This document shows positions 1-64,000 of a stretch of 64,000 nt of DNA, piece after piece. The stretch is from an uncultured bacterium (GTDB taxonomy: Bacteria > Hydrothermota > Hydrothermia > UBA1063 > CAJXJZ01), in NCBI GenBank assembly GCA_913055745.1, contig CAJXJZ010000001.1, forward strand, positions 2,798-66,797, given 5' to 3'. The notes under the pieces were generated by a model. The model was not told the DNA's origin. It saw only the letters and a program-made list of their open reading frames with translations, and ran no database searches. Every line of letters starts with the position of its first letter. Within the stretch, counting starts at the first letter, position 1. The translations under genes and the position numbers were made by a program.

Positions 1-1089
1 ATTACCCTTGGCATTTTCTATAATCTTTCCTATCCTTCCCACCCTTTTTATGTGAGGTCTTTTATAATCAAAATGGTTTTCTACTCCATCTCTCCAAAAA
101 ACCTTTACATATACATCGCTTTCTTGTTCAAGAAATTGTTCAACCTTCATTTTAAACTCATCTATGGATACAGATGTAGCCAACGATAATCCGGCACGGT
201 ATAAAAGATTTAAATTCCTTTCTTTCTTATCAAGTTCTGTAATATCTTTCATGGTATGAACAAATAGATTATTCCCATAAACGCTTTTATGCTTAAAAAT
301 GGAAGCCTCATAAACTTTACCTTCTACTTTTATTTTTGCAGTAGCATTTTTCTTGCCCTCAATCAAGTTTTTGAGTGGGCAATTGTATGGCACCTCACCC
401 CTTTTTTCTACCAGTTCATAACACTTCAATCTTTCAACTTCCTCAGGACTTACACCAAACTCATCAAGAAAGAATTTATTGTATTCTTTAATATGGTAGT
501 CTCTGTCCACAATGAAGATTGGATAAGATATTGAATTTAAAATGTTTGTTTTCTCCTCGCGTTCCCTCTTTATATCTGCAACAAGTTCTGTATTTTCAAA
601 CGATTTTTCAAGTATTCTTGCAACCGCTTCAAGGAATGTCACCTCACTCTCAGAAAAATCCCCATCTTTTTCTATATAAAGCGCACCTTTTACCTCTTTT
701 TCAACCCAGAGTGGTACTATAAATGCATTCTCACCTGCATAACGCAACTCTTCCCGGGTTATGAAAAATTCAGGTTGCCTGCTTGAATTCTTAATAAGGG
801 TACTCTTCTTGCTCTTAAATACCTTCCACACAATACCCTTTCCCTCGGGAAGATTGAGAGCAGTATTAAGGAAGATTATTTGTTTAGTTTTTTGGTCTAT
901 ATACCCGGCGCGCAACCTCACAAGTTGATGCAAAATAGGGTCATAAACAAATACCCCTATGAGTTTCAAAGGCAACCTCTTCCCTGCAATTTCTATAAAT
1001 TTTTCTGACAATTCTTCCAACGACATACCCGGTGAAGTATTTAAAACGAAGTCGTAAATTAATTCATAATACGAACTATTTTTATCCAT
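1..1089 (-). CDS. GAF plus PAS domain sensor protein (C-terminal part runs off window start)
   Basis: Reverse-strand ATG at 1089..1087. The frame stays open to position 1, so the ORF track does not list it. The translation has a GAF-like fold pattern followed by a PAS-like block (ILNSISYPIFIVDRDYHIKEYNKFF). I did not check by eye for internal stops. Confidence 0.5.
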   Translation of the reverse strand, partial: MDKNSSYYELIYDFVLNTSPGMSLEELSEKFIEIAGKRLPLKLIGVFVYDPILHQLVRLRAGYIDQKTKQIIFLNTALNLPEGKGIVWKVFKSKKSTLIKNSSRQPEFFITREELRYAGENAFIVPLWVEKEVKGALYIEKDGDFSESEVTFLEAVARILEKSFENTELVADIKREREEKTNILNSISYPIFIVDRDYHIKEYNKFFLDEFGVSPEEVERLKCYELVEKRGEVPYNCPLKNLIEGKKNATAKIKVEGKVYEASIFKHKSVYGNNLFVHTMKDITELDKKERNLNLLYRAGLSLATSVSIDEFKMKVEQFLEQESDVYVKVFWRDGVENHFDYKRPHIKRVGRIGKIIENAKGN

Positions 1090-1177
1090 GCTTAAATTAT
1101 ATCGCAATACAATTGAAAAGGCAAGAAGTTGTATAAATTTTTGAAAATCAAGTAGTTGAAGAAAAAAATACGACTTG

Positions 1178-1206
1178 TTGACAGTACAAGATTTTTTATA
1201 TATAAT
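1178..1206 (+). promoter_or_regulatory. sigma70-type promoter for mpgS: TTGACA, 17 nt spacer, TATAAT
   Basis: TTGACA at 1178-1183, exactly 17 nt, then TATAAT at 1201-1206. ATG at 1214 follows with no Shine-Dalgarno, so the transcript is probably leaderless. Confidence 0.55.
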
Positions 1207-1213
1207 ATATAAT

Positions 1214-2404
1214 ATGATTATTGAGGCGCCTATCTACAAAGAGATTTATGGGGCTCTGAGAATTTTTGAGGTCCAGAAGGTTATAAAACTTGATACAGAG
1301 ACAGAGACGATTTCCAATAACTTTCTCTACAATATCCCCCGTGAAAAGATACAGAATCTCATGCGTGACCTTGCAATTGTAGTTCCATTAAAAGACGAAC
1401 TCCTTATAACACTTGATGGGGTCCTAAAAGCCATACCTCATAAGTGTCCTATTATTATTGTGTCAAACAGTCAGAGAGAGTCTCCAAACCATTTCAGACA
1501 AGAGGCTGACTTAATTAAACATTTCGCCACGCTGACAAATTCTAATGTAATGTTAATACATCAAAAGGACAATGGACTTGCAAAGGCATTTGAAAAAACA
1601 GGTTATCATGCTATCTTAGACAAAGACGGGTACATACGAGACGGCAAGGGAGAGGGTATGATAATAGGGCTTATGCTATCAAAGATGATAGGTGCAAAAT
1701 ATGTTGGATTTGTTGATGCAGACAACTATGTACCTGGTGCTGTAAATGAGTATGTAAAAGACTATGCCGCAGGCTTTGTAATGAGAGAAACTCCCTATAT
1801 AATGGTACGGCTTCATTGGAGACACAAACCCAAAATAATAAAGAAAAAGATTTACTTTAGAAAGTGGGGAAGAGTTAGCGAAGTTACAAACAAAATGCTG
1901 AACCTTTTGCTTGGTACTATCACACGATTTGAGACAAACATCATTGCCACAGGGAACGCAGGTGAACATGCACTTAGTATGAAACTCGCAGAGCATATAG
2001 CATTTTCAACAGGTTATTCTGTAGAGCCCTATGAACTTATCTACCTTCTTGAAAAATTTACTAATGGTAAAAAAGAAAAGAAAGATGCAATGGATATCTA
2101 CGATAAAGGCATAGATATACTCCAGATAGAAACTCTAAATCCACACTTTCATGAGGAAAAGGGACAGGAGCATATAAGAGATATGCTTCTTTCCTCTATG
2201 TCTGTTATTTATAATAGCGCGTTGGCCAACGATGAATTGAGAGATATTATCAAGCGTGAACTTAAAAATCATGGAGTGAGAATAAAAGAGGGGGATATCA
2301 AACAACCACATGTCCTGCCCTCCATCAGTAACATAGACTTTAATACCTGGAAGGAAACTCTCCTTTCAAACACAAAAACGCTTCTGGTTTTTGAAAGAAA
2401 TTAA
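1214..2404 (+). CDS. mpgS: mannosyl-3-phosphoglycerate synthase (GT55)
   Basis: Strong recalled similarity to archaeal and Thermus MpgS. Shared blocks include [62 protein letters not shown] and [10 protein letters not shown]. The track start at TTG 1175 lies inside the promoter, so the start is moved to ATG 1214. Confidence 0.8.
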
Positions 2405-3131
2405 TCTTCTTTTCACCGATTTAGACTCAACCATTCTTGATGAAAACTATAGTTTTAAGGAATCTGCCATTGAGACCTTACAAAATGCTTATTCAAAAAA
2501 TTTTGTAATCGTATTTACATCATCAAAGACATTTAAGGAAGAACAGCATTTTGCTATAAAACTCGGAATACCAATAATTTACACAGTTGAGAATGGTTCT
2601 GCAATTTATATACCTGAAAATGTATTTGAAAAAAAATCTTCGAAAATGGGGTGTCGAAAAATTGTATTATCTTCACTATCAATAACTTATATAAGAAAAA
2701 TACTTTTCAGGTTGCAAGATATATATTCTGATTTAAAATTCTACGAAAACTCATCGCTCGATGAAATAGAGAAATTTACAGGACTTTCACCCCACCTCGC
2801 AAAACTTGCAAAGATGCGCGAATATACAGAAACCATCTTTAAAGGATACTCTAACAGGGTAGAAGAAGATCTGATATCTAATGGTATTTTTCCACAAAAA
2901 GGGAGCAGATTTGTTACCATAGGAGATAGAACGGATAAGGGAAAGGCGGCAAAAAAACTCATGTCATTTTTCAAAAACAATGGTTATATTATAAAAAGAA
3001 CCATAGGTATTGGCGATGGGCCAAATGACATCTCCCTCCTTAAGGCTATGAATGAACCATACATCATAGGAGACAAAATTACACTTGAACGTGCCAGAGT
3101 TATTGAACATTTTAGTGAAATACACATATAA
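2391..3131 (+). CDS. mpgP: mannosyl-3-phosphoglycerate phosphatase (HAD-IIB)
   Basis: HAD motif I FTDLDST at residues 8-14 and motif IV GDGPND. The gene overlaps the mpgS stop, so the two are translationally coupled. Confidence 0.75.
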
Positions 3132-3198
3132 AGGCTATATTTTGTAGTGCATAAGTATTGCCGTATAATCTATATATAATTAAAACAAAGGAGATATT

Positions 3199-3675
3199 AT
3201 GAAAGTAGAAAAGGATACGGTAGTGGTCATGAACTATGTCCTAAAGGACAAAGAAACAGGTGATATCATTGATAAAAGTGAATATCATGGAGGACCTATT
3301 GCGTTTCTTGTAGGCGCAAAAAACATTATACCAGGACTTGAAGACAGAATGATGGGTATGGAAGAGGGAGAAAAGAAAACAATAGATGTGCCAAGTAGTG
3401 AGGCTTATGGAGATTGGGATGAAAATCTTGTGCAGAGGATACCACGTGAGTATTTTAAAAACATCCCAAATATTGAGAAGGGCATGCCCATTCAAGGCCA
3501 AACAGAAGATGGTCAAGTAATAGAAATGGTCATTATAGACTTTGATGATAACGAAGTAACTGTTGATATGAATCACCCATTAGCAGGTAGGGACCTCGTG
3601 TTTGAGGTTGAAGTCGTTAAAGTAAGAGAGGCAACAGAGGAAGAAATAGCACACGGACATGTGCATACAAGCTGA
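3199..3675 (+). CDS. slyD: FKBP-type peptidyl-prolyl cis-trans isomerase (SlyD-like)
   Basis: FKBP domain with an insert-in-flap region and a His-rich tail (AHGHVHTS). The RBS AAAGGAG sits upstream. Confidence 0.8.
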   Translation: MKVEKDTVVVMNYVLKDKETGDIIDKSEYHGGPIAFLVGAKNIIPGLEDRMMGMEEGEKKTIDVPSSEAYGDWDENLVQRIPREYFKNIPNIEKGMPIQGQTEDGQVIEMVIIDFDDNEVTVDMNHPLAGRDLVFEVEVVKVREATEEEIAHGHVHTS

Positions 3676-3692
3676 TAAAACCTCTATCTGCA

Positions 3693-4106
3693 GTGAAAAG
3701 AGGTGTTAAAAATCAGATAGTTAAGTTATTAAAGGAAAGGCCAGGATGGCATCCCACTGCACGCATTATTTACGAACACCTAAAAGGAAAAATGCCTGGC
3801 CTTGCCTTTTCATCTGTTTATAGGGCACTTTTAGCATTAAGTAGTGAAAAGAAGATAAGAGGCTTTACCTTAGATTCTGAAGATGAAAAGAGATATGAAA
3901 TTTATACAAAATCCCATCCACACTTTAAATGCACTGAATGTGGAAGGGTTTATGATATTGATATAGATATAAACCTTGCCTTTAAAGAATTGGTTGAGGT
4001 ACACACGGGACACATTGTTAAAGATGTTCATATAACCTACTTTGGAATATGCAATGAGTGCCTTCGTAAAAAGGTCAAGAAAATTGTAAAAGACAATGAT
4101 GTATAG
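3693..4106 (+). CDS. fur: Fur family transcriptional regulator
   Basis: Winged-helix N-terminus, HxH, and two CxxC pairs (CTECGRV and CNEC). The size is typical for Fur/Zur/PerR. Confidence 0.8.
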   Translation: MKRGVKNQIVKLLKERPGWHPTARIIYEHLKGKMPGLAFSSVYRALLALSSEKKIRGFTLDSEDEKRYEIYTKSHPHFKCTECGRVYDIDIDINLAFKELVEVHTGHIVKDVHITYFGICNECLRKKVKKIVKDNDV

Positions 4107-5322
4107 TCTTCTATCTCTTATAATACTTATTTTACCGTCTACGCCCAATATTCAAGTATATTTTGAGGAAGATACGCTCTCAAAAAAACTTGCATACTTT
4201 ATATCAAATGCCCAATATAGCCTTGATATATGTTTTCATCAATTCTATGATTATGAGGTCATAGACAGCACCCTAAGTGCCTGGAACAGGGGGGTTAAAG
4301 TAAGGGTTATAACAGAACATGACTATATTAACTATAACGGTACACAGGAACTGGAAGATGCAGGGATTCCTGTTATAGATGAAGGCATTGGTGGAAATTC
4401 TACAGATCATAGGATGCACAACAAGTTTATAATAAGAGACTTCAGAGATCAGGATACAACCAATAATGCTGTGTGGGTTGGAAGTTTCAATGCATCAGGC
4501 TACACACATGCAGACAATGCAATACTGGTTAAAAGCTATGCATTGAGCCGTATCTTTGAGGCAGAGTTCAACCAGATGTGGGGCGATACAGGCGATACGC
4601 CAAATGGTGTATATGCACTTACAGGCAGCAACAAACACGATGAATGCCCTTTTCATCAAGTTAATGTGGATGGCACTCTACTTGAGGCCTACTTTTCACC
4701 CTATAACAGGATACAAAACCATATTCTTGACTACATTAACCTTGCGCAATCTGAGATTGATTTTTTGATGTTCACTTTTACAAACTATGCTATTTATGAT
4801 GCCATGGGCATGAGATTTATGAATGACAGTGTTATGGTTTACGGGGTACTGGATTATGATTTGGAACATGATTGGAATAGGGATGCCTATAATTACTTTA
4901 ACCAGCATAATATACCAGTGGTATGGGACAATTACGATTCTGGACATGGTTCTTTATTACATGATAAGGTTATGATTGTGGACGATTCCATTGTTTTTAT
5001 GGGGTCTTACAATTTCACACTCCGAGCCGATACTTCTAATGATGAATCCTGCGTAATTATCCACTCTCCGGAGATTGCCACTTTGTATAAAAATGAGTTT
5101 ACAAAGCTGTATTATGAAGAAGTCAATGAACAATCACCACACAATCTGTGCCGAAATAAACCAGTCATTTTGAAAAGCAATGACCTATTAAGACTATTGC
5201 AACATAAGAGTTTTACCATTCTCCGTCCAGATGGTAGTATAATACATAACCTGTACAATATAAAAGGTGTGGTGTTTTTAAAAAGTGATAAAACATGGCA
5301 AAAACTCCTGATAATAAGATAA
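4096..5322 (+). CDS. secreted phospholipase D family protein with two HKD motifs
   Basis: N-terminal signal peptide. Two HxK(x4)D motifs: HNKFIIRD and HDKVMIVDD. Confidence 0.7.
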   Translation: MMYSLLSLIILILPSTPNIQVYFEEDTLSKKLAYFISNAQYSLDICFHQFYDYEVIDSTLSAWNRGVKVRVITEHDYINYNGTQELEDAGIPVIDEGIGGNSTDHRMHNKFIIRDFRDQDTTNNAVWVGSFNASGYTHADNAILVKSYALSRIFEAEFNQMWGDTGDTPNGVYALTGSNKHDECPFHQVNVDGTLLEAYFSPYNRIQNHILDYINLAQSEIDFLMFTFTNYAIYDAMGMRFMNDSVMVYGVLDYDLEHDWNRDAYNYFNQHNIPVVWDNYDSGHGSLLHDKVMIVDDSIVFMGSYNFTLRADTSNDESCVIIHSPEIATLYKNEFTKLYYEEVNEQSPHNLCRNKPVILKSNDLLRLLQHKSFTILRPDGSIIHNLYNIKGVVFLKSDKTWQKLLIIR

Positions 5323-5762
5323 AAACCGTGTTTGAGATATCTGCTGGTGGAGTTGTTTTTAAAAAAGAAGATGCAAACATTTTTGTTTTACTCATTGCTG
5401 TAAAAAACAGTACTGTATGGACACTCCCTAAGGGGCTCGTAGAAAAGGGAGAGGATACAAAAAGGGCCGCAATAAGAGAGGTAAAAGAGGAAACAGGTTG
5501 CACTGGTGAGATAATAGACTTCATAGACAAGGTGGATATATGGTTCTACCTGAAAGAAAAAAATGAAAACACACGCCACCATAAACTTATATACTATTAC
5601 CTCATAAAATACAGAGAAGGGAGCCCCAAGGATCACGATTTTGAGGTAGATGATGTAAAATGGTTCTTGATAGATGAGGCAATAGAGAAGGCCACTTACA
5701 AGAGGGATAGATTGATACTCAAAAAGGCAAAGGATATAATTTATGAAAAGCCTAACACATAA
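5295..5762 (+). CDS. NUDIX hydrolase
   Basis: Nudix box GLVEKGEDTKRAAIREVKEETGC. Confidence 0.8.
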   Translation: MAKTPDNKIKTVFEISAGGVVFKKEDANIFVLLIAVKNSTVWTLPKGLVEKGEDTKRAAIREVKEETGCTGEIIDFIDKVDIWFYLKEKNENTRHHKLIYYYLIKYREGSPKDHDFEVDDVKWFLIDEAIEKATYKRDRLILKKAKDIIYEKPNT

Positions 5763-7098
5763 ACTACTCAGCATTACACGGGCATTGTCAGAGGTCTTTG
5801 AAAGGTCTGATAATCCTGATGAAATCCTATATGCACTGCTTTCTGCAATAACAGCCGGTGAATCTCTTGGTTTTAACAGGGCATTTGCTATGCTTTTTGA
5901 TGAAAATGGCAATCTTTTCGGCTATATGGCTACAGGACCCATATCCCATGAAGAAGCAGACCACATCTGGAAGGATATTGAGGCAAAGAAACTTACACTC
6001 TGGGAAATAATAAACTCATACTCTGTGGAATTAGTAGAAGAGCAGAGAAGGAAATTCTCCCATATACTTGAACATTTAAACTGCAAAAGAGAGGAAATTG
6101 AAAAACCTGATTGTGTTATCGGTAAAGCCCTAAATAAACAAGATGCCACTTTAATAAAAACAAGCGAAATCCACCCATTACCAGAGTATTTAAAGGTCCT
6201 TGGCTCAGAAGAGATTGCAATTGTACCGCTTACAGTTGGAAAAAAGCGGTTTGGTGTAATAATGGCAGATAATTTCATAACAAAACGCTCCATTTCAAAT
6301 ACCACCCTCATTATCTTAGAGAGTTTTGCACTACAGGCATCAACTGCACTATCCAAGGCTTTTTATGTAAGGGAATTAGAAAAGAAAATAAAAACTATTC
6401 AGGAGTATCATAAACGTGCCCTTGAGTTAGAAAAAGCAGCAAGCATTGGCGACCTCGTTTATCACTTAGCCCATGAATTTAAAAACTCTATTTTGGTTAT
6501 TGGAGGGCTTGCAAAAGCAATGAAAGACGATACGCCAGAGGAAGACCCCAGATATCCTTTTGTCCATGCAATTGTAGAGGAAGCGGGCAAACTGGATAGG
6601 TTGCTAACAGCCACCATTAAAGGCTTAAGACAGAACGCCTTTATAAAAAGAGAGAAGGTTGATTTAATTAACCTAATTCAAGAGAAAATACAAAACTTAA
6701 CAGAATATGCAAACGCACATAATGTTAACATTCAATTTAATAGCCCAATTACGCAACTTTTTCTTAATCTCCCAAAAGAACCTTTCTGTGACCTTATAGA
6801 AAACCTACTTACAAATGCCATTGATGCCATGCCAAATGGAGGCACTATATGGGTGTGGGTTGAAAAAGAGAAGAGATATATAAATGTCTATTTTAAAGAC
6901 AACGGCACAGGCATACCAAGAGAACTCCAATCTAAGATCTTTGACCCATTTTTTACAACCAAAGAAAAGGGCTCTGGTCTTGGGCTCTATAATGTGAGGC
7001 AGATATTAAGGAGCATTGGTGGGAATATTGAACTTGTAGAATCAATACCCCACAGGGGAACCACATTTAAAATATATCTACCCTCTGTAATACCATGA
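5743..7098 (+). CDS. GAF domain sensor histidine kinase (orphan, no response regulator adjacent)
   Basis: N-terminal GAF-like domain. HisKA H-box HEFKNSI. HATPase N box (NLLTNAIDAM), G1 (DNGTGI) and G2 (GSGLGL). Confidence 0.8.
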   Translation: MKSLTHKLLSITRALSEVFERSDNPDEILYALLSAITAGESLGFNRAFAMLFDENGNLFGYMATGPISHEEADHIWKDIEAKKLTLWEIINSYSVELVEEQRRKFSHILEHLNCKREEIEKPDCVIGKALNKQDATLIKTSEIHPLPEYLKVLGSEEIAIVPLTVGKKRFGVIMADNFITKRSISNTTLIILESFALQASTALSKAFYVRELEKKIKTIQEYHKRALELEKAASIGDLVYHLAHEFKNSILVIGGLAKAMKDDTPEEDPRYPFVHAIVEEAGKLDRLLTATIKGLRQNAFIKREKVDLINLIQEKIQNLTEYANAHNVNIQFNSPITQLFLNLPKEPFCDLIENLLTNAIDAMPNGGTIWVWVEKEKRYINVYFKDNGTGIPRELQSKIFDPFFTTKEKGSGLGLYNVRQILRSIGGNIELVESIPHRGTTFKIYLPSVIP

Positions 7099-8366
7099 AA
7101 GGCTTTGAGCATCCTATAATAAAGACAAGTATTCCAGGAAAACTCTCAAGAGGATGGGTAAAAAGGATGCAGGATGTGGAAGCACCGAATATTACTTACA
7201 CTGATAAGGACTTCCCTGTTTTTATTAAATCTGCCTTTTTAAACAATGTGTGGGATGTAGATGGAAACATGTTTTTAGACCTCACATCTTTTTTTGGTGT
7301 TGCGTCCATTGGGCATCGCCATCCCAAAGTGCAAAAGATTGTAAAAGAACTTGACATCTACCATGGTATGGGGGATGTACATCCCACGCCTTACAAGGTA
7401 ATGCTTCTTGAGAAACTGAATGCCCTTTTGGGTGGCGGGTTTATGGGGATCTTTGCTCAATCTGGTAGTGAGGCTGTAGAAACATGTATAAAGACACAGA
7501 TGCTTTACACACACAAGCCCAAAATCGTAGTATTTGAAGACGCATATCATGGCCTGGGGTTTGGTGCCATGAATCTTACACAGAGGAAGTATTTTAAAGA
7601 GGGTCTTGAACCATACACAGGACAGTGGGTCTATACCCTACCCTTTTTAGAAAACAACGAAGAGCAGATGCTAAACAATCTAATTCGCCTTTTAGAAGAT
7701 AAAAAAGACATAGGCATGGTTTTTCTTGAGCCTATACAGGGACGAGGTGGTATCAGGATATTTTCCAACCGCTTTCTAAAAAATTTAAGGACGCTTACAA
7801 AGGATTTTTCCGTTCTTCTTGGTTTTGATGAGATATTTACAGGTTCGTACAGAACAGGATATATATCTTATGCAAAAGCTATGGGGATTGATTTTGACCT
7901 TATAACACTTGGAAAAGGCCTTTCATCACAATTTCCTCTTTCTGTATGCATGGGAAAGAGAAAGATAATGGAAATAGCATGGCCAAAAAGCCGAGGTGAG
8001 GCAAAACATACCTACACCTTCTTAGGGCATCCCCTATTTACCCGCGTAGGTCTCGCGGTACTTGATATTATAGAGCAGGAAAAACTCCATGAAAAGGTAA
8101 GAAGAAAGGGCAAAGAATACATTGATATGCTGAAAGAGGTACTTAAAAACAAAAAAGGCATAAAAGACATACGAGGCGCGGGATTTATGATAGGCATAGA
8201 GTTTGAATACAATATCTTTGAACTGGTAAAAAAACTATTAAAAAAAGGCTATATTACACTACCTGCAGGTAATAAGGGTCATGTCCTTGAGATTATACCA
8301 ACATTCTATATAACAGACGAACTATTTACAAGATTCGTGGAGGTACTTGATGGAGTTATTGAATGA
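7095..8366 (+). CDS. class III pyridoxal-phosphate aminotransferase (omega-transaminase type)
   Basis: Motifs GSEAVE, DEIFTGSYRTG and the PLP-lysine region TLGKGLSS. There is an ATGA overlap with the upstream kinase stop. Confidence 0.85.
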   Translation: MKGFEHPIIKTSIPGKLSRGWVKRMQDVEAPNITYTDKDFPVFIKSAFLNNVWDVDGNMFLDLTSFFGVASIGHRHPKVQKIVKELDIYHGMGDVHPTPYKVMLLEKLNALLGGGFMGIFAQSGSEAVETCIKTQMLYTHKPKIVVFEDAYHGLGFGAMNLTQRKYFKEGLEPYTGQWVYTLPFLENNEEQMLNNLIRLLEDKKDIGMVFLEPIQGRGGIRIFSNRFLKNLRTLTKDFSVLLGFDEIFTGSYRTGYISYAKAMGIDFDLITLGKGLSSQFPLSVCMGKRKIMEIAWPKSRGEAKHTYTFLGHPLFTRVGLAVLDIIEQEKLHEKVRRKGKEYIDMLKEVLKNKKGIKDIRGAGFMIGIEFEYNIFELVKKLLKKGYITLPAGNKGHVLEIIPTFYITDELFTRFVEVLDGVIE

Positions 8367-9237
8367 GGTAAAAGACTATATTAAAAACGGTACAGCATTT
8401 GATGAAGGACTTGCACTTAAGATTGTTGAATATCAAGCAGAAACAATCAGGCCTTATGGAGAATTTCTTAAAAAACAAACAGGTAAAACACATTTTAAAA
8501 GTATCTCTGAGGTTCCTCCATTTCCAGTTGATTTTTTCAAGATAGCAGAACTCTTTGCTTTAAAGGAACATAAAGGATATTTTGAATCATCTGGAACCCA
8601 GGGGACAAAGAGCAGGGTTTATTACAACGATACAAGTCTATCCCTGTACAGAGTTTCGTCTATTGTATCCTATCCATTAAAACAAAGGCCCATAAAAACG
8701 CCTTTGGACATGTCAAAAGTAAAGACTTCCTCCCTTGCTTTTATGGTAAACCATTTTATAGAAACATTTGGAGGAAAGACTATAACAAACATATATGAAG
8801 AGGTACAGGAAGGCGACGTGCTATTCCTTACAGCAATACAACTGTATAATTTCTTACAAACCGCAAAAAAAACCTTTCTTAAAAGGATATACATCGTTGA
8901 AACAGGAGGATATAAAAGATTTAAAAGAGCATACAATAGATTTAAACTCTACGCTTTAGCGAAAAACGTATTCAAGAACGCTGATTTTTATACAGAGTAT
9001 GGGATGACCGAACTCTTCTCACAGTTTTATGCAGACCAGGGGCATCCATTTAGAGAAAAGCATTATTTAAAGGTAATGGAGCACAGCTTCGGGTATTTAA
9101 AGGTCTTTGATTTTGCCAATCTCTTTCACATATCCTATATTGTTGTGCCTGATATAATAGATTGGAAAAAAGACGGATTTGAGTATATAAAAAGGGATGT
9201 AGAGGATGAAAGGGGATGTAGTTATACTTTTGGATAA
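8347..9237 (+). CDS. LuxE-like acyl-protein synthetase / acyl-adenylating enzyme
   Basis: FESSGTQGTKSRV matches the LuxE FTSSGTNGLKSQ adenylation motif. VPPFPVDFFK and ETGGYKRF match LuxE IPVFPTSVFK and TGGGWKS. At 296 aa it is shorter than the canonical 370 aa. Confidence 0.6.
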   Translation: MMELLNEVKDYIKNGTAFDEGLALKIVEYQAETIRPYGEFLKKQTGKTHFKSISEVPPFPVDFFKIAELFALKEHKGYFESSGTQGTKSRVYYNDTSLSLYRVSSIVSYPLKQRPIKTPLDMSKVKTSSLAFMVNHFIETFGGKTITNIYEEVQEGDVLFLTAIQLYNFLQTAKKTFLKRIYIVETGGYKRFKRAYNRFKLYALAKNVFKNADFYTEYGMTELFSQFYADQGHPFREKHYLKVMEHSFGYLKVFDFANLFHISYIVVPDIIDWKKDGFEYIKRDVEDERGCSYTFG

Positions 9238-10267
9238 ACTCAAAGATGCCTTATTAAGATTTACAGAGGAACTTGATTTAGAAAAAGATACCGATATACA
9301 CTATGGCGATTATTTAAAAGACCTTTTGATACATACAGCAAATAATTATCAAAAACTAACAAAAGACCTTACCTCTCATCTTAAGATGCCATATAAAACA
9401 CTATATGCAATGCTCCCTGGTAATGTACCAATGGTGTTTTTTGAGGTTTTGCCCTTAAGCATTATATACAATATAAAGGCCTTTTTTAAATATCCCAGGG
9501 TTGAAAGATCGCTGTATGCTAAATTTTTGCAATACCTTTCTTTAAATTATCCCAAGTTAAAAACATACTATAATGGTGCATATCTTCCCCATAATGAGGC
9601 AGAAAAAAGGATTTCAAGGTTTGACTTCGTATTTTTCTTCGGCTCAGAAAAACTTATACCCCTTCTAAAGAGGACAAAAACACCTTTCAGATTCTTTGGG
9701 CCAGGATTTTCCATAGGCATTGCATTACAGGATGTCTATGAAGACTTTATTAAAGATGTTCTATATTTTGACCAGAGAGGCTGCTTGTCCATGAAGTTTT
9801 TGTTCTATACCAATGATACAATAAAGCAACATGTAATAGATATAACAAAGAAGTTTGCAGATAAAATTCCTATAACCTCTATTTTTTCGCAGGATAGATT
9901 TACATACCGCATATTATTTGCATCTTCTTACATGGATGTGCTATTGAAACACAAAAACACTGCTATCTTAGAAACAAAAGACGATGTTTTTCGTGATATT
10001 CCTTTGCCAGATAGGACATTGATATTAAAGAAGATTAAACGAGAAGAGGATATAATAAGGTTTTTGGGCAAAAAAATTGCCAATTTACAGGCAATAGCAA
10101 CAGACAATCCCACAAAATTGCGACTATTAAAAGAGAAGGCCTCTTTCATAACCTATTTTGGGAGATTGCAGTTTGAGCCATATAATTTTTTCTTTAAAAA
10201 AGGAGTGACGCTTAAAAACATATTTCAGGAGGTAGAGAATGATTATCAAATGGCAAAAAACCTTTGA
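9206..10267 (+). CDS. LuxC-like acyl-CoA (acyl-protein) reductase
   Basis: YFDQRGCLS matches the LuxC catalytic-cysteine block FYDQRACFS. It overlaps the upstream gene by 32 nt in another frame. At 353 aa it is shorter than the canonical 480 aa. Confidence 0.55.
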   Translation: MKGDVVILLDKLKDALLRFTEELDLEKDTDIHYGDYLKDLLIHTANNYQKLTKDLTSHLKMPYKTLYAMLPGNVPMVFFEVLPLSIIYNIKAFFKYPRVERSLYAKFLQYLSLNYPKLKTYYNGAYLPHNEAEKRISRFDFVFFFGSEKLIPLLKRTKTPFRFFGPGFSIGIALQDVYEDFIKDVLYFDQRGCLSMKFLFYTNDTIKQHVIDITKKFADKIPITSIFSQDRFTYRILFASSYMDVLLKHKNTAILETKDDVFRDIPLPDRTLILKKIKREEDIIRFLGKKIANLQAIATDNPTKLRLLKEKASFITYFGRLQFEPYNFFFKKGVTLKNIFQEVENDYQMAKNL

Positions 10268-10676
10268 CGCTTCACATAGAATATTCAAGGATTACCATGG
10301 TAAGTGCCAAAACCTTCATGGTCATACCTACAAGGTGGAAATAGAAATACAAGGAGAAACGGATGAAAAGGGTATGCTCGTGGACTTCAATATCCTGAAA
10401 AAACTCGTTCATGACTTTTATGACCATAAGGTTATTCTTCATAAGGACGACCCACTTGCTGAATGCCTGAAAAAAGAAAGGCAAAACCTCATCCTTTTAA
10501 GCAACAATCCAACTGCAGAGAACATAGCAAAACAGATCGCTGCCAATATTATGGGTCATACTGATGTATCATATGTAAAGGCATGTGTCTATGAAACACC
10601 ATCCCAATGTGCAGTTTTTACATTAAAGAACAGAGAACAGGTTGATATAGAATGGGAAGAGATAAACTTCCAGTAG
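10239..10676 (+). CDS. queD: 6-carboxy-5,6,7,8-tetrahydropterin synthase
   Basis: PTPS fold with CQNLHGHTY (CxxxHGH) zinc/catalytic motif. The 145 aa size fits. Confidence 0.85.
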   Translation: MIIKWQKTFDASHRIFKDYHGKCQNLHGHTYKVEIEIQGETDEKGMLVDFNILKKLVHDFYDHKVILHKDDPLAECLKKERQNLILLSNNPTAENIAKQIAANIMGHTDVSYVKACVYETPSQCAVFTLKNREQVDIEWEEINFQ

Positions 10677-11347
10677 TGGAGATCTTCTCATCAATACAGG
10701 GAGAAGGGCCTTATCAAGGAAGGTCGGGGCTCTTTTTAAGATTGGGTACATGTAATTTAAGATGTGCGTTTTGCGATACAGCATATGCCCTTCATCCATC
10801 AAAAAAATGGCAATACCTATCCAAAGCAGAACTTTTGAATCTCCTATTAAAAAAGTACAGTCATAAGTTAAGACATCTTATTATTACCGGTGGAGAACCC
10901 ATGCTCTTTGAAAAACTGCTCTTTGAAGCCATAAGGCCACTGCATCAGAGAATTGAACTTCTTGAAATAGAGACTAATGGAACCATTAAGCCCATGTACT
11001 TTCAAAAATTACCCAATATCGTGTTTAATGTATCGCCCAAACTCTCAAACTCAAAGATGCCTTATAAAAAGCGTATTATAGAAGATGCCCTTTCATTTTA
11101 TTCAAACCTTGAAAATGCCTTTTTCAAATTTGTTATAAAGGATGAAGAGGATTTAAAAGAGGTACTTGATATTAAAGAACGATTTTTTATTCCAAATAAT
11201 AAGGTCTTTCTTATGCCGCTTGGTAAAACTAAAAAAGAACTCCGTCAGAATGCACCAGGGGTTTTTCAACTGGCAAAGACCCATGATTTTAATTATTCAT
11301 GCAGGATTCAAATAGAAATATTTGGTGGAAGAAGACACGGTGTATAA
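10652..11347 (+). CDS. queE: 7-carboxy-7-deazaguanine synthase (radical SAM)
   Basis: The N-terminus VVEIFSSIQGEGPYQGRSGLFLRLGTCNLRCAFCDT is the QueE signature, including the Cx14CxxC-type cluster motif. Confidence 0.85.
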   Translation: MGRDKLPVVEIFSSIQGEGPYQGRSGLFLRLGTCNLRCAFCDTAYALHPSKKWQYLSKAELLNLLLKKYSHKLRHLIITGGEPMLFEKLLFEAIRPLHQRIELLEIETNGTIKPMYFQKLPNIVFNVSPKLSNSKMPYKKRIIEDALSFYSNLENAFFKFVIKDEEDLKEVLDIKERFFIPNNKVFLMPLGKTKKELRQNAPGVFQLAKTHDFNYSCRIQIEIFGGRRHGV

Positions 11348-11351
11348 CCTC

Positions 11352-11729
11352 ATGCTATTTATGCTTTTTAATCTATCCTATGCAGACCTACTCATAGGAG
11401 AAGACACTCTACATGTAGAAGTTGCAGAAACATTTTATGAGAAGGAAAAGGGCCTTATGTTCAGAACCCATCTTGCACCTGATTCTGGCATGCTTTTTGT
11501 ATTTGAAAGGCCACAAACGCTTTCCTTCTGGATGAAAAACACTCTAATACCACTTGATATAGTGTTCTTAGACTCAGCATTTGTTGTAGTTGATATAAAA
11601 CATGGCATGCCACTTGATACAACCAGTATAATATCATCTTTGCCATGTATGTATGCATTGGAAACCAATATCAATTACTTTAAAAAGCATCATGTAAAAA
11701 AGGGTGATACAATAAAGATAATAAAATAG
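11352..11729 (+). CDS. DUF192 (COG1430) family protein
   Basis: The LIPLDIVFLDS block is characteristic of DUF192. The start is moved to ATG 11352 to avoid overlap with queE. A hydrophobic N-terminus follows. Confidence 0.55.
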   Translation: MLFMLFNLSYADLLIGEDTLHVEVAETFYEKEKGLMFRTHLAPDSGMLFVFERPQTLSFWMKNTLIPLDIVFLDSAFVVVDIKHGMPLDTTSIISSLPCMYALETNINYFKKHHVKKGDTIKIIK

Positions 11730-11753
11730 GGGGCTTAAAAGCCCCCTATTTTT
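11727..11753. terminator. bidirectional rho-independent terminator
   Basis: Perfect 8 bp stem TAGGGGGC / GCCCCCTA with a 6 nt loop. A-run upstream and TTTTT downstream. It sits between the convergent DUF192 and lemA genes. Confidence 0.75.
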
Positions 11754-11754
11754 A

Positions 11755-12312
11755 TTAGAACTTTACTTCTGGTGCCTCTCTCTGGTTCTCATTTGGAAGT
11801 TCAAAGAACTCTAAGGGCTTAAAATTGAACATACCTGCTACGATGTTGTTTGGAAATACCTCGAGTGCTATGTTGTAATCACGAACAACAGCATTATAAT
11901 ACCTTCTTGCGCTCTGGATATCATTTTCTATATCACCGAGCGTTTTTTGAAGTTCAAGAAAGTTTTGATTTGCCTTCAGTTCAGGATAGTTCTCAACAAC
12001 TGCAAAGAGTCTTCCCAAAGCCTGGGTTAAGAAATTCTCTGCCTGCCCTTTTTCTCCTGGGGTCTTGGCATTCTGTGCCATACTCCTTGCCTTTGTCACA
12101 TTTTCAAAGGTCTCTTTCTCGTGTTTTGCATATCCCTTCACCGTATTCACAAGATTGGGTATAAGGTCATACCTTCTTTTAAGTTGTACATCCACATCAG
12201 ACCACGCATTCTGGCCCAGGTTTCTGAGTTTTATAAGGTTATTATACACAGCGATAATCCAGAATATCACCAAAAGTACAATACCAAGAATTACGGCTAT
12301 GGCAATGATCAC
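11755..12312 (-). CDS. lemA: LemA family protein
   Basis: N-terminal TM helix followed by conserved LemA blocks NLIKLRN, RRYDLIPNLV and QLKRRYDL. Confidence 0.8.
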   Translation of the reverse strand: MIIAIAVILGIVLLVIFWIIAVYNNLIKLRNLGQNAWSDVDVQLKRRYDLIPNLVNTVKGYAKHEKETFENVTKARSMAQNAKTPGEKGQAENFLTQALGRLFAVVENYPELKANQNFLELQKTLGDIENDIQSARRYYNAVVRDYNIALEVFPNNIVAGMFNFKPLEFFELPNENQREAPEVKF

Positions 12313-12758
12313 TCCTTTACCTCCTTCTCCTCGTTTATTTGACTTCTTATAATACCCCGTACATTTCCATTGTTATCTATAAACACTCTTATCCAATCTC
12401 CATCCTTTAAAGTTTCACTTGAAATATCTTTGCCTTTTTCATCAAGTATTACAGGGTCCGCAGCGAGTTTTAATTTCTTTGATGGCAGCAAATCTGGAAC
12501 CTCCACAATAATATTGCCCTCTTTATCAAAACCATGAAAGATGCATACAGATAAATGTCCCTTTGCAAAAAACTCCTCCTTTTCAGAAAGCTCCGGCTCT
12601 ATCCTGGCATCCTTTTCTTCTATTATAGGAGGTAATTCCTTACCAAGTAAGATTTTTTTCACCCTCTCTCTTGGAAATTTATTATTTTCAATGTACTTTT
12701 TATACTCATTCGGCACTTGGCCAACCAAAAAGAGTGTCAATAAAATATGCAACAACAT
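12309..12758 (-). CDS. hypothetical small secreted protein cotranscribed after pilY1
   Basis: Signal-peptide-like N-terminus. The reading frame is open and lysine/glutamate-rich. It has an ATGA overlap with lemA. Confidence 0.4.
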   Translation of the reverse strand: MLLHILLTLFLVGQVPNEYKKYIENNKFPRERVKKILLGKELPPIIEEKDARIEPELSEKEEFFAKGHLSVCIFHGFDKEGNIIVEVPDLLPSKKLKLAADPVILDEKGKDISSETLKDGDWIRVFIDNNGNVRGIIRSQINEEKEVKE

Positions 12759-12773
12759 AATTGCACCTCCTTT

Positions 12774-15700
12774 TTAAAAGAGTAGGCCCCTCCATATACG
12801 GGCGCCACTTTTAACCTTGTACGGCAATGGTGTTGAAGTTTGTATAATCTCACCTGTACTTGTTTGAACAACAACCTGGGCATTCGCCTCACTTGAGGCA
12901 AGGTGTACTGAAGGTGCAGATGCCATTCCTGTACCAACTTCGATCTTCCTTTGGGCTTCCCCGGATGACAATCCCAGTATTGGATTTTGATATCCTGTCC
13001 CTGTTTTATAATACAGGCCATAGAGATAAGATTGTCCACCAAAGCCACAGGGATCCTTTGTTGGCACAAAGGTTGTATAGAACACTGCGCCACCAATTAC
13101 AAGCGGCATATTCAAGGAGCGCTCATCTCTTATGTCTATATACCAACCCTGATAGTTCTCATTAACCCACGTCTCAAAACTATTGAAACTCGCTGTATCA
13201 CCTAAAACGCCATGAACATCTGCCTCTCCTGTGGTTGTATCAACCAAGACCGCTATATCTGTGGCATCTAAAAGATCATTCAAGGTATAACTCTGACTCC
13301 CTGTTTTCCATGCATCATCCTTAAATCCAAAGAGATAATTATTAGGATGCGTACTCTCATCTGCATCGCTCCAGTATCTACCTGTTCCACCAAATACCCA
13401 GAGGTTACCCTCTGCATCCATTGAGGCATTGAGTTTTGCTACTACAGGTCCTGGCAGATTAGAGATAGCAGTAGTAAGTTGCCATTCTGAAACATCGGTT
13501 GTTGGCCGGCCATTTGAGTCTGTTAAGGTTAATCTGTATACCTTGCCTTTATGCTTTTTACCCTCTCTATAATCGCAGCCAATATAAACAACATCTGTAC
13601 TATAGTCTATATTGACATCAACAACAGCAGGTGGTCCAAGATATGCCTTATCTTTATCTATTTCAAATGTACGAAGAAGTTTGCCATTTTTTGGATTAAT
13701 GATATAAACATAACCATGTTGATTGCTATTTCCATCAAAGTCTGTAGGACCAGAAGTTAGTATCACATACCAAGTAGAATCAACCTTAATAATGCCAGGC
13801 TGATTTACTGTATAACCAAGATGTCCATCTGTAAATTCCCACATAAAATCAGGAACATCAGGATTGGTAACATCTAAGGCAAAATAAGAGGACCTAAAAT
13901 TCCTTCCATTGACTGTTATTGGATACCCACCTAATCCCATTCCTCCAAATAACACAGTTCCCCAGCCTTTAGTATGTAAACTACTGGATGAAAAAATCCT
14001 TAAATCAGAGACCTTAGGCGGGAGATCCACATAATTAACATGACAGTAATCAGGCTCCATAAGCCACTTAAGATGTGGTAGTAGATTAAACGGTATATAT
14101 GCCCAGAGTTCATCGCCTATGGGAGTACCCCTCGGGTTTATCCTCTTATTCTCTCTATCAAACACACCTATATTAAAGGCATGGAGCATGCCATCATTGG
14201 CACCTACATAAACAACCGCCCTCCTATCCTTTTTATCTTCGTAAAACTCTCTGTATGTCTCATCTCTGTATATCTTATCATATCTCTCCTGTGGCTCTGC
14301 CACAATCATAGGAGTAGAATTAATAATATCTCCCAACTTCCAGGTATGGTTATTCAAATCAATATTCCTTGGCCTATAACCATAGTAATCTCTACCTTTT
14401 ATGTATCTAATTAATGTATCCGCAAAAGATCTATTAACTCCAAGGTATGGAGCAAGATCATTCCTATTACCTTGGGTAAAATGAAGCCACCTTCGAGTTG
14501 GCAAATGCGTATATATATTTCTATTCCTGTGTGACTTATTAAAGAGCCTTTCACCGGCATTAAATAAGGCGTTCATACCACGACCCAACTGGGTAAGTGG
14601 AACTATACCCACTGTATCATCTGGAATGCCATCATTATTAGTATCTTTTAATCTAATAACCCTGGTTTCATTGCCCTGCATGGTAAACCTTACAATATAG
14701 TCGTTATCGTCAAGTGTAAGGTCATGGTCTGTATCCTCTCTTAGATTACCATACTTATCAATCCAGTAGCCAAGCACAGAACCAAGCCAGTAAAAATCCA
14801 TGCCTCCCTTTGTTAATTTAGGAAGGAAGAATGCCTGCGTAGCGATACCTTCACCCTTTGATGTATTGGAAACAATGGTAACAGCAGCTGCAGCACCAAC
14901 CCTTTGTAGGATGTCCTCTATAGCCTTTCTTATAGACGCCTCAAGTTCAAAACCGTTTTGTGCCGCAAAATAGGCATCAGGAACGCCATCTCTGTTTGCA
15001 TCCCATTCTATCTGTAAATCAGGCCTATTATTACCGTTTTTATCTATAAATGCACCGTTTTTTGCCGCTTGCTTTAAATAGTTACTCCCAGAACCAAAAG
15101 CAAAAACCGTATATAGGGTCATATTCTGCATGCCAGGAATATCACCCCTCATATCGTTTGTATGCGCCCATAAGGCCGTTGATGGCAGACTATGCCCTGG
15201 CGCTGCACCTGTGCCATGATCACAGCATTGCTCACCATCTGTTATGAGAATAATAAAACTTTTCCTGCACCATACAAGACGACCCCAATCCCTATCATAA
15301 TAAGGGTCTCTTACACCGCCATGTTGGGTAGTATAATCCCAATGATAATAACGAGGGCGTTCTTGACGGAAATACCTTACTGCTTCATAGTATGATGATG
15401 TAAGCGGTGTAACACCGTTTGCAGGCATGTTTTCAACATTCGAAATAAAACGACTGAATGTAGTATTTCCTATATAAGAGACAATATGCCCACCGTATCC
15501 ATTTGTATTGTATGTAAAAAGCCCAAACCTTGGAGCATTATCGTCCCAATGGCCATCTCGGTCTTTGTCTCCTATCTGCTGAATAATGCCCCTTGCAAAG
15601 TTATCTGCCACTTTTACTTGAACATGCGCATGCCATAATCTTATTGACCACCACCACCAATGAACTCTTTCTATAATATACAGCCTGCTAGGATATCCGT

Positions 15701-16184
15701 ATCCAAGGTATCTAAAAAATTTATGGCCTCTGTATTTAAAGTATCTCCAGCCATCACCCCACCAGGTCTCTGCAACAAGCGTGTGAACATTACCCTGCCT
15801 CGACCTTGCCTTACCTCCTACAAGGACCTTTTTTGCAATATCCATCCTTGACATTGTAGCCCAGTTTAATAGATTGCCCGGAAAGCAGCCATTGGAAAGA
15901 TGACTATTGGGTCTGCAGTTGGATGGATAAAAGACACCATGACTATATCTATAATTTTTATCGTTTCTGAAATAACCGTAGTAGTGTGTATTCTCATGAA
16001 ATGTAACACCACGATACGCCCATGAATTCATACTACCTGAGTTATCTAGTAATATGAGAATATTAGGTGCTATAGATGTACCAAGAAACGGTGGTCTATT
16101 ACAGGGCATATCCTCTGCCCTTATAGTACCTATATATGCTGCCATCAGCAATATACTGATGGCTACACTTCTTACATACCTCAT
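12774..16184 (-). CDS. pilY1: type IV pilus tip adhesin PilY1-like protein with N-terminal vWA domain
   Basis: Signal peptide. vWA MIDAS motif ILILLDNSGSMN. 1136 aa, with the C-terminal two-thirds aromatic and glycine-rich, consistent with a beta-propeller. It is the last large gene of the minor-pilin operon. Confidence 0.7.
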   Translation of the reverse strand: MRYVRSVAISILLMAAYIGTIRAEDMPCNRPPFLGTSIAPNILILLDNSGSMNSWAYRGVTFHENTHYYGYFRNDKNYRYSHGVFYPSNCRPNSHLSNGCFPGNLLNWATMSRMDIAKKVLVGGKARSRQGNVHTLVAETWWGDGWRYFKYRGHKFFRYLGYGYPSRLYIIERVHWWWWSIRLWHAHVQVKVADNFARGIIQQIGDKDRDGHWDDNAPRFGLFTYNTNGYGGHIVSYIGNTTFSRFISNVENMPANGVTPLTSSYYEAVRYFRQERPRYYHWDYTTQHGGVRDPYYDRDWGRLVWCRKSFIILITDGEQCCDHGTGAAPGHSLPSTALWAHTNDMRGDIPGMQNMTLYTVFAFGSGSNYLKQAAKNGAFIDKNGNNRPDLQIEWDANRDGVPDAYFAAQNGFELEASIRKAIEDILQRVGAAAAVTIVSNTSKGEGIATQAFFLPKLTKGGMDFYWLGSVLGYWIDKYGNLREDTDHDLTLDDNDYIVRFTMQGNETRVIRLKDTNNDGIPDDTVGIVPLTQLGRGMNALFNAGERLFNKSHRNRNIYTHLPTRRWLHFTQGNRNDLAPYLGVNRSFADTLIRYIKGRDYYGYRPRNIDLNNHTWKLGDIINSTPMIVAEPQERYDKIYRDETYREFYEDKKDRRAVVYVGANDGMLHAFNIGVFDRENKRINPRGTPIGDELWAYIPFNLLPHLKWLMEPDYCHVNYVDLPPKVSDLRIFSSSSLHTKGWGTVLFGGMGLGGYPITVNGRNFRSSYFALDVTNPDVPDFMWEFTDGHLGYTVNQPGIIKVDSTWYVILTSGPTDFDGNSNQHGYVYIINPKNGKLLRTFEIDKDKAYLGPPAVVDVNIDYSTDVVYIGCDYREGKKHKGKVYRLTLTDSNGRPTTDVSEWQLTTAISNLPGPVVAKLNASMDAEGNLWVFGGTGRYWSDADESTHPNNYLFGFKDDAWKTGSQSYTLNDLLDATDIAVLVDTTTGEADVHGVLGDTASFNSFETWVNENYQGWYIDIRDERSLNMPLVIGGAVFYTTFVPTKDPCGFGGQSYLYGLYYKTGTGYQNPILGLSSGEAQRKIEVGTGMASAPSVHLASSEANAQVVVQTSTGEIIQTSTPLPYKVKSGARIWRGLLF

Positions 16185-16200
16185 AATAAGACACCTCCTC

Positions 16201-16671
16201 TTATTGTTGTGTACCTACGACCTTTCTGTATATGACCTCAAGACCAGTCTTCCCTGTTCTTGAGGTTGCCACTGAAGTAATCCTATAAAAAAGCGCTGCA
16301 CCACCTTTTGCAGCACTCTGCCCTATACCGGCATAGCCCTCTGCAAATAAAATAGAGCCACCTGTCATAGGCATTATGAATAGAAACTCAGGGTCTACCT
16401 TCACATTGTAACCTGCCATATTACCCTGCCATGATGAAAGAGGGGTACCTTGATTGTAAGATGTCAAAACCTTATCTATACCTATATCCACCCCTCCTTC
16501 TGCTGCTTGAAATGTGCCCTCATACCTTATTTGTGACGATGAGACCTTTATAGATTGTGTCACTAAATACAGTGTGGCAGAACTTGCAATAAATAAAACA
16601 GCAATAATGACAAGGACCGTAACCAGGGCTATGCCCTTCCTTCTATTTTTAATAATCTTTATTTTCCTCAT
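16201..16671 (-). CDS. pilX: PilX-like minor pilin
   Basis: Basic N-terminus then a hydrophobic helix (GIALVTVLVIIAVLFIASS), PilX-like. It sits between pilW and pilY1. Confidence 0.55.
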   Translation of the reverse strand: MRKIKIIKNRRKGIALVTVLVIIAVLFIASSATLYLVTQSIKVSSSQIRYEGTFQAAEGGVDIGIDKVLTSYNQGTPLSSWQGNMAGYNVKVDPEFLFIMPMTGGSILFAEGYAGIGQSAAKGGAALFYRITSVATSRTGKTGLEVIYRKVVGTQQ

Positions 16672-17627
16672 CTTACATTCCTCACCTTTGTTGTTATGGT
16701 ATAAATTCTTCTCCTATAATGCCTATCTTTTTGAGAAAGTGTATATTGATGGTCTTCCACCTTTATGTTCTGATGTGGATATGTATAGTTCATATCCCTT
16801 TCTCCAAGAACAACCATTTTTATCCTAACAAGTCTTATTTTCTCGCGTTCTGTGGGGGAAAGATTACTTATATCCCATCTCCACTCTCTATCATCCACTT
16901 GATAATTTTCATTTTCATCATACCAGTACGCAACTTCAAAATCCTCTACATTGTTAATCACAGGTAGACCATTGCGAAGAAGTTGTCCATTCTGTAACCT
17001 ATAGTTAATATTCATATCATTTTGATTTTGCGGTAATGCAAAAACAAAAATCCCCTTGCCAACACTCACTGTTTTATTAAGTGTCAGGACCGTAGCAGGT
17101 ACAGTATCTCCTGAGGGCCCAATATAAACCTGGTTTTGTAGAGCTGTAACCCGTGCAGGGAAGCCTGCAATTGGCGTTTTTGTGTCTGGCATTGCTGTTA
17201 TGACGTCTCCTCTGCCAATATCAACCCTCGCGTCATTCCACCTTCTGACTACGATGGTATTTGAGCCACCTGCCCCGGAATTAGATGTCAATGTAAATGT
17301 CCATTTCCCTGTGCCACCCACTGGTGGGTCAACAGACCTGAGGCTTAATACATCTGGATTGCTATTTGTTCCATTAAGTGGGTTTTGTGAACTTGGAATA
17401 CCATATCCTGCCATCAAAATATCCCATCTCAAAAGCGCAAGTGCAGACTGAAAATCGGTCTGGAGTTTGCTTATGCCTCTCTGTTTTACAGAAGTGCTTA
17501 ATTGACGGGTAAATACTTCTAAAACAGCAAGGGATAAAATGGCAAATATGGAAAGGGCTATTACCAACTCCACAAGGGTCATACCCTTACGTTTCTTTAT
17601 TTTAAAATAAAACATTGAATAAAACAC
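16668..17627 (-). CDS. pilW: PilW-like minor pilin
   Basis: Prepilin N-methylation motif KGMTLVELVIALSIF. The size (319 aa) and operon position match PilW. Confidence 0.6.
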   Translation of the reverse strand: MFYSMFYFKIKKRKGMTLVELVIALSIFAILSLAVLEVFTRQLSTSVKQRGISKLQTDFQSALALLRWDILMAGYGIPSSQNPLNGTNSNPDVLSLRSVDPPVGGTGKWTFTLTSNSGAGGSNTIVVRRWNDARVDIGRGDVITAMPDTKTPIAGFPARVTALQNQVYIGPSGDTVPATVLTLNKTVSVGKGIFVFALPQNQNDMNINYRLQNGQLLRNGLPVINNVEDFEVAYWYDENENYQVDDREWRWDISNLSPTEREKIRLVRIKMVVLGERDMNYTYPHQNIKVEDHQYTLSQKDRHYRRRIYTITTKVRNVR

Positions 17628-17636
17628 CTCCTATGT

Positions 17637-18053
17637 TTAATAATTGCTGTTAACCCTTACTGTGGTAAAAGAAAGATGGTGACTGCCAAGCCCATCTCTC
17701 CATAAAATATGTAATTTTATGGTTTTCGTGTTATTGGAATAAGACTTATCTTTAATATTATAGCCACGCGTATAAACAATGCCAGATATTGTGGTATCTG
17801 GGAGTTGGTGGTCAAAATGTGCGGTATTATCAAGATCCCCAGCATCCCCATCATCAGCAATAAGAGGACTATTGTAATCATAAGCACGCACCTGTTCCAT
17901 AAACTCCTCAGCAAGCATTTTTGCATTATTCATATTTCTCACCTTTACATTCATCTTCATAGCAATATCGAACAACGGCCCTGACAGAAAAATAGCAAAT
18001 ATAGTAAGAGCAACCAATAATTCTATTAAAGTAAAACCTTCCCTGTCTTTCAT
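17637..18053 (-). CDS. pilV: PilV-like minor pilin
   Basis: GFTLIELLVALTIF class III signal. The start is moved to the second ATG (18053..18051), which follows the RBS GGAGGTG. Confidence 0.6.
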   Translation of the reverse strand: MKDREGFTLIELLVALTIFAIFLSGPLFDIAMKMNVKVRNMNNAKMLAEEFMEQVRAYDYNSPLIADDGDAGDLDNTAHFDHQLPDTTISGIVYTRGYNIKDKSYSNNTKTIKLHILWRDGLGSHHLSFTTVRVNSNY

Positions 18054-18601
18054 TATCTCACCTCCGCCCATGCATTATTTACCCATTTATAGGCATTTAC
18101 AATACCTGTTGGTGAAACTACAATGGCAGCTGTTCCAAATTTTTTACTGGTAAAAATAATAGCGCCTTCTTCCACAGCCATGCCGTTGGGATTGAATTCG
18201 CACCGATCACCTCTCCCAAACATAATACCATCCTGGTCTGGGACAGCATTAATAAGAGGTAAGGGTATAGTTATACCACCATTTCCAAAAGTAAAATCTT
18301 TCCCGAGTACTTCTCTGGTCTCATAGTTAAGAGATAGATCTGCATTTACCCTAAAGATACGCATTGTGTCGGGTGACAAAAACTCAATTCCCCTTCTTGT
18401 GCCCTGTTCAATACTCTTATATCGCTCCCTCTGTATTATGTTTGAAATCTTCAATGCTTCATTGGTTAGTGTCTGGCTATTAAGTGTCCTTTTATACTGC
18501 CAACCTGCAATTAAGGCTAAAGTACCAATTATACCTATTATAACTAACAACTCTATAAGAGTAAAACCTACCCTTCTTTTATTATTTAATAGTAAGACCA
18601 T
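18053..18601 (-). CDS. fimT: FimT/FimU (GspH-like) minor pilin
   Basis: GFTLIELLVIIGIIG prepilin motif. RBS AAAGGAGGTG lies upstream. It is the first gene of the operon. Confidence 0.6.
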   Translation of the reverse strand: MVLLLNNKRRVGFTLIELLVIIGIIGTLALIAGWQYKRTLNSQTLTNEALKISNIIQRERYKSIEQGTRRGIEFLSPDTMRIFRVNADLSLNYETREVLGKDFTFGNGGITIPLPLINAVPDQDGIMFGRGDRCEFNPNGMAVEEGAIIFTSKKFGTAAIVVSPTGIVNAYKWVNNAWAEVR

Positions 18602-18628
18602 CTTTTCACCTCCTTTGATCTCCCCATT

Positions 18629-18652
18629 TTATTTTTTGTTTAACACAATCAT
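18629..18652 (-). other. 7-codon upstream ORF (MIVLNKK) with strong RBS between promoter and fimT
   Basis: On the minus strand the sequence reads AAGGAGGTGGTTCAT ATG ATT GTG TTA AAC AAA AAA TAA. The second RBS and the fimT ATG follow. Confidence 0.25.
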
Positions 18653-18683
18653 ATGAACCACCTCCTTTGTATTTCTATACATA

Positions 18684-18711
18684 ATTATACGCCTTTTATG
18701 CGTTTTGTCAA
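18684..18711 (-). promoter_or_regulatory. sigma70-type promoter of the minor pilin operon
   Basis: On the minus strand: TTGACA, 16 nt spacer, TATAAT. Confidence 0.5.
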
Positions 18712-18727
18712 GACCAAATTTGATAGA

Positions 18728-19990
18728 TTACTTTTCTTCTGGTATAGTGGCACCTTTTACGCCTTCCTGCTTCGTCTCAGTTTCTTCTGGACTTTTAAGA
18801 GTGTTCATGGCTTCGTCACCAACGATTTTCGGTGTTACAAACACCATGAGCTCAACCTTTGATGATGCATTTTCATTGCTTGAGAAAAGCAGGTTTATAA
18901 CGGGGATCTTCCTCAAAAATGGAAATCCAGCATTACCCTTTCTCTTTGTTTGTTTTACTACACCACCGAGAACAATTGTCTCACCATTCTTTATGGTAAG
19001 TTTTGTCTCTGCCTCCTGATTGCTTATTATAGGCTGACCTGCTGGAGAATACCCCGCTATATCACTTACCTGAGGATGAAGTTCCATGGCTATATTCCCA
19101 TCAGGAGTAATATGTGGTGTAACTTCAAGTTTAATTGCTGCATCAAAAAACTGAACAACTGTATTGCCCGAAATATCTTTTGTAACAACAGGTACTTTTT
19201 TACCTGAGACAATCTTTGCCTTATTGTTGTTTGCAACCATTATTGAAGGTGCAGAAACAATGTTTGCCTTACTTTCATTTTCAAGAGCCTGCAACACATT
19301 ATCTATTGAAATGCCTTTCACAATGGTCCCAATAGATAGATTGGTTTGTGCACCCCCAATGGACGCATCGTTGGAAAGCCTTACACCTACCTTATCCGTA
19401 GGATGGTCTTTTGCAACCACCCAGTTTATACCCAAACTCCTTGCTGCATCGTAATCCACCTCTACCACCTTAACCTGTATCTGAACCTGCCTCTCAGGTC
19501 TATCCATTCCACTTAGGAAGTTTTCTATTTTTATAAGATTATCAGGTAAATCTGTTATAACTAAGGAATTGGTTGAACTTTCTACTTTCATCTTTCCACG
19601 AGAAGATAAAAGGCTCTCTACGACGGGCGCCACATCGGACGCTTTAAGGTACTTAACACGAAATACCTTCATCTCCAAGCCTGCAATATCCCTTACCTTG
19701 GAATATTCATCCTGTGTCATAACGGTAATAATGTTTTTCTGCTCAGTATAAGCAAGGGAATATGCATTAAGAAGTGAAGTGAATGCCTCTCTCCATGGCA
19801 CATTTTTCACACTAAATGTGACATTAGCCTTAACATCTGGTGTTGTTACAATATTAACACCAGCAACATCAGAAAAAGCCCTGAGCACTGTTTTTATATC
19901 GGCATTTTGTACATCAAGGCTTATTGTTTTTTCACCCGCTAAAAGGGCACCTGTTATTAAAAATATGCTCATTACCCTAAAAAATTTCAT
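18728..19990 (-). CDS. pilQ: type IV pilus secretin PilQ (short form lacking AMIN domains)
   Basis: Signal peptide. N-domains, then a C-terminal secretin domain with blocks VVANNNKAKIVSG, ETIVLGGVV and GFPFLRKIPVINLLF. Confidence 0.8.
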   Translation of the reverse strand: MKFFRVMSIFLITGALLAGEKTISLDVQNADIKTVLRAFSDVAGVNIVTTPDVKANVTFSVKNVPWREAFTSLLNAYSLAYTEQKNIITVMTQDEYSKVRDIAGLEMKVFRVKYLKASDVAPVVESLLSSRGKMKVESSTNSLVITDLPDNLIKIENFLSGMDRPERQVQIQVKVVEVDYDAARSLGINWVVAKDHPTDKVGVRLSNDASIGGAQTNLSIGTIVKGISIDNVLQALENESKANIVSAPSIMVANNNKAKIVSGKKVPVVTKDISGNTVVQFFDAAIKLEVTPHITPDGNIAMELHPQVSDIAGYSPAGQPIISNQEAETKLTIKNGETIVLGGVVKQTKRKGNAGFPFLRKIPVINLLFSSNENASSKVELMVFVTPKIVGDEAMNTLKSPEETETKQEGVKGATIPEEK

Positions 19991-20784
19991 TTGGATACCT
20001 CCTTATTTTCAAGTTTTAATATTACTGTTCTTGTAAACCCAAAATCAGATATGGCAAAAACAGCCATATCTTTTGTAACTCTAACTACCCTACCCCTCTT
20101 TATTCTGTCTCCTCTTCTTAAAATAAATCCTTTGCCATTTTTATCTTCCACCAACGCAACATATCCCGTAGAATCTTGTATAATTCCAATTAATTTAGCC
20201 TTTGCTATATCCAAAAGGGTATCCTGTTCCATGGATACCTCCTGAATGGGTTTAAAGGGGTCTCTCCTTCCTCTTGAACTATAGAAGAGTTTTGAGCCAG
20301 CAGAAAAAGTTGACCTTGGTTTTGAGATCTCAGATGCCTTATTTTTATTTTCCATTTTTTGTTTTCTCACGCCCTTAGAACCCTTAATAGTCTGATTATA
20401 GCCCACTTTTGCTGGCTCAGTATAAACCTTTACTTTAACAGAATGCCCCTCACGAATGACTTCATATTTTACTATTTTTGAGAGGTCCACAACAATCCTT
20501 GCGACCTGGGGCTCTATCTTAAATTGGCTTCCACGAACTCTAAGAACAGCACCTTGATTCACCGGGAACATTTTAGAGCCAAGCGCATACTTTGTATCCT
20601 CAGCATCTATAACGATACGAGCAGGATTTTTAAGCATGAAGTCATGAATATTGGAGGGTTGAGAGGTATATTCAAGTATTATTTCTACATAGTTTTCCCC
20701 GGTGGAGATAGATAGTGTTTTAAGTTCGCACGTCCCGGCAAAAAGCATCGCCGGAAATATAAAACCTAACATAAGTTTTTTCAT
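19987..20784 (-). CDS. pilP: AMIN domain / PilP-like pilus assembly protein
   Basis: Signal or lipoprotein-type N-terminus. An AMIN-like beta domain (IVIDAEDTKYAL ... VARIVVDL). The C-terminal block GKGFILRRGDRI is PilP-like. It sits between pilO and pilQ. Confidence 0.5.
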   Translation of the reverse strand: MKKLMLGFIFPAMLFAGTCELKTLSISTGENYVEIILEYTSQPSNIHDFMLKNPARIVIDAEDTKYALGSKMFPVNQGAVLRVRGSQFKIEPQVARIVVDLSKIVKYEVIREGHSVKVKVYTEPAKVGYNQTIKGSKGVRKQKMENKNKASEISKPRSTFSAGSKLFYSSRGRRDPFKPIQEVSMEQDTLLDIAKAKLIGIIQDSTGYVALVEDKNGKGFILRRGDRIKRGRVVRVTKDMAVFAISDFGFTRTVILKLENKEVSK

Positions 20785-21371
20785 CTTCTTCCCCTCCTTT
20801 TTCTACTACTATTTACAGGGGCAGGACTGTAAACATAGTTAGAGATTTCAAATACGGCTTCAACCGTCTGAGATGGGTCCTCTTCATTCGGCTTGCCCTT
20901 AATTGTAAGCCCTTTTACCTTCATCAATCTATCCGCATTGGAAATAAGACTTATAAACGTTCCGAGATCATGATACCCACTTGCGACACTAATCTTAATG
21001 GGATACTCTCTATACAGATCAAACTGCTTAAAAGATAAGGGTTTGTATGACTCAATCTCTATCCCGCAACTCATTGCCATTCCTGCTATTTGCCTAAGCC
21101 ATTCATCTGGTTGGGGCTTAGATGGAAGATGCTTCTTAACTTCCCCCCAGAGGGCAAGTAATGAATCCTTTTCAGCCATTATTTTGTCATAGTCTTTTAC
21201 TTCAACCGTTAATTGAGCAACTGATCTTCGTTCTGCTTGTATCTCATGTTCCAGTTTTTTAAGTTTCTTCGCCTTTCCTGCATAGATACCGCTTATGTAG
21301 AGATAGCCAACAATTATATAAACCAGTATGGCTATCCCCCAAACGACCTTTGGATTTTTAATAAATTTCAT
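20781..21371 (-). CDS. pilO: type IV pilus assembly protein PilO
   Basis: Single TM helix then a coiled coil. The size and operon position match PilO. Confidence 0.6.
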   Translation of the reverse strand: MKFIKNPKVVWGIAILVYIIVGYLYISGIYAGKAKKLKKLEHEIQAERRSVAQLTVEVKDYDKIMAEKDSLLALWGEVKKHLPSKPQPDEWLRQIAGMAMSCGIEIESYKPLSFKQFDLYREYPIKISVASGYHDLGTFISLISNADRLMKVKGLTIKGKPNEEDPSQTVEAVFEISNYVYSPAPVNSSRKRRGRR

Positions 21372-21395
21372 ATTTCCCCCTTTGTAGCAATTCTA

Positions 21396-21941
21396 CTATC
21401 TCATTATATATTCAGTTCCCACAATTACACGAGGGGCCTCTGCCTTTGTTCCTGATTTTATAGTCAAGCCAGTTATTTCATTTTCTAATTGTCCTGCAAT
21501 ATGAACCGTAGTGGTTGTATCTATCTCACCAGTATAAGGATTATGAATCGTATAGTCGCTATCAGGTGTCCAAATGAAAGATATTTTAACATCACACATT
21601 TTTAACTCATCAAACATATATTTGCTTTCATCAAAATTACGACCAAGATAGACAGTGAAACTGTATTCACCATTTTTATCCGTCGTAGTATATAGGTCTT
21701 CTCCCATATAAGAATTGTCAGATGATTCATCCTGCTCAAGGTAAACCTGTACTCCTTCAGCAGGATGTAGATAAATTATTGTATCTTGAGCTGTAGTGTC
21801 TTGTGAATTTCGTACTATATCCGCTTCAGCCCAGTATACGGTACCATGAACTTCAGCCGTCTGATTTTCCTCATTGCATCCCAAAAGAGCAAACACTGCT
21901 CCTACTACAATTACCGAGAGTATCTTATAAAGCCTCATCAC
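21396..21941 (-). CDS. lipoprotein with carboxypeptidase-regulatory-like beta-sandwich
   Basis: Lipobox LLGC. The motif TTTDKNGEYSF is typical of the CarbopepD_reg fold. It is inserted between pilMN and pilO. Confidence 0.4.
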   Translation of the reverse strand: MMRLYKILSVIVVGAVFALLGCNEENQTAEVHGTVYWAEADIVRNSQDTTAQDTIIYLHPAEGVQVYLEQDESSDNSYMGEDLYTTTDKNGEYSFTVYLGRNFDESKYMFDELKMCDVKISFIWTPDSDYTIHNPYTGEIDTTTTVHIAGQLENEITGLTIKSGTKAEAPRVIVGTEYIMR

Positions 21942-23605
21942 CTACCTCCTTGTTTTTTATCGTTTCGTCCTTCTCCCTTTTCAGCAAGAAGGACTGGATT
22001 TAATTTTATAGATAGTTTAAAATGTGCAACTTTTCGTTCATTTGCTTTATCTACTCTTGACTCAATCAATTGGACATCACTGATAAGTGGTGAGGAAAGT
22101 AATCTCTTCATAAATTGTGCAAGCACTAAATTAGATCCCGTCTCTCCATCAATCTCAAGTTCATCAGCACCTTTTTCAGATACTCCAAGGAGCCATGTAT
22201 CATACGGTATTAGCCTATTTATCTCATCCATAATCTGAACATAGCGCACTCTATCCCTTGATAGGTTTTTAATTACCTCAATCTTACCACTTACCTCCTC
22301 TATCTGCTTCTTTATTCCACGTATATCCTCCGCTTTCCTCTGTAAAACCACTTTCTGCTCCGCAAGTGTTTTTTTCTCATTTTCGAGTTTTGCAATCTTT
22401 CGAGATTGGAAAACGCTAACAACCCCCATTAGTATCAAAAGTACAATCAGAACCACAGCGGATAGCACTATATGTGGCATTATTGAAATCTCTTCTACTA
22501 TTTCCAATTCCTCCTCGGGTAATATGTTAACAGAGGTTTCCTTTTCAAAATATGAAATTGCAAGACCAATTGCAACCGAGTATATAGCAGGCATATCGCC
22601 TACACCTTCTTCCGCTTCATACTCCAATTCTCTAAAAGGATCAAGAATCTCTACCTCTCCTTCAAACTTTTCTTTTATATAATCTGCAAGCCCTGTTATG
22701 TATGCACCACCACCACTTAAAATCCATTTATCAACTGTTTCGCCTTCTGGTAGAATACCCTGGAAATTCCTCTCTAAATTGCCTACGAACCTATCATTAA
22801 GAGACTCTATGGTATCTCTAAACGCTTCTTCTTCAACCTTATCTCCTGGTCCTTTATACATCACTTCTTCAGCAACTTCACGAGGCAAATCCAAGAATCT
22901 TGAGATAGACTCAATATATGTTTTCGTAGAAACATTCATCTCACGGGAAAGTAGGATTTTACCCCCTCTAATAATAACCAAAACAGTACTTTCATAACCA
23001 ATATGAACAACTCCTGTGGTCTTTCCTTCTTCCAAATAGCCGTTGTATTTTAATGTGTTATAGAGTGCTACAGGGTCAACATTAACTGAAAATGGCTCAA
23101 GTCCCGAAGCACGAGCAAGGTCCAAAAGACCATACACTACCTCAGGTTTCGCTGCAGCAAGAAACACATCTAAAGAACCTGCCGTATCAGCATCTCCAAG
23201 AATAAAGTACCCCCATGTTACATCAGCAGGGTCAACATTTAACTCCTCTCTAATTTTCCATACAATGGATTCGTCCAACTCTTCCTTCTTCTTCTGTTTT
23301 GGGACGGTGATTTTCCTAACTATTACATCTTGACCAGCGACATTGATGGCCGCTGCTTGAACTTCGCTTCCAAGCCTTTTTACCGCTTCCTGTAACTTTA
23401 CTATGACCTCTTGCCTATCCATTATTTCCTTACCCACAATCAGTTCAGGAGGTAGTTTCTCCCAAGTCAAATTCTTAAGTACATATTTCTTTCCTCTTCT
23501 CTCAACCTCCACGACCTTTAAAGAACTGGTGCCAATATCAATACCTATAATACTATTTCCACCTCCAGCCTTTTTTAGGCCCTTTAACAAATCGCTAAGG
23601 CTCAT
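21938..23605 (-). CDS. pilMN: fused PilM-PilN type IV pilus assembly protein
   Basis: The N-terminal ~350 aa is the actin-like PilM fold (IGIDIGTSSLKVV). It is followed by a TM helix and a coiled-coil PilN-like domain (VLIVLLILMGVVSVF ... KIAKLENEKKTL). Confidence 0.7.
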   Translation of the reverse strand: MSLSDLLKGLKKAGGGNSIIGIDIGTSSLKVVEVERRGKKYVLKNLTWEKLPPELIVGKEIMDRQEVIVKLQEAVKRLGSEVQAAAINVAGQDVIVRKITVPKQKKKEELDESIVWKIREELNVDPADVTWGYFILGDADTAGSLDVFLAAAKPEVVYGLLDLARASGLEPFSVNVDPVALYNTLKYNGYLEEGKTTGVVHIGYESTVLVIIRGGKILLSREMNVSTKTYIESISRFLDLPREVAEEVMYKGPGDKVEEEAFRDTIESLNDRFVGNLERNFQGILPEGETVDKWILSGGGAYITGLADYIKEKFEGEVEILDPFRELEYEAEEGVGDMPAIYSVAIGLAISYFEKETSVNILPEEELEIVEEISIMPHIVLSAVVLIVLLILMGVVSVFQSRKIAKLENEKKTLAEQKVVLQRKAEDIRGIKKQIEEVSGKIEVIKNLSRDRVRYVQIMDEINRLIPYDTWLLGVSEKGADELEIDGETGSNLVLAQFMKRLLSSPLISDVQLIESRVDKANERKVAHFKLSIKLNPVLLAEKGEGRNDKKQGGR

Positions 23606-23622
23606 AATAACCCCCTTTTTTA

Positions 23623-24843
23623 TTATCTATATGTTTTTAATATAACCTTTATCACGCTGGTATCTATCTTTTTTCCCATACGCGACAAAGTTATAACCTC
23701 GTTAATAATGGCATTAAGGATCCTTAAATTATCCTCTGCTCCCTTTTGTATTAAATCTAAAACATCTGAACCGAGGTCTAAATTAGAAAGTTTTTTCTTA
23801 AGTATCTTCATTTTTAATTCTTTATCAGGAGGTTCAATGGGAGAGGCTATAGAAGTTTCTATAATAGATATTAATTTTTTATTCATACCGGATAGCGCCT
23901 TGAGAGGCACGCTACTTGTGAAAATAAATTGTTTTTCCTGAAGATGTAGCTCCATTAAAACATAAAGGAGTTGATTCTGAGCATAATCATGCCCTAACAA
24001 GAGGTCTAAATCATCAAACAAAAATACATCTGTTTCAACATGAGATAACCTGAACTTTTTCAGGTCTTTATCACTCTTTATATTATTCAATAAATCCATA
24101 AACTTTATAGCATCAGTATATAGGACTCCACGAAAGTTTTCATGCTCAAGTATATAATTTCCAACAGCGTTTAAAAGATGTGTTTTTCCATAACCTTCTT
24201 TCCCAAAAATAAACAATCTTGTATTTTCAACTCCACGCGTCTCAGCAAAACTCTTTGCAAAAGAATATGCAACTTCATTACAAGCACTTAGTTCAAAATT
24301 CTCAAAGTTCATATTACTTTGAAGCGTAAGACCAACTTCTCCTTTTAGTTTACCATAAGCTGTAGGAGCGCTTATTTCCTCTTCTTCTTTTTGAATCTCC
24401 TCGGAATAATATGTTTGTATATAATCAAGGATTTCTGATACCCTACCAACAAATGGAATGATTTTAAGGTCTGTCACTTTCTTTAATTCCCCTGCCATCT
24501 CTCTATTTAGAGGGTTTCCCATAACAACGGCAAGAGACCTACCACTTTTCCTGAGTGGTATTAAAACATACTTTTTTGCAATTCTGTATGGAATATGATC
24601 GACAGCCTCTGGGTCAGGCTGAATCACTGATAGGTCAACAAACTTTAAAGGGAATTTCTTCGTCAAAACGGAGATGAGTGTATCTTCATTCACATATCCC
24701 TTATTAATAAGATAAAGTTCTATGGAAATCCCCTCACTCCATTGGGCCTTTAGAGCCTTCTTCATTACTTCTTGTGATACTATCCCTTCACTAACAAGTA
24801 TATCTGCAAACGTTTTTCGTTTTACTTTTTCAAGTTCTGCCAT
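23623..24843 (-). CDS. MshEN (T2SS-E N-terminal) domain fused to DnaA/Hda-like AAA+ ATPase
   Basis: The N-terminal ~140 aa resembles the GspE/PilB N-domain (FADILVSEGIVSQEVMKKALKAQ ... IPYRIAKKYVLIPL). The C-terminus has Walker A GKEGYGKTHLLNAVGN, Walker B VFLFDDLD, box VII IEPPDKELKMKILKKK, and sensor 2 NLRILNAIINEV. These mirror DnaA domain III. Confidence 0.6.
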   Translation of the reverse strand: MAELEKVKRKTFADILVSEGIVSQEVMKKALKAQWSEGISIELYLINKGYVNEDTLISVLTKKFPLKFVDLSVIQPDPEAVDHIPYRIAKKYVLIPLRKSGRSLAVVMGNPLNREMAGELKKVTDLKIIPFVGRVSEILDYIQTYYSEEIQKEEEEISAPTAYGKLKGEVGLTLQSNMNFENFELSACNEVAYSFAKSFAETRGVENTRLFIFGKEGYGKTHLLNAVGNYILEHENFRGVLYTDAIKFMDLLNNIKSDKDLKKFRLSHVETDVFLFDDLDLLLGHDYAQNQLLYVLMELHLQEKQFIFTSSVPLKALSGMNKKLISIIETSIASPIEPPDKELKMKILKKKLSNLDLGSDVLDLIQKGAEDNLRILNAIINEVITLSRMGKKIDTSVIKVILKTYR

Positions 24844-24852
24844 ATAATCCTC

Positions 24853-26502
24853 CTAAAAACTTTTTACCCTCTTGAGTCTTAAACTATCAATCCTTTCACT
24901 TAAATCCTTATAATTCTTATCTATAAGATAAATTTGCTCGTATTGTTCCAATGCTTCATCCTCCAATCCTGTGGCTTCATAGGATCTACCTAAATAATAC
25001 CTGATGCCGATATATTCATGCTCCTCGTACCCTCCCTCGTCAAGTGCCTTCAGAAGCATCTTAATCGCCATCTCATAATTATTCATTTCAAAAAAGATTC
25101 TACCTATCATCTCCATTGCCCTTAATCTGTATTCACTATCCCTCATTGCTGTCTGGAACTCAGAAATGGCTAAATCGTAAAGCTCCATTTTGTATAGTGT
25201 CATTGCTGTGTCAAAAGGACGTTCAAAATCGTAAAGTTCATTAATATCAGCCTCCCCCATCTCTTCTATAAATGTAAGAATAATATCCTTGAACTCTTCA
25301 TAGTATTTGCCTTTGGTTTCTTGATACCTACTGGTTGTGGGTGGCTTTTCTCTCTCTAACGGCCTTTCCCTGATAATCTCCTCTGTTTTTTTGACCCTAC
25401 TTTCTGTCTCCTTAGTAGAACCAGTAGCACTTAACTCGTCTACAGAAGGTTCCGTAGATATTTCAGGTTGAGTTTCCTCTTTTGTCTCTTTATCTATTTC
25501 TTCTTTCGTTTCTTCTTTTTGTTGGGCTATAACGCTTTCTTCTTCTGCACCCATCTCAGAAATGACTGGCTCTGTTTCTGGCTCTTCCTCTTCAAAAACG
25601 AGGTCTTCTGTAGATGGTTCTGCTGCCCCGTAAAAATTATCAGACCTTTTTGGGATATCATCAGTTTTTACTTCTTCTTTAAATAAAACAGAACCATCAT
25701 CTTTTTTAGTTGTCTCTTTATCTTCTTCCCTTCTTCCAACATAGAGCTGTTCTTCTTGCTCGGATGCCCCTTCTTCCTCAAAAACCAGTCCTTCTTCTTG
25801 AGATTCCTCTTCTTGAATTTCTGGAGCCTGCGGCACCTTTTCTACCTCTTGCTTAGCCTCATAACCTTTTTCCCCCGCTTCCTCTAAGATTAATCCCTCT
25901 TCTTCACTCTCCTTAGACGTGTTATCCTTACTGAACAAGTCCTCCTCTGAACTCATCTCCATCCCCATTCCACTCTCAAGAGAAATCTCTCCAAACCTTT
26001 CAGATATTTCCTGCAACTTAATAAATAGTCTTTCAAATCTCTGGACACTGGATTCGTCTTCCTGAACCTTCTCAGCAAGTTCATTAATTATAGTGAAAGC
26101 TCTCTCCAACATAGAGGGGTCTATATCATCTGTTATAACACTTTCTAAGGCATCAAGAGCTCCATCTTGATTCCCAAGTTCAGTGTACAGATCAGCCAAT
26201 TCTAAATACAAGTCCCTTCTATCCTTCTCATACTTTAATATCTTACGAACAACAGCAACAGCATTGTCCAAAAATTCTTCTTCTTTGTATAATTTAAATG
26301 ATCTCTCATAATATTCAACCGCTTTAGATATATTCTGCTTTCTCACATAAAGGTCACCTATTGCATTGCATATATCAGGCTCTTCCTTGACTTTCAAGAT
26401 ATCTTCATATATCTCAATAGCCTTATCTATCTTACCCTTTCCAAGGGCTCTTAAAGCCTCACTTCTCTTTTTCTTGATCTTAGCGTTTATATTTTCTGCC
26501 AT
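24853..26502 (-). CDS. TPR repeat protein with long acidic (Glu-rich) low-complexity linker
   Basis: TPR-like helices at both ends. About 170 residues of E/S/K-rich low complexity sit in the middle. It lies in the pilus assembly operon. Confidence 0.5.
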   Translation of the reverse strand: MAENINAKIKKKRSEALRALGKGKIDKAIEIYEDILKVKEEPDICNAIGDLYVRKQNISKAVEYYERSFKLYKEEEFLDNAVAVVRKILKYEKDRRDLYLELADLYTELGNQDGALDALESVITDDIDPSMLERAFTIINELAEKVQEDESSVQRFERLFIKLQEISERFGEISLESGMGMEMSSEEDLFSKDNTSKESEEEGLILEEAGEKGYEAKQEVEKVPQAPEIQEEESQEEGLVFEEEGASEQEEQLYVGRREEDKETTKKDDGSVLFKEEVKTDDIPKRSDNFYGAAEPSTEDLVFEEEEPETEPVISEMGAEEESVIAQQKEETKEEIDKETKEETQPEISTEPSVDELSATGSTKETESRVKKTEEIIRERPLEREKPPTTSRYQETKGKYYEEFKDIILTFIEEMGEADINELYDFERPFDTAMTLYKMELYDLAISEFQTAMRDSEYRLRAMEMIGRIFFEMNNYEMAIKMLLKALDEGGYEEHEYIGIRYYLGRSYEATGLEDEALEQYEQIYLIDKNYKDLSERIDSLRLKRVKSF

Positions 26503-26523
26503 ATCGTATATAATAACATAAGT

Positions 26524-27276
26524 TTAACCAATTGTCAAGTGTTTCGTAAATTGAAATAGGTATATGTAGATAAAAGCGCCCGTAATTAAGAATGGACCAA
26601 AGGGCAAAATCTCTGTTTTATTCTTTATCACAAGGAAAATTCCTATGATACTACCAATAAGTGAGCCAAAGAGAATTGATATAAATACCCCCATGGGACC
26701 TGTAAAAATACCAATCATAGCCATAATAACTATATCACCATCCCCCAAGGCCTCACGCTTAAACAGGGCCTTACCCATCAATCTAAAAAATAGCATAATA
26801 AGGGCACCCAGGGCCGCCCCTATAAGACCAGACACAATACTAAACCCTCCTGGATAAAGTGCCATAAGAGCACCCAGAACTATTGTGGGAAATGTTACAA
26901 CATCCGGTACAATCATCTTCTCTCCATCAATAAAGGCAATGCACTCTGACACACTTATAAAGACAAGATTCCTTAAAAGCTCAAAACTAAGTCCAAATCT
27001 AATAAAGGCAAGCAAAAACAACACTCCTGTTAAAAGTTCTACCAAGAAGTATCTGAAAGGAATGGGATGCTTACAATACCTACATTTTCCACCTAATACG
27101 ATATAAGAAACGAGAGGGATGTTGTCATAAAACTTAATTTTCTTGCCGCAATAGGGGCAATGAGAAGGAGGGTACAGAAGGGACATACCCAGAGGTATAC
27201 GGTATATACATACATTTAAAAAACTACCTATTGCCAGACCTATTATTGTTATTATAACGCCCCATATAATCTGCAT
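26524..27276 (-). CDS. pilD: prepilin peptidase (A24 family)
   Basis: N-terminal CxxC...CxxC (CPYCGKK, CRYCKHP) and a polytopic membrane domain. Confidence 0.8.
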   Translation of the reverse strand: MQIIWGVIITIIGLAIGSFLNVCIYRIPLGMSLLYPPSHCPYCGKKIKFYDNIPLVSYIVLGGKCRYCKHPIPFRYFLVELLTGVLFLLAFIRFGLSFELLRNLVFISVSECIAFIDGEKMIVPDVVTFPTIVLGALMALYPGGFSIVSGLIGAALGALIMLFFRLMGKALFKREALGDGDIVIMAMIGIFTGPMGVFISILFGSLIGSIIGIFLVIKNKTEILPFGPFLITGAFIYIYLFQFTKHLTIG

Positions 27277-27369
27277 GATAACATTTTAATGGATAACAGG
27301 CAAATACACAATGCCCTATAATACGAAAGTATTTTAAAATCCTTCATGTCGTAATTTCGACACCCATTG

Positions 27370-27786
27370 CTACAAACTTTTTAATATTCTATTTATGAAA
27401 TCCCAATCAAAGCCCTTTTGAAGAAGATGCCTCTTTATATATTCTGGGTCTTTTTTGGTCTTTTTAAACCTTTTTATATAATAGTTAAGCACCTCATCCT
27501 CATCATAACACCCCCTGGCAACCTCCACATGTTCTTTTTTTACCCTGAAATCATGTAAGAGGGTCATCTCTATTTTAAGCCATGACCAGTGGTTCCTGGC
27601 CTTACTTCTTGCGAACTCACACGCAAACTCCTTATCATCTAAAAGCCCATAGAGTTTCAAAAGACCTATTATTTCTTCTATTTCTTCACGAGATGCCCCT
27701 TTTTCTTTCAGTCTTGTTCTTAATTCAAATTCACTTCTTGAACGCACACGAAGAAGAGAGAAGGCGTATGCCTTAAAGTCCCTCAC
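27370..27786 (-). CDS. recX: regulatory protein RecX
   Basis: Three-helix repeat pattern (YAFSLLRVRSRSEFELRTRLKEKG). The size fits RecX. Confidence 0.7.
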   Translation of the reverse strand: MRDFKAYAFSLLRVRSRSEFELRTRLKEKGASREEIEEIIGLLKLYGLLDDKEFACEFARSKARNHWSWLKIEMTLLHDFRVKKEHVEVARGCYDEDEVLNYYIKRFKKTKKDPEYIKRHLLQKGFDWDFINRILKSL

Positions 27787-28802
27787 AAATAATCCTTTTT
27801 CCCCTCTTCCCTCAATTTTTTAACAATGTTTTTTACCTCTTGTGCTCTATCCTTGGGTAAAACCAAAGTGACATCTTTCGTATGGACAACAACAAGTCCT
27901 TCAATACCAAGCACTGCAACCAATCCACTCTCTGAAACTATTATATTGCCACGAGCATCAATCTCTATACTCTCCCCAAGGTCTATATTTCCCATTTTAT
28001 TCTTCTCAAAAACCCGTTCAAGCGCAATGTAGGAGCCAAGGTCTTCCCAGAAAAAACTACTCTCAATTACAACTGCTTTTTTTGTCTTTTCCAAAAGTGC
28101 ATAGTCTATGGATATAGAAGGCATATCTTTGTATATGTCTTCAAGGTTTGAAAGAGAATACCGCTTCAATGGCTCAAGTAAAAAAGGCGCATAGTGCTGA
28201 ACTTCTTCAAAAAATACATCTGTCTTCCAGAAAAACATGCCCGCATTCCAGTAAAACCTACCACTTGAGTAATAAGTCTTTGCCTTTTCTAACTCGGGTT
28301 TTTCATGGAACTTAACCACTTTATAAATCCCATCTTGTATTTTATCGCCTCTTTCTATATATCCAAACCCTGTATCTGCTCTATTGGGTCTTATACCTAT
28401 TGTTGAGATGAAGCCTTTTTGAGCCATAGAAAGAGCATCCTTTACATTATTACTAAATCCATCAATACCTTCTATATAATGATCAGCAGGGAAAACACCT
28501 ACAAGAGAATATCCGTTTTCTTTTGCAAACAATGTAGCAACAGCCACACACGGGCCTGTATTTTTACCCTCAGGTTCTGCTATTATGGACGCATCTTTGA
28601 ACCTCTCTCTTACTTTATCTTCTAATCTCCTTGTAGTTACAATGACCACATGGTCAAAAAGTGGTCTTGTGCGCTCATAGGTTGCCTCAATAAGTTCTTT
28701 ATCACCTTTAATTCTAAGAAACTGCTTTGGATTATCCTCCCGAGATAAGGGCCAAAATCTCTCGCCTTTACCTCCTGCCATAATAATTGCAATACTCCTC
28801 AT
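27783..28802 (-). CDS. manC: mannose-1-phosphate guanylyltransferase
   Basis: N-terminal AIIMAGGKGERFWPLS nucleotidyltransferase motif. It has an ATGA overlap with recX. Confidence 0.8.
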   Translation of the reverse strand: MRSIAIIMAGGKGERFWPLSREDNPKQFLRIKGDKELIEATYERTRPLFDHVVIVTTRRLEDKVRERFKDASIIAEPEGKNTGPCVAVATLFAKENGYSLVGVFPADHYIEGIDGFSNNVKDALSMAQKGFISTIGIRPNRADTGFGYIERGDKIQDGIYKVVKFHEKPELEKAKTYYSSGRFYWNAGMFFWKTDVFFEEVQHYAPFLLEPLKRYSLSNLEDIYKDMPSISIDYALLEKTKKAVVIESSFFWEDLGSYIALERVFEKNKMGNIDLGESIEIDARGNIIVSESGLVAVLGIEGLVVVHTKDVTLVLPKDRAQEVKNIVKKLREEGKKDYL

Positions 28803-28894
28803 TTCTTAACCTCCGCAATTTTATAGAATTTTAACTTTATTCGGTCGTTCTGTAAAAATTTTTTATTCCGAAGACATACCTTTATGCTAAAAGT

Positions 28895-30073
28895 ATGAAA
28901 CCACTCTCAGGAATCAAGGTGCTCGACCTTTCAAGAGTCCTCGCCGGACCCACAGCCTCCATGATCTTAGCTGACCTGGGGGCAGAAGTAATAAAGGTTG
29001 AAAGACCCACAACCGGTGATGAAACAAGGGCTTGGGGACCACCTTTTGCAGGTGGAGAGAGCGCTTACTACCTATCCTGTAATAGAAACAAAAAAAGCAT
29101 AACGCTGGATATAATGAGAGGATATGACATCCTTGTAAAACTCATAGAGCAAAGTGATGTTATCATATTAAACTTCCTTCCAAAAACACTTAAAAAACTC
29201 AACCTCACCTATGAAGATGTAAAGAAGATAAAACCAAACATAATATGGGCTTCTATCACGGGTTTTGGTATTGATTCTTCTTTGGGCAACGAACCTGGTT
29301 ATGATGTACTTATTCAAGGACTATCTGGATTTATGAGTATAACTGGTGAAAAGGATGGACCTCCTATGAAAGTGGGAGTGGCTATATGTGACATTTTTAC
29401 AGCGCTCTATACAGTGATTGCCATATTATCTGCTTTAAGGAGGAGAGATATTACAGGAAAGGGAGCGAAAATTGACAACGCCCTTCTTGAATGTTCCATG
29501 GCATCCTTAGCCAATGTGGCTGAAAATTATCTCATAAGTGGTGAGGTTCCAAAGCGATATGGCAACCAGCATCCAAACATTGTCCCATATCAATCCTTTA
29601 AAGCAAAGGATGATTATTTTATTGTAGGTGTGGGTAATGATGAACAATTCAAAAGATTGTGTCAGGTCATAGGTAGCCCCGAACTTGCTGAAGATGAAAG
29701 ATTTAAAACAAACCCAAAAAGGCTGGAAAACAGGGATATTCTGATACCTATCTTAGAAAAGATATTCATACGGGAAAAGAGAGACCATTGGATAAAACTG
29801 CTTAAACAAGCCCATATACCTTCAGGCCCTGTGAGGAATGTGAAGGAGGCGTTCAGTGATCCATACGTAAAGGAACGGGAGTTTGTACAAGAAGTGAATC
29901 ATCCAAGAGCAGGTAGAATTGAACTATTTAAAAACCCCATTCATATGGATGGAAGAAGTTTTCCTATTTATAGACACCCACCACTTTTGGGTGAACACAC
30001 AAAAGAGATACTCTTGGAACTTGGATATAAAGAGGCGGATATTGAAAAATTATCTAAGGATAAGATCATTTGA
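28895..30073 (+). CDS. CoA-transferase family III (CaiB/BaiF/Frc-like)
   Basis: N-terminus GIKVLDLSRVLAGPTASMILADLGAEVIKVERP. Interlocked two-domain length. Confidence 0.8.
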   Translation: MKPLSGIKVLDLSRVLAGPTASMILADLGAEVIKVERPTTGDETRAWGPPFAGGESAYYLSCNRNKKSITLDIMRGYDILVKLIEQSDVIILNFLPKTLKKLNLTYEDVKKIKPNIIWASITGFGIDSSLGNEPGYDVLIQGLSGFMSITGEKDGPPMKVGVAICDIFTALYTVIAILSALRRRDITGKGAKIDNALLECSMASLANVAENYLISGEVPKRYGNQHPNIVPYQSFKAKDDYFIVGVGNDEQFKRLCQVIGSPELAEDERFKTNPKRLENRDILIPILEKIFIREKRDHWIKLLKQAHIPSGPVRNVKEAFSDPYVKEREFVQEVNHPRAGRIELFKNPIHMDGRSFPIYRHPPLLGEHTKEILLELGYKEADIEKLSKDKII

Positions 30074-30095
30074 AAGGCCATTACTTTGTGATTAT

Positions 30096-30124
30096 TTGAT
30101 TTAACATGCGCCTTAGTTTATATT
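30096..30124 (+). promoter_or_regulatory. candidate promoter for tRNA-Leu (TTGATT, 17 nt spacer, TATATT)
   Basis: Hexamer spacing is ideal. It sits 14 nt upstream of the tRNA 5' end. Confidence 0.35.
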
Positions 30125-30138
30125 ACAAGCACTTACAA

Positions 30139-30223
30139 GCCGAGGTGGCGGAATTGGCAGACGCGCTGGGTTCAGGACCCAGTGGGTATATAACCCATGC
30201 GGGTTCAAGTCCCGCCCTCGGCA
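30139..30223 (+). tRNA. tRNA-Leu (anticodon CAG), CCA not encoded
   Basis: Acceptor stem GCCGAGG / CCTCGGC with discriminator A. Anticodon loop TTCAGGA. Long variable arm. T-arm GGGTTCAAGTCCC. Confidence 0.8.
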
Positions 30224-30246
30224 TAAAATAAACAAAGGAGGAAAGT

Positions 30247-30498
30247 ATGGATAAAGACAAGGTATTCCAAACACTAAAAGAAATCATAATGGAAAAGCTC
30301 AATGTAGAAGAGGACCAAATAACCACAGATGCCAGGTTCCAAGAAGACCTTGGTGCAGATTCCCTGGATGTGGTTGAACTTGTGATGGCTATTGAAGAGG
30401 CATTTGATATCGAAATCCCTGATGAAGACGCTGAGAAAATACGGACTGTTGAAGATGCCCTAAATTATATATTAAATAAAAGAGCACCCGAAAAATAA
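30247..30498 (+). CDS. acpP: acyl carrier protein
   Basis: [17 protein letters not shown] phosphopantetheine attachment site. RBS AAGGAGG upstream. Confidence 0.9.
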
Positions 30499-30509
30499 TT
30501 AAAAAAACA

Positions 30510-31748
30510 ATGAGAAGAGTAGTTATTACGGGACTGGGGACCATTAATCCTATTGGACATAGCGTCCCTGAAACCTTTGAAAATGCATTAAAAGGGAAAA
30601 ATGGCATCAGAAAGATTGATAGATTTGATACCGAGGGATTTGGCTCAAAAATAGGCGGACTCGTTAAGGATTTTAAACCTGAAAAGAGAATAGACCCAAA
30701 AGAGCAGAGAAGAAAGGACCTTTACTCTTTATATGCCCTTTATGCTGCAAGTGAAGCCATCGAAGACGCCAATCTATTAGAATATCCTAAGTTAGACAAA
30801 GAACGGGTTGGCGTAATAATCGCATCTGGGGTAGGTGGTATAATAACCCTTGAAGAACAATTTCATGTTATTGCAACAAAAGGACCGGCAAGAGTTTCAC
30901 CATTTTTGGTTCCTATGATGATTGCGGATATGGCCTCTGGACTTGTATCTATGAAATATGGGTTCAAAGGTCCTAATTTTGCTGTAGTTTCTGCTTGTGC
31001 ATCTTCTACGCACGCCATAGGTGAGGCCTTCCATAAAATCAGACATGGTTATGCTGATGTAATGATAACAGGTGGTGCAGAAGCCCCATTCACACCCCTT
31101 GCACTTGCAGGATTTTCAAATATGCGGGCACTTTCCAAGAGAAACGACGAACCTGAAAAGGCTTCAAGGCCTTTTGATGCAGAAAGGGATGGGTTTGTTA
31201 TGGCAGAAGGTGCTGGCATAATAGTGCTTGAGGAATTAGAGCATGCTAAAAAACGCGGTGCTAAAATCTATGGGGAAATAGTAGGATATGGAGCAACTAG
31301 TGATGCATACCACATTACACAACCTGCACCAGAGGGTGAAGGAGCATATAAGGCAATGCAACTTGCGCTTATGGACGCGGGAATGAGCCCTTCTGATATA
31401 GATTATATTAATGCTCATGGAACTTCAACAAAATTAAATGACAAATTTGAAACCATCGCTATAAAAAGGGCCTTAGGAGATAGGGCATATAAAATCCCTG
31501 TAAATTCTACAAAATCAATGACAGGTCACATGCTTGGCGCAACAGGTGCTGTGGAATTTATTATACTCACACTCTCTGTTAAAAACGATATCGTTCATCC
31601 TACAAGAAACTATGAATATAAAGACCCTGATTGCGATCTTGACTATGTACCCGATGGTCCTCGTGAGGTAAAAATACGCGCTGGTATGTCAAATTCCTTA
31701 GGATTTGGTGGACATAACGCCTCGGTAATAGTAAAAAAGTTTGAATAG
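30510..31748 (+). CDS. fabF: 3-oxoacyl-ACP synthase II
   Basis: Active-site Cys block AVVSACASS. HGTST and GHMLGATG motifs. C-terminal GFGGHNAS. Confidence 0.9.
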   Translation: MRRVVITGLGTINPIGHSVPETFENALKGKNGIRKIDRFDTEGFGSKIGGLVKDFKPEKRIDPKEQRRKDLYSLYALYAASEAIEDANLLEYPKLDKERVGVIIASGVGGIITLEEQFHVIATKGPARVSPFLVPMMIADMASGLVSMKYGFKGPNFAVVSACASSTHAIGEAFHKIRHGYADVMITGGAEAPFTPLALAGFSNMRALSKRNDEPEKASRPFDAERDGFVMAEGAGIIVLEELEHAKKRGAKIYGEIVGYGATSDAYHITQPAPEGEGAYKAMQLALMDAGMSPSDIDYINAHGTSTKLNDKFETIAIKRALGDRAYKIPVNSTKSMTGHMLGATGAVEFIILTLSVKNDIVHPTRNYEYKDPDCDLDYVPDGPREVKIRAGMSNSLGFGGHNASVIVKKFE

Positions 31749-31752
31749 TAAT

Positions 31753-31780
31753 AAAAGGTGCCCAAAGGCACCTTTTATTT
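31753..31780. terminator. bidirectional rho-independent terminator
   Basis: Stem GGTGCC / GGCACC with loop CAAA. It is flanked by an A-run and a T-run. It sits between convergent fabF and the membrane protein gene. Confidence 0.7.
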
Positions 31781-32737
31781 TAAAAGATTTTTCCCTTCTT
31801 TTATAAATATAAAGCCTCCTATAATACCTGTTATGTAAAAAGTAAAAAACCGCCATAGAACAACAAAAGGAAAGATATAATCCCCTTTAATATTGCCTAT
31901 AAATATATAACTTGCGGATGTCTCTGCAATACCACTTCCACCGGGTGTTGGGGTAAAGAAAAGGGATGACAAAACAATCATCTCATACCCTATGGACCTT
32001 AAAAGTGTGAATTTATGTAGTTGTGTTGCAATTTGAGCAACATATGGTATGGAGCCTAAGAAGATGAGTGAAATAATGGTGGATAAAAAGGCATAGAACA
32101 GGTATCTTCTCTTTTCTTTATCCTTTACAGCATCAAGGAATACCTTCCTTAAAATGGTTAATTCTTCATAACTTTTTCCTTTAATAAACCTGCGTAATAA
32201 AGAGGGAGCGAAAAAAAGCAAAAGGTATAAAAGTGTAATGATTGATATGATAAAAATCGCGTATAGAAATATGCCCTTCATAACACCTTCAAATGTACTT
32301 TTCAATATGTATGCATAAGGAAGGGCCAATACAAGAATACCTGTAAATGTCACCATCCCCCTTAATAAAAGGTAGGATGTCCCTTCCCCCACCTTCACCC
32401 CTCTTCTGTAAAGGTAATAAATTTGAACAGGTAGACCACTTAGTTGAAAAGGCGTAATTGCGGCAAGGAATATGCCTATGGCTATGGTCTCAAATGCGGT
32501 CTTTATACTTATTTTATGTTCACCAATATACGAAAGAAGGGAAAACTTAATAGAATCAAAAAGCGCATAGAAGAACCAAAATATAAAGAGCAAAAAAAGG
32601 TACCACAGTTTTATATGAAAAAGTATATAAACACCCTTTTTGCTCAAAGTGAGGTAAAAAAATCCAACAGTTATAATTATAAGCAGGAATACGCCCCCGG
32701 CAATTATCCTCTTATTCAGTTTGAAATTTTCCAACAC
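31775..32737 (-). CDS. flippase-like (UPF0104 / LPG_synthase_TM family) integral membrane protein
   Basis: About 8 TM helices. C-terminal TPTPGGSGIAETS motif typical of the family. Confidence 0.5.
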   Translation of the reverse strand: MLENFKLNKRIIAGGVFLLIIITVGFFYLTLSKKGVYILFHIKLWYLFLLFIFWFFYALFDSIKFSLLSYIGEHKISIKTAFETIAIGIFLAAITPFQLSGLPVQIYYLYRRGVKVGEGTSYLLLRGMVTFTGILVLALPYAYILKSTFEGVMKGIFLYAIFIISIITLLYLLLFFAPSLLRRFIKGKSYEELTILRKVFLDAVKDKEKRRYLFYAFLSTIISLIFLGSIPYVAQIATQLHKFTLLRSIGYEMIVLSSLFFTPTPGGSGIAETSASYIFIGNIKGDYIFPFVVLWRFFTFYITGIIGGFIFIKEGKNLLK

Positions 32738-34735
32738 TTACCTCAAAAAGATAAACTTAAACCCCCATTCCTTTGAAGACTCTATTTCACGAATCCTCAA
32801 AATATACAATCCAGTCTTTATCATATTTTTCATATAGATACTATTATCTTCTGGATTTAGACTCGATATTTCATGAAATAACCTACGACCTGTGATGTTG
32901 TAAATATCCACACTAACTTTTTTGGACACATTGTATAGGGAATAGATATCAATCGTATTCTTATTTATTATGTTTTTCTTTAAAATAAACGGAGCATCTG
33001 GAACTAATGGAAGGTCCTTTAAAAAATAAATATCCAATTTGCCATCTGTATATACATATAAAAACCTGTTATCAGCCATTATTGAACCATCTCTTGTCAT
33101 AACACCTACATAGTCCCCTATATAAAAACTGCTATCAGCAAAATCTACAATGCCCAATCTTACATCAAGTATGCCGTAGGGCGCAAAAAGCACAAAAACA
33201 CTGTCTAAACCCACCACCTTTATTCCAACTATACTACCTTCACCCCTGAACTCAGAGACAAAAACTCCATTATCCATATTAAGAACAGAAATTCTGTACT
33301 CATTTACACCCTGCCTGATATAGGGAATAAACATTAAATTATCGTAGAAATCTGGATAAACGGGTGAGATATATGCGCCAAGTCCATCAATTCTATAGGT
33401 ATTTGACATAGAAAGGAGTGTGTCTGTTTCGTGTATGTAAATATACTTTTGTGAAGAATCTACGGATTCTATGTAAATTTTATTTCTATAAGACATTATA
33501 CCAAAAACAATTTCATTCGGTAATTCTATGGTCGCCAAAACAGAAAGATTATTGATATCAAAGGCCACAATACTGTTTTTCCTTGCATAATAGAGTATGC
33601 CCTTTTTGTATTGAAATCCAGAAGAGACGCTGTCATCAATAAACATTAAGGTATTATGTTTTTTCAAAAAAAGGCTATCTGTTTTTGTAAGATATATAAA
33701 AAGTGTATCATTCCATATAAAATCTTTAGTTTTGATGGTGTCAAGTATTAAAAGCTCGGGTTCAAGGGGATTATTTAGACATAACTCTGAGGGAAAATCT
33801 CCATTTTGAAGATATATACTCCCATTACGCATTCTAAACTTAGAAAGAGGGAACGGATAATCTTTATCTAAAATGACCTCGTTATTTTTTATATTAAACA
33901 AAAAGCCATCATAAGACCTTGCATAAACTGTATCAAGGACCTTTACAAAATCTGTACCTACAAAATTTATAGAGTCAATGAAAAATATGCTGTCATTAAA
34001 TATGCTATCGGAAATATAGGTTTTCTCAAATGTAGATAGATAATAAATCCTTTTACCATCATCTGAATCTATTGCACTTATAAAGTAAAACTCCCTATCA
34101 TGACCCAGAGTGTACATCCTTTTAAGGGAAATGCCATTTCCTTCACTTAACATATAGATATTCCCATCAAAACCTATAAAAAGCATTGTATCATCAACAG
34201 AAAATACATCCCTTTGTAATGGGACATCCTCTTTGATGAATAGGGTATCAAAGGCTACTGAATCTGCAAGAAAATGTGGCCTAAGCACAACAAAATTATT
34301 AGAAAAACCTTTATATCCTGCTATCATGCTATCAGAGAATACATGGCCAGAATAAAGGTTAATATTGAAAAGATTGCCATTACTCTCCATTAAAGCAATT
34401 TGAAAATCCTTACCAATCAAGTAAAAACCCTTGCCCTTTTCTATGTATTTGGCTCCCTGAACCTTACCAAAGTGCCCAATGTGTATATTTTTCTCATACA
34501 CATCCACATAGGCATCAAAACTTCCAAGTTTTCTTGATAATACAGCAAGAGTATCCCCTTTTATGCAAAAATCCTGCACTGTATAATCAAAATCAGCAAA
34601 TACCCTTTTGCCTTTATAAATCCTATAAGGGTATGATACATATAGGGTATTATTGCTCTTCGCTATTTTTCTAATATGACCTGAATATAAGGTGGAAAGA
34701 TTGTACAATGTGAAAATAAAAACTATGAGTTTCAT
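32738..34735 (-). CDS. secreted repeat protein with T9SS-like C-terminal sorting domain
   Basis: Signal peptide. Beta-rich, aromatic-rich repeats. The last ~70 aa (VSVDIYNITGRRLF ... GLYILRIREIES ... FKFIFLR) resemble the Por/T9SS C-terminal domain beta-sandwich. Confidence 0.4.
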   Translation of the reverse strand: MKLIVFIFTLYNLSTLYSGHIRKIAKSNNTLYVSYPYRIYKGKRVFADFDYTVQDFCIKGDTLAVLSRKLGSFDAYVDVYEKNIHIGHFGKVQGAKYIEKGKGFYLIGKDFQIALMESNGNLFNINLYSGHVFSDSMIAGYKGFSNNFVVLRPHFLADSVAFDTLFIKEDVPLQRDVFSVDDTMLFIGFDGNIYMLSEGNGISLKRMYTLGHDREFYFISAIDSDDGKRIYYLSTFEKTYISDSIFNDSIFFIDSINFVGTDFVKVLDTVYARSYDGFLFNIKNNEVILDKDYPFPLSKFRMRNGSIYLQNGDFPSELCLNNPLEPELLILDTIKTKDFIWNDTLFIYLTKTDSLFLKKHNTLMFIDDSVSSGFQYKKGILYYARKNSIVAFDINNLSVLATIELPNEIVFGIMSYRNKIYIESVDSSQKYIYIHETDTLLSMSNTYRIDGLGAYISPVYPDFYDNLMFIPYIRQGVNEYRISVLNMDNGVFVSEFRGEGSIVGIKVVGLDSVFVLFAPYGILDVRLGIVDFADSSFYIGDYVGVMTRDGSIMADNRFLYVYTDGKLDIYFLKDLPLVPDAPFILKKNIINKNTIDIYSLYNVSKKVSVDIYNITGRRLFHEISSLNPEDNSIYMKNMIKTGLYILRIREIESSKEWGFKFIFLR

Positions 34736-37575
34736 TTTAACAATAAGACCTCCTTCTTTGCTTCCATGCCAATGGCATCCTTACCTCTTCGCCTTATAAT
34801 ATCTATGTATATCCTCTTCGCATCCTGTTTCAATCCTAACATATAATATAATCTTGCAGCATTTAGACCACCTGTATCCCCCCAATCACCATTCTTCCTA
34901 TGGAATTTATAGACACGAAGGAAATAACCCAAAGACTCTTGGAATAGAGAATCCTGCATATATGCCATCCCAAGCCAGTATTTTAGTTCTGCCTCATCAC
35001 TTCTATCAAAATAACCCTCCACTCTTTTAAGTACATCCACTGCAGTATCTGGCCTACCCAATTCTATATATGTGAACCCCAATGATATATAGGCATCAGA
35101 CAATTTATCACACTTTATACACTCGTGTATATATCGCTTAAGCGTCTTTATAACCAAATCGTTCTTGTTTGCCCTTTTAGCAGAGAGATATGCGTTAAAT
35201 AGCGCAGCATCTTTCAAACTCTCAAGATCACTGGACTTAAGATAATTCTTATACGCCTTGATATAGTTTTTCTTAAGATATAAAATCGTACCCTTTTTGA
35301 AATATAGATGATACTTAAAACTGTCTACAGCATCCTCTGGATTACCTATCAGAAGAAGTGCTGAATCCATCTTATTCATTCTCATGAGGCGCTTTACATT
35401 AAGATACCTCAAAAGGGACTTCCCATACTCTGACAGGTAAAAACTATCAGGCTCTAAAAATCCAAAATAAATCCCATAGGCAATATATGTAACAGAATCA
35501 ATCTTCCCTCTTTTCACAAGCAAATTAAGTACATGCTGTAAGTCTTGTAAATTTTCATTATCTTTTATAAGTTCTTTTAAATAAACCTTTATATCCTGTT
35601 CATCAAGTAGCATGGGATCAACCTTTTCTATCATACCACTTTTTAAATAAAGTAAATTTTTGGCATACTTATCAAGTGAAAGATTGCTTATCCCTTCTAA
35701 ATTGTCCATTTTAAGAAGGGACAATGCACAGAGAGACTGAAAACTGTCATCATTAAAAAACAGTCCATATAAAAGCGATTTTTTGTAATCCTCAAGAACA
35801 TAATCCAACTTTGCCCTATAAAATGCATAGAACCTGTCTTTTCCAAAGTGCATTCTATATGTTTGAAGAAGGGTATCTGTTATAAGAAAGTCATTAAACC
35901 TAAGTGCAATAGGTATTATATGTTTTAGTATACTCTTTGCTGGATACCTTCTATAATCGATGTGTCTCTTTGAGAGTTTTTTGTAAATCCTCATAGAATC
36001 TTTTGTACTTAGAGTGTCTTCAAATAATAGGGTATAAAACTTTTGATTATTAGGAAGATAGAAAAGCGCAGAATCTATATTATGCGAGGATACATGATAC
36101 AAAAACCTTGCCACATTACTGTGGGAAAGGTCCTTTAAAAGTTTCTCCTTATGCTTAGATTTTAATAGATAATAAAGATAATAGAGTTCTTCTTCATCAA
36201 GATGTTGATATGTATAGCGTTCAATATTAAAGAAGGATGGATTATAATGATAGACGATTTTAAGATACAATTTTCTTGGTATCAGTTTACTATACTTTTC
36301 TGCCAGTAGGAAAGCGTTTTTTAAATCTCCTTCTCTACCATAGAGTTGCCATAGATTATATAAAGATGCTACAATGTAAGGGACTACCTGCGCAGGGAGC
36401 GTCTTTCCTTTGGCATATTGAACTAACTCAGCATAATAACCATTGTTAAATAGTTCTTTTATCATGCCTTTTGTGTCATAGCCACCTAACAGTATATCCT
36501 GAGGCATCTTTTTCTGTTTTTCAAGATAACCCTTCCATAATAGTACCGTATCCTGTGGGTAGTAATCTTTTACATCCTTTAAAAGGTCTTTTGCATAGGC
36601 ATATTGGCCCTTTAAGGTAAGAAAAACGGCAAGTTTAAAAAAAACCGTATCCCTTAAGCCTTTACTTGCACCCTTTGCATTAAGCAATGCCTTGTTCGGG
36701 TTCTTATCCATGTATGCCTTTAAAAGATTATAGTCCTTTAATGTATCAAGCATATAAAGGATAGAGTTATAGATCTTCTTATGACTTTTGTAGAATTTGG
36801 CTATTTGCATTATGGAGTCTGCCCTCTGTCTCATAAAAACAAGAGACATTATCTTCATTTTTACAAGTTGACTATCTGTCTCATCATTTTTGATCATACG
36901 AGAGACAGCATCATAAGCACCAAGGTTATAGAGTATCTTTAGTTTTAATTTTCGTGACAGCGTATCCTCTTTTCCAAACAATGCATAAAATGCACTAAAA
37001 GTGTCTTTTCTGTGCATATAATAATAGTAAGAAGCCCATGGATTTGCATCAAAAAGTGATGGAAAAATCTTATTTTCTACATCATTTTTATAAATGAATG
37101 CAGAAAGCTTTCCTTTAAATTCACTGTCATAATCCGATGCAAGAACCCGAAGAATAGCAAGATACCGAGATGTATCTTCTTTATCTTTGAGTTTGCTAAG
37201 CATTTTAAGAAGCACTTTTTTTCTTTGTGGTGCATTTGGATATAGATAAGCGAACCGCTCTACATTCTTTCCAAGTCTTGAACTATCAAGTTGAAAAAGC
37301 ATATCAAAGACCTTTATTGCAAGAGAATCAGAAAGACGTCTTGTAGATAACCTATACAGATTGGACAAAGCAGATATGGTATCCTGCACTTTTAAATACA
37401 GCTCTGCCTGTTCAAAAAGCGCTTGATACTTAATAATAGAATCTGAAGATGTTCTATAGATTTCATTATACGCCCTTATGGCACTTTCTATATCTCCCTG
37501 CTCTGCATAGTGCCTGGGTAAGTCTAAGATACTTACCTTACTAAAGATAAAAATCAAAAAACAAAGGCCCTTCAT
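34732..37575 (-). CDS. large secreted TPR repeat protein
   Basis: The start is moved to ATG 37575 (MKGLCFLIFIFS signal peptide). The 37710 start would overlap the hutU start. TPR-like periodicity runs throughout. Confidence 0.5.
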   Translation of the reverse strand: MKGLCFLIFIFSKVSILDLPRHYAEQGDIESAIRAYNEIYRTSSDSIIKYQALFEQAELYLKVQDTISALSNLYRLSTRRLSDSLAIKVFDMLFQLDSSRLGKNVERFAYLYPNAPQRKKVLLKMLSKLKDKEDTSRYLAILRVLASDYDSEFKGKLSAFIYKNDVENKIFPSLFDANPWASYYYYMHRKDTFSAFYALFGKEDTLSRKLKLKILYNLGAYDAVSRMIKNDETDSQLVKMKIMSLVFMRQRADSIMQIAKFYKSHKKIYNSILYMLDTLKDYNLLKAYMDKNPNKALLNAKGASKGLRDTVFFKLAVFLTLKGQYAYAKDLLKDVKDYYPQDTVLLWKGYLEKQKKMPQDILLGGYDTKGMIKELFNNGYYAELVQYAKGKTLPAQVVPYIVASLYNLWQLYGREGDLKNAFLLAEKYSKLIPRKLYLKIVYHYNPSFFNIERYTYQHLDEEELYYLYYLLKSKHKEKLLKDLSHSNVARFLYHVSSHNIDSALFYLPNNQKFYTLLFEDTLSTKDSMRIYKKLSKRHIDYRRYPAKSILKHIIPIALRFNDFLITDTLLQTYRMHFGKDRFYAFYRAKLDYVLEDYKKSLLYGLFFNDDSFQSLCALSLLKMDNLEGISNLSLDKYAKNLLYLKSGMIEKVDPMLLDEQDIKVYLKELIKDNENLQDLQHVLNLLVKRGKIDSVTYIAYGIYFGFLEPDSFYLSEYGKSLLRYLNVKRLMRMNKMDSALLLIGNPEDAVDSFKYHLYFKKGTILYLKKNYIKAYKNYLKSSDLESLKDAALFNAYLSAKRANKNDLVIKTLKRYIHECIKCDKLSDAYISLGFTYIELGRPDTAVDVLKRVEGYFDRSDEAELKYWLGMAYMQDSLFQESLGYFLRVYKFHRKNGDWGDTGGLNAARLYYMLGLKQDAKRIYIDIIRRRGKDAIGMEAKKEVLLLK

Positions 37576-37685
37576 ATCTATAATTTTAAATGTAATAGAT
37601 GGGAATACAAACAGATTTATGGCTTTCTGTTGAACCACTATGATCTTTGCAATATAATAAAGGTAACAAAAAAGGGGGTAATTAA

Positions 37686-39341
37686 ATGGCAAGAGTCGTG
37701 AGAGCACCAAGGGGTACTAAATTAACTGCCAAATCATGGCAGACAGAAGCACCCATGAGGATGATTATGAACAATTTGGATCCTGATGTTGCAAAAGACC
37801 CCGCGCATCTCATTGTATACGGTGGAACAGGTAAGGCAGCAAGGTCATGGGAAGCATTTGATGCCATAGTAAACACGCTCAAGGAACTTGAACTTGATGA
37901 GACACTTCTCGTGCAATCAGGGAAACCTGTTGGAGTCTTTAAGACCCATGAATGGGCACCAAGAGTCCTTATAGCAAATAGTAATTTGGTACCAAAATGG
38001 GCAACATGGGAATACTTTAGGGAACTTGAAGAACGGGGTCTCATTATGTACGGCCAGATGACAGCAGGGTCATGGATCTACATAGGCACTCAAGGCATTC
38101 TCCAGGGAACATATGAAACATTTTTCGCCGCAGCCAAAAAACATTTTAAAGGCTCATTAAAGGGTAAAATAGTGCTTACGGCAGGACTTGGAGAGATGGG
38201 GGGAGCACAACCACTTGCCGCAACATTGAATGATGGCGTCATGATTGCTGTAGAGGTAAATCCATGGGCCATTGAAAGACGGATTAAGACAGGGTATCTT
38301 GACACATGGACCGATAGCATTGACAAGGCCATTGAAATGGCAGAAAAAGCGAAAAAAGAAGGAAAACCTCTTTCCATAGGGCTTTTAGGTAATGCTGCAG
38401 ATGTGCATCCAGAATTGGTCAGAAGAGGCTTTATTCCTGATGTTCTTACAGACCAGGTTGCGGCACATGACCCCTTAAACGGCTACATTCCAAGCGGCCT
38501 TACAGTGGAACAAGCGGATGAACTCAGAAAGAAAGACCCGGATGACTATCTCAAGAGGGTGAAAGCATCTGCAGCAAGGCATGTGGAGGCTATGTTGGAG
38601 ATGCAGAAACAAGGCGCCATCACATTTGAATATGGTAATAACTTAAGAAGACTCGCCTATGATAGTGGTGTTAAAAACGCCTTTGATATTCAAGGCTATG
38701 TCCCAGCGTTTATAAGAGACTTCTTTGCCGAGGGCTCAGGCCCATTTAGATGGGTCGCACTCTCAGGAGAACCTGAAGATATTTATAAAACTGATAAAAA
38801 GGTGCTTGAATTATTCCCTGAAGACGAGCACTTAAGAAAATGGATAGAACTTGCTGAGAAAAAGGTCCATTGGCAAGGATTACCTGCAAGGATATGCTGG
38901 CTTTCCCAGGGGCAGAGAGCAGAGTTTGGCCTTGCAATAAATGAAATGGTGAAAAAGGGAGAACTCGTAGCACCCATTGTCATAGGGAGAGACCATCATG
39001 ATACAGGTTCTGTAGCATCACCTTACAGAGAAACAGAGGCAATGAAGGACGGTTCTGATGCCATCGCAGATTGGCCCATACTCAATGCAATGTTAAATGT
39101 TGCATCAGGTGCTACATGGGTATCCTTCCATCACGGAGGAGGTGTTGGCATAGGATACTCCCTTCATGCTGGCATGGTTATTGTCGCAGATGGGACAGAC
39201 CTTGCACATAAGAAACTTGAAAGGGTTTTAACAAACGATCCTGGTATTGGTGTTGTAAGGCATGCAGATGCAGGCTATGAAATAGCAAAAGAAACCGCAA
39301 AAAAACACGGCCTTAAGATACCTATGTCTCAAGATGGTTGA
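37686..39341 (+). CDS. hutU: urocanate hydratase
   Basis: Highly conserved blocks [20 protein letters not shown] and [11 protein letters not shown]-rich RBS upstream. Confidence 0.9.
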
Positions 39342-40788
39342 TAGCATCAGAAAAAACATAGAAGAGTTTTTAAGGGATATTACATGCGAATACTATAATT
39401 TTGGTTCAGGTAAGAAAAGGACACTTGACCTTACATCCATCTACAAGAAATACCCTACCCTATTTGATAAACAAACTATAAATGAAGTGCCCCCTGAGAA
39501 GCGCAAACTCAGGGGGTTTTTGATAAACACCTATTTAAACCACAAAACAAAAGATATCCAAGAAGAAATAGCAAGGAAAAAAGCAGAAAAAAGGTTTCCC
39601 TTTAAAGATAAAAACATTACACTATCCCAGTTAGAGGTGTTAATTCAATACCTACATAACCGCAAAGAGAGAGAAAAACTGCATAACCTAAAAATTGGAT
39701 TTGTAAAAGAGATTGAACCATTAAAAATCCAGTACCTTCAAGATATTTATAATACTGTGCCTTTATTCTCATATGGAAGGTACTTCTCATACCTCGTGCG
39801 GATTCAAAACATAGATTTTTCTCATTATAAGAGATCTTTTGAATTTTTCCTTGAAGAGACAGAAAATGTCTACACCCATAATATGAACAAATACCTTCTG
39901 TCAAAACTCGGTATTTCCTTAAACTCCGCTGCTTTGTATGACATATCCTATTTTTTCAGAGGATTTGAGTTTGATAATCAGTTTAAAATTGGCTATATTA
40001 AAGATTTTTTAAAGGAATTTCTCTATAATTTGGGCATAGACCTTGAAAAACAGAAAAATGTACATCTTGACCTTGAGGAAAGGCCAACAAAAAATCCAAG
40101 GGCATTCTGTGCTCCTTGTGAGATACCAAATAATGTTTATCTTTCTGTTCTTCCACAAGGAGGATACAAAGACTTTGAGACAACACTTCATGAAATGGGA
40201 CATGTAGAGCATTTTGCACACACATCAAGCACGCTACGCATAGAAGATAGAGCCCTTGGTGATATGGGACTCTCTGAAGTCTTTGCCTTTTTATTCCAAT
40301 ATCTTTTACAAGACCCTGTTTTTGTTGAGTATTATTTTGACATGCACGATGAAGATCTTAATGCCTTTATAAGGCATATAAGCCTTGCAAAACTCTATCT
40401 TATAAGAAGATATGTTGGAAAGTTCCTATATGAATACCACCTTCACAAAAAAGAAGACCTACAGTCTTTTCACGAAAAATACAAAGAGCATTTAGAAAAA
40501 GCCCTATATATAAAAATACCAACAGAGATGGCTTTATACGACCTTGATATGGATTTTTATTCTGCAAACTACCTAAGAGCATGGTTTGCAGAGAGCGCAC
40601 TCAGTGAGTTTTTAAGAACAAAATTCGGTAAAAAATGGTTTATTAATAAAAAGGCAGGAGACCTTTTAAAAGAACTATGGTTTGAAGGAAAACGATGGCA
40701 AATAGAAGAGATGCTGGATGAAGTCATAGGAAGGCCCTTTGATATGGAACCATTAATAGAAGAAGTAAAACGCGTTTTAAAAAGTTAA
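39334..40788 (+). CDS. putative zinc metallopeptidase (HExxH, M3-like)
   Basis: LHEMGHVEH matches the HExGHxxH motif of M3-type oligopeptidases. The family assignment is uncertain. Confidence 0.4.
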
Positions 40789-40803
40789 ACAAAGGAGCAA
40801 AAA

Positions 40804-41160
40804 ATGGAAGAAAAGATAAATGACCAAAAAGATGATTTAAGTCAAGGTAAACAGATTGCATGGCTTTCTTATCTTTGGATATTAGTTATTGTACCCTTAC
40901 TTGTAGCACCTCAGAATGAATATGTAAAATTCCATGTGCGTCAGGGCATTGCACTGCTTATTCTTGAGATTGGATGGGCACTCCTTGATATTTTCCTTCA
41001 GATCATCCCTATTATAAGATACCTCGCAGGAATTCTTAATTTCCTTATCTGGATTGCCTTCCTCATACTAATAGTGATGGGTATCATATACTCTGTTCAG
41101 GGTGAGAAGAAAGCACTACCTATTATAGGTGAATTTGCAGCATCTCTAAAGATCATTTGA
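40804..41160 (+). CDS. DUF4870 family small membrane protein
   Basis: KFHVRQG motif and three TM helices. Confidence 0.5.
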   Translation: MEEKINDQKDDLSQGKQIAWLSYLWILVIVPLLVAPQNEYVKFHVRQGIALLILEIGWALLDIFLQIIPIIRYLAGILNFLIWIAFLILIVMGIIYSVQGEKKALPIIGEFAASLKII

Positions 41161-41164
41161 TAAG

Positions 41165-42787
41165 GTGCTTTTCTTATTGCTTTTCAGTTTGGTAATAAAT
41201 GAGGTAATGTACAACCCAAAGGGAGCAGAATCTGGTACGGATTCCCCTGGTGATAGAAACGAGTATGTTGAACTGTACAATGAAACAGATGATACAGTAT
41301 GTATTGATGGATATTTTATAAAGGATAATATGGAAAAAGACAGTATTGTTCCTTTTCCTGACACACTTATATATGATTTTTGTGATTCATGCACTATTTC
41401 AAACCTCATACCTCCACATGCCTATGCTGTGATACTTGACAGAGACTATTTACATCAAGGAGAATACCATGCACCATACAGATTCGGTAAAAATACAGTC
41501 CTACTCTCTACTTATGATACAGATATAGGTAATGGCCTTTCAGAGAACGATAACCTTTTTTTAATTAAAGGCAATGATACCATTGACACATACGGTACGC
41601 CTGATGAACAAGATGCCTTACCACTTTCTTCTAAGGATGGCATATCTATAGAGCGTTTAAACCCGTACTACAAAGACGATGTAAAAAATTGGGCTCTTTC
41701 AGATTCCTGCACACCAGGATACAAGAATTCTGTGAGTTTTGAAAAAGACCTTTCCATTGATTCTGTTTTTGTATCCTCTTTTATGCCCCCATTGCTGGAT
41801 ACTGTTAAATACACAGTGTTTTTAACCAATAAGGGGTGGGAGGATATAGGAGACTTCTATATAACTGTTAAAACAGAAACTGAAACAGAACGGTATTTGA
41901 TAAATGGTCCATTAGGATTTCTACAAACAAGAACAATTACAGGATATATCGTGCCTCTTAAAAAAGGGCTTTTTACATTGACTTTCTATCATAATGTTTT
42001 AGACGAAAGGCCAGAAAATGATACTACTTATATGTATTTAACTATTCAAATCCCACAAATCGTTATAAATGAAATAATGTACGACGATACAGTAGAATGG
42101 ATTGAAATCTATAATGCATCAAATGAAACGTTAAATACAGGATTTGTAGTAAAAGATAGATCCAATGCCACATCACTCCCAACAAATCGTGTAGAGTTTA
42201 ACCCAGGAGATTATCTCGTAATAACTGGGGATTCATCATTTTCCAATAGATTTCCGGATGTGCCCTTTGCATGGGTAGAGGGCTTTCCCACACTAAACAA
42301 CTCCTATGAGACTATATACCTTTTAACCCAAAATGGCGCACTTTTGGATTCTGTATACTATACATCAAGTTATGGTGGATCCTTTGGCAAGAGTATTGAA
42401 AAAATAAATCCATATCTTCCATCTTCAGAAAAATCTTCATGGAAAACATGCACTGACCCAAAAGGTGGCACACCAGGGAGAGAAAACTCTGTATATGCGG
42501 CATTTAGTGGTGAGAAGAACAAAGTTTCTCTAAGCAGACATACCATAAGATACTCACTTCATGAAAAAATCGTTTTTACATTTATGCAAGATGAGGGCCC
42601 TGTGAGGTTTTATCTTTTCAGTCTTGACGGAAAGCCATACGGCATGATACATTATGAATCTGCTCCTTTAGGAGAGTGGACATGGGACGGGTATGTAAAG
42701 TCCAATAAATTGCCAGAAGGCCCATACATTGTTTATATAGAGTGCAAGCACTTCAGACAGAAGGAGATAATCGTCATAGAAAAATGA
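41165..42787 (+). CDS. secreted protein with two lamin-tail (LTD) domains
   Basis: Two copies of the LTD signature: INEVMYNP ... EYVELYN, and VINEIMYDD ... EWIEIYN. The C-terminus is beta-sandwich-like. Confidence 0.55.
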   Translation: MLFLLLFSLVINEVMYNPKGAESGTDSPGDRNEYVELYNETDDTVCIDGYFIKDNMEKDSIVPFPDTLIYDFCDSCTISNLIPPHAYAVILDRDYLHQGEYHAPYRFGKNTVLLSTYDTDIGNGLSENDNLFLIKGNDTIDTYGTPDEQDALPLSSKDGISIERLNPYYKDDVKNWALSDSCTPGYKNSVSFEKDLSIDSVFVSSFMPPLLDTVKYTVFLTNKGWEDIGDFYITVKTETETERYLINGPLGFLQTRTITGYIVPLKKGLFTLTFYHNVLDERPENDTTYMYLTIQIPQIVINEIMYDDTVEWIEIYNASNETLNTGFVVKDRSNATSLPTNRVEFNPGDYLVITGDSSFSNRFPDVPFAWVEGFPTLNNSYETIYLLTQNGALLDSVYYTSSYGGSFGKSIEKINPYLPSSEKSSWKTCTDPKGGTPGRENSVYAAFSGEKNKVSLSRHTIRYSLHEKIVFTFMQDEGPVRFYLFSLDGKPYGMIHYESAPLGEWTWDGYVKSNKLPEGPYIVYIECKHFRQKEIIVIEK

Positions 42788-44694
42788 TCCAGCTCTATGG
42801 CATTTCTAAGAGTTTTGGTGCAAGGGCCATACTTGAAGGCATAGACCTCTTTATTGACAAAAATACCCGCCTTGGCATAGTTGGGAAGAATGGAGCAGGC
42901 AAGTCAACATTACTTTCTATCATCGCAGGTAAAATTCTGCCAGACGATGGAAAAATTATCACGAAAGATGGTATTAAAATAGGTTATCTCCCGCAAAAAG
43001 ATGTGGTTTTTGAAAGTGATCTAACCCTCATGGAGGTGCTAAAAAGGGCAAATGCTGTGCTGTTTCAACTAAAAGAGCGGATGGACATCTTAGAGAAAAA
43101 GGAACCTATGCAATATGCAAAACTCCTTGACGAATATCGCATGAAAGGTGGTTATGAATATATGGCAAAGGTTTCAAAAATAATGAAAAAACTAAACTTT
43201 TCAGAAGAGGATGCACAAAAGAAGATAAGTGAGTTTTCTGGTGGATGGCAAAAGCGTATAAAACTTGCAGAACTTATGTTATCAGAGCCTGATATTCTAC
43301 TATTGGACGAGCCCACAAACAACCTTGACGCCATTGGCATAGCGTGGTTGATAAACTATCTTAAAGGCTTCAAGGGTGCCTATATCATCGTATCCCATGA
43401 TAGATACCTCCTTGATGCAACAACGAATAAGACAGGTGAATTAAAAAAAGGTAAACTTCACCTATATCCTGCACCTTATAGCAAATTCATTATAATTAAA
43501 GAAAGAGAAGTACTACTCAAGCAGAAAAAATATGAAGAGACTATTGAACTCATACAAAGGTACAGAAGATATGTAGAAAGAAATAGATACGATAAGAAAA
43601 CAGCAGGAAGGGCAAAATCTCGTGAGAAGATGCTTGAGAGGCTAAAGTTGCCAGAAAAACCTGAGATAGAAGAATATCCTGAATTTAGAATACAATCAAT
43701 GGAGCATCTGCCTACAGAACTTTTAAGATGTGAACACATTTACAAGTCTTTTGGTGAGAACAAGGTATTAAGAGGCGTAAGTCTTCTTGTGAGAAGAGGC
43801 GAAAAGATAGGGATATTGGGAGAAAATGGGAGTGGGAAAACTACCTTACTTCGCATACTTGCAAAAAGATTAAAACCTGACAGGGGAGAGGTTTTCATAA
43901 ATCCTTCCATTAAAATAGGCTATTACAGTCAAATAGAGGAGGAAGAAATAGATAAACATCTTACGCCGTGGGAACTTCTCTTAAGGGAACGAGAAAATAT
44001 TACCTATAAAGAACTATTTACTTTGCTTTCAACATTCGGATTAAAGGAGGAACGGATTGAAACACCTTTTTACAAACTTTCAGGAGGAGAACGGCAACGC
44101 ACAAGGCTTATGCTCCTTTTCTCAAAGAGAAGAGACCTCCTTATATTGGACGAGATAACCAACCACCTTGATCTATACTCAAGGGAGGCATTAGAGAAGG
44201 CAATACAATCTTACAAAGGAGGCATTGTCTTCGTATCACACGATAGGTATTTTATAGAGAAAATCAAAACCCATTATTACATTTTAAAAGATGGCAAACT
44301 CTCCTATTTTACCGGAAATTACGATGATTTTATAAGAATACTTGAAGAGAGTAAAGAAAAAAATCAAGAGTTTCAAAGCACATATAAAAATCAAGACAAA
44401 AAAGACGATTATATAAAACGCAAGGAAATACAAAGAAAACAAAGGATATTAAAACGCCATATTCAGAAAAAGGCAGATGAGATTGAGGATCTGGAGAGAA
44501 AAATAGAAAAACTGGAACAAAAAGAAAAAAAGATGCTAAAAAGTTTTGAAAACCCAAACGATATCAAAGAAGAGAGTTATAAAGAATATGAAGAATTAAA
44601 AAAAGAACTCAATAAACTCTATAGAAAATGGGAAGAATTGAACATTGAAATAGAAAAATTAGAACAAGACCTCAGGGCGTATTCTCAAAAATAG
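42784..44694 (+). CDS. ABC-F family ATPase with C-terminal coiled-coil extension
   Basis: Two ABC cassettes. Walker A motifs GKNGAGKST and GENGSGKTT. Signature motifs LSGGWQKR and LSGGERQR. K/E-rich tail. The start is moved to ATG 42784 (ATGA overlap with the upstream stop). Confidence 0.85.
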   Translation: MIQLYGISKSFGARAILEGIDLFIDKNTRLGIVGKNGAGKSTLLSIIAGKILPDDGKIITKDGIKIGYLPQKDVVFESDLTLMEVLKRANAVLFQLKERMDILEKKEPMQYAKLLDEYRMKGGYEYMAKVSKIMKKLNFSEEDAQKKISEFSGGWQKRIKLAELMLSEPDILLLDEPTNNLDAIGIAWLINYLKGFKGAYIIVSHDRYLLDATTNKTGELKKGKLHLYPAPYSKFIIIKEREVLLKQKKYEETIELIQRYRRYVERNRYDKKTAGRAKSREKMLERLKLPEKPEIEEYPEFRIQSMEHLPTELLRCEHIYKSFGENKVLRGVSLLVRRGEKIGILGENGSGKTTLLRILAKRLKPDRGEVFINPSIKIGYYSQIEEEEIDKHLTPWELLLRERENITYKELFTLLSTFGLKEERIETPFYKLSGGERQRTRLMLLFSKRRDLLILDEITNHLDLYSREALEKAIQSYKGGIVFVSHDRYFIEKIKTHYYILKDGKLSYFTGNYDDFIRILEESKEKNQEFQSTYKNQDKKDDYIKRKEIQRKQRILKRHIQKKADEIEDLERKIEKLEQKEKKMLKSFENPNDIKEESYKEYEELKKELNKLYRKWEELNIEIEKLEQDLRAYSQK

Positions 44695-45514
44695 TTTGCC
44701 CTTTTTGCCTTTTGCCCACAAGTTCCATTATAGTTGTTGCAGCCTCTTCAATAGACTTAGATGTAACATCAACAATATGCCATCCTCTTTCATTAAATAG
44801 GTGCAAGGCATAACTTACCTCATTCATGAGCATATTCATTTCAATATATGGGTCTGAGAGAGGCATCTTTAATTTTTCTGCCCTTGCAAGCCTGATCTGG
44901 CGGAGCCTGTAAGGCTCAATGGTAAGTCCTATGACTTTGTTTTTATCAATCTCATCAAGTTGAGAAGGAAGAGGCATATTATAAATTACAGGTATATTTG
45001 CTGTCCTGTATCCTCTGTATGCAAGGTACATGCTTATAGGCGTCTTTGACGTGCGCGATACCCCCACAAGAACAATATCCGCATCTTTTATATCCTTTAC
45101 ATTCCTGCCATCATCGTGTTTTACAGCATAATCAATACATTCAATCCTTTTGTAATACTCTTCATTAAGATGCCTGAAAAGACCTGGAATAGCCATTGGT
45201 GATATTTCAAGAAGGTCCTGAAGCCGAGAGAGAAGTGGCCCTAAGATATCAATTGTAGGGACAGCGCGTTTTAGTCCTTCCTGGACAATTTTCTTACGAA
45301 GTTCAGGAATAACCAGGGTAAAAACAACAACGCCCCTCTTTGTTTGAGCCTCTTCCATAATCTTCACTAAATCCTCAATCGTTCTCACATTTGGGTACTT
45401 ATGAAGATACACATTACATGTTTTAAACTGGGTAAGTGCAGCCTTCACAACCATCTCAGAGGTAACACCCGTAGAATCAGAAACTATAAAAATATGCCTT
45501 TCCTTATGATCCAT
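44672..45514 (-). CDS. pyruvate,phosphate dikinase / PEP synthase regulatory protein (DUF299 kinase-pyrophosphorylase)
   Basis: P-loop block VLVGVSRTSKTP characteristic of the PDRP/PSRP family. Confidence 0.75.
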   Translation of the reverse strand: MDHKERHIFIVSDSTGVTSEMVVKAALTQFKTCNVYLHKYPNVRTIEDLVKIMEEAQTKRGVVVFTLVIPELRKKIVQEGLKRAVPTIDILGPLLSRLQDLLEISPMAIPGLFRHLNEEYYKRIECIDYAVKHDDGRNVKDIKDADIVLVGVSRTSKTPISMYLAYRGYRTANIPVIYNMPLPSQLDEIDKNKVIGLTIEPYRLRQIRLARAEKLKMPLSDPYIEMNMLMNEVSYALHLFNERGWHIVDVTSKSIEEAATTIMELVGKRQKGQTIFENTP

Positions 45515-45634
45515 AAAAACATCCCTCTTTTTAATAATTTTATCGCAATTCCTTTGAAGAGCAAAATATATTCATATATAAACTAATTCAAAGGCTTGTA
45601 TAACCCGCACATCTTATTTATAATTTAACACTGT

Positions 45635-46315
45635 ATGACCCTTAAGATTGCAATAGACGGACCCGCGGGTTCTGGAAAGACGACAACAGCCAAATTGGTG
45701 GCAAAAAGGTTAGGCATTTTGCCTGTAGATACTGGTGCTATGTACAGGGCTGTATCTTACGAATGCCTCCGGCGCAATATTGATGTGCATGATGAAAAAA
45801 GTGTTGAAAGGATCGCGGATAGCATAAATATTGATCAAAAGGCTATTGGTGATGAAATACATACTTATCTAAATGGCGAAGATGTCTCTGACAAAATACG
45901 TACCCCTGAGGTAGATAAGGTTGTTTCCATTGTTTCATCATATAAAAAGGTAAGGGATAAATTGGTTGAAATACAGAGAAAACTTGCGAACACGCAGGAT
46001 GTGGTTATTGAAGGTCGTGATATTGGAACAATTGTATTAAAAGATGCAGATATTAAAATTTTTATGAAAGCAAGTTTAAAAGAGAGAGCAAAAAGGCGTT
46101 TTAATGAACTTAGGGCAAAGGGGGTAAATGTTAATTTTGAAGATGTCCTAAGAGAACTTAAAAAGCGGGACGAGATGGATTCAAAAAGAGAACTCGCTCC
46201 CTTAAAAATACCAGAGGGAGCAATCATAATAGATACAACAAATAAAACCATAGAAGAGCAGGTTGAAGAGATTATCAAGATTATTAAGGAGGTTAAAAAT
46301 AAAATTCATACATGA
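45635..46315 (+). CDS. cmk: cytidylate kinase
   Basis: IAIDGPAGSGKTT P-loop. The LID region is present. Confidence 0.9.
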   Translation: MTLKIAIDGPAGSGKTTTAKLVAKRLGILPVDTGAMYRAVSYECLRRNIDVHDEKSVERIADSINIDQKAIGDEIHTYLNGEDVSDKIRTPEVDKVVSIVSSYKKVRDKLVEIQRKLANTQDVVIEGRDIGTIVLKDADIKIFMKASLKERAKRRFNELRAKGVNVNFEDVLRELKKRDEMDSKRELAPLKIPEGAIIIDTTNKTIEEQVEEIIKIIKEVKNKIHT

Positions 46316-46929
46316 GTCTTAAGTGGAAAATTGCATATCTCGTCCTGCACCCCCTGTTTAAATGGCTTTTCGGGGCAAAGGTTATAGGAAAGGAAAATAT
46401 ACCTCCTCATGGTCCTTACATAGTGGCTCCAAACCATACATCCTTTTGGGATCCACCTTTTGTAGGATGGGCAATGTGTCCCGTAGAGACATATTTTCTT
46501 GCAAAGATTGACCTATTTGTTCATAATAAACTCTTTGGTGCTTTAATAAAATTTCTCCATGCAATACCCTTAGATAGAAAAAACGCAATAAAAGGCCTAA
46601 AAGAGGGACTTAGAGCGCTCAATGAAGGAAAGGTCCTTGTGGTATTTCCAGAAGGCACAAGAAACAGGACACGCGATAAAATTCTCCTTCCACTTAAAGA
46701 AGGGGTCGCTATGTTAGCACTTAAAGCCAAGGTAAATATCCTACCCGTATTTTTGTATGAAAGTAAAGGGTCTTATCGAGACTGGATATTGAGAAAAAGA
46801 CAACTTGCCATAAGATTTGGAGAGGTTATAGACACATCTGAGTTTACTTATAGTAAAGAAGGTATAAAATCTTTAACAAAAGAACTTGAAAGGAGGTTGC
46901 TACAACTTGCTAAAAGTAATCCTACCTGA
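46312..46929 (+). CDS. plsC: 1-acyl-sn-glycerol-3-phosphate acyltransferase
   Basis: HxxxxD motif NHTSFWD and FPEGTR motif. Confidence 0.8.
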   Translation: MSLKWKIAYLVLHPLFKWLFGAKVIGKENIPPHGPYIVAPNHTSFWDPPFVGWAMCPVETYFLAKIDLFVHNKLFGALIKFLHAIPLDRKNAIKGLKEGLRALNEGKVLVVFPEGTRNRTRDKILLPLKEGVAMLALKAKVNILPVFLYESKGSYRDWILRKRQLAIRFGEVIDTSEFTYSKEGIKSLTKELERRLLQLAKSNPT

Positions 46930-47761
46930 TGAATATAGTTTTTGTTTTGGTGTAGAAAGGGCATTGGAACTTGCAAAGAAACACATGAATGATGGTGAAC
47001 TTTTTGACACACTTGGCGAGATTATTCACAATCCCCATGTGGTCAAGGAATTTGAGAAAAAGGGCATTAAGGTAATTAAGAAACCAGAAGAGAGCAAAAA
47101 AAGAAAAATACTAATTCGCTCCCACGGCGTACCACCAGATGTCATAGAAAAGATAAAGTCACTTAAAAAAGAAATTATTGATGCTACCTGCCCTTTTGTC
47201 AAGCATGCACATGAATCTGCTAAAAAACTGGTAGAAGAGGGTTATTTTCTTGTTATTGTAGGTAAAAAAGAACATCCAGAAGTCATTGGTATACAAGGTT
47301 ACGCACATGGAAAGGGATGTGTAGTGTTGAAAAGAGAAGAAGTGAGCAAGCTTCATTTAAGAGGTAAAAAGGTGGGTATCGTATCCCAAACTACAATGCT
47401 CCTTTCCAATGTTCAGGAAGTTGTAAATGCCATTCTTTTGCAAAATCCAAAAGAGGTACGATATATAAACACAAGATGCAGCACAACTGAAAGAAGGCAG
47501 AATGCAACACGAGAACTCGCAAAAAAGGTTGATGTAATGGTAATTGTAGGTGGAAGACACAGTTCAAACACAAATAGATTATACGAAATAGCAAAAGAAT
47601 ACGCCCCCCGAGCCTATTTTATTGAATCCTACAAAGAATTAAAGCCTGAATGGTTTTTAAATGCAAAGGTGGTAGGAGTAACTGGTGGGGCTTCTACCCC
47701 AAAAGTGGACGTTTTAAAAGTAAAAGAAACCATAGAAAAAATTTCACAAGGAGGTAAATAG
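46907..47761 (+). CDS. ispH: 4-hydroxy-3-methylbut-2-enyl diphosphate reductase
   Basis: FCFGVERA and the three conserved Cys regions. The start is probably TTG 46907, 11 nt after AGGAGG. Confidence 0.8.
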   Translation: MLKVILPDEYSFCFGVERALELAKKHMNDGELFDTLGEIIHNPHVVKEFEKKGIKVIKKPEESKKRKILIRSHGVPPDVIEKIKSLKKEIIDATCPFVKHAHESAKKLVEEGYFLVIVGKKEHPEVIGIQGYAHGKGCVVLKREEVSKLHLRGKKVGIVSQTTMLLSNVQEVVNAILLQNPKEVRYINTRCSTTERRQNATRELAKKVDVMVIVGGRHSSNTNRLYEIAKEYAPRAYFIESYKELKPEWFLNAKVVGVTGGASTPKVDVLKVKETIEKISQGGK

Positions 47762-47764
47762 GTT

Positions 47765-49507
47765 ATGGAGAGTAAAAATGTAAACAATGTTCCACAAAAA
47801 AGTGATGATGATCTCTTGAAACTCATCAATGAATCCCTAAACATACCAAAAGAGGGAACAATCAAAAAAGGTGTTGTGGTAAAGGTGACCCCGCAGGAGG
47901 TATATGTTGACATCGGGTCTAAATCAGAAGGTGTTGCATCAATTACGGAATTCAAGGATGTCCAGATACAACCAGGAGATGAGGTTTTCGTGTACGTTGA
48001 CTCCTTGGATGGGCCAGATGGAAGAACCATCGTATCCAAACATAAAGCCGATTTTATAATGGCATGGGATAAAATCAAGGATGCATACCAAAATAACCAA
48101 ACGGTTGAAGGTAAGGTCCAGAGACAGGTTAAAGGTGGACTGATGGTAGAGGTTTTTGGTGTATCAGCCTTCCTTCCAGGTTCACAAATTGATGTAAAAA
48201 AGGTAAGATCAATTTCTTCATTTGTCGGTAAAGATATAAAGGTAAAAGTAATTAAGATCAATAGGGCAAGAAAGAATATAGTTGTATCAAGAAAAGAAGT
48301 GATTGAGGAAGAGCGGGAAAAACTAAGAGAGAAACTCTTCGAACTCAAAGAAGGTCAAATTGTAAAATGTAGGGTTACATCTATTCAAGATTTCGGAGCA
48401 TTCTGCGAAGTAGAGGGTTTTGAAGGCATAGATGCAATGATACCTATATCTGAACTCTCCTGGACAAGGATTCAACATCCAGAAGAAGTTGTAAAACAAG
48501 ATGATGAACTTGAAGTAAAGGTTATAGATGTTGATCAAAAGGAACTTAAAATAACCCTCAGTCTAAAACAACTCATGCCGCATCCATGGGAAAAGGTTAA
48601 AGAAAAGTATCCAATAGGCTCAAAGGTAAAGGGAATTGTTAAGAAAATAGTGGAGTATGGATTTTTTGTTGAACTTGAACCAGGCATAGAAGGACTTGTG
48701 CATATATCTGAAATGAAATGGGGAAACCCACCTGCACATCCATCTGAATTGGTAAATGAAGGCGATAAGGTTGAACTCGTTGTTCTTAATGTAGAAGTGG
48801 AAAAGCAACGGATATCACTTGGAATGAAGCAAGCAAAACCAGACCCATGGTCAGTAGTAGATGAGAAGTATCCAGTGGGATCAATAACCAAAGGTACTGT
48901 TAAGGATTTTACAGACTATGGAGCAATTATTGAACTTGAGGAAGGTATTGAGGGCTTCCTTCATGTGGGAGATATTTCATGGACCCAGAGATTCAAATCA
49001 CCAAAAGAGGCATTGAGATTGGGACAGAAGACAAAAGTGAAAATCCTTAATATTGACAAAAAGGATAGGTATATTGAACTCGGAATCAAACAACTTTACC
49101 CAAATCCATGGGAAGATATTATGAAAAAGATTCCAGCAGGCACTGATTTACAGGCTACAGTTAAAGAGGTAAGCCAGAGAGGTGTGCTCGTTCAAGTTGA
49201 CGAAGGACTTGAAGGTTATGTCCCTGCTTCACAATTACATAAAAAGGGAGACCCAAGAGAAAATTATAAAGAGGGAGATGTGCTAAATCTAAGGGTTCTT
49301 AAGGTTGAACCGCATAGAAAAAGGGTATTGCTTTCAGAAAAAGAGTTTTATAGGGCACAGGAAAAAGTGGATGTAGAAAAATATAGATCACAGCCAGCAA
49401 AAATTAACCTGGGCGAGATACTAAAAACAGAAATAGAAAAACTCAGAGAACTGCGTGAGGGCACAGAAGAGGAAGAGAACCAGACTTCGGAAGAAGATAA
49501 AGAGTAG
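47765..49507 (+). CDS. rpsA: 30S ribosomal protein S1
   Basis: Six S1 domain repeats. RBS AGGAGG. Conserved cmk-ispH-rpsA synteny. Confidence 0.9.
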   Translation: MESKNVNNVPQKSDDDLLKLINESLNIPKEGTIKKGVVVKVTPQEVYVDIGSKSEGVASITEFKDVQIQPGDEVFVYVDSLDGPDGRTIVSKHKADFIMAWDKIKDAYQNNQTVEGKVQRQVKGGLMVEVFGVSAFLPGSQIDVKKVRSISSFVGKDIKVKVIKINRARKNIVVSRKEVIEEEREKLREKLFELKEGQIVKCRVTSIQDFGAFCEVEGFEGIDAMIPISELSWTRIQHPEEVVKQDDELEVKVIDVDQKELKITLSLKQLMPHPWEKVKEKYPIGSKVKGIVKKIVEYGFFVELEPGIEGLVHISEMKWGNPPAHPSELVNEGDKVELVVLNVEVEKQRISLGMKQAKPDPWSVVDEKYPVGSITKGTVKDFTDYGAIIELEEGIEGFLHVGDISWTQRFKSPKEALRLGQKTKVKILNIDKKDRYIELGIKQLYPNPWEDIMKKIPAGTDLQATVKEVSQRGVLVQVDEGLEGYVPASQLHKKGDPRENYKEGDVLNLRVLKVEPHRKRVLLSEKEFYRAQEKVDVEKYRSQPAKINLGEILKTEIEKLRELREGTEEEENQTSEEDKE

Positions 49508-50716
49508 TTGAAAAGATTTTTTATAAAAACCTTTGGTTGCAGGCTGAACCAGTATCAATCAGAAAAAATAGCAGAACATCTTTCAGCCTGCAACCTTCTA
49601 CAGGTTAAAAATCCTGATAAAGCCGATATTGTAATTGTCAATGGTTGTGTTGTAACACATAAAGGTGAAAGAGACACAAGAAAATTTATCAATAAATATG
49701 CGAAAAAAGGTAAACAGGTTGTTGCTACAGGTTGTTATATAAAGCTTCCCTATGTAAGGGCATCACATAATGTTTCTTTCCTTAGTTTCAATGATATAAA
49801 AAAGGTATTTGTACCTCAAAAAGAGCTCCTTTCCCATCAATCAAGGCATAGGGTTTTAATAGGCATACAAGAAGGGTGCAATTTTAGGTGCTCCTACTGT
49901 ATTGTGCCTTTTGTAAGAGGTCCATCCAAAGACCGTAACAAAGAAGATATCTTGCGGGAGATAGCATCCTACACAGAGCAAGGAGCACGGGAGATAGTAA
50001 TAACAGGAACTGAAATAGGTGGATACGGCAGGGAGCAGAACACGAATTTGGCCAAACTGGTAAGGGAAATAAAAGATGCATTTCCTCTACTTAAAATTAG
50101 ACTCTCCTCTCTCCTACCCCTCTATGTCACAGAAGAAGTAATATCACTGTTTAAGGAAGGTATAGTGCTCCCTCATATACATTTACCACTTCAGTCAGGC
50201 TCCCGGGATGTTTTAAAGGACATGAAAAGACCGTATAAACTTGAAAGATTTATATGGGCTTTTGAAAAACTATACCAGTCTCATCCAAACATGGCCATTG
50301 GCACTGATATAATTGTTGGCTACCCGACAGAAACAGAAAAAGATTTTGAAATGACATATAAACTTATTGATAAACTACCTTTTGCCTACGCACATGTTTT
50401 TTTATACTCAAAAAGGCCATTCACACAATCTTTTCACTTAAAAGAGTTACCTTACAAGGTTATAAAATCACGAGAAAAAAAGCTGTTAAGACTGGTATCT
50501 ATTAAGAAAAAACGTTTTCTACAAAGATTCATAGGGCAATACCTCTATGGCATGATTGAAAAGAAAGAAAATAATATCTTAAAAGGAACAACTGAAAACT
50601 ATATAAAATTCATTGCAGATGGCAGATATAACTTTGTGCCTGGCCAATATGTAAAAATCAAAATAATCGGGATTGAGCACAACTATGCAAAAGGCGTAAT
50701 AGAAAATCTATCTTAA
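49508..50716 (+). CDS. radical SAM methylthiotransferase, MtaB-like
   Basis: N-terminal TFGCRLNQYQSE and radical SAM motif CNFRCSYC. A TRAM-like C-terminus. Confidence 0.7.
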   Translation: MKRFFIKTFGCRLNQYQSEKIAEHLSACNLLQVKNPDKADIVIVNGCVVTHKGERDTRKFINKYAKKGKQVVATGCYIKLPYVRASHNVSFLSFNDIKKVFVPQKELLSHQSRHRVLIGIQEGCNFRCSYCIVPFVRGPSKDRNKEDILREIASYTEQGAREIVITGTEIGGYGREQNTNLAKLVREIKDAFPLLKIRLSSLLPLYVTEEVISLFKEGIVLPHIHLPLQSGSRDVLKDMKRPYKLERFIWAFEKLYQSHPNMAIGTDIIVGYPTETEKDFEMTYKLIDKLPFAYAHVFLYSKRPFTQSFHLKELPYKVIKSREKKLLRLVSIKKKRFLQRFIGQYLYGMIEKKENNILKGTTENYIKFIADGRYNFVPGQYVKIKIIGIEHNYAKGVIENLS

Positions 50717-51628
50717 ATACTGAGACTCAATTGCCTTTACCATCAAATAAGCATTTTTGATTTTGGGAACATTAACTTTATACTCCTCAGAAAGGTCAAG
50801 GATATATCCAATGATATCATCTATTTCTGTTCTCCTTTTCCACTCTATATCCTGAAGCATTGAAGACTTATTATTTTCCGTTCTACGGATAACATCATAA
50901 ATCACTTCTTTCAATCTATCATGATCTTTTAAACGAAGTTTAAACGCAAGGGAATCAATTTCAGAAATCATACCGTCTGCAAGTTCTTTTGCATATTTGT
51001 TATTTACAATATCACCATTTTTTATTCTCAAAATCGCAGTTATAGGATTTATTATTGCATTTACAAAGAGTTTCCTGTAAAGGACTGAAAAGGCATCTTT
51101 CTCTATGCTTATATCAAATCCAGCATGTTCAAATATACTTTTAATACTACCTGTGTCTAAGGATGGAGAAAAAGATGTTATTATATTCTTTCCATGCCCT
51201 GTTAAACGCACTTGATTTAAAGAAAAAGCAAAAGCGGCATCATACAAAGACAGAATTATATGCCTTTTCTCCCCAACCAACTTAGATGCCTCAATATGAG
51301 GAATAATACCATTTTGTATTGTTATAAATGATGCCGAATCAGGTACCATATCTTTTATTTTCTCCAAAGCCCCCTTAGCATCATAACTTTTAGTTGCAAT
51401 TATAACATAATCTGCCTCAATTGGATGGTCCAACCTACTAAATTGCCACACCCCATCACATTTAACTTTGATATGATGTTCCTTTTCAAATAGCATAATC
51501 CCTTCCCTATCTAAGATGTTTACGCGAATCGGATTTCTTACCACAAAGAATACCTCATTATGCTTTTGCTTAAGACGTGCCCCAAGCATTGATCCTATAG
51601 CACCCTGCCCAACAATGAGAAACCTCAT
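50708..51628 (-). CDS. panE: 2-dehydropantoate 2-reductase
   Basis: N-terminal Rossmann motif FLIVGQGAIGSMLGARL. ApbA-type length. Confidence 0.75.
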   Translation of the reverse strand: MRFLIVGQGAIGSMLGARLKQKHNEVFFVVRNPIRVNILDREGIMLFEKEHHIKVKCDGVWQFSRLDHPIEADYVIIATKSYDAKGALEKIKDMVPDSASFITIQNGIIPHIEASKLVGEKRHIILSLYDAAFAFSLNQVRLTGHGKNIITSFSPSLDTGSIKSIFEHAGFDISIEKDAFSVLYRKLFVNAIINPITAILRIKNGDIVNNKYAKELADGMISEIDSLAFKLRLKDHDRLKEVIYDVIRRTENNKSSMLQDIEWKRRTEIDDIIGYILDLSEEYKVNVPKIKNAYLMVKAIESQYLR

Positions 51629-51646
51629 ATCATAAACCTCTAATCT

Positions 51647-52180
51647 TTATCTACCATAAATTCTAAAGACAACCGAATCCTTTGTAATATCTTTTGATAA
51701 CCTTGCCCATACTCTATCTTTTTCTAAACCTAAGGACACGAGATATTTTTTAATATTAAGTACTTTTCTCGCAGCACTATGGTTTTTCCTATTTATTATT
51801 ACCCTTAAAGAATCAAATTTCCTATCCTTTATATTGGAATAAAACTCTTTTACAATCTCCTTGCCTCTTGTAGACAAATTATTCTTCCTAAAAAGATCCC
51901 TTATAGCGAATGAAAATGTTATATGTTCAATAGATTTACCACTATCTGAACCATTGTCCTCTGTAGAATCAGTTTGACTTTCTTTTAAATTTACGGATTT
52001 TTGGCAGGTTTCATATGCCCTATTCACCATGTCCTTTATATCATACTTTAACTTTAGATTCTCATCTTGAAGGCGTGCAAGCATAATACTTTTGGGTATG
52101 TAAACATACCTATAAATATAATAACCTGTAGCAGCAACGAGCATTAAAACAAATAGCAGAAACCATGTAAATGCCTTCAT
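51647..52180 (-). CDS. hypothetical membrane-anchored protein
   Basis: N-terminal TM helix. The C-terminus weakly resembles an OmpA-like fold. Open frame with a coding-like composition. Confidence 0.3.
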   Translation of the reverse strand: MKAFTWFLLFVLMLVAATGYYIYRYVYIPKSIMLARLQDENLKLKYDIKDMVNRAYETCQKSVNLKESQTDSTEDNGSDSGKSIEHITFSFAIRDLFRKNNLSTRGKEIVKEFYSNIKDRKFDSLRVIINRKNHSAARKVLNIKKYLVSLGLEKDRVWARLSKDITKDSVVFRIYGR

Positions 52181-52195
52181 ATAAAAATTATAAAG

Positions 52196-53014
52196 TCATA
52201 CATGCGAACTTCCACTTTTTTCAAACCAAACAATAAGAGGCCCAATCACAATATAAATAACGAAGAACAAAAACAGTGAAACTTCACGAATTAACCACAT
52301 AATACCAAAAACTGCAAATACATATAGAAAATATTGAATCTTGGGCTTTTGACCAAGAATGGTCTCAAGGGCATGTGGATACGACACATTAGATACCATC
52401 AAAAAGGCAAGTATGAGGACAAAAAACGGCAAAGCCCAATATAAAAAGGTATTAAAATTTTCTATGTGAGAACCGTTTAGAAATCTTCCAAATACCTGGT
52501 AAACAAAGGAATTTGGATCAACAAGTCCTATTTGAAGTATAACCAGTGATGCGAGAAACCCACCACCTGCAGGCGATGGAAGACCCTTGAAACTTTTGGG
52601 ATGTTCTGCCTTAACACTTGTCTCTACATTAAATCGTGCAAGTCTCAACAGAGCAGCAAGGACAAACAAGGTCAGTACTATATACAGCGTCCTTGAGTAA
52701 ACCTCTGGAAAACCTATTTTCATAAAAGATATATGTGCCCACACATAAACAAGCGCGCCAGGCGCAACCCCAAAAGAAACAGCATCACTCAAAGAATCAA
52801 GTTCAGCCCCAAACCTGCTTTGCTTATTTAAAATCCTCGCCACCTCTCCGTCAAAGGCATCAAACAAAATAGCGAGTATAATGAGCCAGGCTGATTTCTG
52901 TAAAAAGATAACCTTATCCGCAGAATAGTATATTGCAAACTTCACACTGTATAGAATAGATATGAAACCGAGCATTGCGTTTATAAGGGTAAAAAAGGTG
53001 GGTACTATGGGCAA
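52196..53014 (-). CDS. pssA: CDP-diacylglycerol--serine O-phosphatidyltransferase
   Basis: CDP-alcohol phosphatidyltransferase motif DAFDGEVAR ... G ... DSLSDAVSFG. Confidence 0.75.
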   Translation of the reverse strand: MPIVPTFFTLINAMLGFISILYSVKFAIYYSADKVIFLQKSAWLIILAILFDAFDGEVARILNKQSRFGAELDSLSDAVSFGVAPGALVYVWAHISFMKIGFPEVYSRTLYIVLTLFVLAALLRLARFNVETSVKAEHPKSFKGLPSPAGGGFLASLVILQIGLVDPNSFVYQVFGRFLNGSHIENFNTFLYWALPFFVLILAFLMVSNVSYPHALETILGQKPKIQYFLYVFAVFGIMWLIREVSLFLFFVIYIVIGPLIVWFEKSGSSHV

Positions 53015-53679
53015 TTTTTAACCCTCCCGAGCACCGTTAAACCTCCCTTAACATGCTCCCCCTTTTTAACAAGAACCTCAAACTCAACGTCCAAAGGTAA
53101 CCAGATCTCTCCCCTCGAACCAAACTTTACCATTCCTATCTTCTCTCCCTGTGTTATTCTATCCCCTTTATTAACTCTGCAAACAATCCTGCGGGCAAAC
53201 ACACCCGCTATCTGTTTAACCAAAATAGGAAAACCATAATCTGTTTTAATCCCAATAACATTGTTTTCATTCTTAGAAAGTGATGCTTCTTTTTGTGCAT
53301 TTAAAAACTGGCCTGGATGATGTTCTAAAAATATAACCTCTCCATTTATCGGGCTTCGCTGAACATGTACATCAAACATGGTCATGAAAATACTTACCCT
53401 TTGTGCTTTGCCCTTAAAAAAATACGGCTCTTCTGCTGTATCTATATGGGTTACATAACCATCACATGGAGAAAGTATAGCACAATCTCTGTATGTAATC
53501 TTTCTTTTTGGGTCTCTAAAGAAGAACAGAGTAAACAAAATAATTAACAAAGGTACAGAAATAAGGTATTTAAAAACAGAACTGCCTGTTATAACAAATA
53601 AAACGAAACATACGCCAAAAAGTAAACTGGCAAAAACAATACTTAATATGATCTCTCTTTTTCCATAAGGTGTTAACAT
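53005..53679 (-). CDS. psd: phosphatidylserine decarboxylase proenzyme (short archaeal-type)
   Basis: Self-cleavage motif FGSRGE near the C-terminus. It is adjacent to pssA. Confidence 0.7.
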   Translation of the reverse strand: MLTPYGKREIILSIVFASLLFGVCFVLFVITGSSVFKYLISVPLLIILFTLFFFRDPKRKITYRDCAILSPCDGYVTHIDTAEEPYFFKGKAQRVSIFMTMFDVHVQRSPINGEVIFLEHHPGQFLNAQKEASLSKNENNVIGIKTDYGFPILVKQIAGVFARRIVCRVNKGDRITQGEKIGMVKFGSRGEIWLPLDVEFEVLVKKGEHVKGGLTVLGRVKNCP

Positions 53680-53683
53680 GATA

Positions 53684-54202
53684 TCAGCCTCTATGATAAC
53701 ATCTTAATGTAACATATGCACCCAAACCGCCCAAGGCATATCCAGAGATGACATCACTAAACCAGTGTCTTTTAAGATAAATCCTTGAGGTACCAACCAA
53801 TAAAGCCCAAATATACAAAGGTATGCGATAACGCGGATACTTCTCTCCAAAATACACGGCTATAAAAGCGCTCATCTCAGCATGGCCTGAGGGAAAAGAG
53901 GAATTCCATCGTGAAGTTGTACCAGTGGGCCTTTTTCTGTCTGTTACATACTTTATAAGGACGCAGAGTCCAGAGGTAAGAGCACCACCGAAGATGGCTC
54001 CCTTTTGATTTGATATATCCGAAGAATCACCGAGTAATGTAAATAAAGCAGAGTATAAAAGAATGCTCTCTCTATTTGCAGACCTTGTGGCTGTTTTAAA
54101 AACCACATCACTAAAAGAACTATTTAGTTTATTTGATATGCTATAGGTCATAGTTGAATCCATTGTAAAAAGGGAAAATCCAATCAATAGAATATATATC
54201 AT
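53684..54202 (-). CDS. PAP2 family phosphatase
   Basis: Three PAP2 motifs: KRPTG, PSGH and KRHWFSDV. Confidence 0.75.
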   Translation of the reverse strand: MIYILLIGFSLFTMDSTMTYSISNKLNSSFSDVVFKTATRSANRESILLYSALFTLLGDSSDISNQKGAIFGGALTSGLCVLIKYVTDRKRPTGTTSRWNSSFPSGHAEMSAFIAVYFGEKYPRYRIPLYIWALLVGTSRIYLKRHWFSDVISGYALGGLGAYVTLRCYHRG

Positions 54203-54456
54203 TTCAAAAGTCCTTTTATGATTTCATCTTCTGTAAGTCCTTTCACTTCAATCACTTTACTCTTTGATGTTTGGCCTTTTACTATACTTATATCGCTCTT
54301 TGGCACCCTAAGTTTTTTACTTAAAAACGCAATGAGTTCCTGGTTGGCTTTCCCTCCAACCGGTGCACTTTTGAGTTTTATTCTAAGTTCATGATTTACC
54401 ATCTTAACCTCTACCTTTGATGAACCAGGTTTTACCCTTAAAGATACTCTTCCCAT
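54199..54456 (-). CDS. DUF167 (YggU) family protein
   Basis: 85 aa with the PVGGKANQELIAFLSK block typical of UPF0235. Confidence 0.7.
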   Translation of the reverse strand: MGRVSLRVKPGSSKVEVKMVNHELRIKLKSAPVGGKANQELIAFLSKKLRVPKSDISIVKGQTSKSKVIEVKGLTEDEIIKGLLK

Positions 54457-55412
54457 CTTCTAAATACCTTTTTAAATGCCGCTATAACCTCTTCCAATCT
54501 CCCTTCAATACTGCATCCTGCTGCATTTTTGTGTCCTCCACCACCAAACTCCCCACATAAAAGAGCGAGATCAACCTTTCCTTTTCCTCTTGCACTTACC
54601 TTCCATATCCCCTTTTCATACTCAATAAAATTCACACCAACTTCAACACCATCAATAGATACAACGTGTCTTACTATACCATCTGTATCTTCACCGTTGG
54701 CATTAGTCTCTTTAAAATCTTCATTTTTTATAAATGTATACGCCAATTTATCATTAAAATCAAAAGATAGTCTTTTAAGAGCCCGCATTAACAAGGCATA
54801 AAACGACTTTCTCTTTCTCTCATAAACAAGAAAGCCTATATCATCTATATGTGCCCTCTGTGAAAGATATAGGGCATCCTGGAAAGCCCAAGTAAAGAGA
54901 TTTGCATGAAGGAAAGAGACTGTGTCTGTTAAAAGTCCTGTATAAAACGCCCTTGCCACATTTTCATCAATATATCTCTCGTCCCATTTCTTGCACAATG
55001 CAAGGACAAGTGAAACTGTAGCAGGTGATTTTGTCTCAACGATATCGTATTCAGAATATATCTCACCCGTTTTGTGATGGTCAATGCGTATAATGGGTAT
55101 GTCAGGTTTTTCAAAACCTGTTCTTGAAAACTCGCTCGCATCAAGAAGAATGCACACATCACTTCCTTCGGTGGTCAGTTTTTTTTCAATAAGTTCCCTA
55201 CCATATAAGAATGTGTATTGATAAGGGATCCCATCCTTTAAAAAGCCTCTTACATTATAACCCATATTTTTCAAAAAAAGGGTAAAGCCAATCACGCTTC
55301 CTACGGCATCCCCATCAGGATGCACATGAGATACAAGGCATATCCTCTTAGAAGATAAATGGTTTACAAGTTTTTCTGTTTTTTTATTTACATACTCCAT
55401 CAAAGCCTCCAT
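54438..55412 (-). CDS. nrnA: DHH/DHHA1 phosphoesterase NrnA-like (oligoribonuclease / pAp phosphatase)
   Basis: HPDGDAVGS and DHH motifs. DHHA1 GGGH motif (FGGGGHKNAAG). Confidence 0.75.
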   Translation of the reverse strand: MEALMEYVNKKTEKLVNHLSSKRICLVSHVHPDGDAVGSVIGFTLFLKNMGYNVRGFLKDGIPYQYTFLYGRELIEKKLTTEGSDVCILLDASEFSRTGFEKPDIPIIRIDHHKTGEIYSEYDIVETKSPATVSLVLALCKKWDERYIDENVARAFYTGLLTDTVSFLHANLFTWAFQDALYLSQRAHIDDIGFLVYERKRKSFYALLMRALKRLSFDFNDKLAYTFIKNEDFKETNANGEDTDGIVRHVVSIDGVEVGVNFIEYEKGIWKVSARGKGKVDLALLCGEFGGGGHKNAAGCSIEGRLEEVIAAFKKVFRRWEEYL

Positions 55413-55512
55413 GATAAGTCAATATTATACTGGCATTATCATAAACCCGCAAAAAACTATGCCTTTTGGTTTCGTAAAAACTGCCTTAAAATATTTATTC
55501 AAAAGGAGAGGT

Positions 55513-56907
55513 ATGCATTTAATAGGACTTGTACTTTTGGCTTTTAGCACAATTCGTATTCCATACTTACATATAAAAAACAATGATTTATTGTCACTTT
55601 GGAGTATTTCAAGTAAATTTGACCTTGATACAGAGGTCACAGATTCTATAGTTCGTATATCCTTTGGAACAGATAATGTTTTTATAAATACAAGAGATCT
55701 GACTTATACAGGTAAAACAGAAGGCACATTGAAATCATTAAAAAAAGATTCTAATAATATATTCATTTCAGCAGAGGATATTGTATACATAACAGGTGTT
55801 TTGAAAGGTAAATATTATTATTGGGATGCAGAAAAGCACCGCATCATCGAATCAGGCTATTTTCCATCAATAAAAAAACTTAAAGTAAATAGGGAACAAA
55901 TAAGCATTATACATAATATAGATTTGGAGCCATCATCTAAAAGGATAGGCAAAAATATCTTAATCAATATCCCTTATGGTTTTTACTTTGGCCCACCTTT
56001 TCTCTATTTTGACAATGCAGAAGACCCTATAAAGAGCATAGAAATAACTTATACATCAAAAGGTACAATGTTTAAAGTACATCTCAGAAGAGATGTACCT
56101 TTAAAGATACTTAAATCCACTGGCCTATTTGTTCTAAAACTACAAGAAAGCACCAACACACCAACGGGTTCTACTAATAATGTAATAAAGCAAAAACAAC
56201 AAAATTATCACTCTAAGATAGATGTTATTGTAATAGATCCTGGGCACGGTGGCAAGGACCCAGGCGCTATTTCAAAGAGGGGAACAAGAGAAAAGGACAT
56301 AACACTCAGTATTGCAAAAAAATTAGCAAAGAAACTGAGAAAAAAAGGATTTAAGGTTATTTTGACGAGAGATAGAGATAAATTTCTCACATTGGGTGAA
56401 AGGGCAAGGATAGCCAACAAATCTAAATGTGACCTATTCATATCCATTCATGCAAATTATTCAAAAGGACAGCGTGCACATGGAATAGAGACATATTTTT
56501 TAAGCGAGGCACGAACAAAATGGGAAAGAAGCGTAGCAGCATTTGAAAACTCGGTTATTAAATATGAAATAAAAGAGCAGACACCGGGTAGGAACATACT
56601 AAAATGGATCTTAGGCGATATGGCACAGAACGAGTTTTTAAGGGAATCTCAAGACCTTGCAGCCTTTGTACAAAGAAGCGTAACAAAAAAGGCAGGTTCA
56701 CTTGATAGAGGCGTTAAGCAAGCAGGATTCTATGTACTTAGAGGTGTATATGCACCAAGTATTTTAATTGAAACAGGGTTTATTACGAATCCTAAGGAAG
56801 AAAAACTACTTAAAAGCAATAGGTATCAAAACAAAATTGCAGATGGTATTACAGAAGGTATATTAAAGTACAAAAGATACTATGAAAGAAAATACGGCAG
56901 GTTCTAA
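55513..56907 (+). CDS. N-acetylmuramoyl-L-alanine amidase (Amidase_3) with N-terminal beta domain
   Basis: IDPGHGGKDPGA and ISIHAN zinc-ligand blocks. The start is moved to ATG 55513, preceded by RBS AAGGAGAGG. Confidence 0.8.
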   Translation: MHLIGLVLLAFSTIRIPYLHIKNNDLLSLWSISSKFDLDTEVTDSIVRISFGTDNVFINTRDLTYTGKTEGTLKSLKKDSNNIFISAEDIVYITGVLKGKYYYWDAEKHRIIESGYFPSIKKLKVNREQISIIHNIDLEPSSKRIGKNILINIPYGFYFGPPFLYFDNAEDPIKSIEITYTSKGTMFKVHLRRDVPLKILKSTGLFVLKLQESTNTPTGSTNNVIKQKQQNYHSKIDVIVIDPGHGGKDPGAISKRGTREKDITLSIAKKLAKKLRKKGFKVILTRDRDKFLTLGERARIANKSKCDLFISIHANYSKGQRAHGIETYFLSEARTKWERSVAAFENSVIKYEIKEQTPGRNILKWILGDMAQNEFLRESQDLAAFVQRSVTKKAGSLDRGVKQAGFYVLRGVYAPSILIETGFITNPKEEKLLKSNRYQNKIADGITEGILKYKRYYERKYGRF

Positions 56908-57709
56908 TATCAGTATTGGCGTATTTGATTCGGGTATAGGGGGACTTACAGTAGTGAAGAAATTGCGTGAGAAGCTCCCTTATGTGAATATTGTGTATCT
57001 CGGAGATACAGCAAGGGTTCCTTATGGAACAAAATCAGAAGAGACTATTATAAGATTTGCCACAGAGGATACGGCCTTTCTTATTGAAAAAGAGGTTGAT
57101 TTAATCGTAGTAGCATGCAACACAGCATCAAGTGTCGCACTAACTCACCTAAGAAAGGCGTTTAAAGACTATCCCATCTTCGGGGTGGTTGAACCTGGTG
57201 TGAAAATGGCAATCCACGCAACTCAATCAAATAGTATTGGCGTAATAGGAACAATAGCCACCATAAAAAGCCATTCACACAAAAAGTTTCTTGAAAGAGA
57301 AGGAATAACAAACATCTTTGAAAAAGCCTGCCCACTCTTTGTTCCCCTGGCAGAAGAGGGATTATCAGAAGGTGAAATTCCAGAACTTGTTGCAAGACAC
57401 TATTTAGAAGATATTAAAGATCATATTGATACACTCATTCTCGGCTGCACTCATTATCCAATTCTCATAAAAACTATAAAAAAGGTTGTGGGTGAGAAGG
57501 TAAAACTCATAGACCCTTCAAGCGCATTAGCAGCAAAGGTCTCTGACTTTCTGATGTCTAAAAATATACAACCAGTAGAAGGTAATGGTAAACTTGATCT
57601 TTACCTAACAGATATACCACCCCATTATCACTCTTTATTAAACTTATTCCTTGGGTTTGAACCCGACACCATAGAAAAGGTTAATCTTTCAGAAATTTCA
57701 TCATGCTAA
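56882..57709 (+). CDS. murI: glutamate racemase
   Basis: IGVFDSGIGGLTV and ACNTAS catalytic cysteine motifs. Confidence 0.85.
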   Translation: MKENTAGSNISIGVFDSGIGGLTVVKKLREKLPYVNIVYLGDTARVPYGTKSEETIIRFATEDTAFLIEKEVDLIVVACNTASSVALTHLRKAFKDYPIFGVVEPGVKMAIHATQSNSIGVIGTIATIKSHSHKKFLEREGITNIFEKACPLFVPLAEEGLSEGEIPELVARHYLEDIKDHIDTLILGCTHYPILIKTIKKVVGEKVKLIDPSSALAAKVSDFLMSKNIQPVEGNGKLDLYLTDIPPHYHSLLNLFLGFEPDTIEKVNLSEISSC

Positions 57710-59784
57710 AACGCATCCTCAAAAAAACTATTATTCTATACATCGCTTTCATGTTAATTTTAATAATATCCGTAGCACTTCTTGAGACTACACTGCCCCC
57801 TGCATATTTAATTGAAAACTACACGCCCCCAAATGCAACAGAAATCTTGGATAGAAACGGTAAAAGACTGTACACATATTTTCTTCAGATAAGAGAAACG
57901 GCTCAAAGTAAAGAAATACCTTCATTTGTTAAAAATGCGTTTGTATCTGTAGAGGATAAGAGGTTTTATGAGCACTCTGGAATAGACCTAAAAAGGGTTA
58001 TAAAAGCCATTATTGTTGACATTATAACAATGAAACCACATCAAGGTGGTTCAACTATCACACAGCAACTTGCAAGAAATGTTTTCCTATCATTTAGAAG
58101 AAGTATCATAAGGAAAGCAAGAGAGATGCTCCTTGCTATAAAGATTGAGAGATACTTTTCAAAAGATGAGATTTTAACCTTATACCTTAATCAGATTTAT
58201 TTTGGTGATGGTATTTACGGTATAAAGACAGCAGCACGATACTTCTTTGATAAGGACTTAAAAGACATCACTTTAAAAGAGGCAGCCACACTCGCTGCGA
58301 TTGTTAGGTCTCCTGTGTTTTATTCCCCAATAAAATACAGGGAGAGGAACCAGAAAAGGGCTAACCTTATATTAAAGGTTATGTACGATGAAGGAGTAAT
58401 TACAAAGGAAGAGTATGAAACCGCTATTAAAGAAGAGATTCATATTAAAAAACCAGAAGATAAAGAACAAGAGCATTTTGGTGGTTATATACTGGAAATG
58501 ATAAGGAACTATATTCTATCAAGGTATGGTGAGGATTTTTTGTTCAAAGGTGGTGGAAAGGTATATACAACAATTGATTTTAATTTGCAAAAATTGGCAG
58601 ATAAAGTAGTTGATAGTATGTTAACTGAGATTGAAAAGGAGAAAAACATACATCCTACAAGAGAGGAGTATCTACAAGATACCACAAAAGACAAAAAGCC
58701 ATACTACTTGCAGGGTGCGCTCCTTGCCTTAAATCCAGAAGATGGTGCAATCTTAGCCCTCACAGGAGGAAGGAATTTCAAAGAAAGCCCATTTAATAGA
58801 ATACTTCAGGCAAAAAGGCAACCAGGCTCTGCATTTAAACCATTTGTGTATCTTGCGGCAATTGATAATGGATTTTATCCAACAGACAAGATTATGGATA
58901 TTCCCATAGTTCTTAAAGGTCAGGGCCCTGGTGGTGAGGATTGGAAGCCAGACAACTATGACCACAAATATCTTGGCAGAATTACACTAAGAGATGCTTT
59001 AGCCCTTTCAAGAAACCTTGCAACAGTTAATCTTATCTTAAAAATAGGCCCTGACGCAGCTTTGATGTATGCAAAGAGAATGGGTATAAGAACATACCTC
59101 CCTCCATACCCATCCATAGCCCTTGGTGGAATAGCACTTACTCCCATGGAACTTATTGCAGCCTATGCACCCTTCCAAAACGGTGGATATAGGATAAGAC
59201 CATACTTTATAAAAAAGATTGAGGATAGAAATGGCGTTGTATTGGAGGAGGCACATCCTGTAAAGGTAAAAGTTATAGACAATGCAACATCTTACATAAT
59301 GAATTATATGCTAAGAACAGTTGTAAATCATGGAACTGGAATAAATATAAGAAGGAAGTTTAAGTTTAATCTTCCATGTGGTGGAAAAACAGGTACAACA
59401 AACGAATACAGAGACAACTGGTTTATAGGTTTTACCTCGAATCTTCTTACTGGAGTATGGGTTGGTTTTGATTCTCTGAGGACCATTTATAAAGGAGCAA
59501 CAGGTGCAGGGAACGCACTTCCTATTTGGGCTGTTTTCAATAAAACCGCCTATGATTCTGGCTATGTTGAGCCAGCCACAGACTTTCCTGTTCCAGATAA
59601 TATAGTAATCGCAAATGTTTGCCTTCAATCAGGCCTACTTGCAACAGAATACTGCCCGCGGACAGATGAAGTTCCCTTTAGAGAAGGAGATGAACCCACA
59701 ACATATTGCAACATACACGGGCCTATGAAAAAAGTAAACACATTCCATCAAATGGAACTTGAGTTTATCAAAACACACCGATAA
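57703..59784 (+). CDS. mrcA: class A penicillin-binding protein (transglycosylase / transpeptidase)
   Basis: GT51 motifs EDKRFYEHSGID and GGSTITQQLARN. Transpeptidase motifs SAFKP, SRN and KTGTT. Confidence 0.85.
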   Translation: MLKRILKKTIILYIAFMLILIISVALLETTLPPAYLIENYTPPNATEILDRNGKRLYTYFLQIRETAQSKEIPSFVKNAFVSVEDKRFYEHSGIDLKRVIKAIIVDIITMKPHQGGSTITQQLARNVFLSFRRSIIRKAREMLLAIKIERYFSKDEILTLYLNQIYFGDGIYGIKTAARYFFDKDLKDITLKEAATLAAIVRSPVFYSPIKYRERNQKRANLILKVMYDEGVITKEEYETAIKEEIHIKKPEDKEQEHFGGYILEMIRNYILSRYGEDFLFKGGGKVYTTIDFNLQKLADKVVDSMLTEIEKEKNIHPTREEYLQDTTKDKKPYYLQGALLALNPEDGAILALTGGRNFKESPFNRILQAKRQPGSAFKPFVYLAAIDNGFYPTDKIMDIPIVLKGQGPGGEDWKPDNYDHKYLGRITLRDALALSRNLATVNLILKIGPDAALMYAKRMGIRTYLPPYPSIALGGIALTPMELIAAYAPFQNGGYRIRPYFIKKIEDRNGVVLEEAHPVKVKVIDNATSYIMNYMLRTVVNHGTGINIRRKFKFNLPCGGKTGTTNEYRDNWFIGFTSNLLTGVWVGFDSLRTIYKGATGAGNALPIWAVFNKTAYDSGYVEPATDFPVPDNIVIANVCLQSGLLATEYCPRTDEVPFREGDEPTTYCNIHGPMKKVNTFHQMELEFIKTHR

Positions 59785-60497
59785 TGCTCCTTTGCCTTTT
59801 ATTTATCTCATTCTGGGGAGCATCATTTTCAGACAATACTGGATATAGGCCAGGAGTTGGGACAGAACACATCTTTCCTGACATAAGCGAAAACACAAAG
59901 AATGTTCAGTTTGGCATTAGGAATTTTTATGGAATAAGAGGGACATTTCTTTCTGCCATTTCTTACAACCAGCCACAATTTTCTGTGGAAGCCTCTTTTT
60001 TAAGCCTCTCATCTTATTACAGAAGAATTGGCATTTCCTTCTCATTAAGACATGAAATAAATAATATTTTCAAAACTGGCGTATCTTTTAGTCTAAACAG
60101 AGAACTTTTGCCTTACAACGAAAATAGAATAACCTTTGGCATATCTTCTGGGATAAACTTATTGCCCCATGTAAACATACATGCAGGCATATACGACGTA
60201 CCAGAGGAAACACGCATTCCTTTACTCGTAAATATTCAAACAGAAAGAGGTACAACAGGTATAATAATAGAGGGTGAAAGTGGCCTACCCTTAAAACTCC
60301 TTCTATTTCAGAGATTTAAAATATCAAAAAAACTCTCCACATACCTCGCCTTTTCCACAGCACCAAATAAAATGGTCATAGGGTTAGATATTTCTAAAGG
60401 GAAGGTACTATTTGACGTATTTTCCGAAATACATGATGTTCTCGGAGAATCAGGCGGCATGGTTGTTGAATATACACCCTTCAAATTGTATAATTAA
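59784..60497 (+). CDS. hypothetical secreted / outer-membrane-like beta protein
   Basis: Signal peptide. Alternating hydrophobic pattern. TAATG overlap with the PBP stop. No recognisable family. Confidence 0.3.
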   Translation: MLLCLLFISFWGASFSDNTGYRPGVGTEHIFPDISENTKNVQFGIRNFYGIRGTFLSAISYNQPQFSVEASFLSLSSYYRRIGISFSLRHEINNIFKTGVSFSLNRELLPYNENRITFGISSGINLLPHVNIHAGIYDVPEETRIPLLVNIQTERGTTGIIIEGESGLPLKLLLFQRFKISKKLSTYLAFSTAPNKMVIGLDISKGKVLFDVFSEIHDVLGESGGMVVEYTPFKLYN

Positions 60498-60515
60498 AGA
60501 CCAAAAAAGGAGGAT

Positions 60516-62075
60516 ATGCGTTTGAATAGTCTTAAGTGGCGTGCTCTTATCACAATCATCATTGTCTTAGCAGCACTTTGGAGTCTTTGGCCTACATACA
60601 AGTATTATACAATGCCAGAAGATGTAAAGAAGGTCATGCAGCCTGCAGCACTTAACAAACTGCATAAAAAGGCCTTAAATCTTGGTCTTGACCTTCAAGG
60701 TGGAATGTATCTTCTACTTGAAGTAGACAAGTCAAAACTACCAGAAAAACAGTGGAAAGGAGCAGTTGACAGAGCCATTGAAATTATAAGGAACAGAGTT
60801 GACCAATGGGGCGTATTTGAGCCATCAATTCAGAAGGTTGGAGCCTTCAGGATACTTATACAACTACCTGGTATTATGGATAGAAAGAGTGCCAAGGAAC
60901 TTATAGGTAGAACCGCTCTTTTGGAATTTCATATTGTAGCAGATGACAAAATAGCAAATAGTATTGTTGAAAAGATTGATAAGGCCCTGCAACGTGAAGA
61001 AGGAGATACCACCTCTACCATTGGTCCATTTTTATCAATCTTAGAGAATGCAGGGGCAGGGTCATTTTATGTGGATGAAAATGACTGGGCAAAGGCGGAC
61101 TCTATTATAAACTCCGATATAGCAAAAAAAATCCTTGGAAACAGATATAAATTTTATTGGGGCAGAGTTAAGTATACAGAAGATGGTACCAAGATAAGAC
61201 CATTATTCTTATTAGATGCAAAACCAGAACTCACAGGTGCTGACCTTAAAACAGCAAGACATACAATTGGTTCACCAGGTACACAGATAGCAGGTCAGCC
61301 CATAGTGGAACTCATGTTTAATAGAAAAGGGGCGCGCAAATTTTCTTATATTACTGGAAAAAATGTAGGAAAAAGACTTGCTATTGTTCTTGACAGTGTG
61401 GTACAAACAGCCCCTGTTATTAGGGAAAGGATACCCGGTGGAAGTGCTGTAATAGAGGGCATTCCAACTATAGAAGAGGCAAAAGAAATTGCCGTAGTAC
61501 TAAGAGCGGGTGCATTACCAGCACCGGTTAAGATCATTGAAGAGCGTTCTGTAGGACCTCTTCTTGGCAAAGATTCAATACACAAAGGACTTGCATCGCT
61601 TATAATTGGGTTTATTCTCGTAGTTTTATTTATGATTTTCTACTACAATGTATCAGGTCTCATTGCGGACTTGGCATTATTCTTAAACCTACTATTTATT
61701 TTCTCGTTTTTAGTTGCATTCCATGCCACATTAACGCTCCCAGGACTTGCTGGTATCATTTTAACAGTTGGTATGTCAGTGGACGCGAATGTACTCATCT
61801 TTGAAAGGATAAGAGAAGAACTAAGAGAAGGTAAAAGTCCTAAGAATGCTATAGAAGCAGGTTATCATAGGGCAACACTTACAATCTTTGATGCTAATGC
61901 CACTACCATAATAGCAGCACTCGTTCTATTAAAATTTGGTACAGGCCCTATAAGGGGGTTTGGAACAACACTCACCATAGGTATTCTCGTGAGTTTCTTT
62001 ACAGCAGTATTTGTAACAAAGATCATATTTGATTACCTTTACAAGGTCAAAAACATTAAAACATTGAGAATTTAG
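60516..62075 (+). CDS. secD: protein translocase subunit SecD
   Basis: Large periplasmic domain followed by a 6-TM C-terminus. RBS AAAGGAGG. Confidence 0.9.
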   Translation: MRLNSLKWRALITIIIVLAALWSLWPTYKYYTMPEDVKKVMQPAALNKLHKKALNLGLDLQGGMYLLLEVDKSKLPEKQWKGAVDRAIEIIRNRVDQWGVFEPSIQKVGAFRILIQLPGIMDRKSAKELIGRTALLEFHIVADDKIANSIVEKIDKALQREEGDTTSTIGPFLSILENAGAGSFYVDENDWAKADSIINSDIAKKILGNRYKFYWGRVKYTEDGTKIRPLFLLDAKPELTGADLKTARHTIGSPGTQIAGQPIVELMFNRKGARKFSYITGKNVGKRLAIVLDSVVQTAPVIRERIPGGSAVIEGIPTIEEAKEIAVVLRAGALPAPVKIIEERSVGPLLGKDSIHKGLASLIIGFILVVLFMIFYYNVSGLIADLALFLNLLFIFSFLVAFHATLTLPGLAGIILTVGMSVDANVLIFERIREELREGKSPKNAIEAGYHRATLTIFDANATTIIAALVLLKFGTGPIRGFGTTLTIGILVSFFTAVFVTKIIFDYLYKVKNIKTLRI

Positions 62076-62085
62076 GAGGCAATAA

Positions 62086-63000
62086 ATGGTTACATTCTTT
62101 AAAAACCCTCAGTATGACTTTATTGGAAAAAGAAAGATCGCCTATGGTATATCTCTCTTCTTTATTCTTCTTGGAATAATAAGTATTATCGCCCATGGTG
62201 GATTAAAATACGGTGTAGATTTTACAGGTGGTAACCTCGTTCAAATCAAGTTGGAAAAACCATATGATGTCGGCAAACTAAGGGGCATACTCTTAAATGA
62301 TGCAAAGTTGAAAAGCGTTGAAATTCAGACCTTTGGCAATCCGTCAACCTTTCTTTTAAAGTACAAAGAAAACTATGATGCAGACAAACTTGCAAAACTC
62401 ATAGAAAATAAAATAGGTCAAAAGGTAATGGTGGAAAGGAATGAAACTGTAGGACCAAGGGTAGGTAAGGAACTTCAGGTAAAGGCACTTGAGGCTCTCC
62501 TGATAGGTCTATTCTTGATGTTGATATATATATGGATCAGGTTTGACTTCACATTTGGCGTAGGGTCTATAATTGCCTTGTTTCATGATGTATTTATCAC
62601 CATAGGGATTTTATCTCTTTTAAATAGAGAGTTTACTATACAAATTATTGCAGCACTTTTAACTATAGTTGGTTATTCAATCAATGACTCTATTGTGGTA
62701 TCAGATAAAATAAGGGAAGAACTGAAGAAATATTCACAAGGAGTATCTATTAAGAAATTGATCGGGATATTTAACTCTTCTATTAATGCCACCTTATCCA
62801 GGACAATAATAACATCTCTTACCACTTTAATTGTCCTTATTGCAATTCTTCTATTTGCCGGGCCTGTAATATTTGACTTTGCATTAGCCTTAACTATAGG
62901 AGTTATAGTTGGAACATACTCTTCAATATTTGTGGTAGCAGCTCTCGTGGTAGAATGGAGAACAAGAAAGGCGAGAAAAGCGCAAACAGCAAAATCTTGA
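62086..63000 (+). CDS. secF: protein translocase subunit SecF
   Basis: SecF topology and conserved C-terminal TM block. RBS AGGAGG. Confidence 0.9.
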   Translation: MVTFFKNPQYDFIGKRKIAYGISLFFILLGIISIIAHGGLKYGVDFTGGNLVQIKLEKPYDVGKLRGILLNDAKLKSVEIQTFGNPSTFLLKYKENYDADKLAKLIENKIGQKVMVERNETVGPRVGKELQVKALEALLIGLFLMLIYIWIRFDFTFGVGSIIALFHDVFITIGILSLLNREFTIQIIAALLTIVGYSINDSIVVSDKIREELKKYSQGVSIKKLIGIFNSSINATLSRTIITSLTTLIVLIAILLFAGPVIFDFALALTIGVIVGTYSSIFVVAALVVEWRTRKARKAQTAKS

Positions 63001-63818
63001 TATTTGGTATAACCGGGAATCCGCGTAAGGCTGCAATAAAAGATGTTTTAAACGCACTTTTTTATGCTGTTGACAAAAACGATATCTTTGTAGACAAACA
63101 TCTTAAAGGTCTTGTAAATAATGTAAAATTTCTGGAAGAATCTGAATTAGGTAAATACTCGGATATAATCATAACACTTGGAGGGGATGGGACCCTATTG
63201 AGGGCAGCGAGATTTGCTGAAAACACGCCACTCTTAGGCATAAATATCGGTGGAATGGGTTTTTTAACACAGATTGAACCAAAGGATATTGAAGATGCAA
63301 TAGAAAAACTTAAGAAGGGTCAGTACAGTATCAGCGAGAGGTTTGTTCTAAGCGTGAAAAATGGTGAGCACACATATACAGCATTAAACGATATAACCAT
63401 GAGGGCAAAAAGACCATGGAGAATGATGGAGATAAGTATATGTGTGGACAATGTACTTTTATCAAAGTTCAAGGCAGATGGCATAATCGTCTCAACACCA
63501 ACGGGTTCTACTGCATATAATCTTTCTGCAGGTGGACCAATCACGCACCCAGAAGAAAAACTTATGATACTAACCCCTATATGTGCACATAAATTGACCT
63601 TAAGACCTATCGTCCTTCCACACTGGATGAAAGTCCAAATAAAGGGGCAAACAAAGGGTGCTGGCATTACCGTTTCATTTGATGGACAGTTAAATCTTGA
63701 TGTAGCATCCCGGGAGGTGTTTACCATAGAAGGGAGTGAAAAAACCGTAAAACTTATAGAATTTGAAGACTATAAAAGATTTTTCAAACTCATAAGCAAA
63801 AAACTTTCCTGGGGATGA
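62955..63818 (+). CDS. nadK: NAD kinase
   Basis: GGDGTLL and GSTAYNLSAGGPI motifs. The true start may be in-frame TTG 62997, since the ATG 62955 start overlaps secF. Confidence 0.85.
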   Translation: MENKKGEKSANSKILIFGITGNPRKAAIKDVLNALFYAVDKNDIFVDKHLKGLVNNVKFLEESELGKYSDIIITLGGDGTLLRAARFAENTPLLGINIGGMGFLTQIEPKDIEDAIEKLKKGQYSISERFVLSVKNGEHTYTALNDITMRAKRPWRMMEISICVDNVLLSKFKADGIIVSTPTGSTAYNLSAGGPITHPEEKLMILTPICAHKLTLRPIVLPHWMKVQIKGQTKGAGITVSFDGQLNLDVASREVFTIEGSEKTVKLIEFEDYKRFFKLISKKLSWG

Positions 63819-64000
63819 AACTCTCTGAAATCTATTTCAAAAATTTCCTTTTGCTTGGAAATGGTAAGTTAAATTTTAAAAAAGGATTTAATGCTATCAC
63901 GGGTGAAACAGGTGCAGGAAAATCCATGCTCATTGGCATTATAAATCTCTTAAGGGGCGAACATATACAATGGGATAGATTCAATACCAAAGAAAATGTT
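63815..64000 (+). CDS. recN: DNA repair protein RecN (N-terminal fragment, continues past window)
   Basis: ITGETGAGKS Walker A. ATGA overlap with the nadK stop. Confidence 0.65.
   Translation, partial: MKLSEIYFKNFLLLGNGKLNFKKGFNAITGETGAGKSMLIGIINLLRGEHIQWDRFNTKENV

Follow-up and report, generated by a model that had tools for sequence, protein, structure and literature searches.

Few bacterial nanomachines have been studied as closely as type IV pili, and the list of their cytoplasmic components (PilB, PilT, PilC and PilM, with a few cofactors such as FimX and PilZ) is considered largely complete. Several cytoplasmic proteins that are not motors dock on such machines as regulators or localisers, the kind of role that we propose below for a new protein. 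[quoted passage not shown] TadZ and ExeA are nucleotide-binding proteins, and neither a DnaA-type AAA+ module nor an MshEN domain is known from any of the group. Among the DnaA branch of AAA+ proteins, DnaA needs R285, D269 and R334 for inter-subunit activation and tight nucleotide binding, and the activity of Hda depends on its arginine finger. The N-terminal domain of pilus and secretion motors, named MshEN, GSPII or N1E in PilB, MshE, PilF, XpsE and GspE, has a two-subdomain fold, and the field still calls this N1/MshEN domain of the motor poorly understood (PMC11656802). Contacts between the PilB N1D and PilM have been inferred from structures 2BH1 and 4PHT, and PilM is a homolog of the cytoplasmic domain of GspL; neither DnaA nor AAA+ is mentioned in this 2024 review of PilB cofactors (PMC11656802).

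Here we describe a protein in which the two kinds of module are joined. In the whole stretch of DNA that was analysed (64 kb from an uncultured WOR-3 bacterium, hereafter the window), the minus-strand ORF at 23623..24843, with its stop codon at 23623-23625, encodes a soluble protein of 406 residues, identical to protein P0001 in public assemblies. Based on the ORF list and on Pfam and NCBIfam matches, it consists of a PilB/MshE-type N-domain with the MshEN fold, a disordered linker of ~15 residues and a DnaA domain III AAA+ module. No transmembrane segment was found in it by hydropathy scan. The full-length AF2 model (pLDDT 84.8) shows two folded modules, with a disordered stretch at residues 155-168 (pLDDT below 50) in the acidic linker (residues 155-170; 24334..24381, minus strand). 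Such a two-module architecture had been proposed in a preliminary description of this DNA, and the two halves are indeed matched separately: Pfam MshEN (PF05157) covers residues 66-149 (E 3e-15, 56.4 bits against a cut-off of 23.1), and Pfam Bac_DnaA (PF00308) covers residues 174-330 (E 2.3e-27, 96.6 bits against 23; profile positions 1-157 of 162). Its suggestion that the architecture is undescribed also agrees with our search, as no paper describing an MshEN-DnaA domain III protein was found in the literature searched, including the supplementary architecture table of the MshEN paper.

MshEN-type motors also lie in pilus clusters, but the T2SSE motor ATPase domain (PF00437) gave no Pfam match in the fusion protein. 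The motor equivalog models fail as well (PilB, 63 against a cut-off of 676; GspE, 12 against 630) and cover the N-domain only. DnaA domains I, II and IV are all missing, with no Pfam match to Bac_DnaA_C or DnaA_N; canonical DnaA matches in the same protein search do carry PF11638 and PF08299. The protein ends at residue 406, 32 residues past sensor 2 and directly after the lid, consistent with the earlier statement that it has no DNA-binding domain IV.

The pilus operon and its relatives

The fusion gene lies between genes for an acidic TPR protein and a fused PilMN, and Pfam confirms this placement as first described. All genes and sites of the operon given here are on the minus strand. The TPR gene (24853..26502) encodes a cytoplasmic protein of 549 residues with a pI of 4.4, TPRs at both ends and an acidic low-complexity middle, as judged from Pfam TPR matches, charge and hydropathy. 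The Shine-Dalgarno sequence of the fusion gene, AGGAGG (24849..24854, read directly), is located 5 nt upstream of its ATG and shares bases with the TAG stop codon of the TPR gene, suggesting translational coupling of the two genes. In two related loci (L001 and L007) the TPR and fusion genes overlap by 4 nt. The TPR protein gives a weak NCBIfam match to SgmX, a cytoplasmic TPR regulator of pili in Myxococcus (31 bits against a cut-off of 1800); to our knowledge, neither an acidic middle region nor pairing with an AAA+ protein is a feature of SgmX.

On the other side of the fusion gene, the fused PilM-PilN (21938..23605; 555 residues) shows Pfam PilM_2 at residues 21-351, PilN at 457-535 and one transmembrane segment near residue 379 by hydropathy. 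The next block (18728..21941), assigned by Pfam and a lipobox scan, contains a 181-residue lipoprotein with the lipobox LLGC (21396-21941), PilO (20781-21371), an AMIN/PilP-like protein (19987-20784) and the PilQ secretin (18728-19990), and its order is kept in related loci. A minor pilin block by Pfam (12774..18601; two N_methyl pilins, PilW, PilX and PilY1) lies beyond, with a perfect -35/-10 match near it in the promoter consensus scan (18684-18711). At the other end is pilD, encoding the prepilin peptidase (26524..27276; Pfam A24_N_bact and Peptidase_A24). A strong putative promoter match in the consensus scan (26510..26538; TTGACA, 17-nt spacer, TG, TATTAT, 11/12 matches) falls within the 3' end of pilD, a short way upstream of where the TPR gene begins. 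Co-transcription of the fusion gene with pilD, as proposed earlier, is plausible.

We examined the neighbourhoods of family members in 13 independent contexts, which span very divergent relatives. Type IV pilus genes adjoin the fusion gene in all 13, and a TPR protein is encoded beside or near it in nine. The order TPR, fusion, PilMN, PilO, PilQ is found in the window and in L013-15, L005, L001, L007, L018 and L020, and the order TPR, PilT, fusion in L008 and L019. In L004, the fusion gene belongs to an MSHA-like cluster that also encodes an AAA_22 ExeA-like ATPase. The distant relative in L012 has the order pilT, fusion, pilB, pilB, pilC, pilS, pilR, with a GGDEF gene adjoining it; in L010 and L009 the fusion is followed by pilB or a partial MshEN-bearing ORF, and L011 holds a paralog cluster near pilB. 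The divergence of the fusion is in line with that of core pilus proteins, with identities between L001 and the window of 51% for the fusion, 48% for PilMN, 47% for PilO and 57% for PilQ. The origin-region genes dnaN, recF, gyrB and others are absent from all 13 contexts. A type IV pilus role of the fusion is thus well supported by this survey, which bears out the preliminary view of a pilus-linked protein that is not a replication factor. As pilus genes lie beside family members in every context examined, the fusion probably works in the pilus machine, as an accessory factor that had not been recognised before, and not in replication.

The reading that we favour, with a probability of about 0.5, is that of a soluble cytoplasmic accessory factor, whose motor-like N-domain docks at the pilus base and whose AAA+ module, jointly with the TPR partner, works as a switch or scaffold that binds ATP. 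The N-module, being the same domain as the N-terminus of PilB, MshE and GspE, would most likely be a protein-docking module. By analogy with GspE-N1:GspL and PilB-N1D:PilM docking, its target is probably the PilM portion of the PilMN stator, encoded directly downstream, or another motor partner. The flexible linker would tether the DnaA domain III AAA+ module to this docking domain. [quoted passage not shown] Beyond the pilus role itself, it is by inference that we assign this protein a binding partner, ATP binding and a regulatory output. A more specific version, which we put forward tentatively, is that a DnaA-derived AAA+ module was brought to the PilM stator by a copied motor docking domain, and competes with or gates PilB/PilT in a nucleotide-dependent manner with a dedicated TPR partner, in several poorly studied phyla (WOR-3, Hydrothermota, Hydrogenedentota and others). 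If this were true, the DnaA branch of AAA+ proteins would have its first function unrelated to DNA, and the extension and retraction of pili would be subject to an additional level of control. Such an accessory factor would add a candidate regulatory component to the pilus machine in whole phyla that have no cultured models, with a replication-initiator AAA+ module reused outside DNA metabolism. An N1/MshEN domain separated from the motor also offers a natural test case for the binding partner of this domain.

The DnaA domain III module

The NCBIfam DnaA model aligns with residues 148-404 of the fusion only at its positions 78-337 of 437, so the module corresponds to domain III only. It comprises a domain IIIa-type AAA+ base (residues 171-340; 23824..24333, minus strand), supported by Pfam Bac_DnaA and by PDB sequence and fold matches, and a domain IIIb-type lid (residues 341-406; 23626..23823, minus strand), supported by the NCBIfam DnaA alignment and the model helices at 341-405. 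Superposed with the B. subtilis and T. maritima structures of DnaA domain III, the module reaches a TM of 0.88-0.89 (target), an rmsd of 2.3 Å and 29-32% identity, whereas the TM to Hda is about 0.7, with 16-19% identity. The term Hda-like in the preliminary description is therefore not appropriate. Hda does share with the fusion a build of domain III only and an N-terminal docking element, but it docks on the beta clamp by a short motif, and the clamp-binding motif QL[SDNPT]L[FPLI] was not found in the fusion protein. The Hda model TIGR03420 scores 51.2 bits against its cut-off of 194.8, and the cut-off of the DnaA equivalog TIGR00362 is unmet too (171.3 against 343.9 bits).

The earlier description had credited the module with every hallmark of DnaA domain III, and most of them are present. 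The fusion shares the base and lid fold with the DnaA structures 2Z4R, 8BV3 and 1L8Q, together with 'GxGKTHL', 'DD', 'IEPPD' and 'NxR'. In the Walker A motif (G214-K-E-G-Y-G-K-T-H-L223; 24175..24204, minus strand), the Lys is invariant in 129/129 family members; in Walker B (V273-FLFDDL-279; 24007..24027, minus strand), D277 is found in 129/129 and D278 in 127/129. The I336-EPPD-340 segment is also present, as is the sensor-2 N372-L-R374 (23722-23730), whose R374 is conserved in 121 of the 129 and is Lys in five close homologs. Two hallmarks are missing. The sensor-1/box VI segment (F306-IFTSSV-312; 23908..23928, minus strand) has Ser311 in place of the DnaA sensor-1 Asp in the family alignment, and the codon at the box VII arginine-finger position (23863..23865, minus strand) encodes Ile327, according to HMMER alignments with DnaA from T. 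maritima, B. subtilis and A. aeolicus, in which 'LvSRf' of T. maritima pairs with 'LiSii' of the fusion. We take this finger position to be R285 of E. coli DnaA. Unlike DnaA, the module is also joined to a secretion-ATPase N-domain, and its gene belongs to pilus operons instead of the origin region, with pilus genes on either side of it in the window and in all related loci. From its motifs, we infer that the protein binds ATP. Walker A, Walker B and sensor 2 are kept, but the trans-acting finger and the sensor-1 Asp are lost, hence the proposal of a switch or scaffold for this clade.

These residues also bear on a different view, in which the fusion is an active oligomeric AAA+ machine that, assembled on the pilus base as a filament or ring, would hydrolyse ATP to remodel or assemble PilMN, the platform or the secretin pathway, much as ExeA/GspA aids secretin assembly in the T2SS. 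Such a machine fits the wider family, which mostly keeps the DnaA 'RLxSRF' finger (R 91, F 21 and I 10 of 129) and the sensor-1 Asp (D 88 and S 30 of 129). Some proteins have two DnaA-III modules in tandem and some MshEN proteins carry two of them, suggesting module pairing, and the ExeA-like AAA_22 ATPase in L004 is a precedent for AAA+ helpers in such clusters. Closer to the window protein the picture is different: the finger is Ile or Phe in all 31 close homologs except P0031, sensor 1 is S or N in all close relatives, and five have Lys at sensor 2. We therefore consider the oligomeric machine unlikely for the window protein. The conserved Lys322-Lys323 pair, just upstream of the lost finger, might conceivably replace it and so permit hydrolysis by an oligomer. 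A division of the family into finger-less members beside PilMN and finger-bearing members beside PilB/PilT is ruled out by P0057 (SRF kept) and P0097 (Arg kept), which are also encoded in the order TPR, fusion, PilMN. As these two keep the finger beside PilMN, the pilus role does not depend on finger loss, and the reading of a switch rather than a motor may be limited to the window protein's clade.

The MshEN module and proposed nucleotide or DNA binding

The N-module aligns at residues 12-156 with positions 2-146 of the NCBIfam PilB model. Its structural model (pLDDT 88.2) superposes on MshE, the PilF GSPII domains, X. citri PilB-N and XpsE-N, in agreement with the fold assigned before. Foldseek matches at a probability of 1.00 include 5HTL, 9G1W, 6EJF, 7LKM and 2D28, and identity to MshE, PilF and X. 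citri PilB-N is 21-29%. The MshEN_N subdomain (residues 9-63; 24655..24819, minus strand) has four helices in the models (12-18, 24-37, 41-47 and 53-63) and, as judged by alignment to V. cholerae MshE (5HTL) and motif tests, two degenerate 24-residue c-di-GMP half-motifs. It is followed by an alpha/beta MshEN_C subdomain of the N1E type (residues 66-154; 24382..24648, minus strand; Pfam MshEN and Foldseek), the proposed docking surface. This subdomain resembles EpsE-N1 of the EpsE:EpsL complex 2BH1, with a TM of 0.70 on the target, an rmsd of 2.7 Å and 17% identity, and also matches GspE in 4PHT by Foldseek.

The preliminary description had considered a second-messenger switch, in which the MshEN domain binds c-di-GMP or a related nucleotide and signals to the AAA+ module to control pilus assembly. 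This now appears improbable. T11-F12-A13 and S40-I41-E42 are found where RLG is expected, and Gly-3 of the half-motif, the backbone hydrogen-bond donor to guanine, is replaced in the alignment to 5HTL by Ala13 (first half) and Glu42 (second half). The published relaxed c-di-GMP motif, which matches the V. cholerae sequence twice as a positive control, is complete in 0/31 close homologs and in 1/99 distant ones (P0053, with both relaxed half-motifs); the NCBIfam motif model NF053729 scores 33.8, below its cut-off of 38. The degenerate motif resembles those of XpsE and PilF GSPII-A. XpsE lost c-di-GMP binding through comparable changes, including G11V and G40L (PMC5013675), and PilF GSPII-A, which has one degenerate half and does not bind c-di-GMP (PMC11731258), is the best structural match of the N-module. 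A switch would be easier to reconcile with the retention of Gln34 and of the hydrophobic framework in the two 24-residue half-motifs, and with the conserved basic N-terminal patch (K6, K8 and K10), which leaves room for some anionic ligand. In PilF GSPII-B an Arg at position 1 is dispensable, binding at 6 nM being retained with K167 and L196 (PMC11731258), and a GGDEF gene adjoins the L012 relative. Judging from the replaced residues, the N-module has most likely lost its c-di-GMP contacts and serves as a protein-docking module, as the accessory-factor reading proposes.

It could also be imagined that the AAA+ module handles DNA in pilus-mediated uptake, binding incoming ssDNA at the pilus base in the mode of DnaA domain III. 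DnaA domain III does form ATP-dependent filaments on ssDNA (the fold matches include PDB 3R8F), in many bacteria natural transformation is driven by type IV pili, and it is affected by the GSPII domains of PilF (PMC11731258). However, none of the competence genes comEC, comEA and dprA lies beside the fusion gene in any context examined, and the filament needs a finger-mediated interface that is missing in the window protein, which makes DNA handling very unlikely. The position of the ssDNA-binding Arg, presumably that of E. coli DnaA Arg245, is occupied in close homologs by Tyr, Phe, Arg or Lys, but this argument carries little weight because the R245 equivalent varies even among aligned canonical DnaA sequences. 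The slimmest chance is that of a DnaA/Hda-type replication regulator, present in the pilus operon by chance or coupling replication to the pilus state by capping DnaA oligomers: database labels and the nearest solved structures do point to DnaA, but the protein has no domains I, II and IV, falls below both equivalog cut-offs, lacks the clamp-binding motif and, in the window clade, the Hda-type arginine finger, and has origin-region genes in 0/13 contexts. No canonical DnaA gene was found within the window.

Distribution and conservation of the family

Of the 150 best representatives of clusters at 50% identity, at least 100 have both modules. They come from WOR-3, Hydrothermota, Hydrogenedens and unnamed metagenomic lineages, and their linkers range in length from 13 to about 800 residues. 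The window fusion is one compact form of a large family, neither rare nor unique. A further profile search of a 5.8-billion-protein set returned mostly close relatives, with no new taxa or names. Family members are annotated in databases as 'DnaA/Hda family protein' or, in JGI and UniRef, as 'chromosomal replication initiator protein DnaA'. The latter label is a systematic mis-annotation and, for metagenome-assembled genomes, could lead the prediction of origins and the counting of genes astray.

A neighbour-joining tree of the AAA+ modules separates a divergent group of 11 representatives, including the window protein, from a clade of 81 representatives that includes the Hydrogenedens-type forms; being midpoint-rooted with long branches, it is unfit to decide on a single origin of the fusion. 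The fusion gene is under purifying selection. In a protein-guided codon alignment with a one-codon indel in the linker, dN is low (0.04-0.12) and dS is saturated, so that the low dN can be stated but not a dN/dS ratio. Within the protein, the rate of evolution of the N-module is about half that of the AAA+ module.

A pilus-type N-module joined to a DnaA-type AAA+ module

The open reading frame at 23623-24843 (-), 406 codons, has exactly the coordinates given in the preliminary description, and an AGGAGG Shine-Dalgarno sequence 5 nt before its ATG overlaps the TAG stop of the upstream TPR gene. Profile searches, a check of the kind which that description had proposed, placed both halves above their Pfam gathering cut-offs: MshEN at residues 66-149 (E 3e-15) and Bac_DnaA at residues 174-330 (E 2.3e-27). 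Residues 12-156 also aligned to the N-terminal 146 positions of the NCBIfam PilB model, and residues 148-404 to profile positions 78-337 of 437 in the NCBIfam DnaA model, that is, domain III plus the lid and nothing else. Against solved structures, the N-half matched PilF, M. xanthus PilB, Geobacter PilB and V. cholerae MshE, and the C-half matched the T. maritima, B. subtilis and A. aeolicus DnaA proteins (E 1e-32 to 1e-21). In an AlphaFold model of the whole protein (pLDDT 84.8), residues 155-168 form a disordered linker between two folded modules. The predicted C-module superposes on domain III of DnaA with a target-normalised TM of 0.88-0.89 and 2.3 Å rmsd. Modelled separately (pLDDT 88.2), residues 1-156 matched MshE, the PilF GSPII domains, the X. 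citri PilB N-domain and XpsE-N, and in the fold comparison the predicted alpha/beta subdomain of this module matched EpsE-N1 of the EpsE:EpsL complex. As profile matches, solved-structure matches and models agree, the proposed two-module architecture is real, and the statistics leave chance no room. No transmembrane segment was found in the fusion, which is a soluble protein under purifying selection: dN is 0.04-0.12 against orthologs of 85-90% identity in three WOR-3 MAG species, with synonymous sites saturated, the N-module is substituted about half as fast as the AAA+ module, and divergence keeps pace with PilMN, PilO and PilQ.

The C-module had been called DnaA/Hda-like and credited with every hallmark of DnaA domain III. 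Hda proved clearly more distant than DnaA (TM about 0.7, 16-19% identity) and no Hda-type clamp-binding motif was found in the fusion, so the likeness is to DnaA. The IEPPD segment is present as described, but the box VII arginine finger is not: the L-x-S-R-F upstream of IEPPD in DnaA reads L-I-S-I-I here, and alignments to three DnaA structures place Ile327 at the finger position. In E. coli DnaA the finger is R285 and sensor 2 is R334, and D269 is the sensor-1 residue behind its unusually tight nucleotide binding. In an alignment of 129 proteins with both modules, the Walker A Lys and the first Walker B Asp occur in 129/129 and the sensor-2 Arg in 121, while the finger position is Arg in 91, Phe in 21 and Ile in 10. 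It is Ile or Phe in all 31 close homologs except P0031, the most distant of them, and the sensor-1 Asp is replaced by Ser or Asn in these close homologs. The full set of hallmarks is thus not present. Since the finger is lost and sensor 1 altered while the residues of the nucleotide-binding core are intact, the pattern predicts nucleotide binding without DnaA-style inter-subunit activation. For the clade of the window, the two changes favour a switch or scaffold over a cooperative ATPase; an active oligomer is possible in the finger-bearing relatives.

The c-di-GMP site

The preliminary description had further suggested a second-messenger-responsive switch. Compared with V. cholerae MshE (5HTL), the two binding triplets R9-L10-G11 and R38-L39-G40 are replaced by T11-F12-A13 and S40-I41-E42, and Q61 by K63; Q32 persists as Q34. 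For screening, the MshEN paper offers a relaxed motif of c-di-GMP-binding MshEN domains (PMC5013675). Neither half-motif of the fusion matches it, nor do any of the 31 close homologs, while the V. cholerae control matches twice; both relaxed half-motifs occur in only 1 of 99 more distant family members. The NCBIfam c-di-GMP motif model scored 33.8 on the fusion, below its cut-off of 38. Loss of the position-1 Arg is in itself a weaker argument, as this residue is replaceable in GSPII-B of PilF, where K167 and L196 still bind (Kd 6 nM; PMC11731258). Loss of the third-position Gly in both halves weighs more, because its backbone amide contacts guanine. GSPII-A of PilF, in which one half is degenerate, does not bind c-di-GMP (PMC11731258), and GSPII-A is the best structural match of the predicted N-module (TM 0.76); in XpsE, comparable substitutions, G11V and G40L among them, abolished binding (PMC5013675). 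Given the Gly loss and these two non-binders, canonical c-di-GMP binding by the fusion is unlikely, and its N-module is a motor-type domain devoid of the canonical site. In the related locus L012 (7521-11365), the gene of a finger-bearing relative with one relaxed half-motif has a GGDEF diguanylate cyclase gene as its second upstream neighbour. Some branches of the family may receive second-messenger input.

Pilus loci and a proposed docking role

In the window, all genes from TPR to pilQ share a strand; the distance from one to the next is -4 to 24 nt, and no terminator-like site falls in an intergenic stretch. A promoter-like site at 26510-26538 (-), with 11 of 12 matches and an extended TG, stands just upstream of the TPR start within the end of pilD; co-transcription from the TPR gene to pilQ is reasonable to infer. 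A perfect sigma-70 consensus (TTGACA, 16-nt spacer, TATAAT) at 18684-18711 (-), in the 126 nt that separate pilQ from the minor pilin genes, suggests that the minor pilin/PilY1 block has its own promoter. Within the window, pilB, pilT and a canonical dnaA were not found, and neither module occurs a second time. The TPR protein (24853-26502, -) is not the outer-membrane pilotin PilF/PilW, because it is cytoplasmic, with no signal peptide or transmembrane segment, and very acidic (pI 4.4; 82 Asp/Glu in the central 260 residues). PilMN (21938-23605, -) has 555 aa with a single transmembrane segment near residue 379; this PilM-PilN fusion is kept (538-600 aa) in all related loci where the gene follows that of the MshEN-DnaA-III protein, and it matches the Akkermansia Amuc_1101 PilM-like family below threshold (110 bits, cut-off 650). 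Between pilMN, which it overlaps by 4 nt, and pilO lies a gene for an acidic 181-aa lipoprotein (21396-21941, -; lipobox LLGC), with no Pfam family above cut-off and faint CarboxypepD_reg and SdrD_B matches. Related loci have a small ORF in this slot, with 30-60% tblastn identity in L001, L005, L008 and L013-15, and a 135-137-aa ORF with no detected similarity in L007 and L018. Possibly the lipoprotein is a periplasmic component of this pilus type that has so far escaped notice. The PilP-position gene (19987-20784, -) encodes an N-terminal AMIN domain, which in better-known systems is usually part of PilQ, and a weak PilP-like C-terminus (18 bits).

Pilus machinery lies beside the fusion gene in 13/13 independent contexts, none of which holds origin-region genes; this neighbourhood survey, also proposed beforehand, bears out the view that the protein is pilus-linked and not a replication factor. 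The window, L013-15 and L005 share the order pilD, TPR, fusion, PilMN, lipoprotein, PilO, AMIN/PilP, PilQ and minor pilins, with PilY1 following where the locus reaches that far; L001 has it from TPR on, without the upstream pilD. L007 has pilD, TPR, fusion, PilMN, small ORF, PilO, AMIN and PilQ, and L018 and L020 have TPR, fusion, PilMN, then PilO and PilQ further on. TPR, PilT-like, fusion and sensor kinase genes occur in L008 and L019, followed in L008 by PilMN, PilO and PilQ. The remaining orders are secretin, AAA_22, TPR, MshE, PilC, PilT, one further gene, fusion and TPR (L004); GGDEF, pilT, fusion, pilB, pilB, pilC, pilS, pilR and pilins (L012); fusion then pilB (L010); fusion then a partial ORF beginning with an MshEN domain (L009); and three paralogs plus an MshEN-only protein near pilB (L011). 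Directly upstream of pilD in the window, on the same strand, are recX and a mannose-1-phosphate guanylyltransferase gene (27370-28802, -), whereas L005, a 61%-identity relative, holds a divergent pilB-pilT-pilC block there; the lineage of the window has therefore come to carry its motor genes apart from the operon. In L007, the locus of a distant relative, pilQ is followed (15775-20951) by genes for a histidine kinase, a PatA_N response regulator, an MglB-like protein of the Roadblock/LC7 type and an unannotated 204-aa protein, and by pilT. Such a set gives a hint that this pilus type is coupled to a polarity module of the Myxococcus kind.

In all lineages examined, the fusion gene thus lies within or next to the genes of pilus machinery, and we infer its function from this context, giving a genuine pilus role a probability of about 0.8. 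In type II secretion the same GspE domain binds the cytoplasmic domain of GspL, whose pilus equivalent is PilM, and the field has inferred PilB-N1D:PilM contacts from GspE-GspL structures (PMC11656802). By analogy, the N-module would be a docking device: separate from the motor and encoded immediately before PilMN, it would, in the simplest model, take or contest the site where the motor sits on the PilM ring, or else bind a motor partner. The tethered DnaA-type module would supply an ATP/ADP-dependent conformational state, and the TPR protein further contacts. Taken whole, this docking-plus-switch description is close to an even bet.

An uncharacterised family and its relatives

The fusion carries the Pfam domains Bac_DnaA and MshEN and would probably rank both with the accessory regulators known for type IV pili and with the DnaA-like AAA+ proteins. 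It stands outside DnaA on score, domains I and IV, finger and locus; outside Hda on score, clamp motif and finger; outside the c-di-GMP-binding MshEN receptors on the motif; and outside the PilB/GspE motors in lacking a T2SSE domain. FimX and PilZ (on PilB), TadZ/CpaE (Tad pili) and ExeA/GspA (type II secretion) are non-motor accessory factors of type IV filament machines that it would resemble in function, but none is known to be built from MshEN or DnaA-type domains. The catalogue of MshEN architectures lists REC, HD-GYP, CheA, CheX, cyclase, kinase, glycosyltransferase, AAA_31 and other partners and no DnaA-type one (PMC5013675), and neither DnaA nor AAA+ appears in a 2024 review of PilB cofactors (PMC11656802). 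Full-text literature searches found no paper characterising the architecture, in keeping with the preliminary description, which knew of no such pilus component; in databases it occurs under generic or wrong names. It defines a real, conserved, uncharacterised pilus-associated family built of two well-known domains, which would surprise pilus and DnaA specialists.

A word-indexed search returned about 31 clusters with this architecture, with candidate division WOR-3 and Candidatus Hydrothermota as source names. The window itself is WOR-3 DNA, given the 85-90% orthologs in three MAG species. When 1.84 billion cluster representatives were searched exhaustively with a profile and both modules were mapped on the best 150 matches, at least 100 of these 150 had the MshEN module followed by the DnaA-III module. 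All carriers seen are uncultured. Linkers range from 13 to about 800 residues, the long forms being Candidatus Hydrogenedens proteins annotated 'DnaA/Hda family protein'. P0025, P0031, P0053, P0063, P0065, P0070 and P0080 bear the JGI/UniRef label 'chromosomal replication initiator protein DnaA'; for pilus-linked proteins without domain IV this is a systematic mis-annotation, which could mislead origin finding in MAGs. The family has expanded strikingly at L011 (5619-17217), a single metagenomic contig: three consecutive genes encode MshEN-DnaA-III paralogs of 977, 418 and 1,984 aa, two of them with a pair of DnaA-III modules, and a 436-aa MshEN-only protein is encoded there too, ahead of a TonB_C protein and pilB. 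DnaA domain III also occurs in two other families, likewise uncharacterised: proteins of ~600-700 aa with two tandem DnaA-III modules and without MshEN (P0055, P0056, P0059, P0064 and others, about 37 modules), and proteins of ~1,360 aa with a single C-terminal DnaA-III module (P0152, P0157, P0165 and others). Judged on length or module position alone, neither looks like a canonical initiator.
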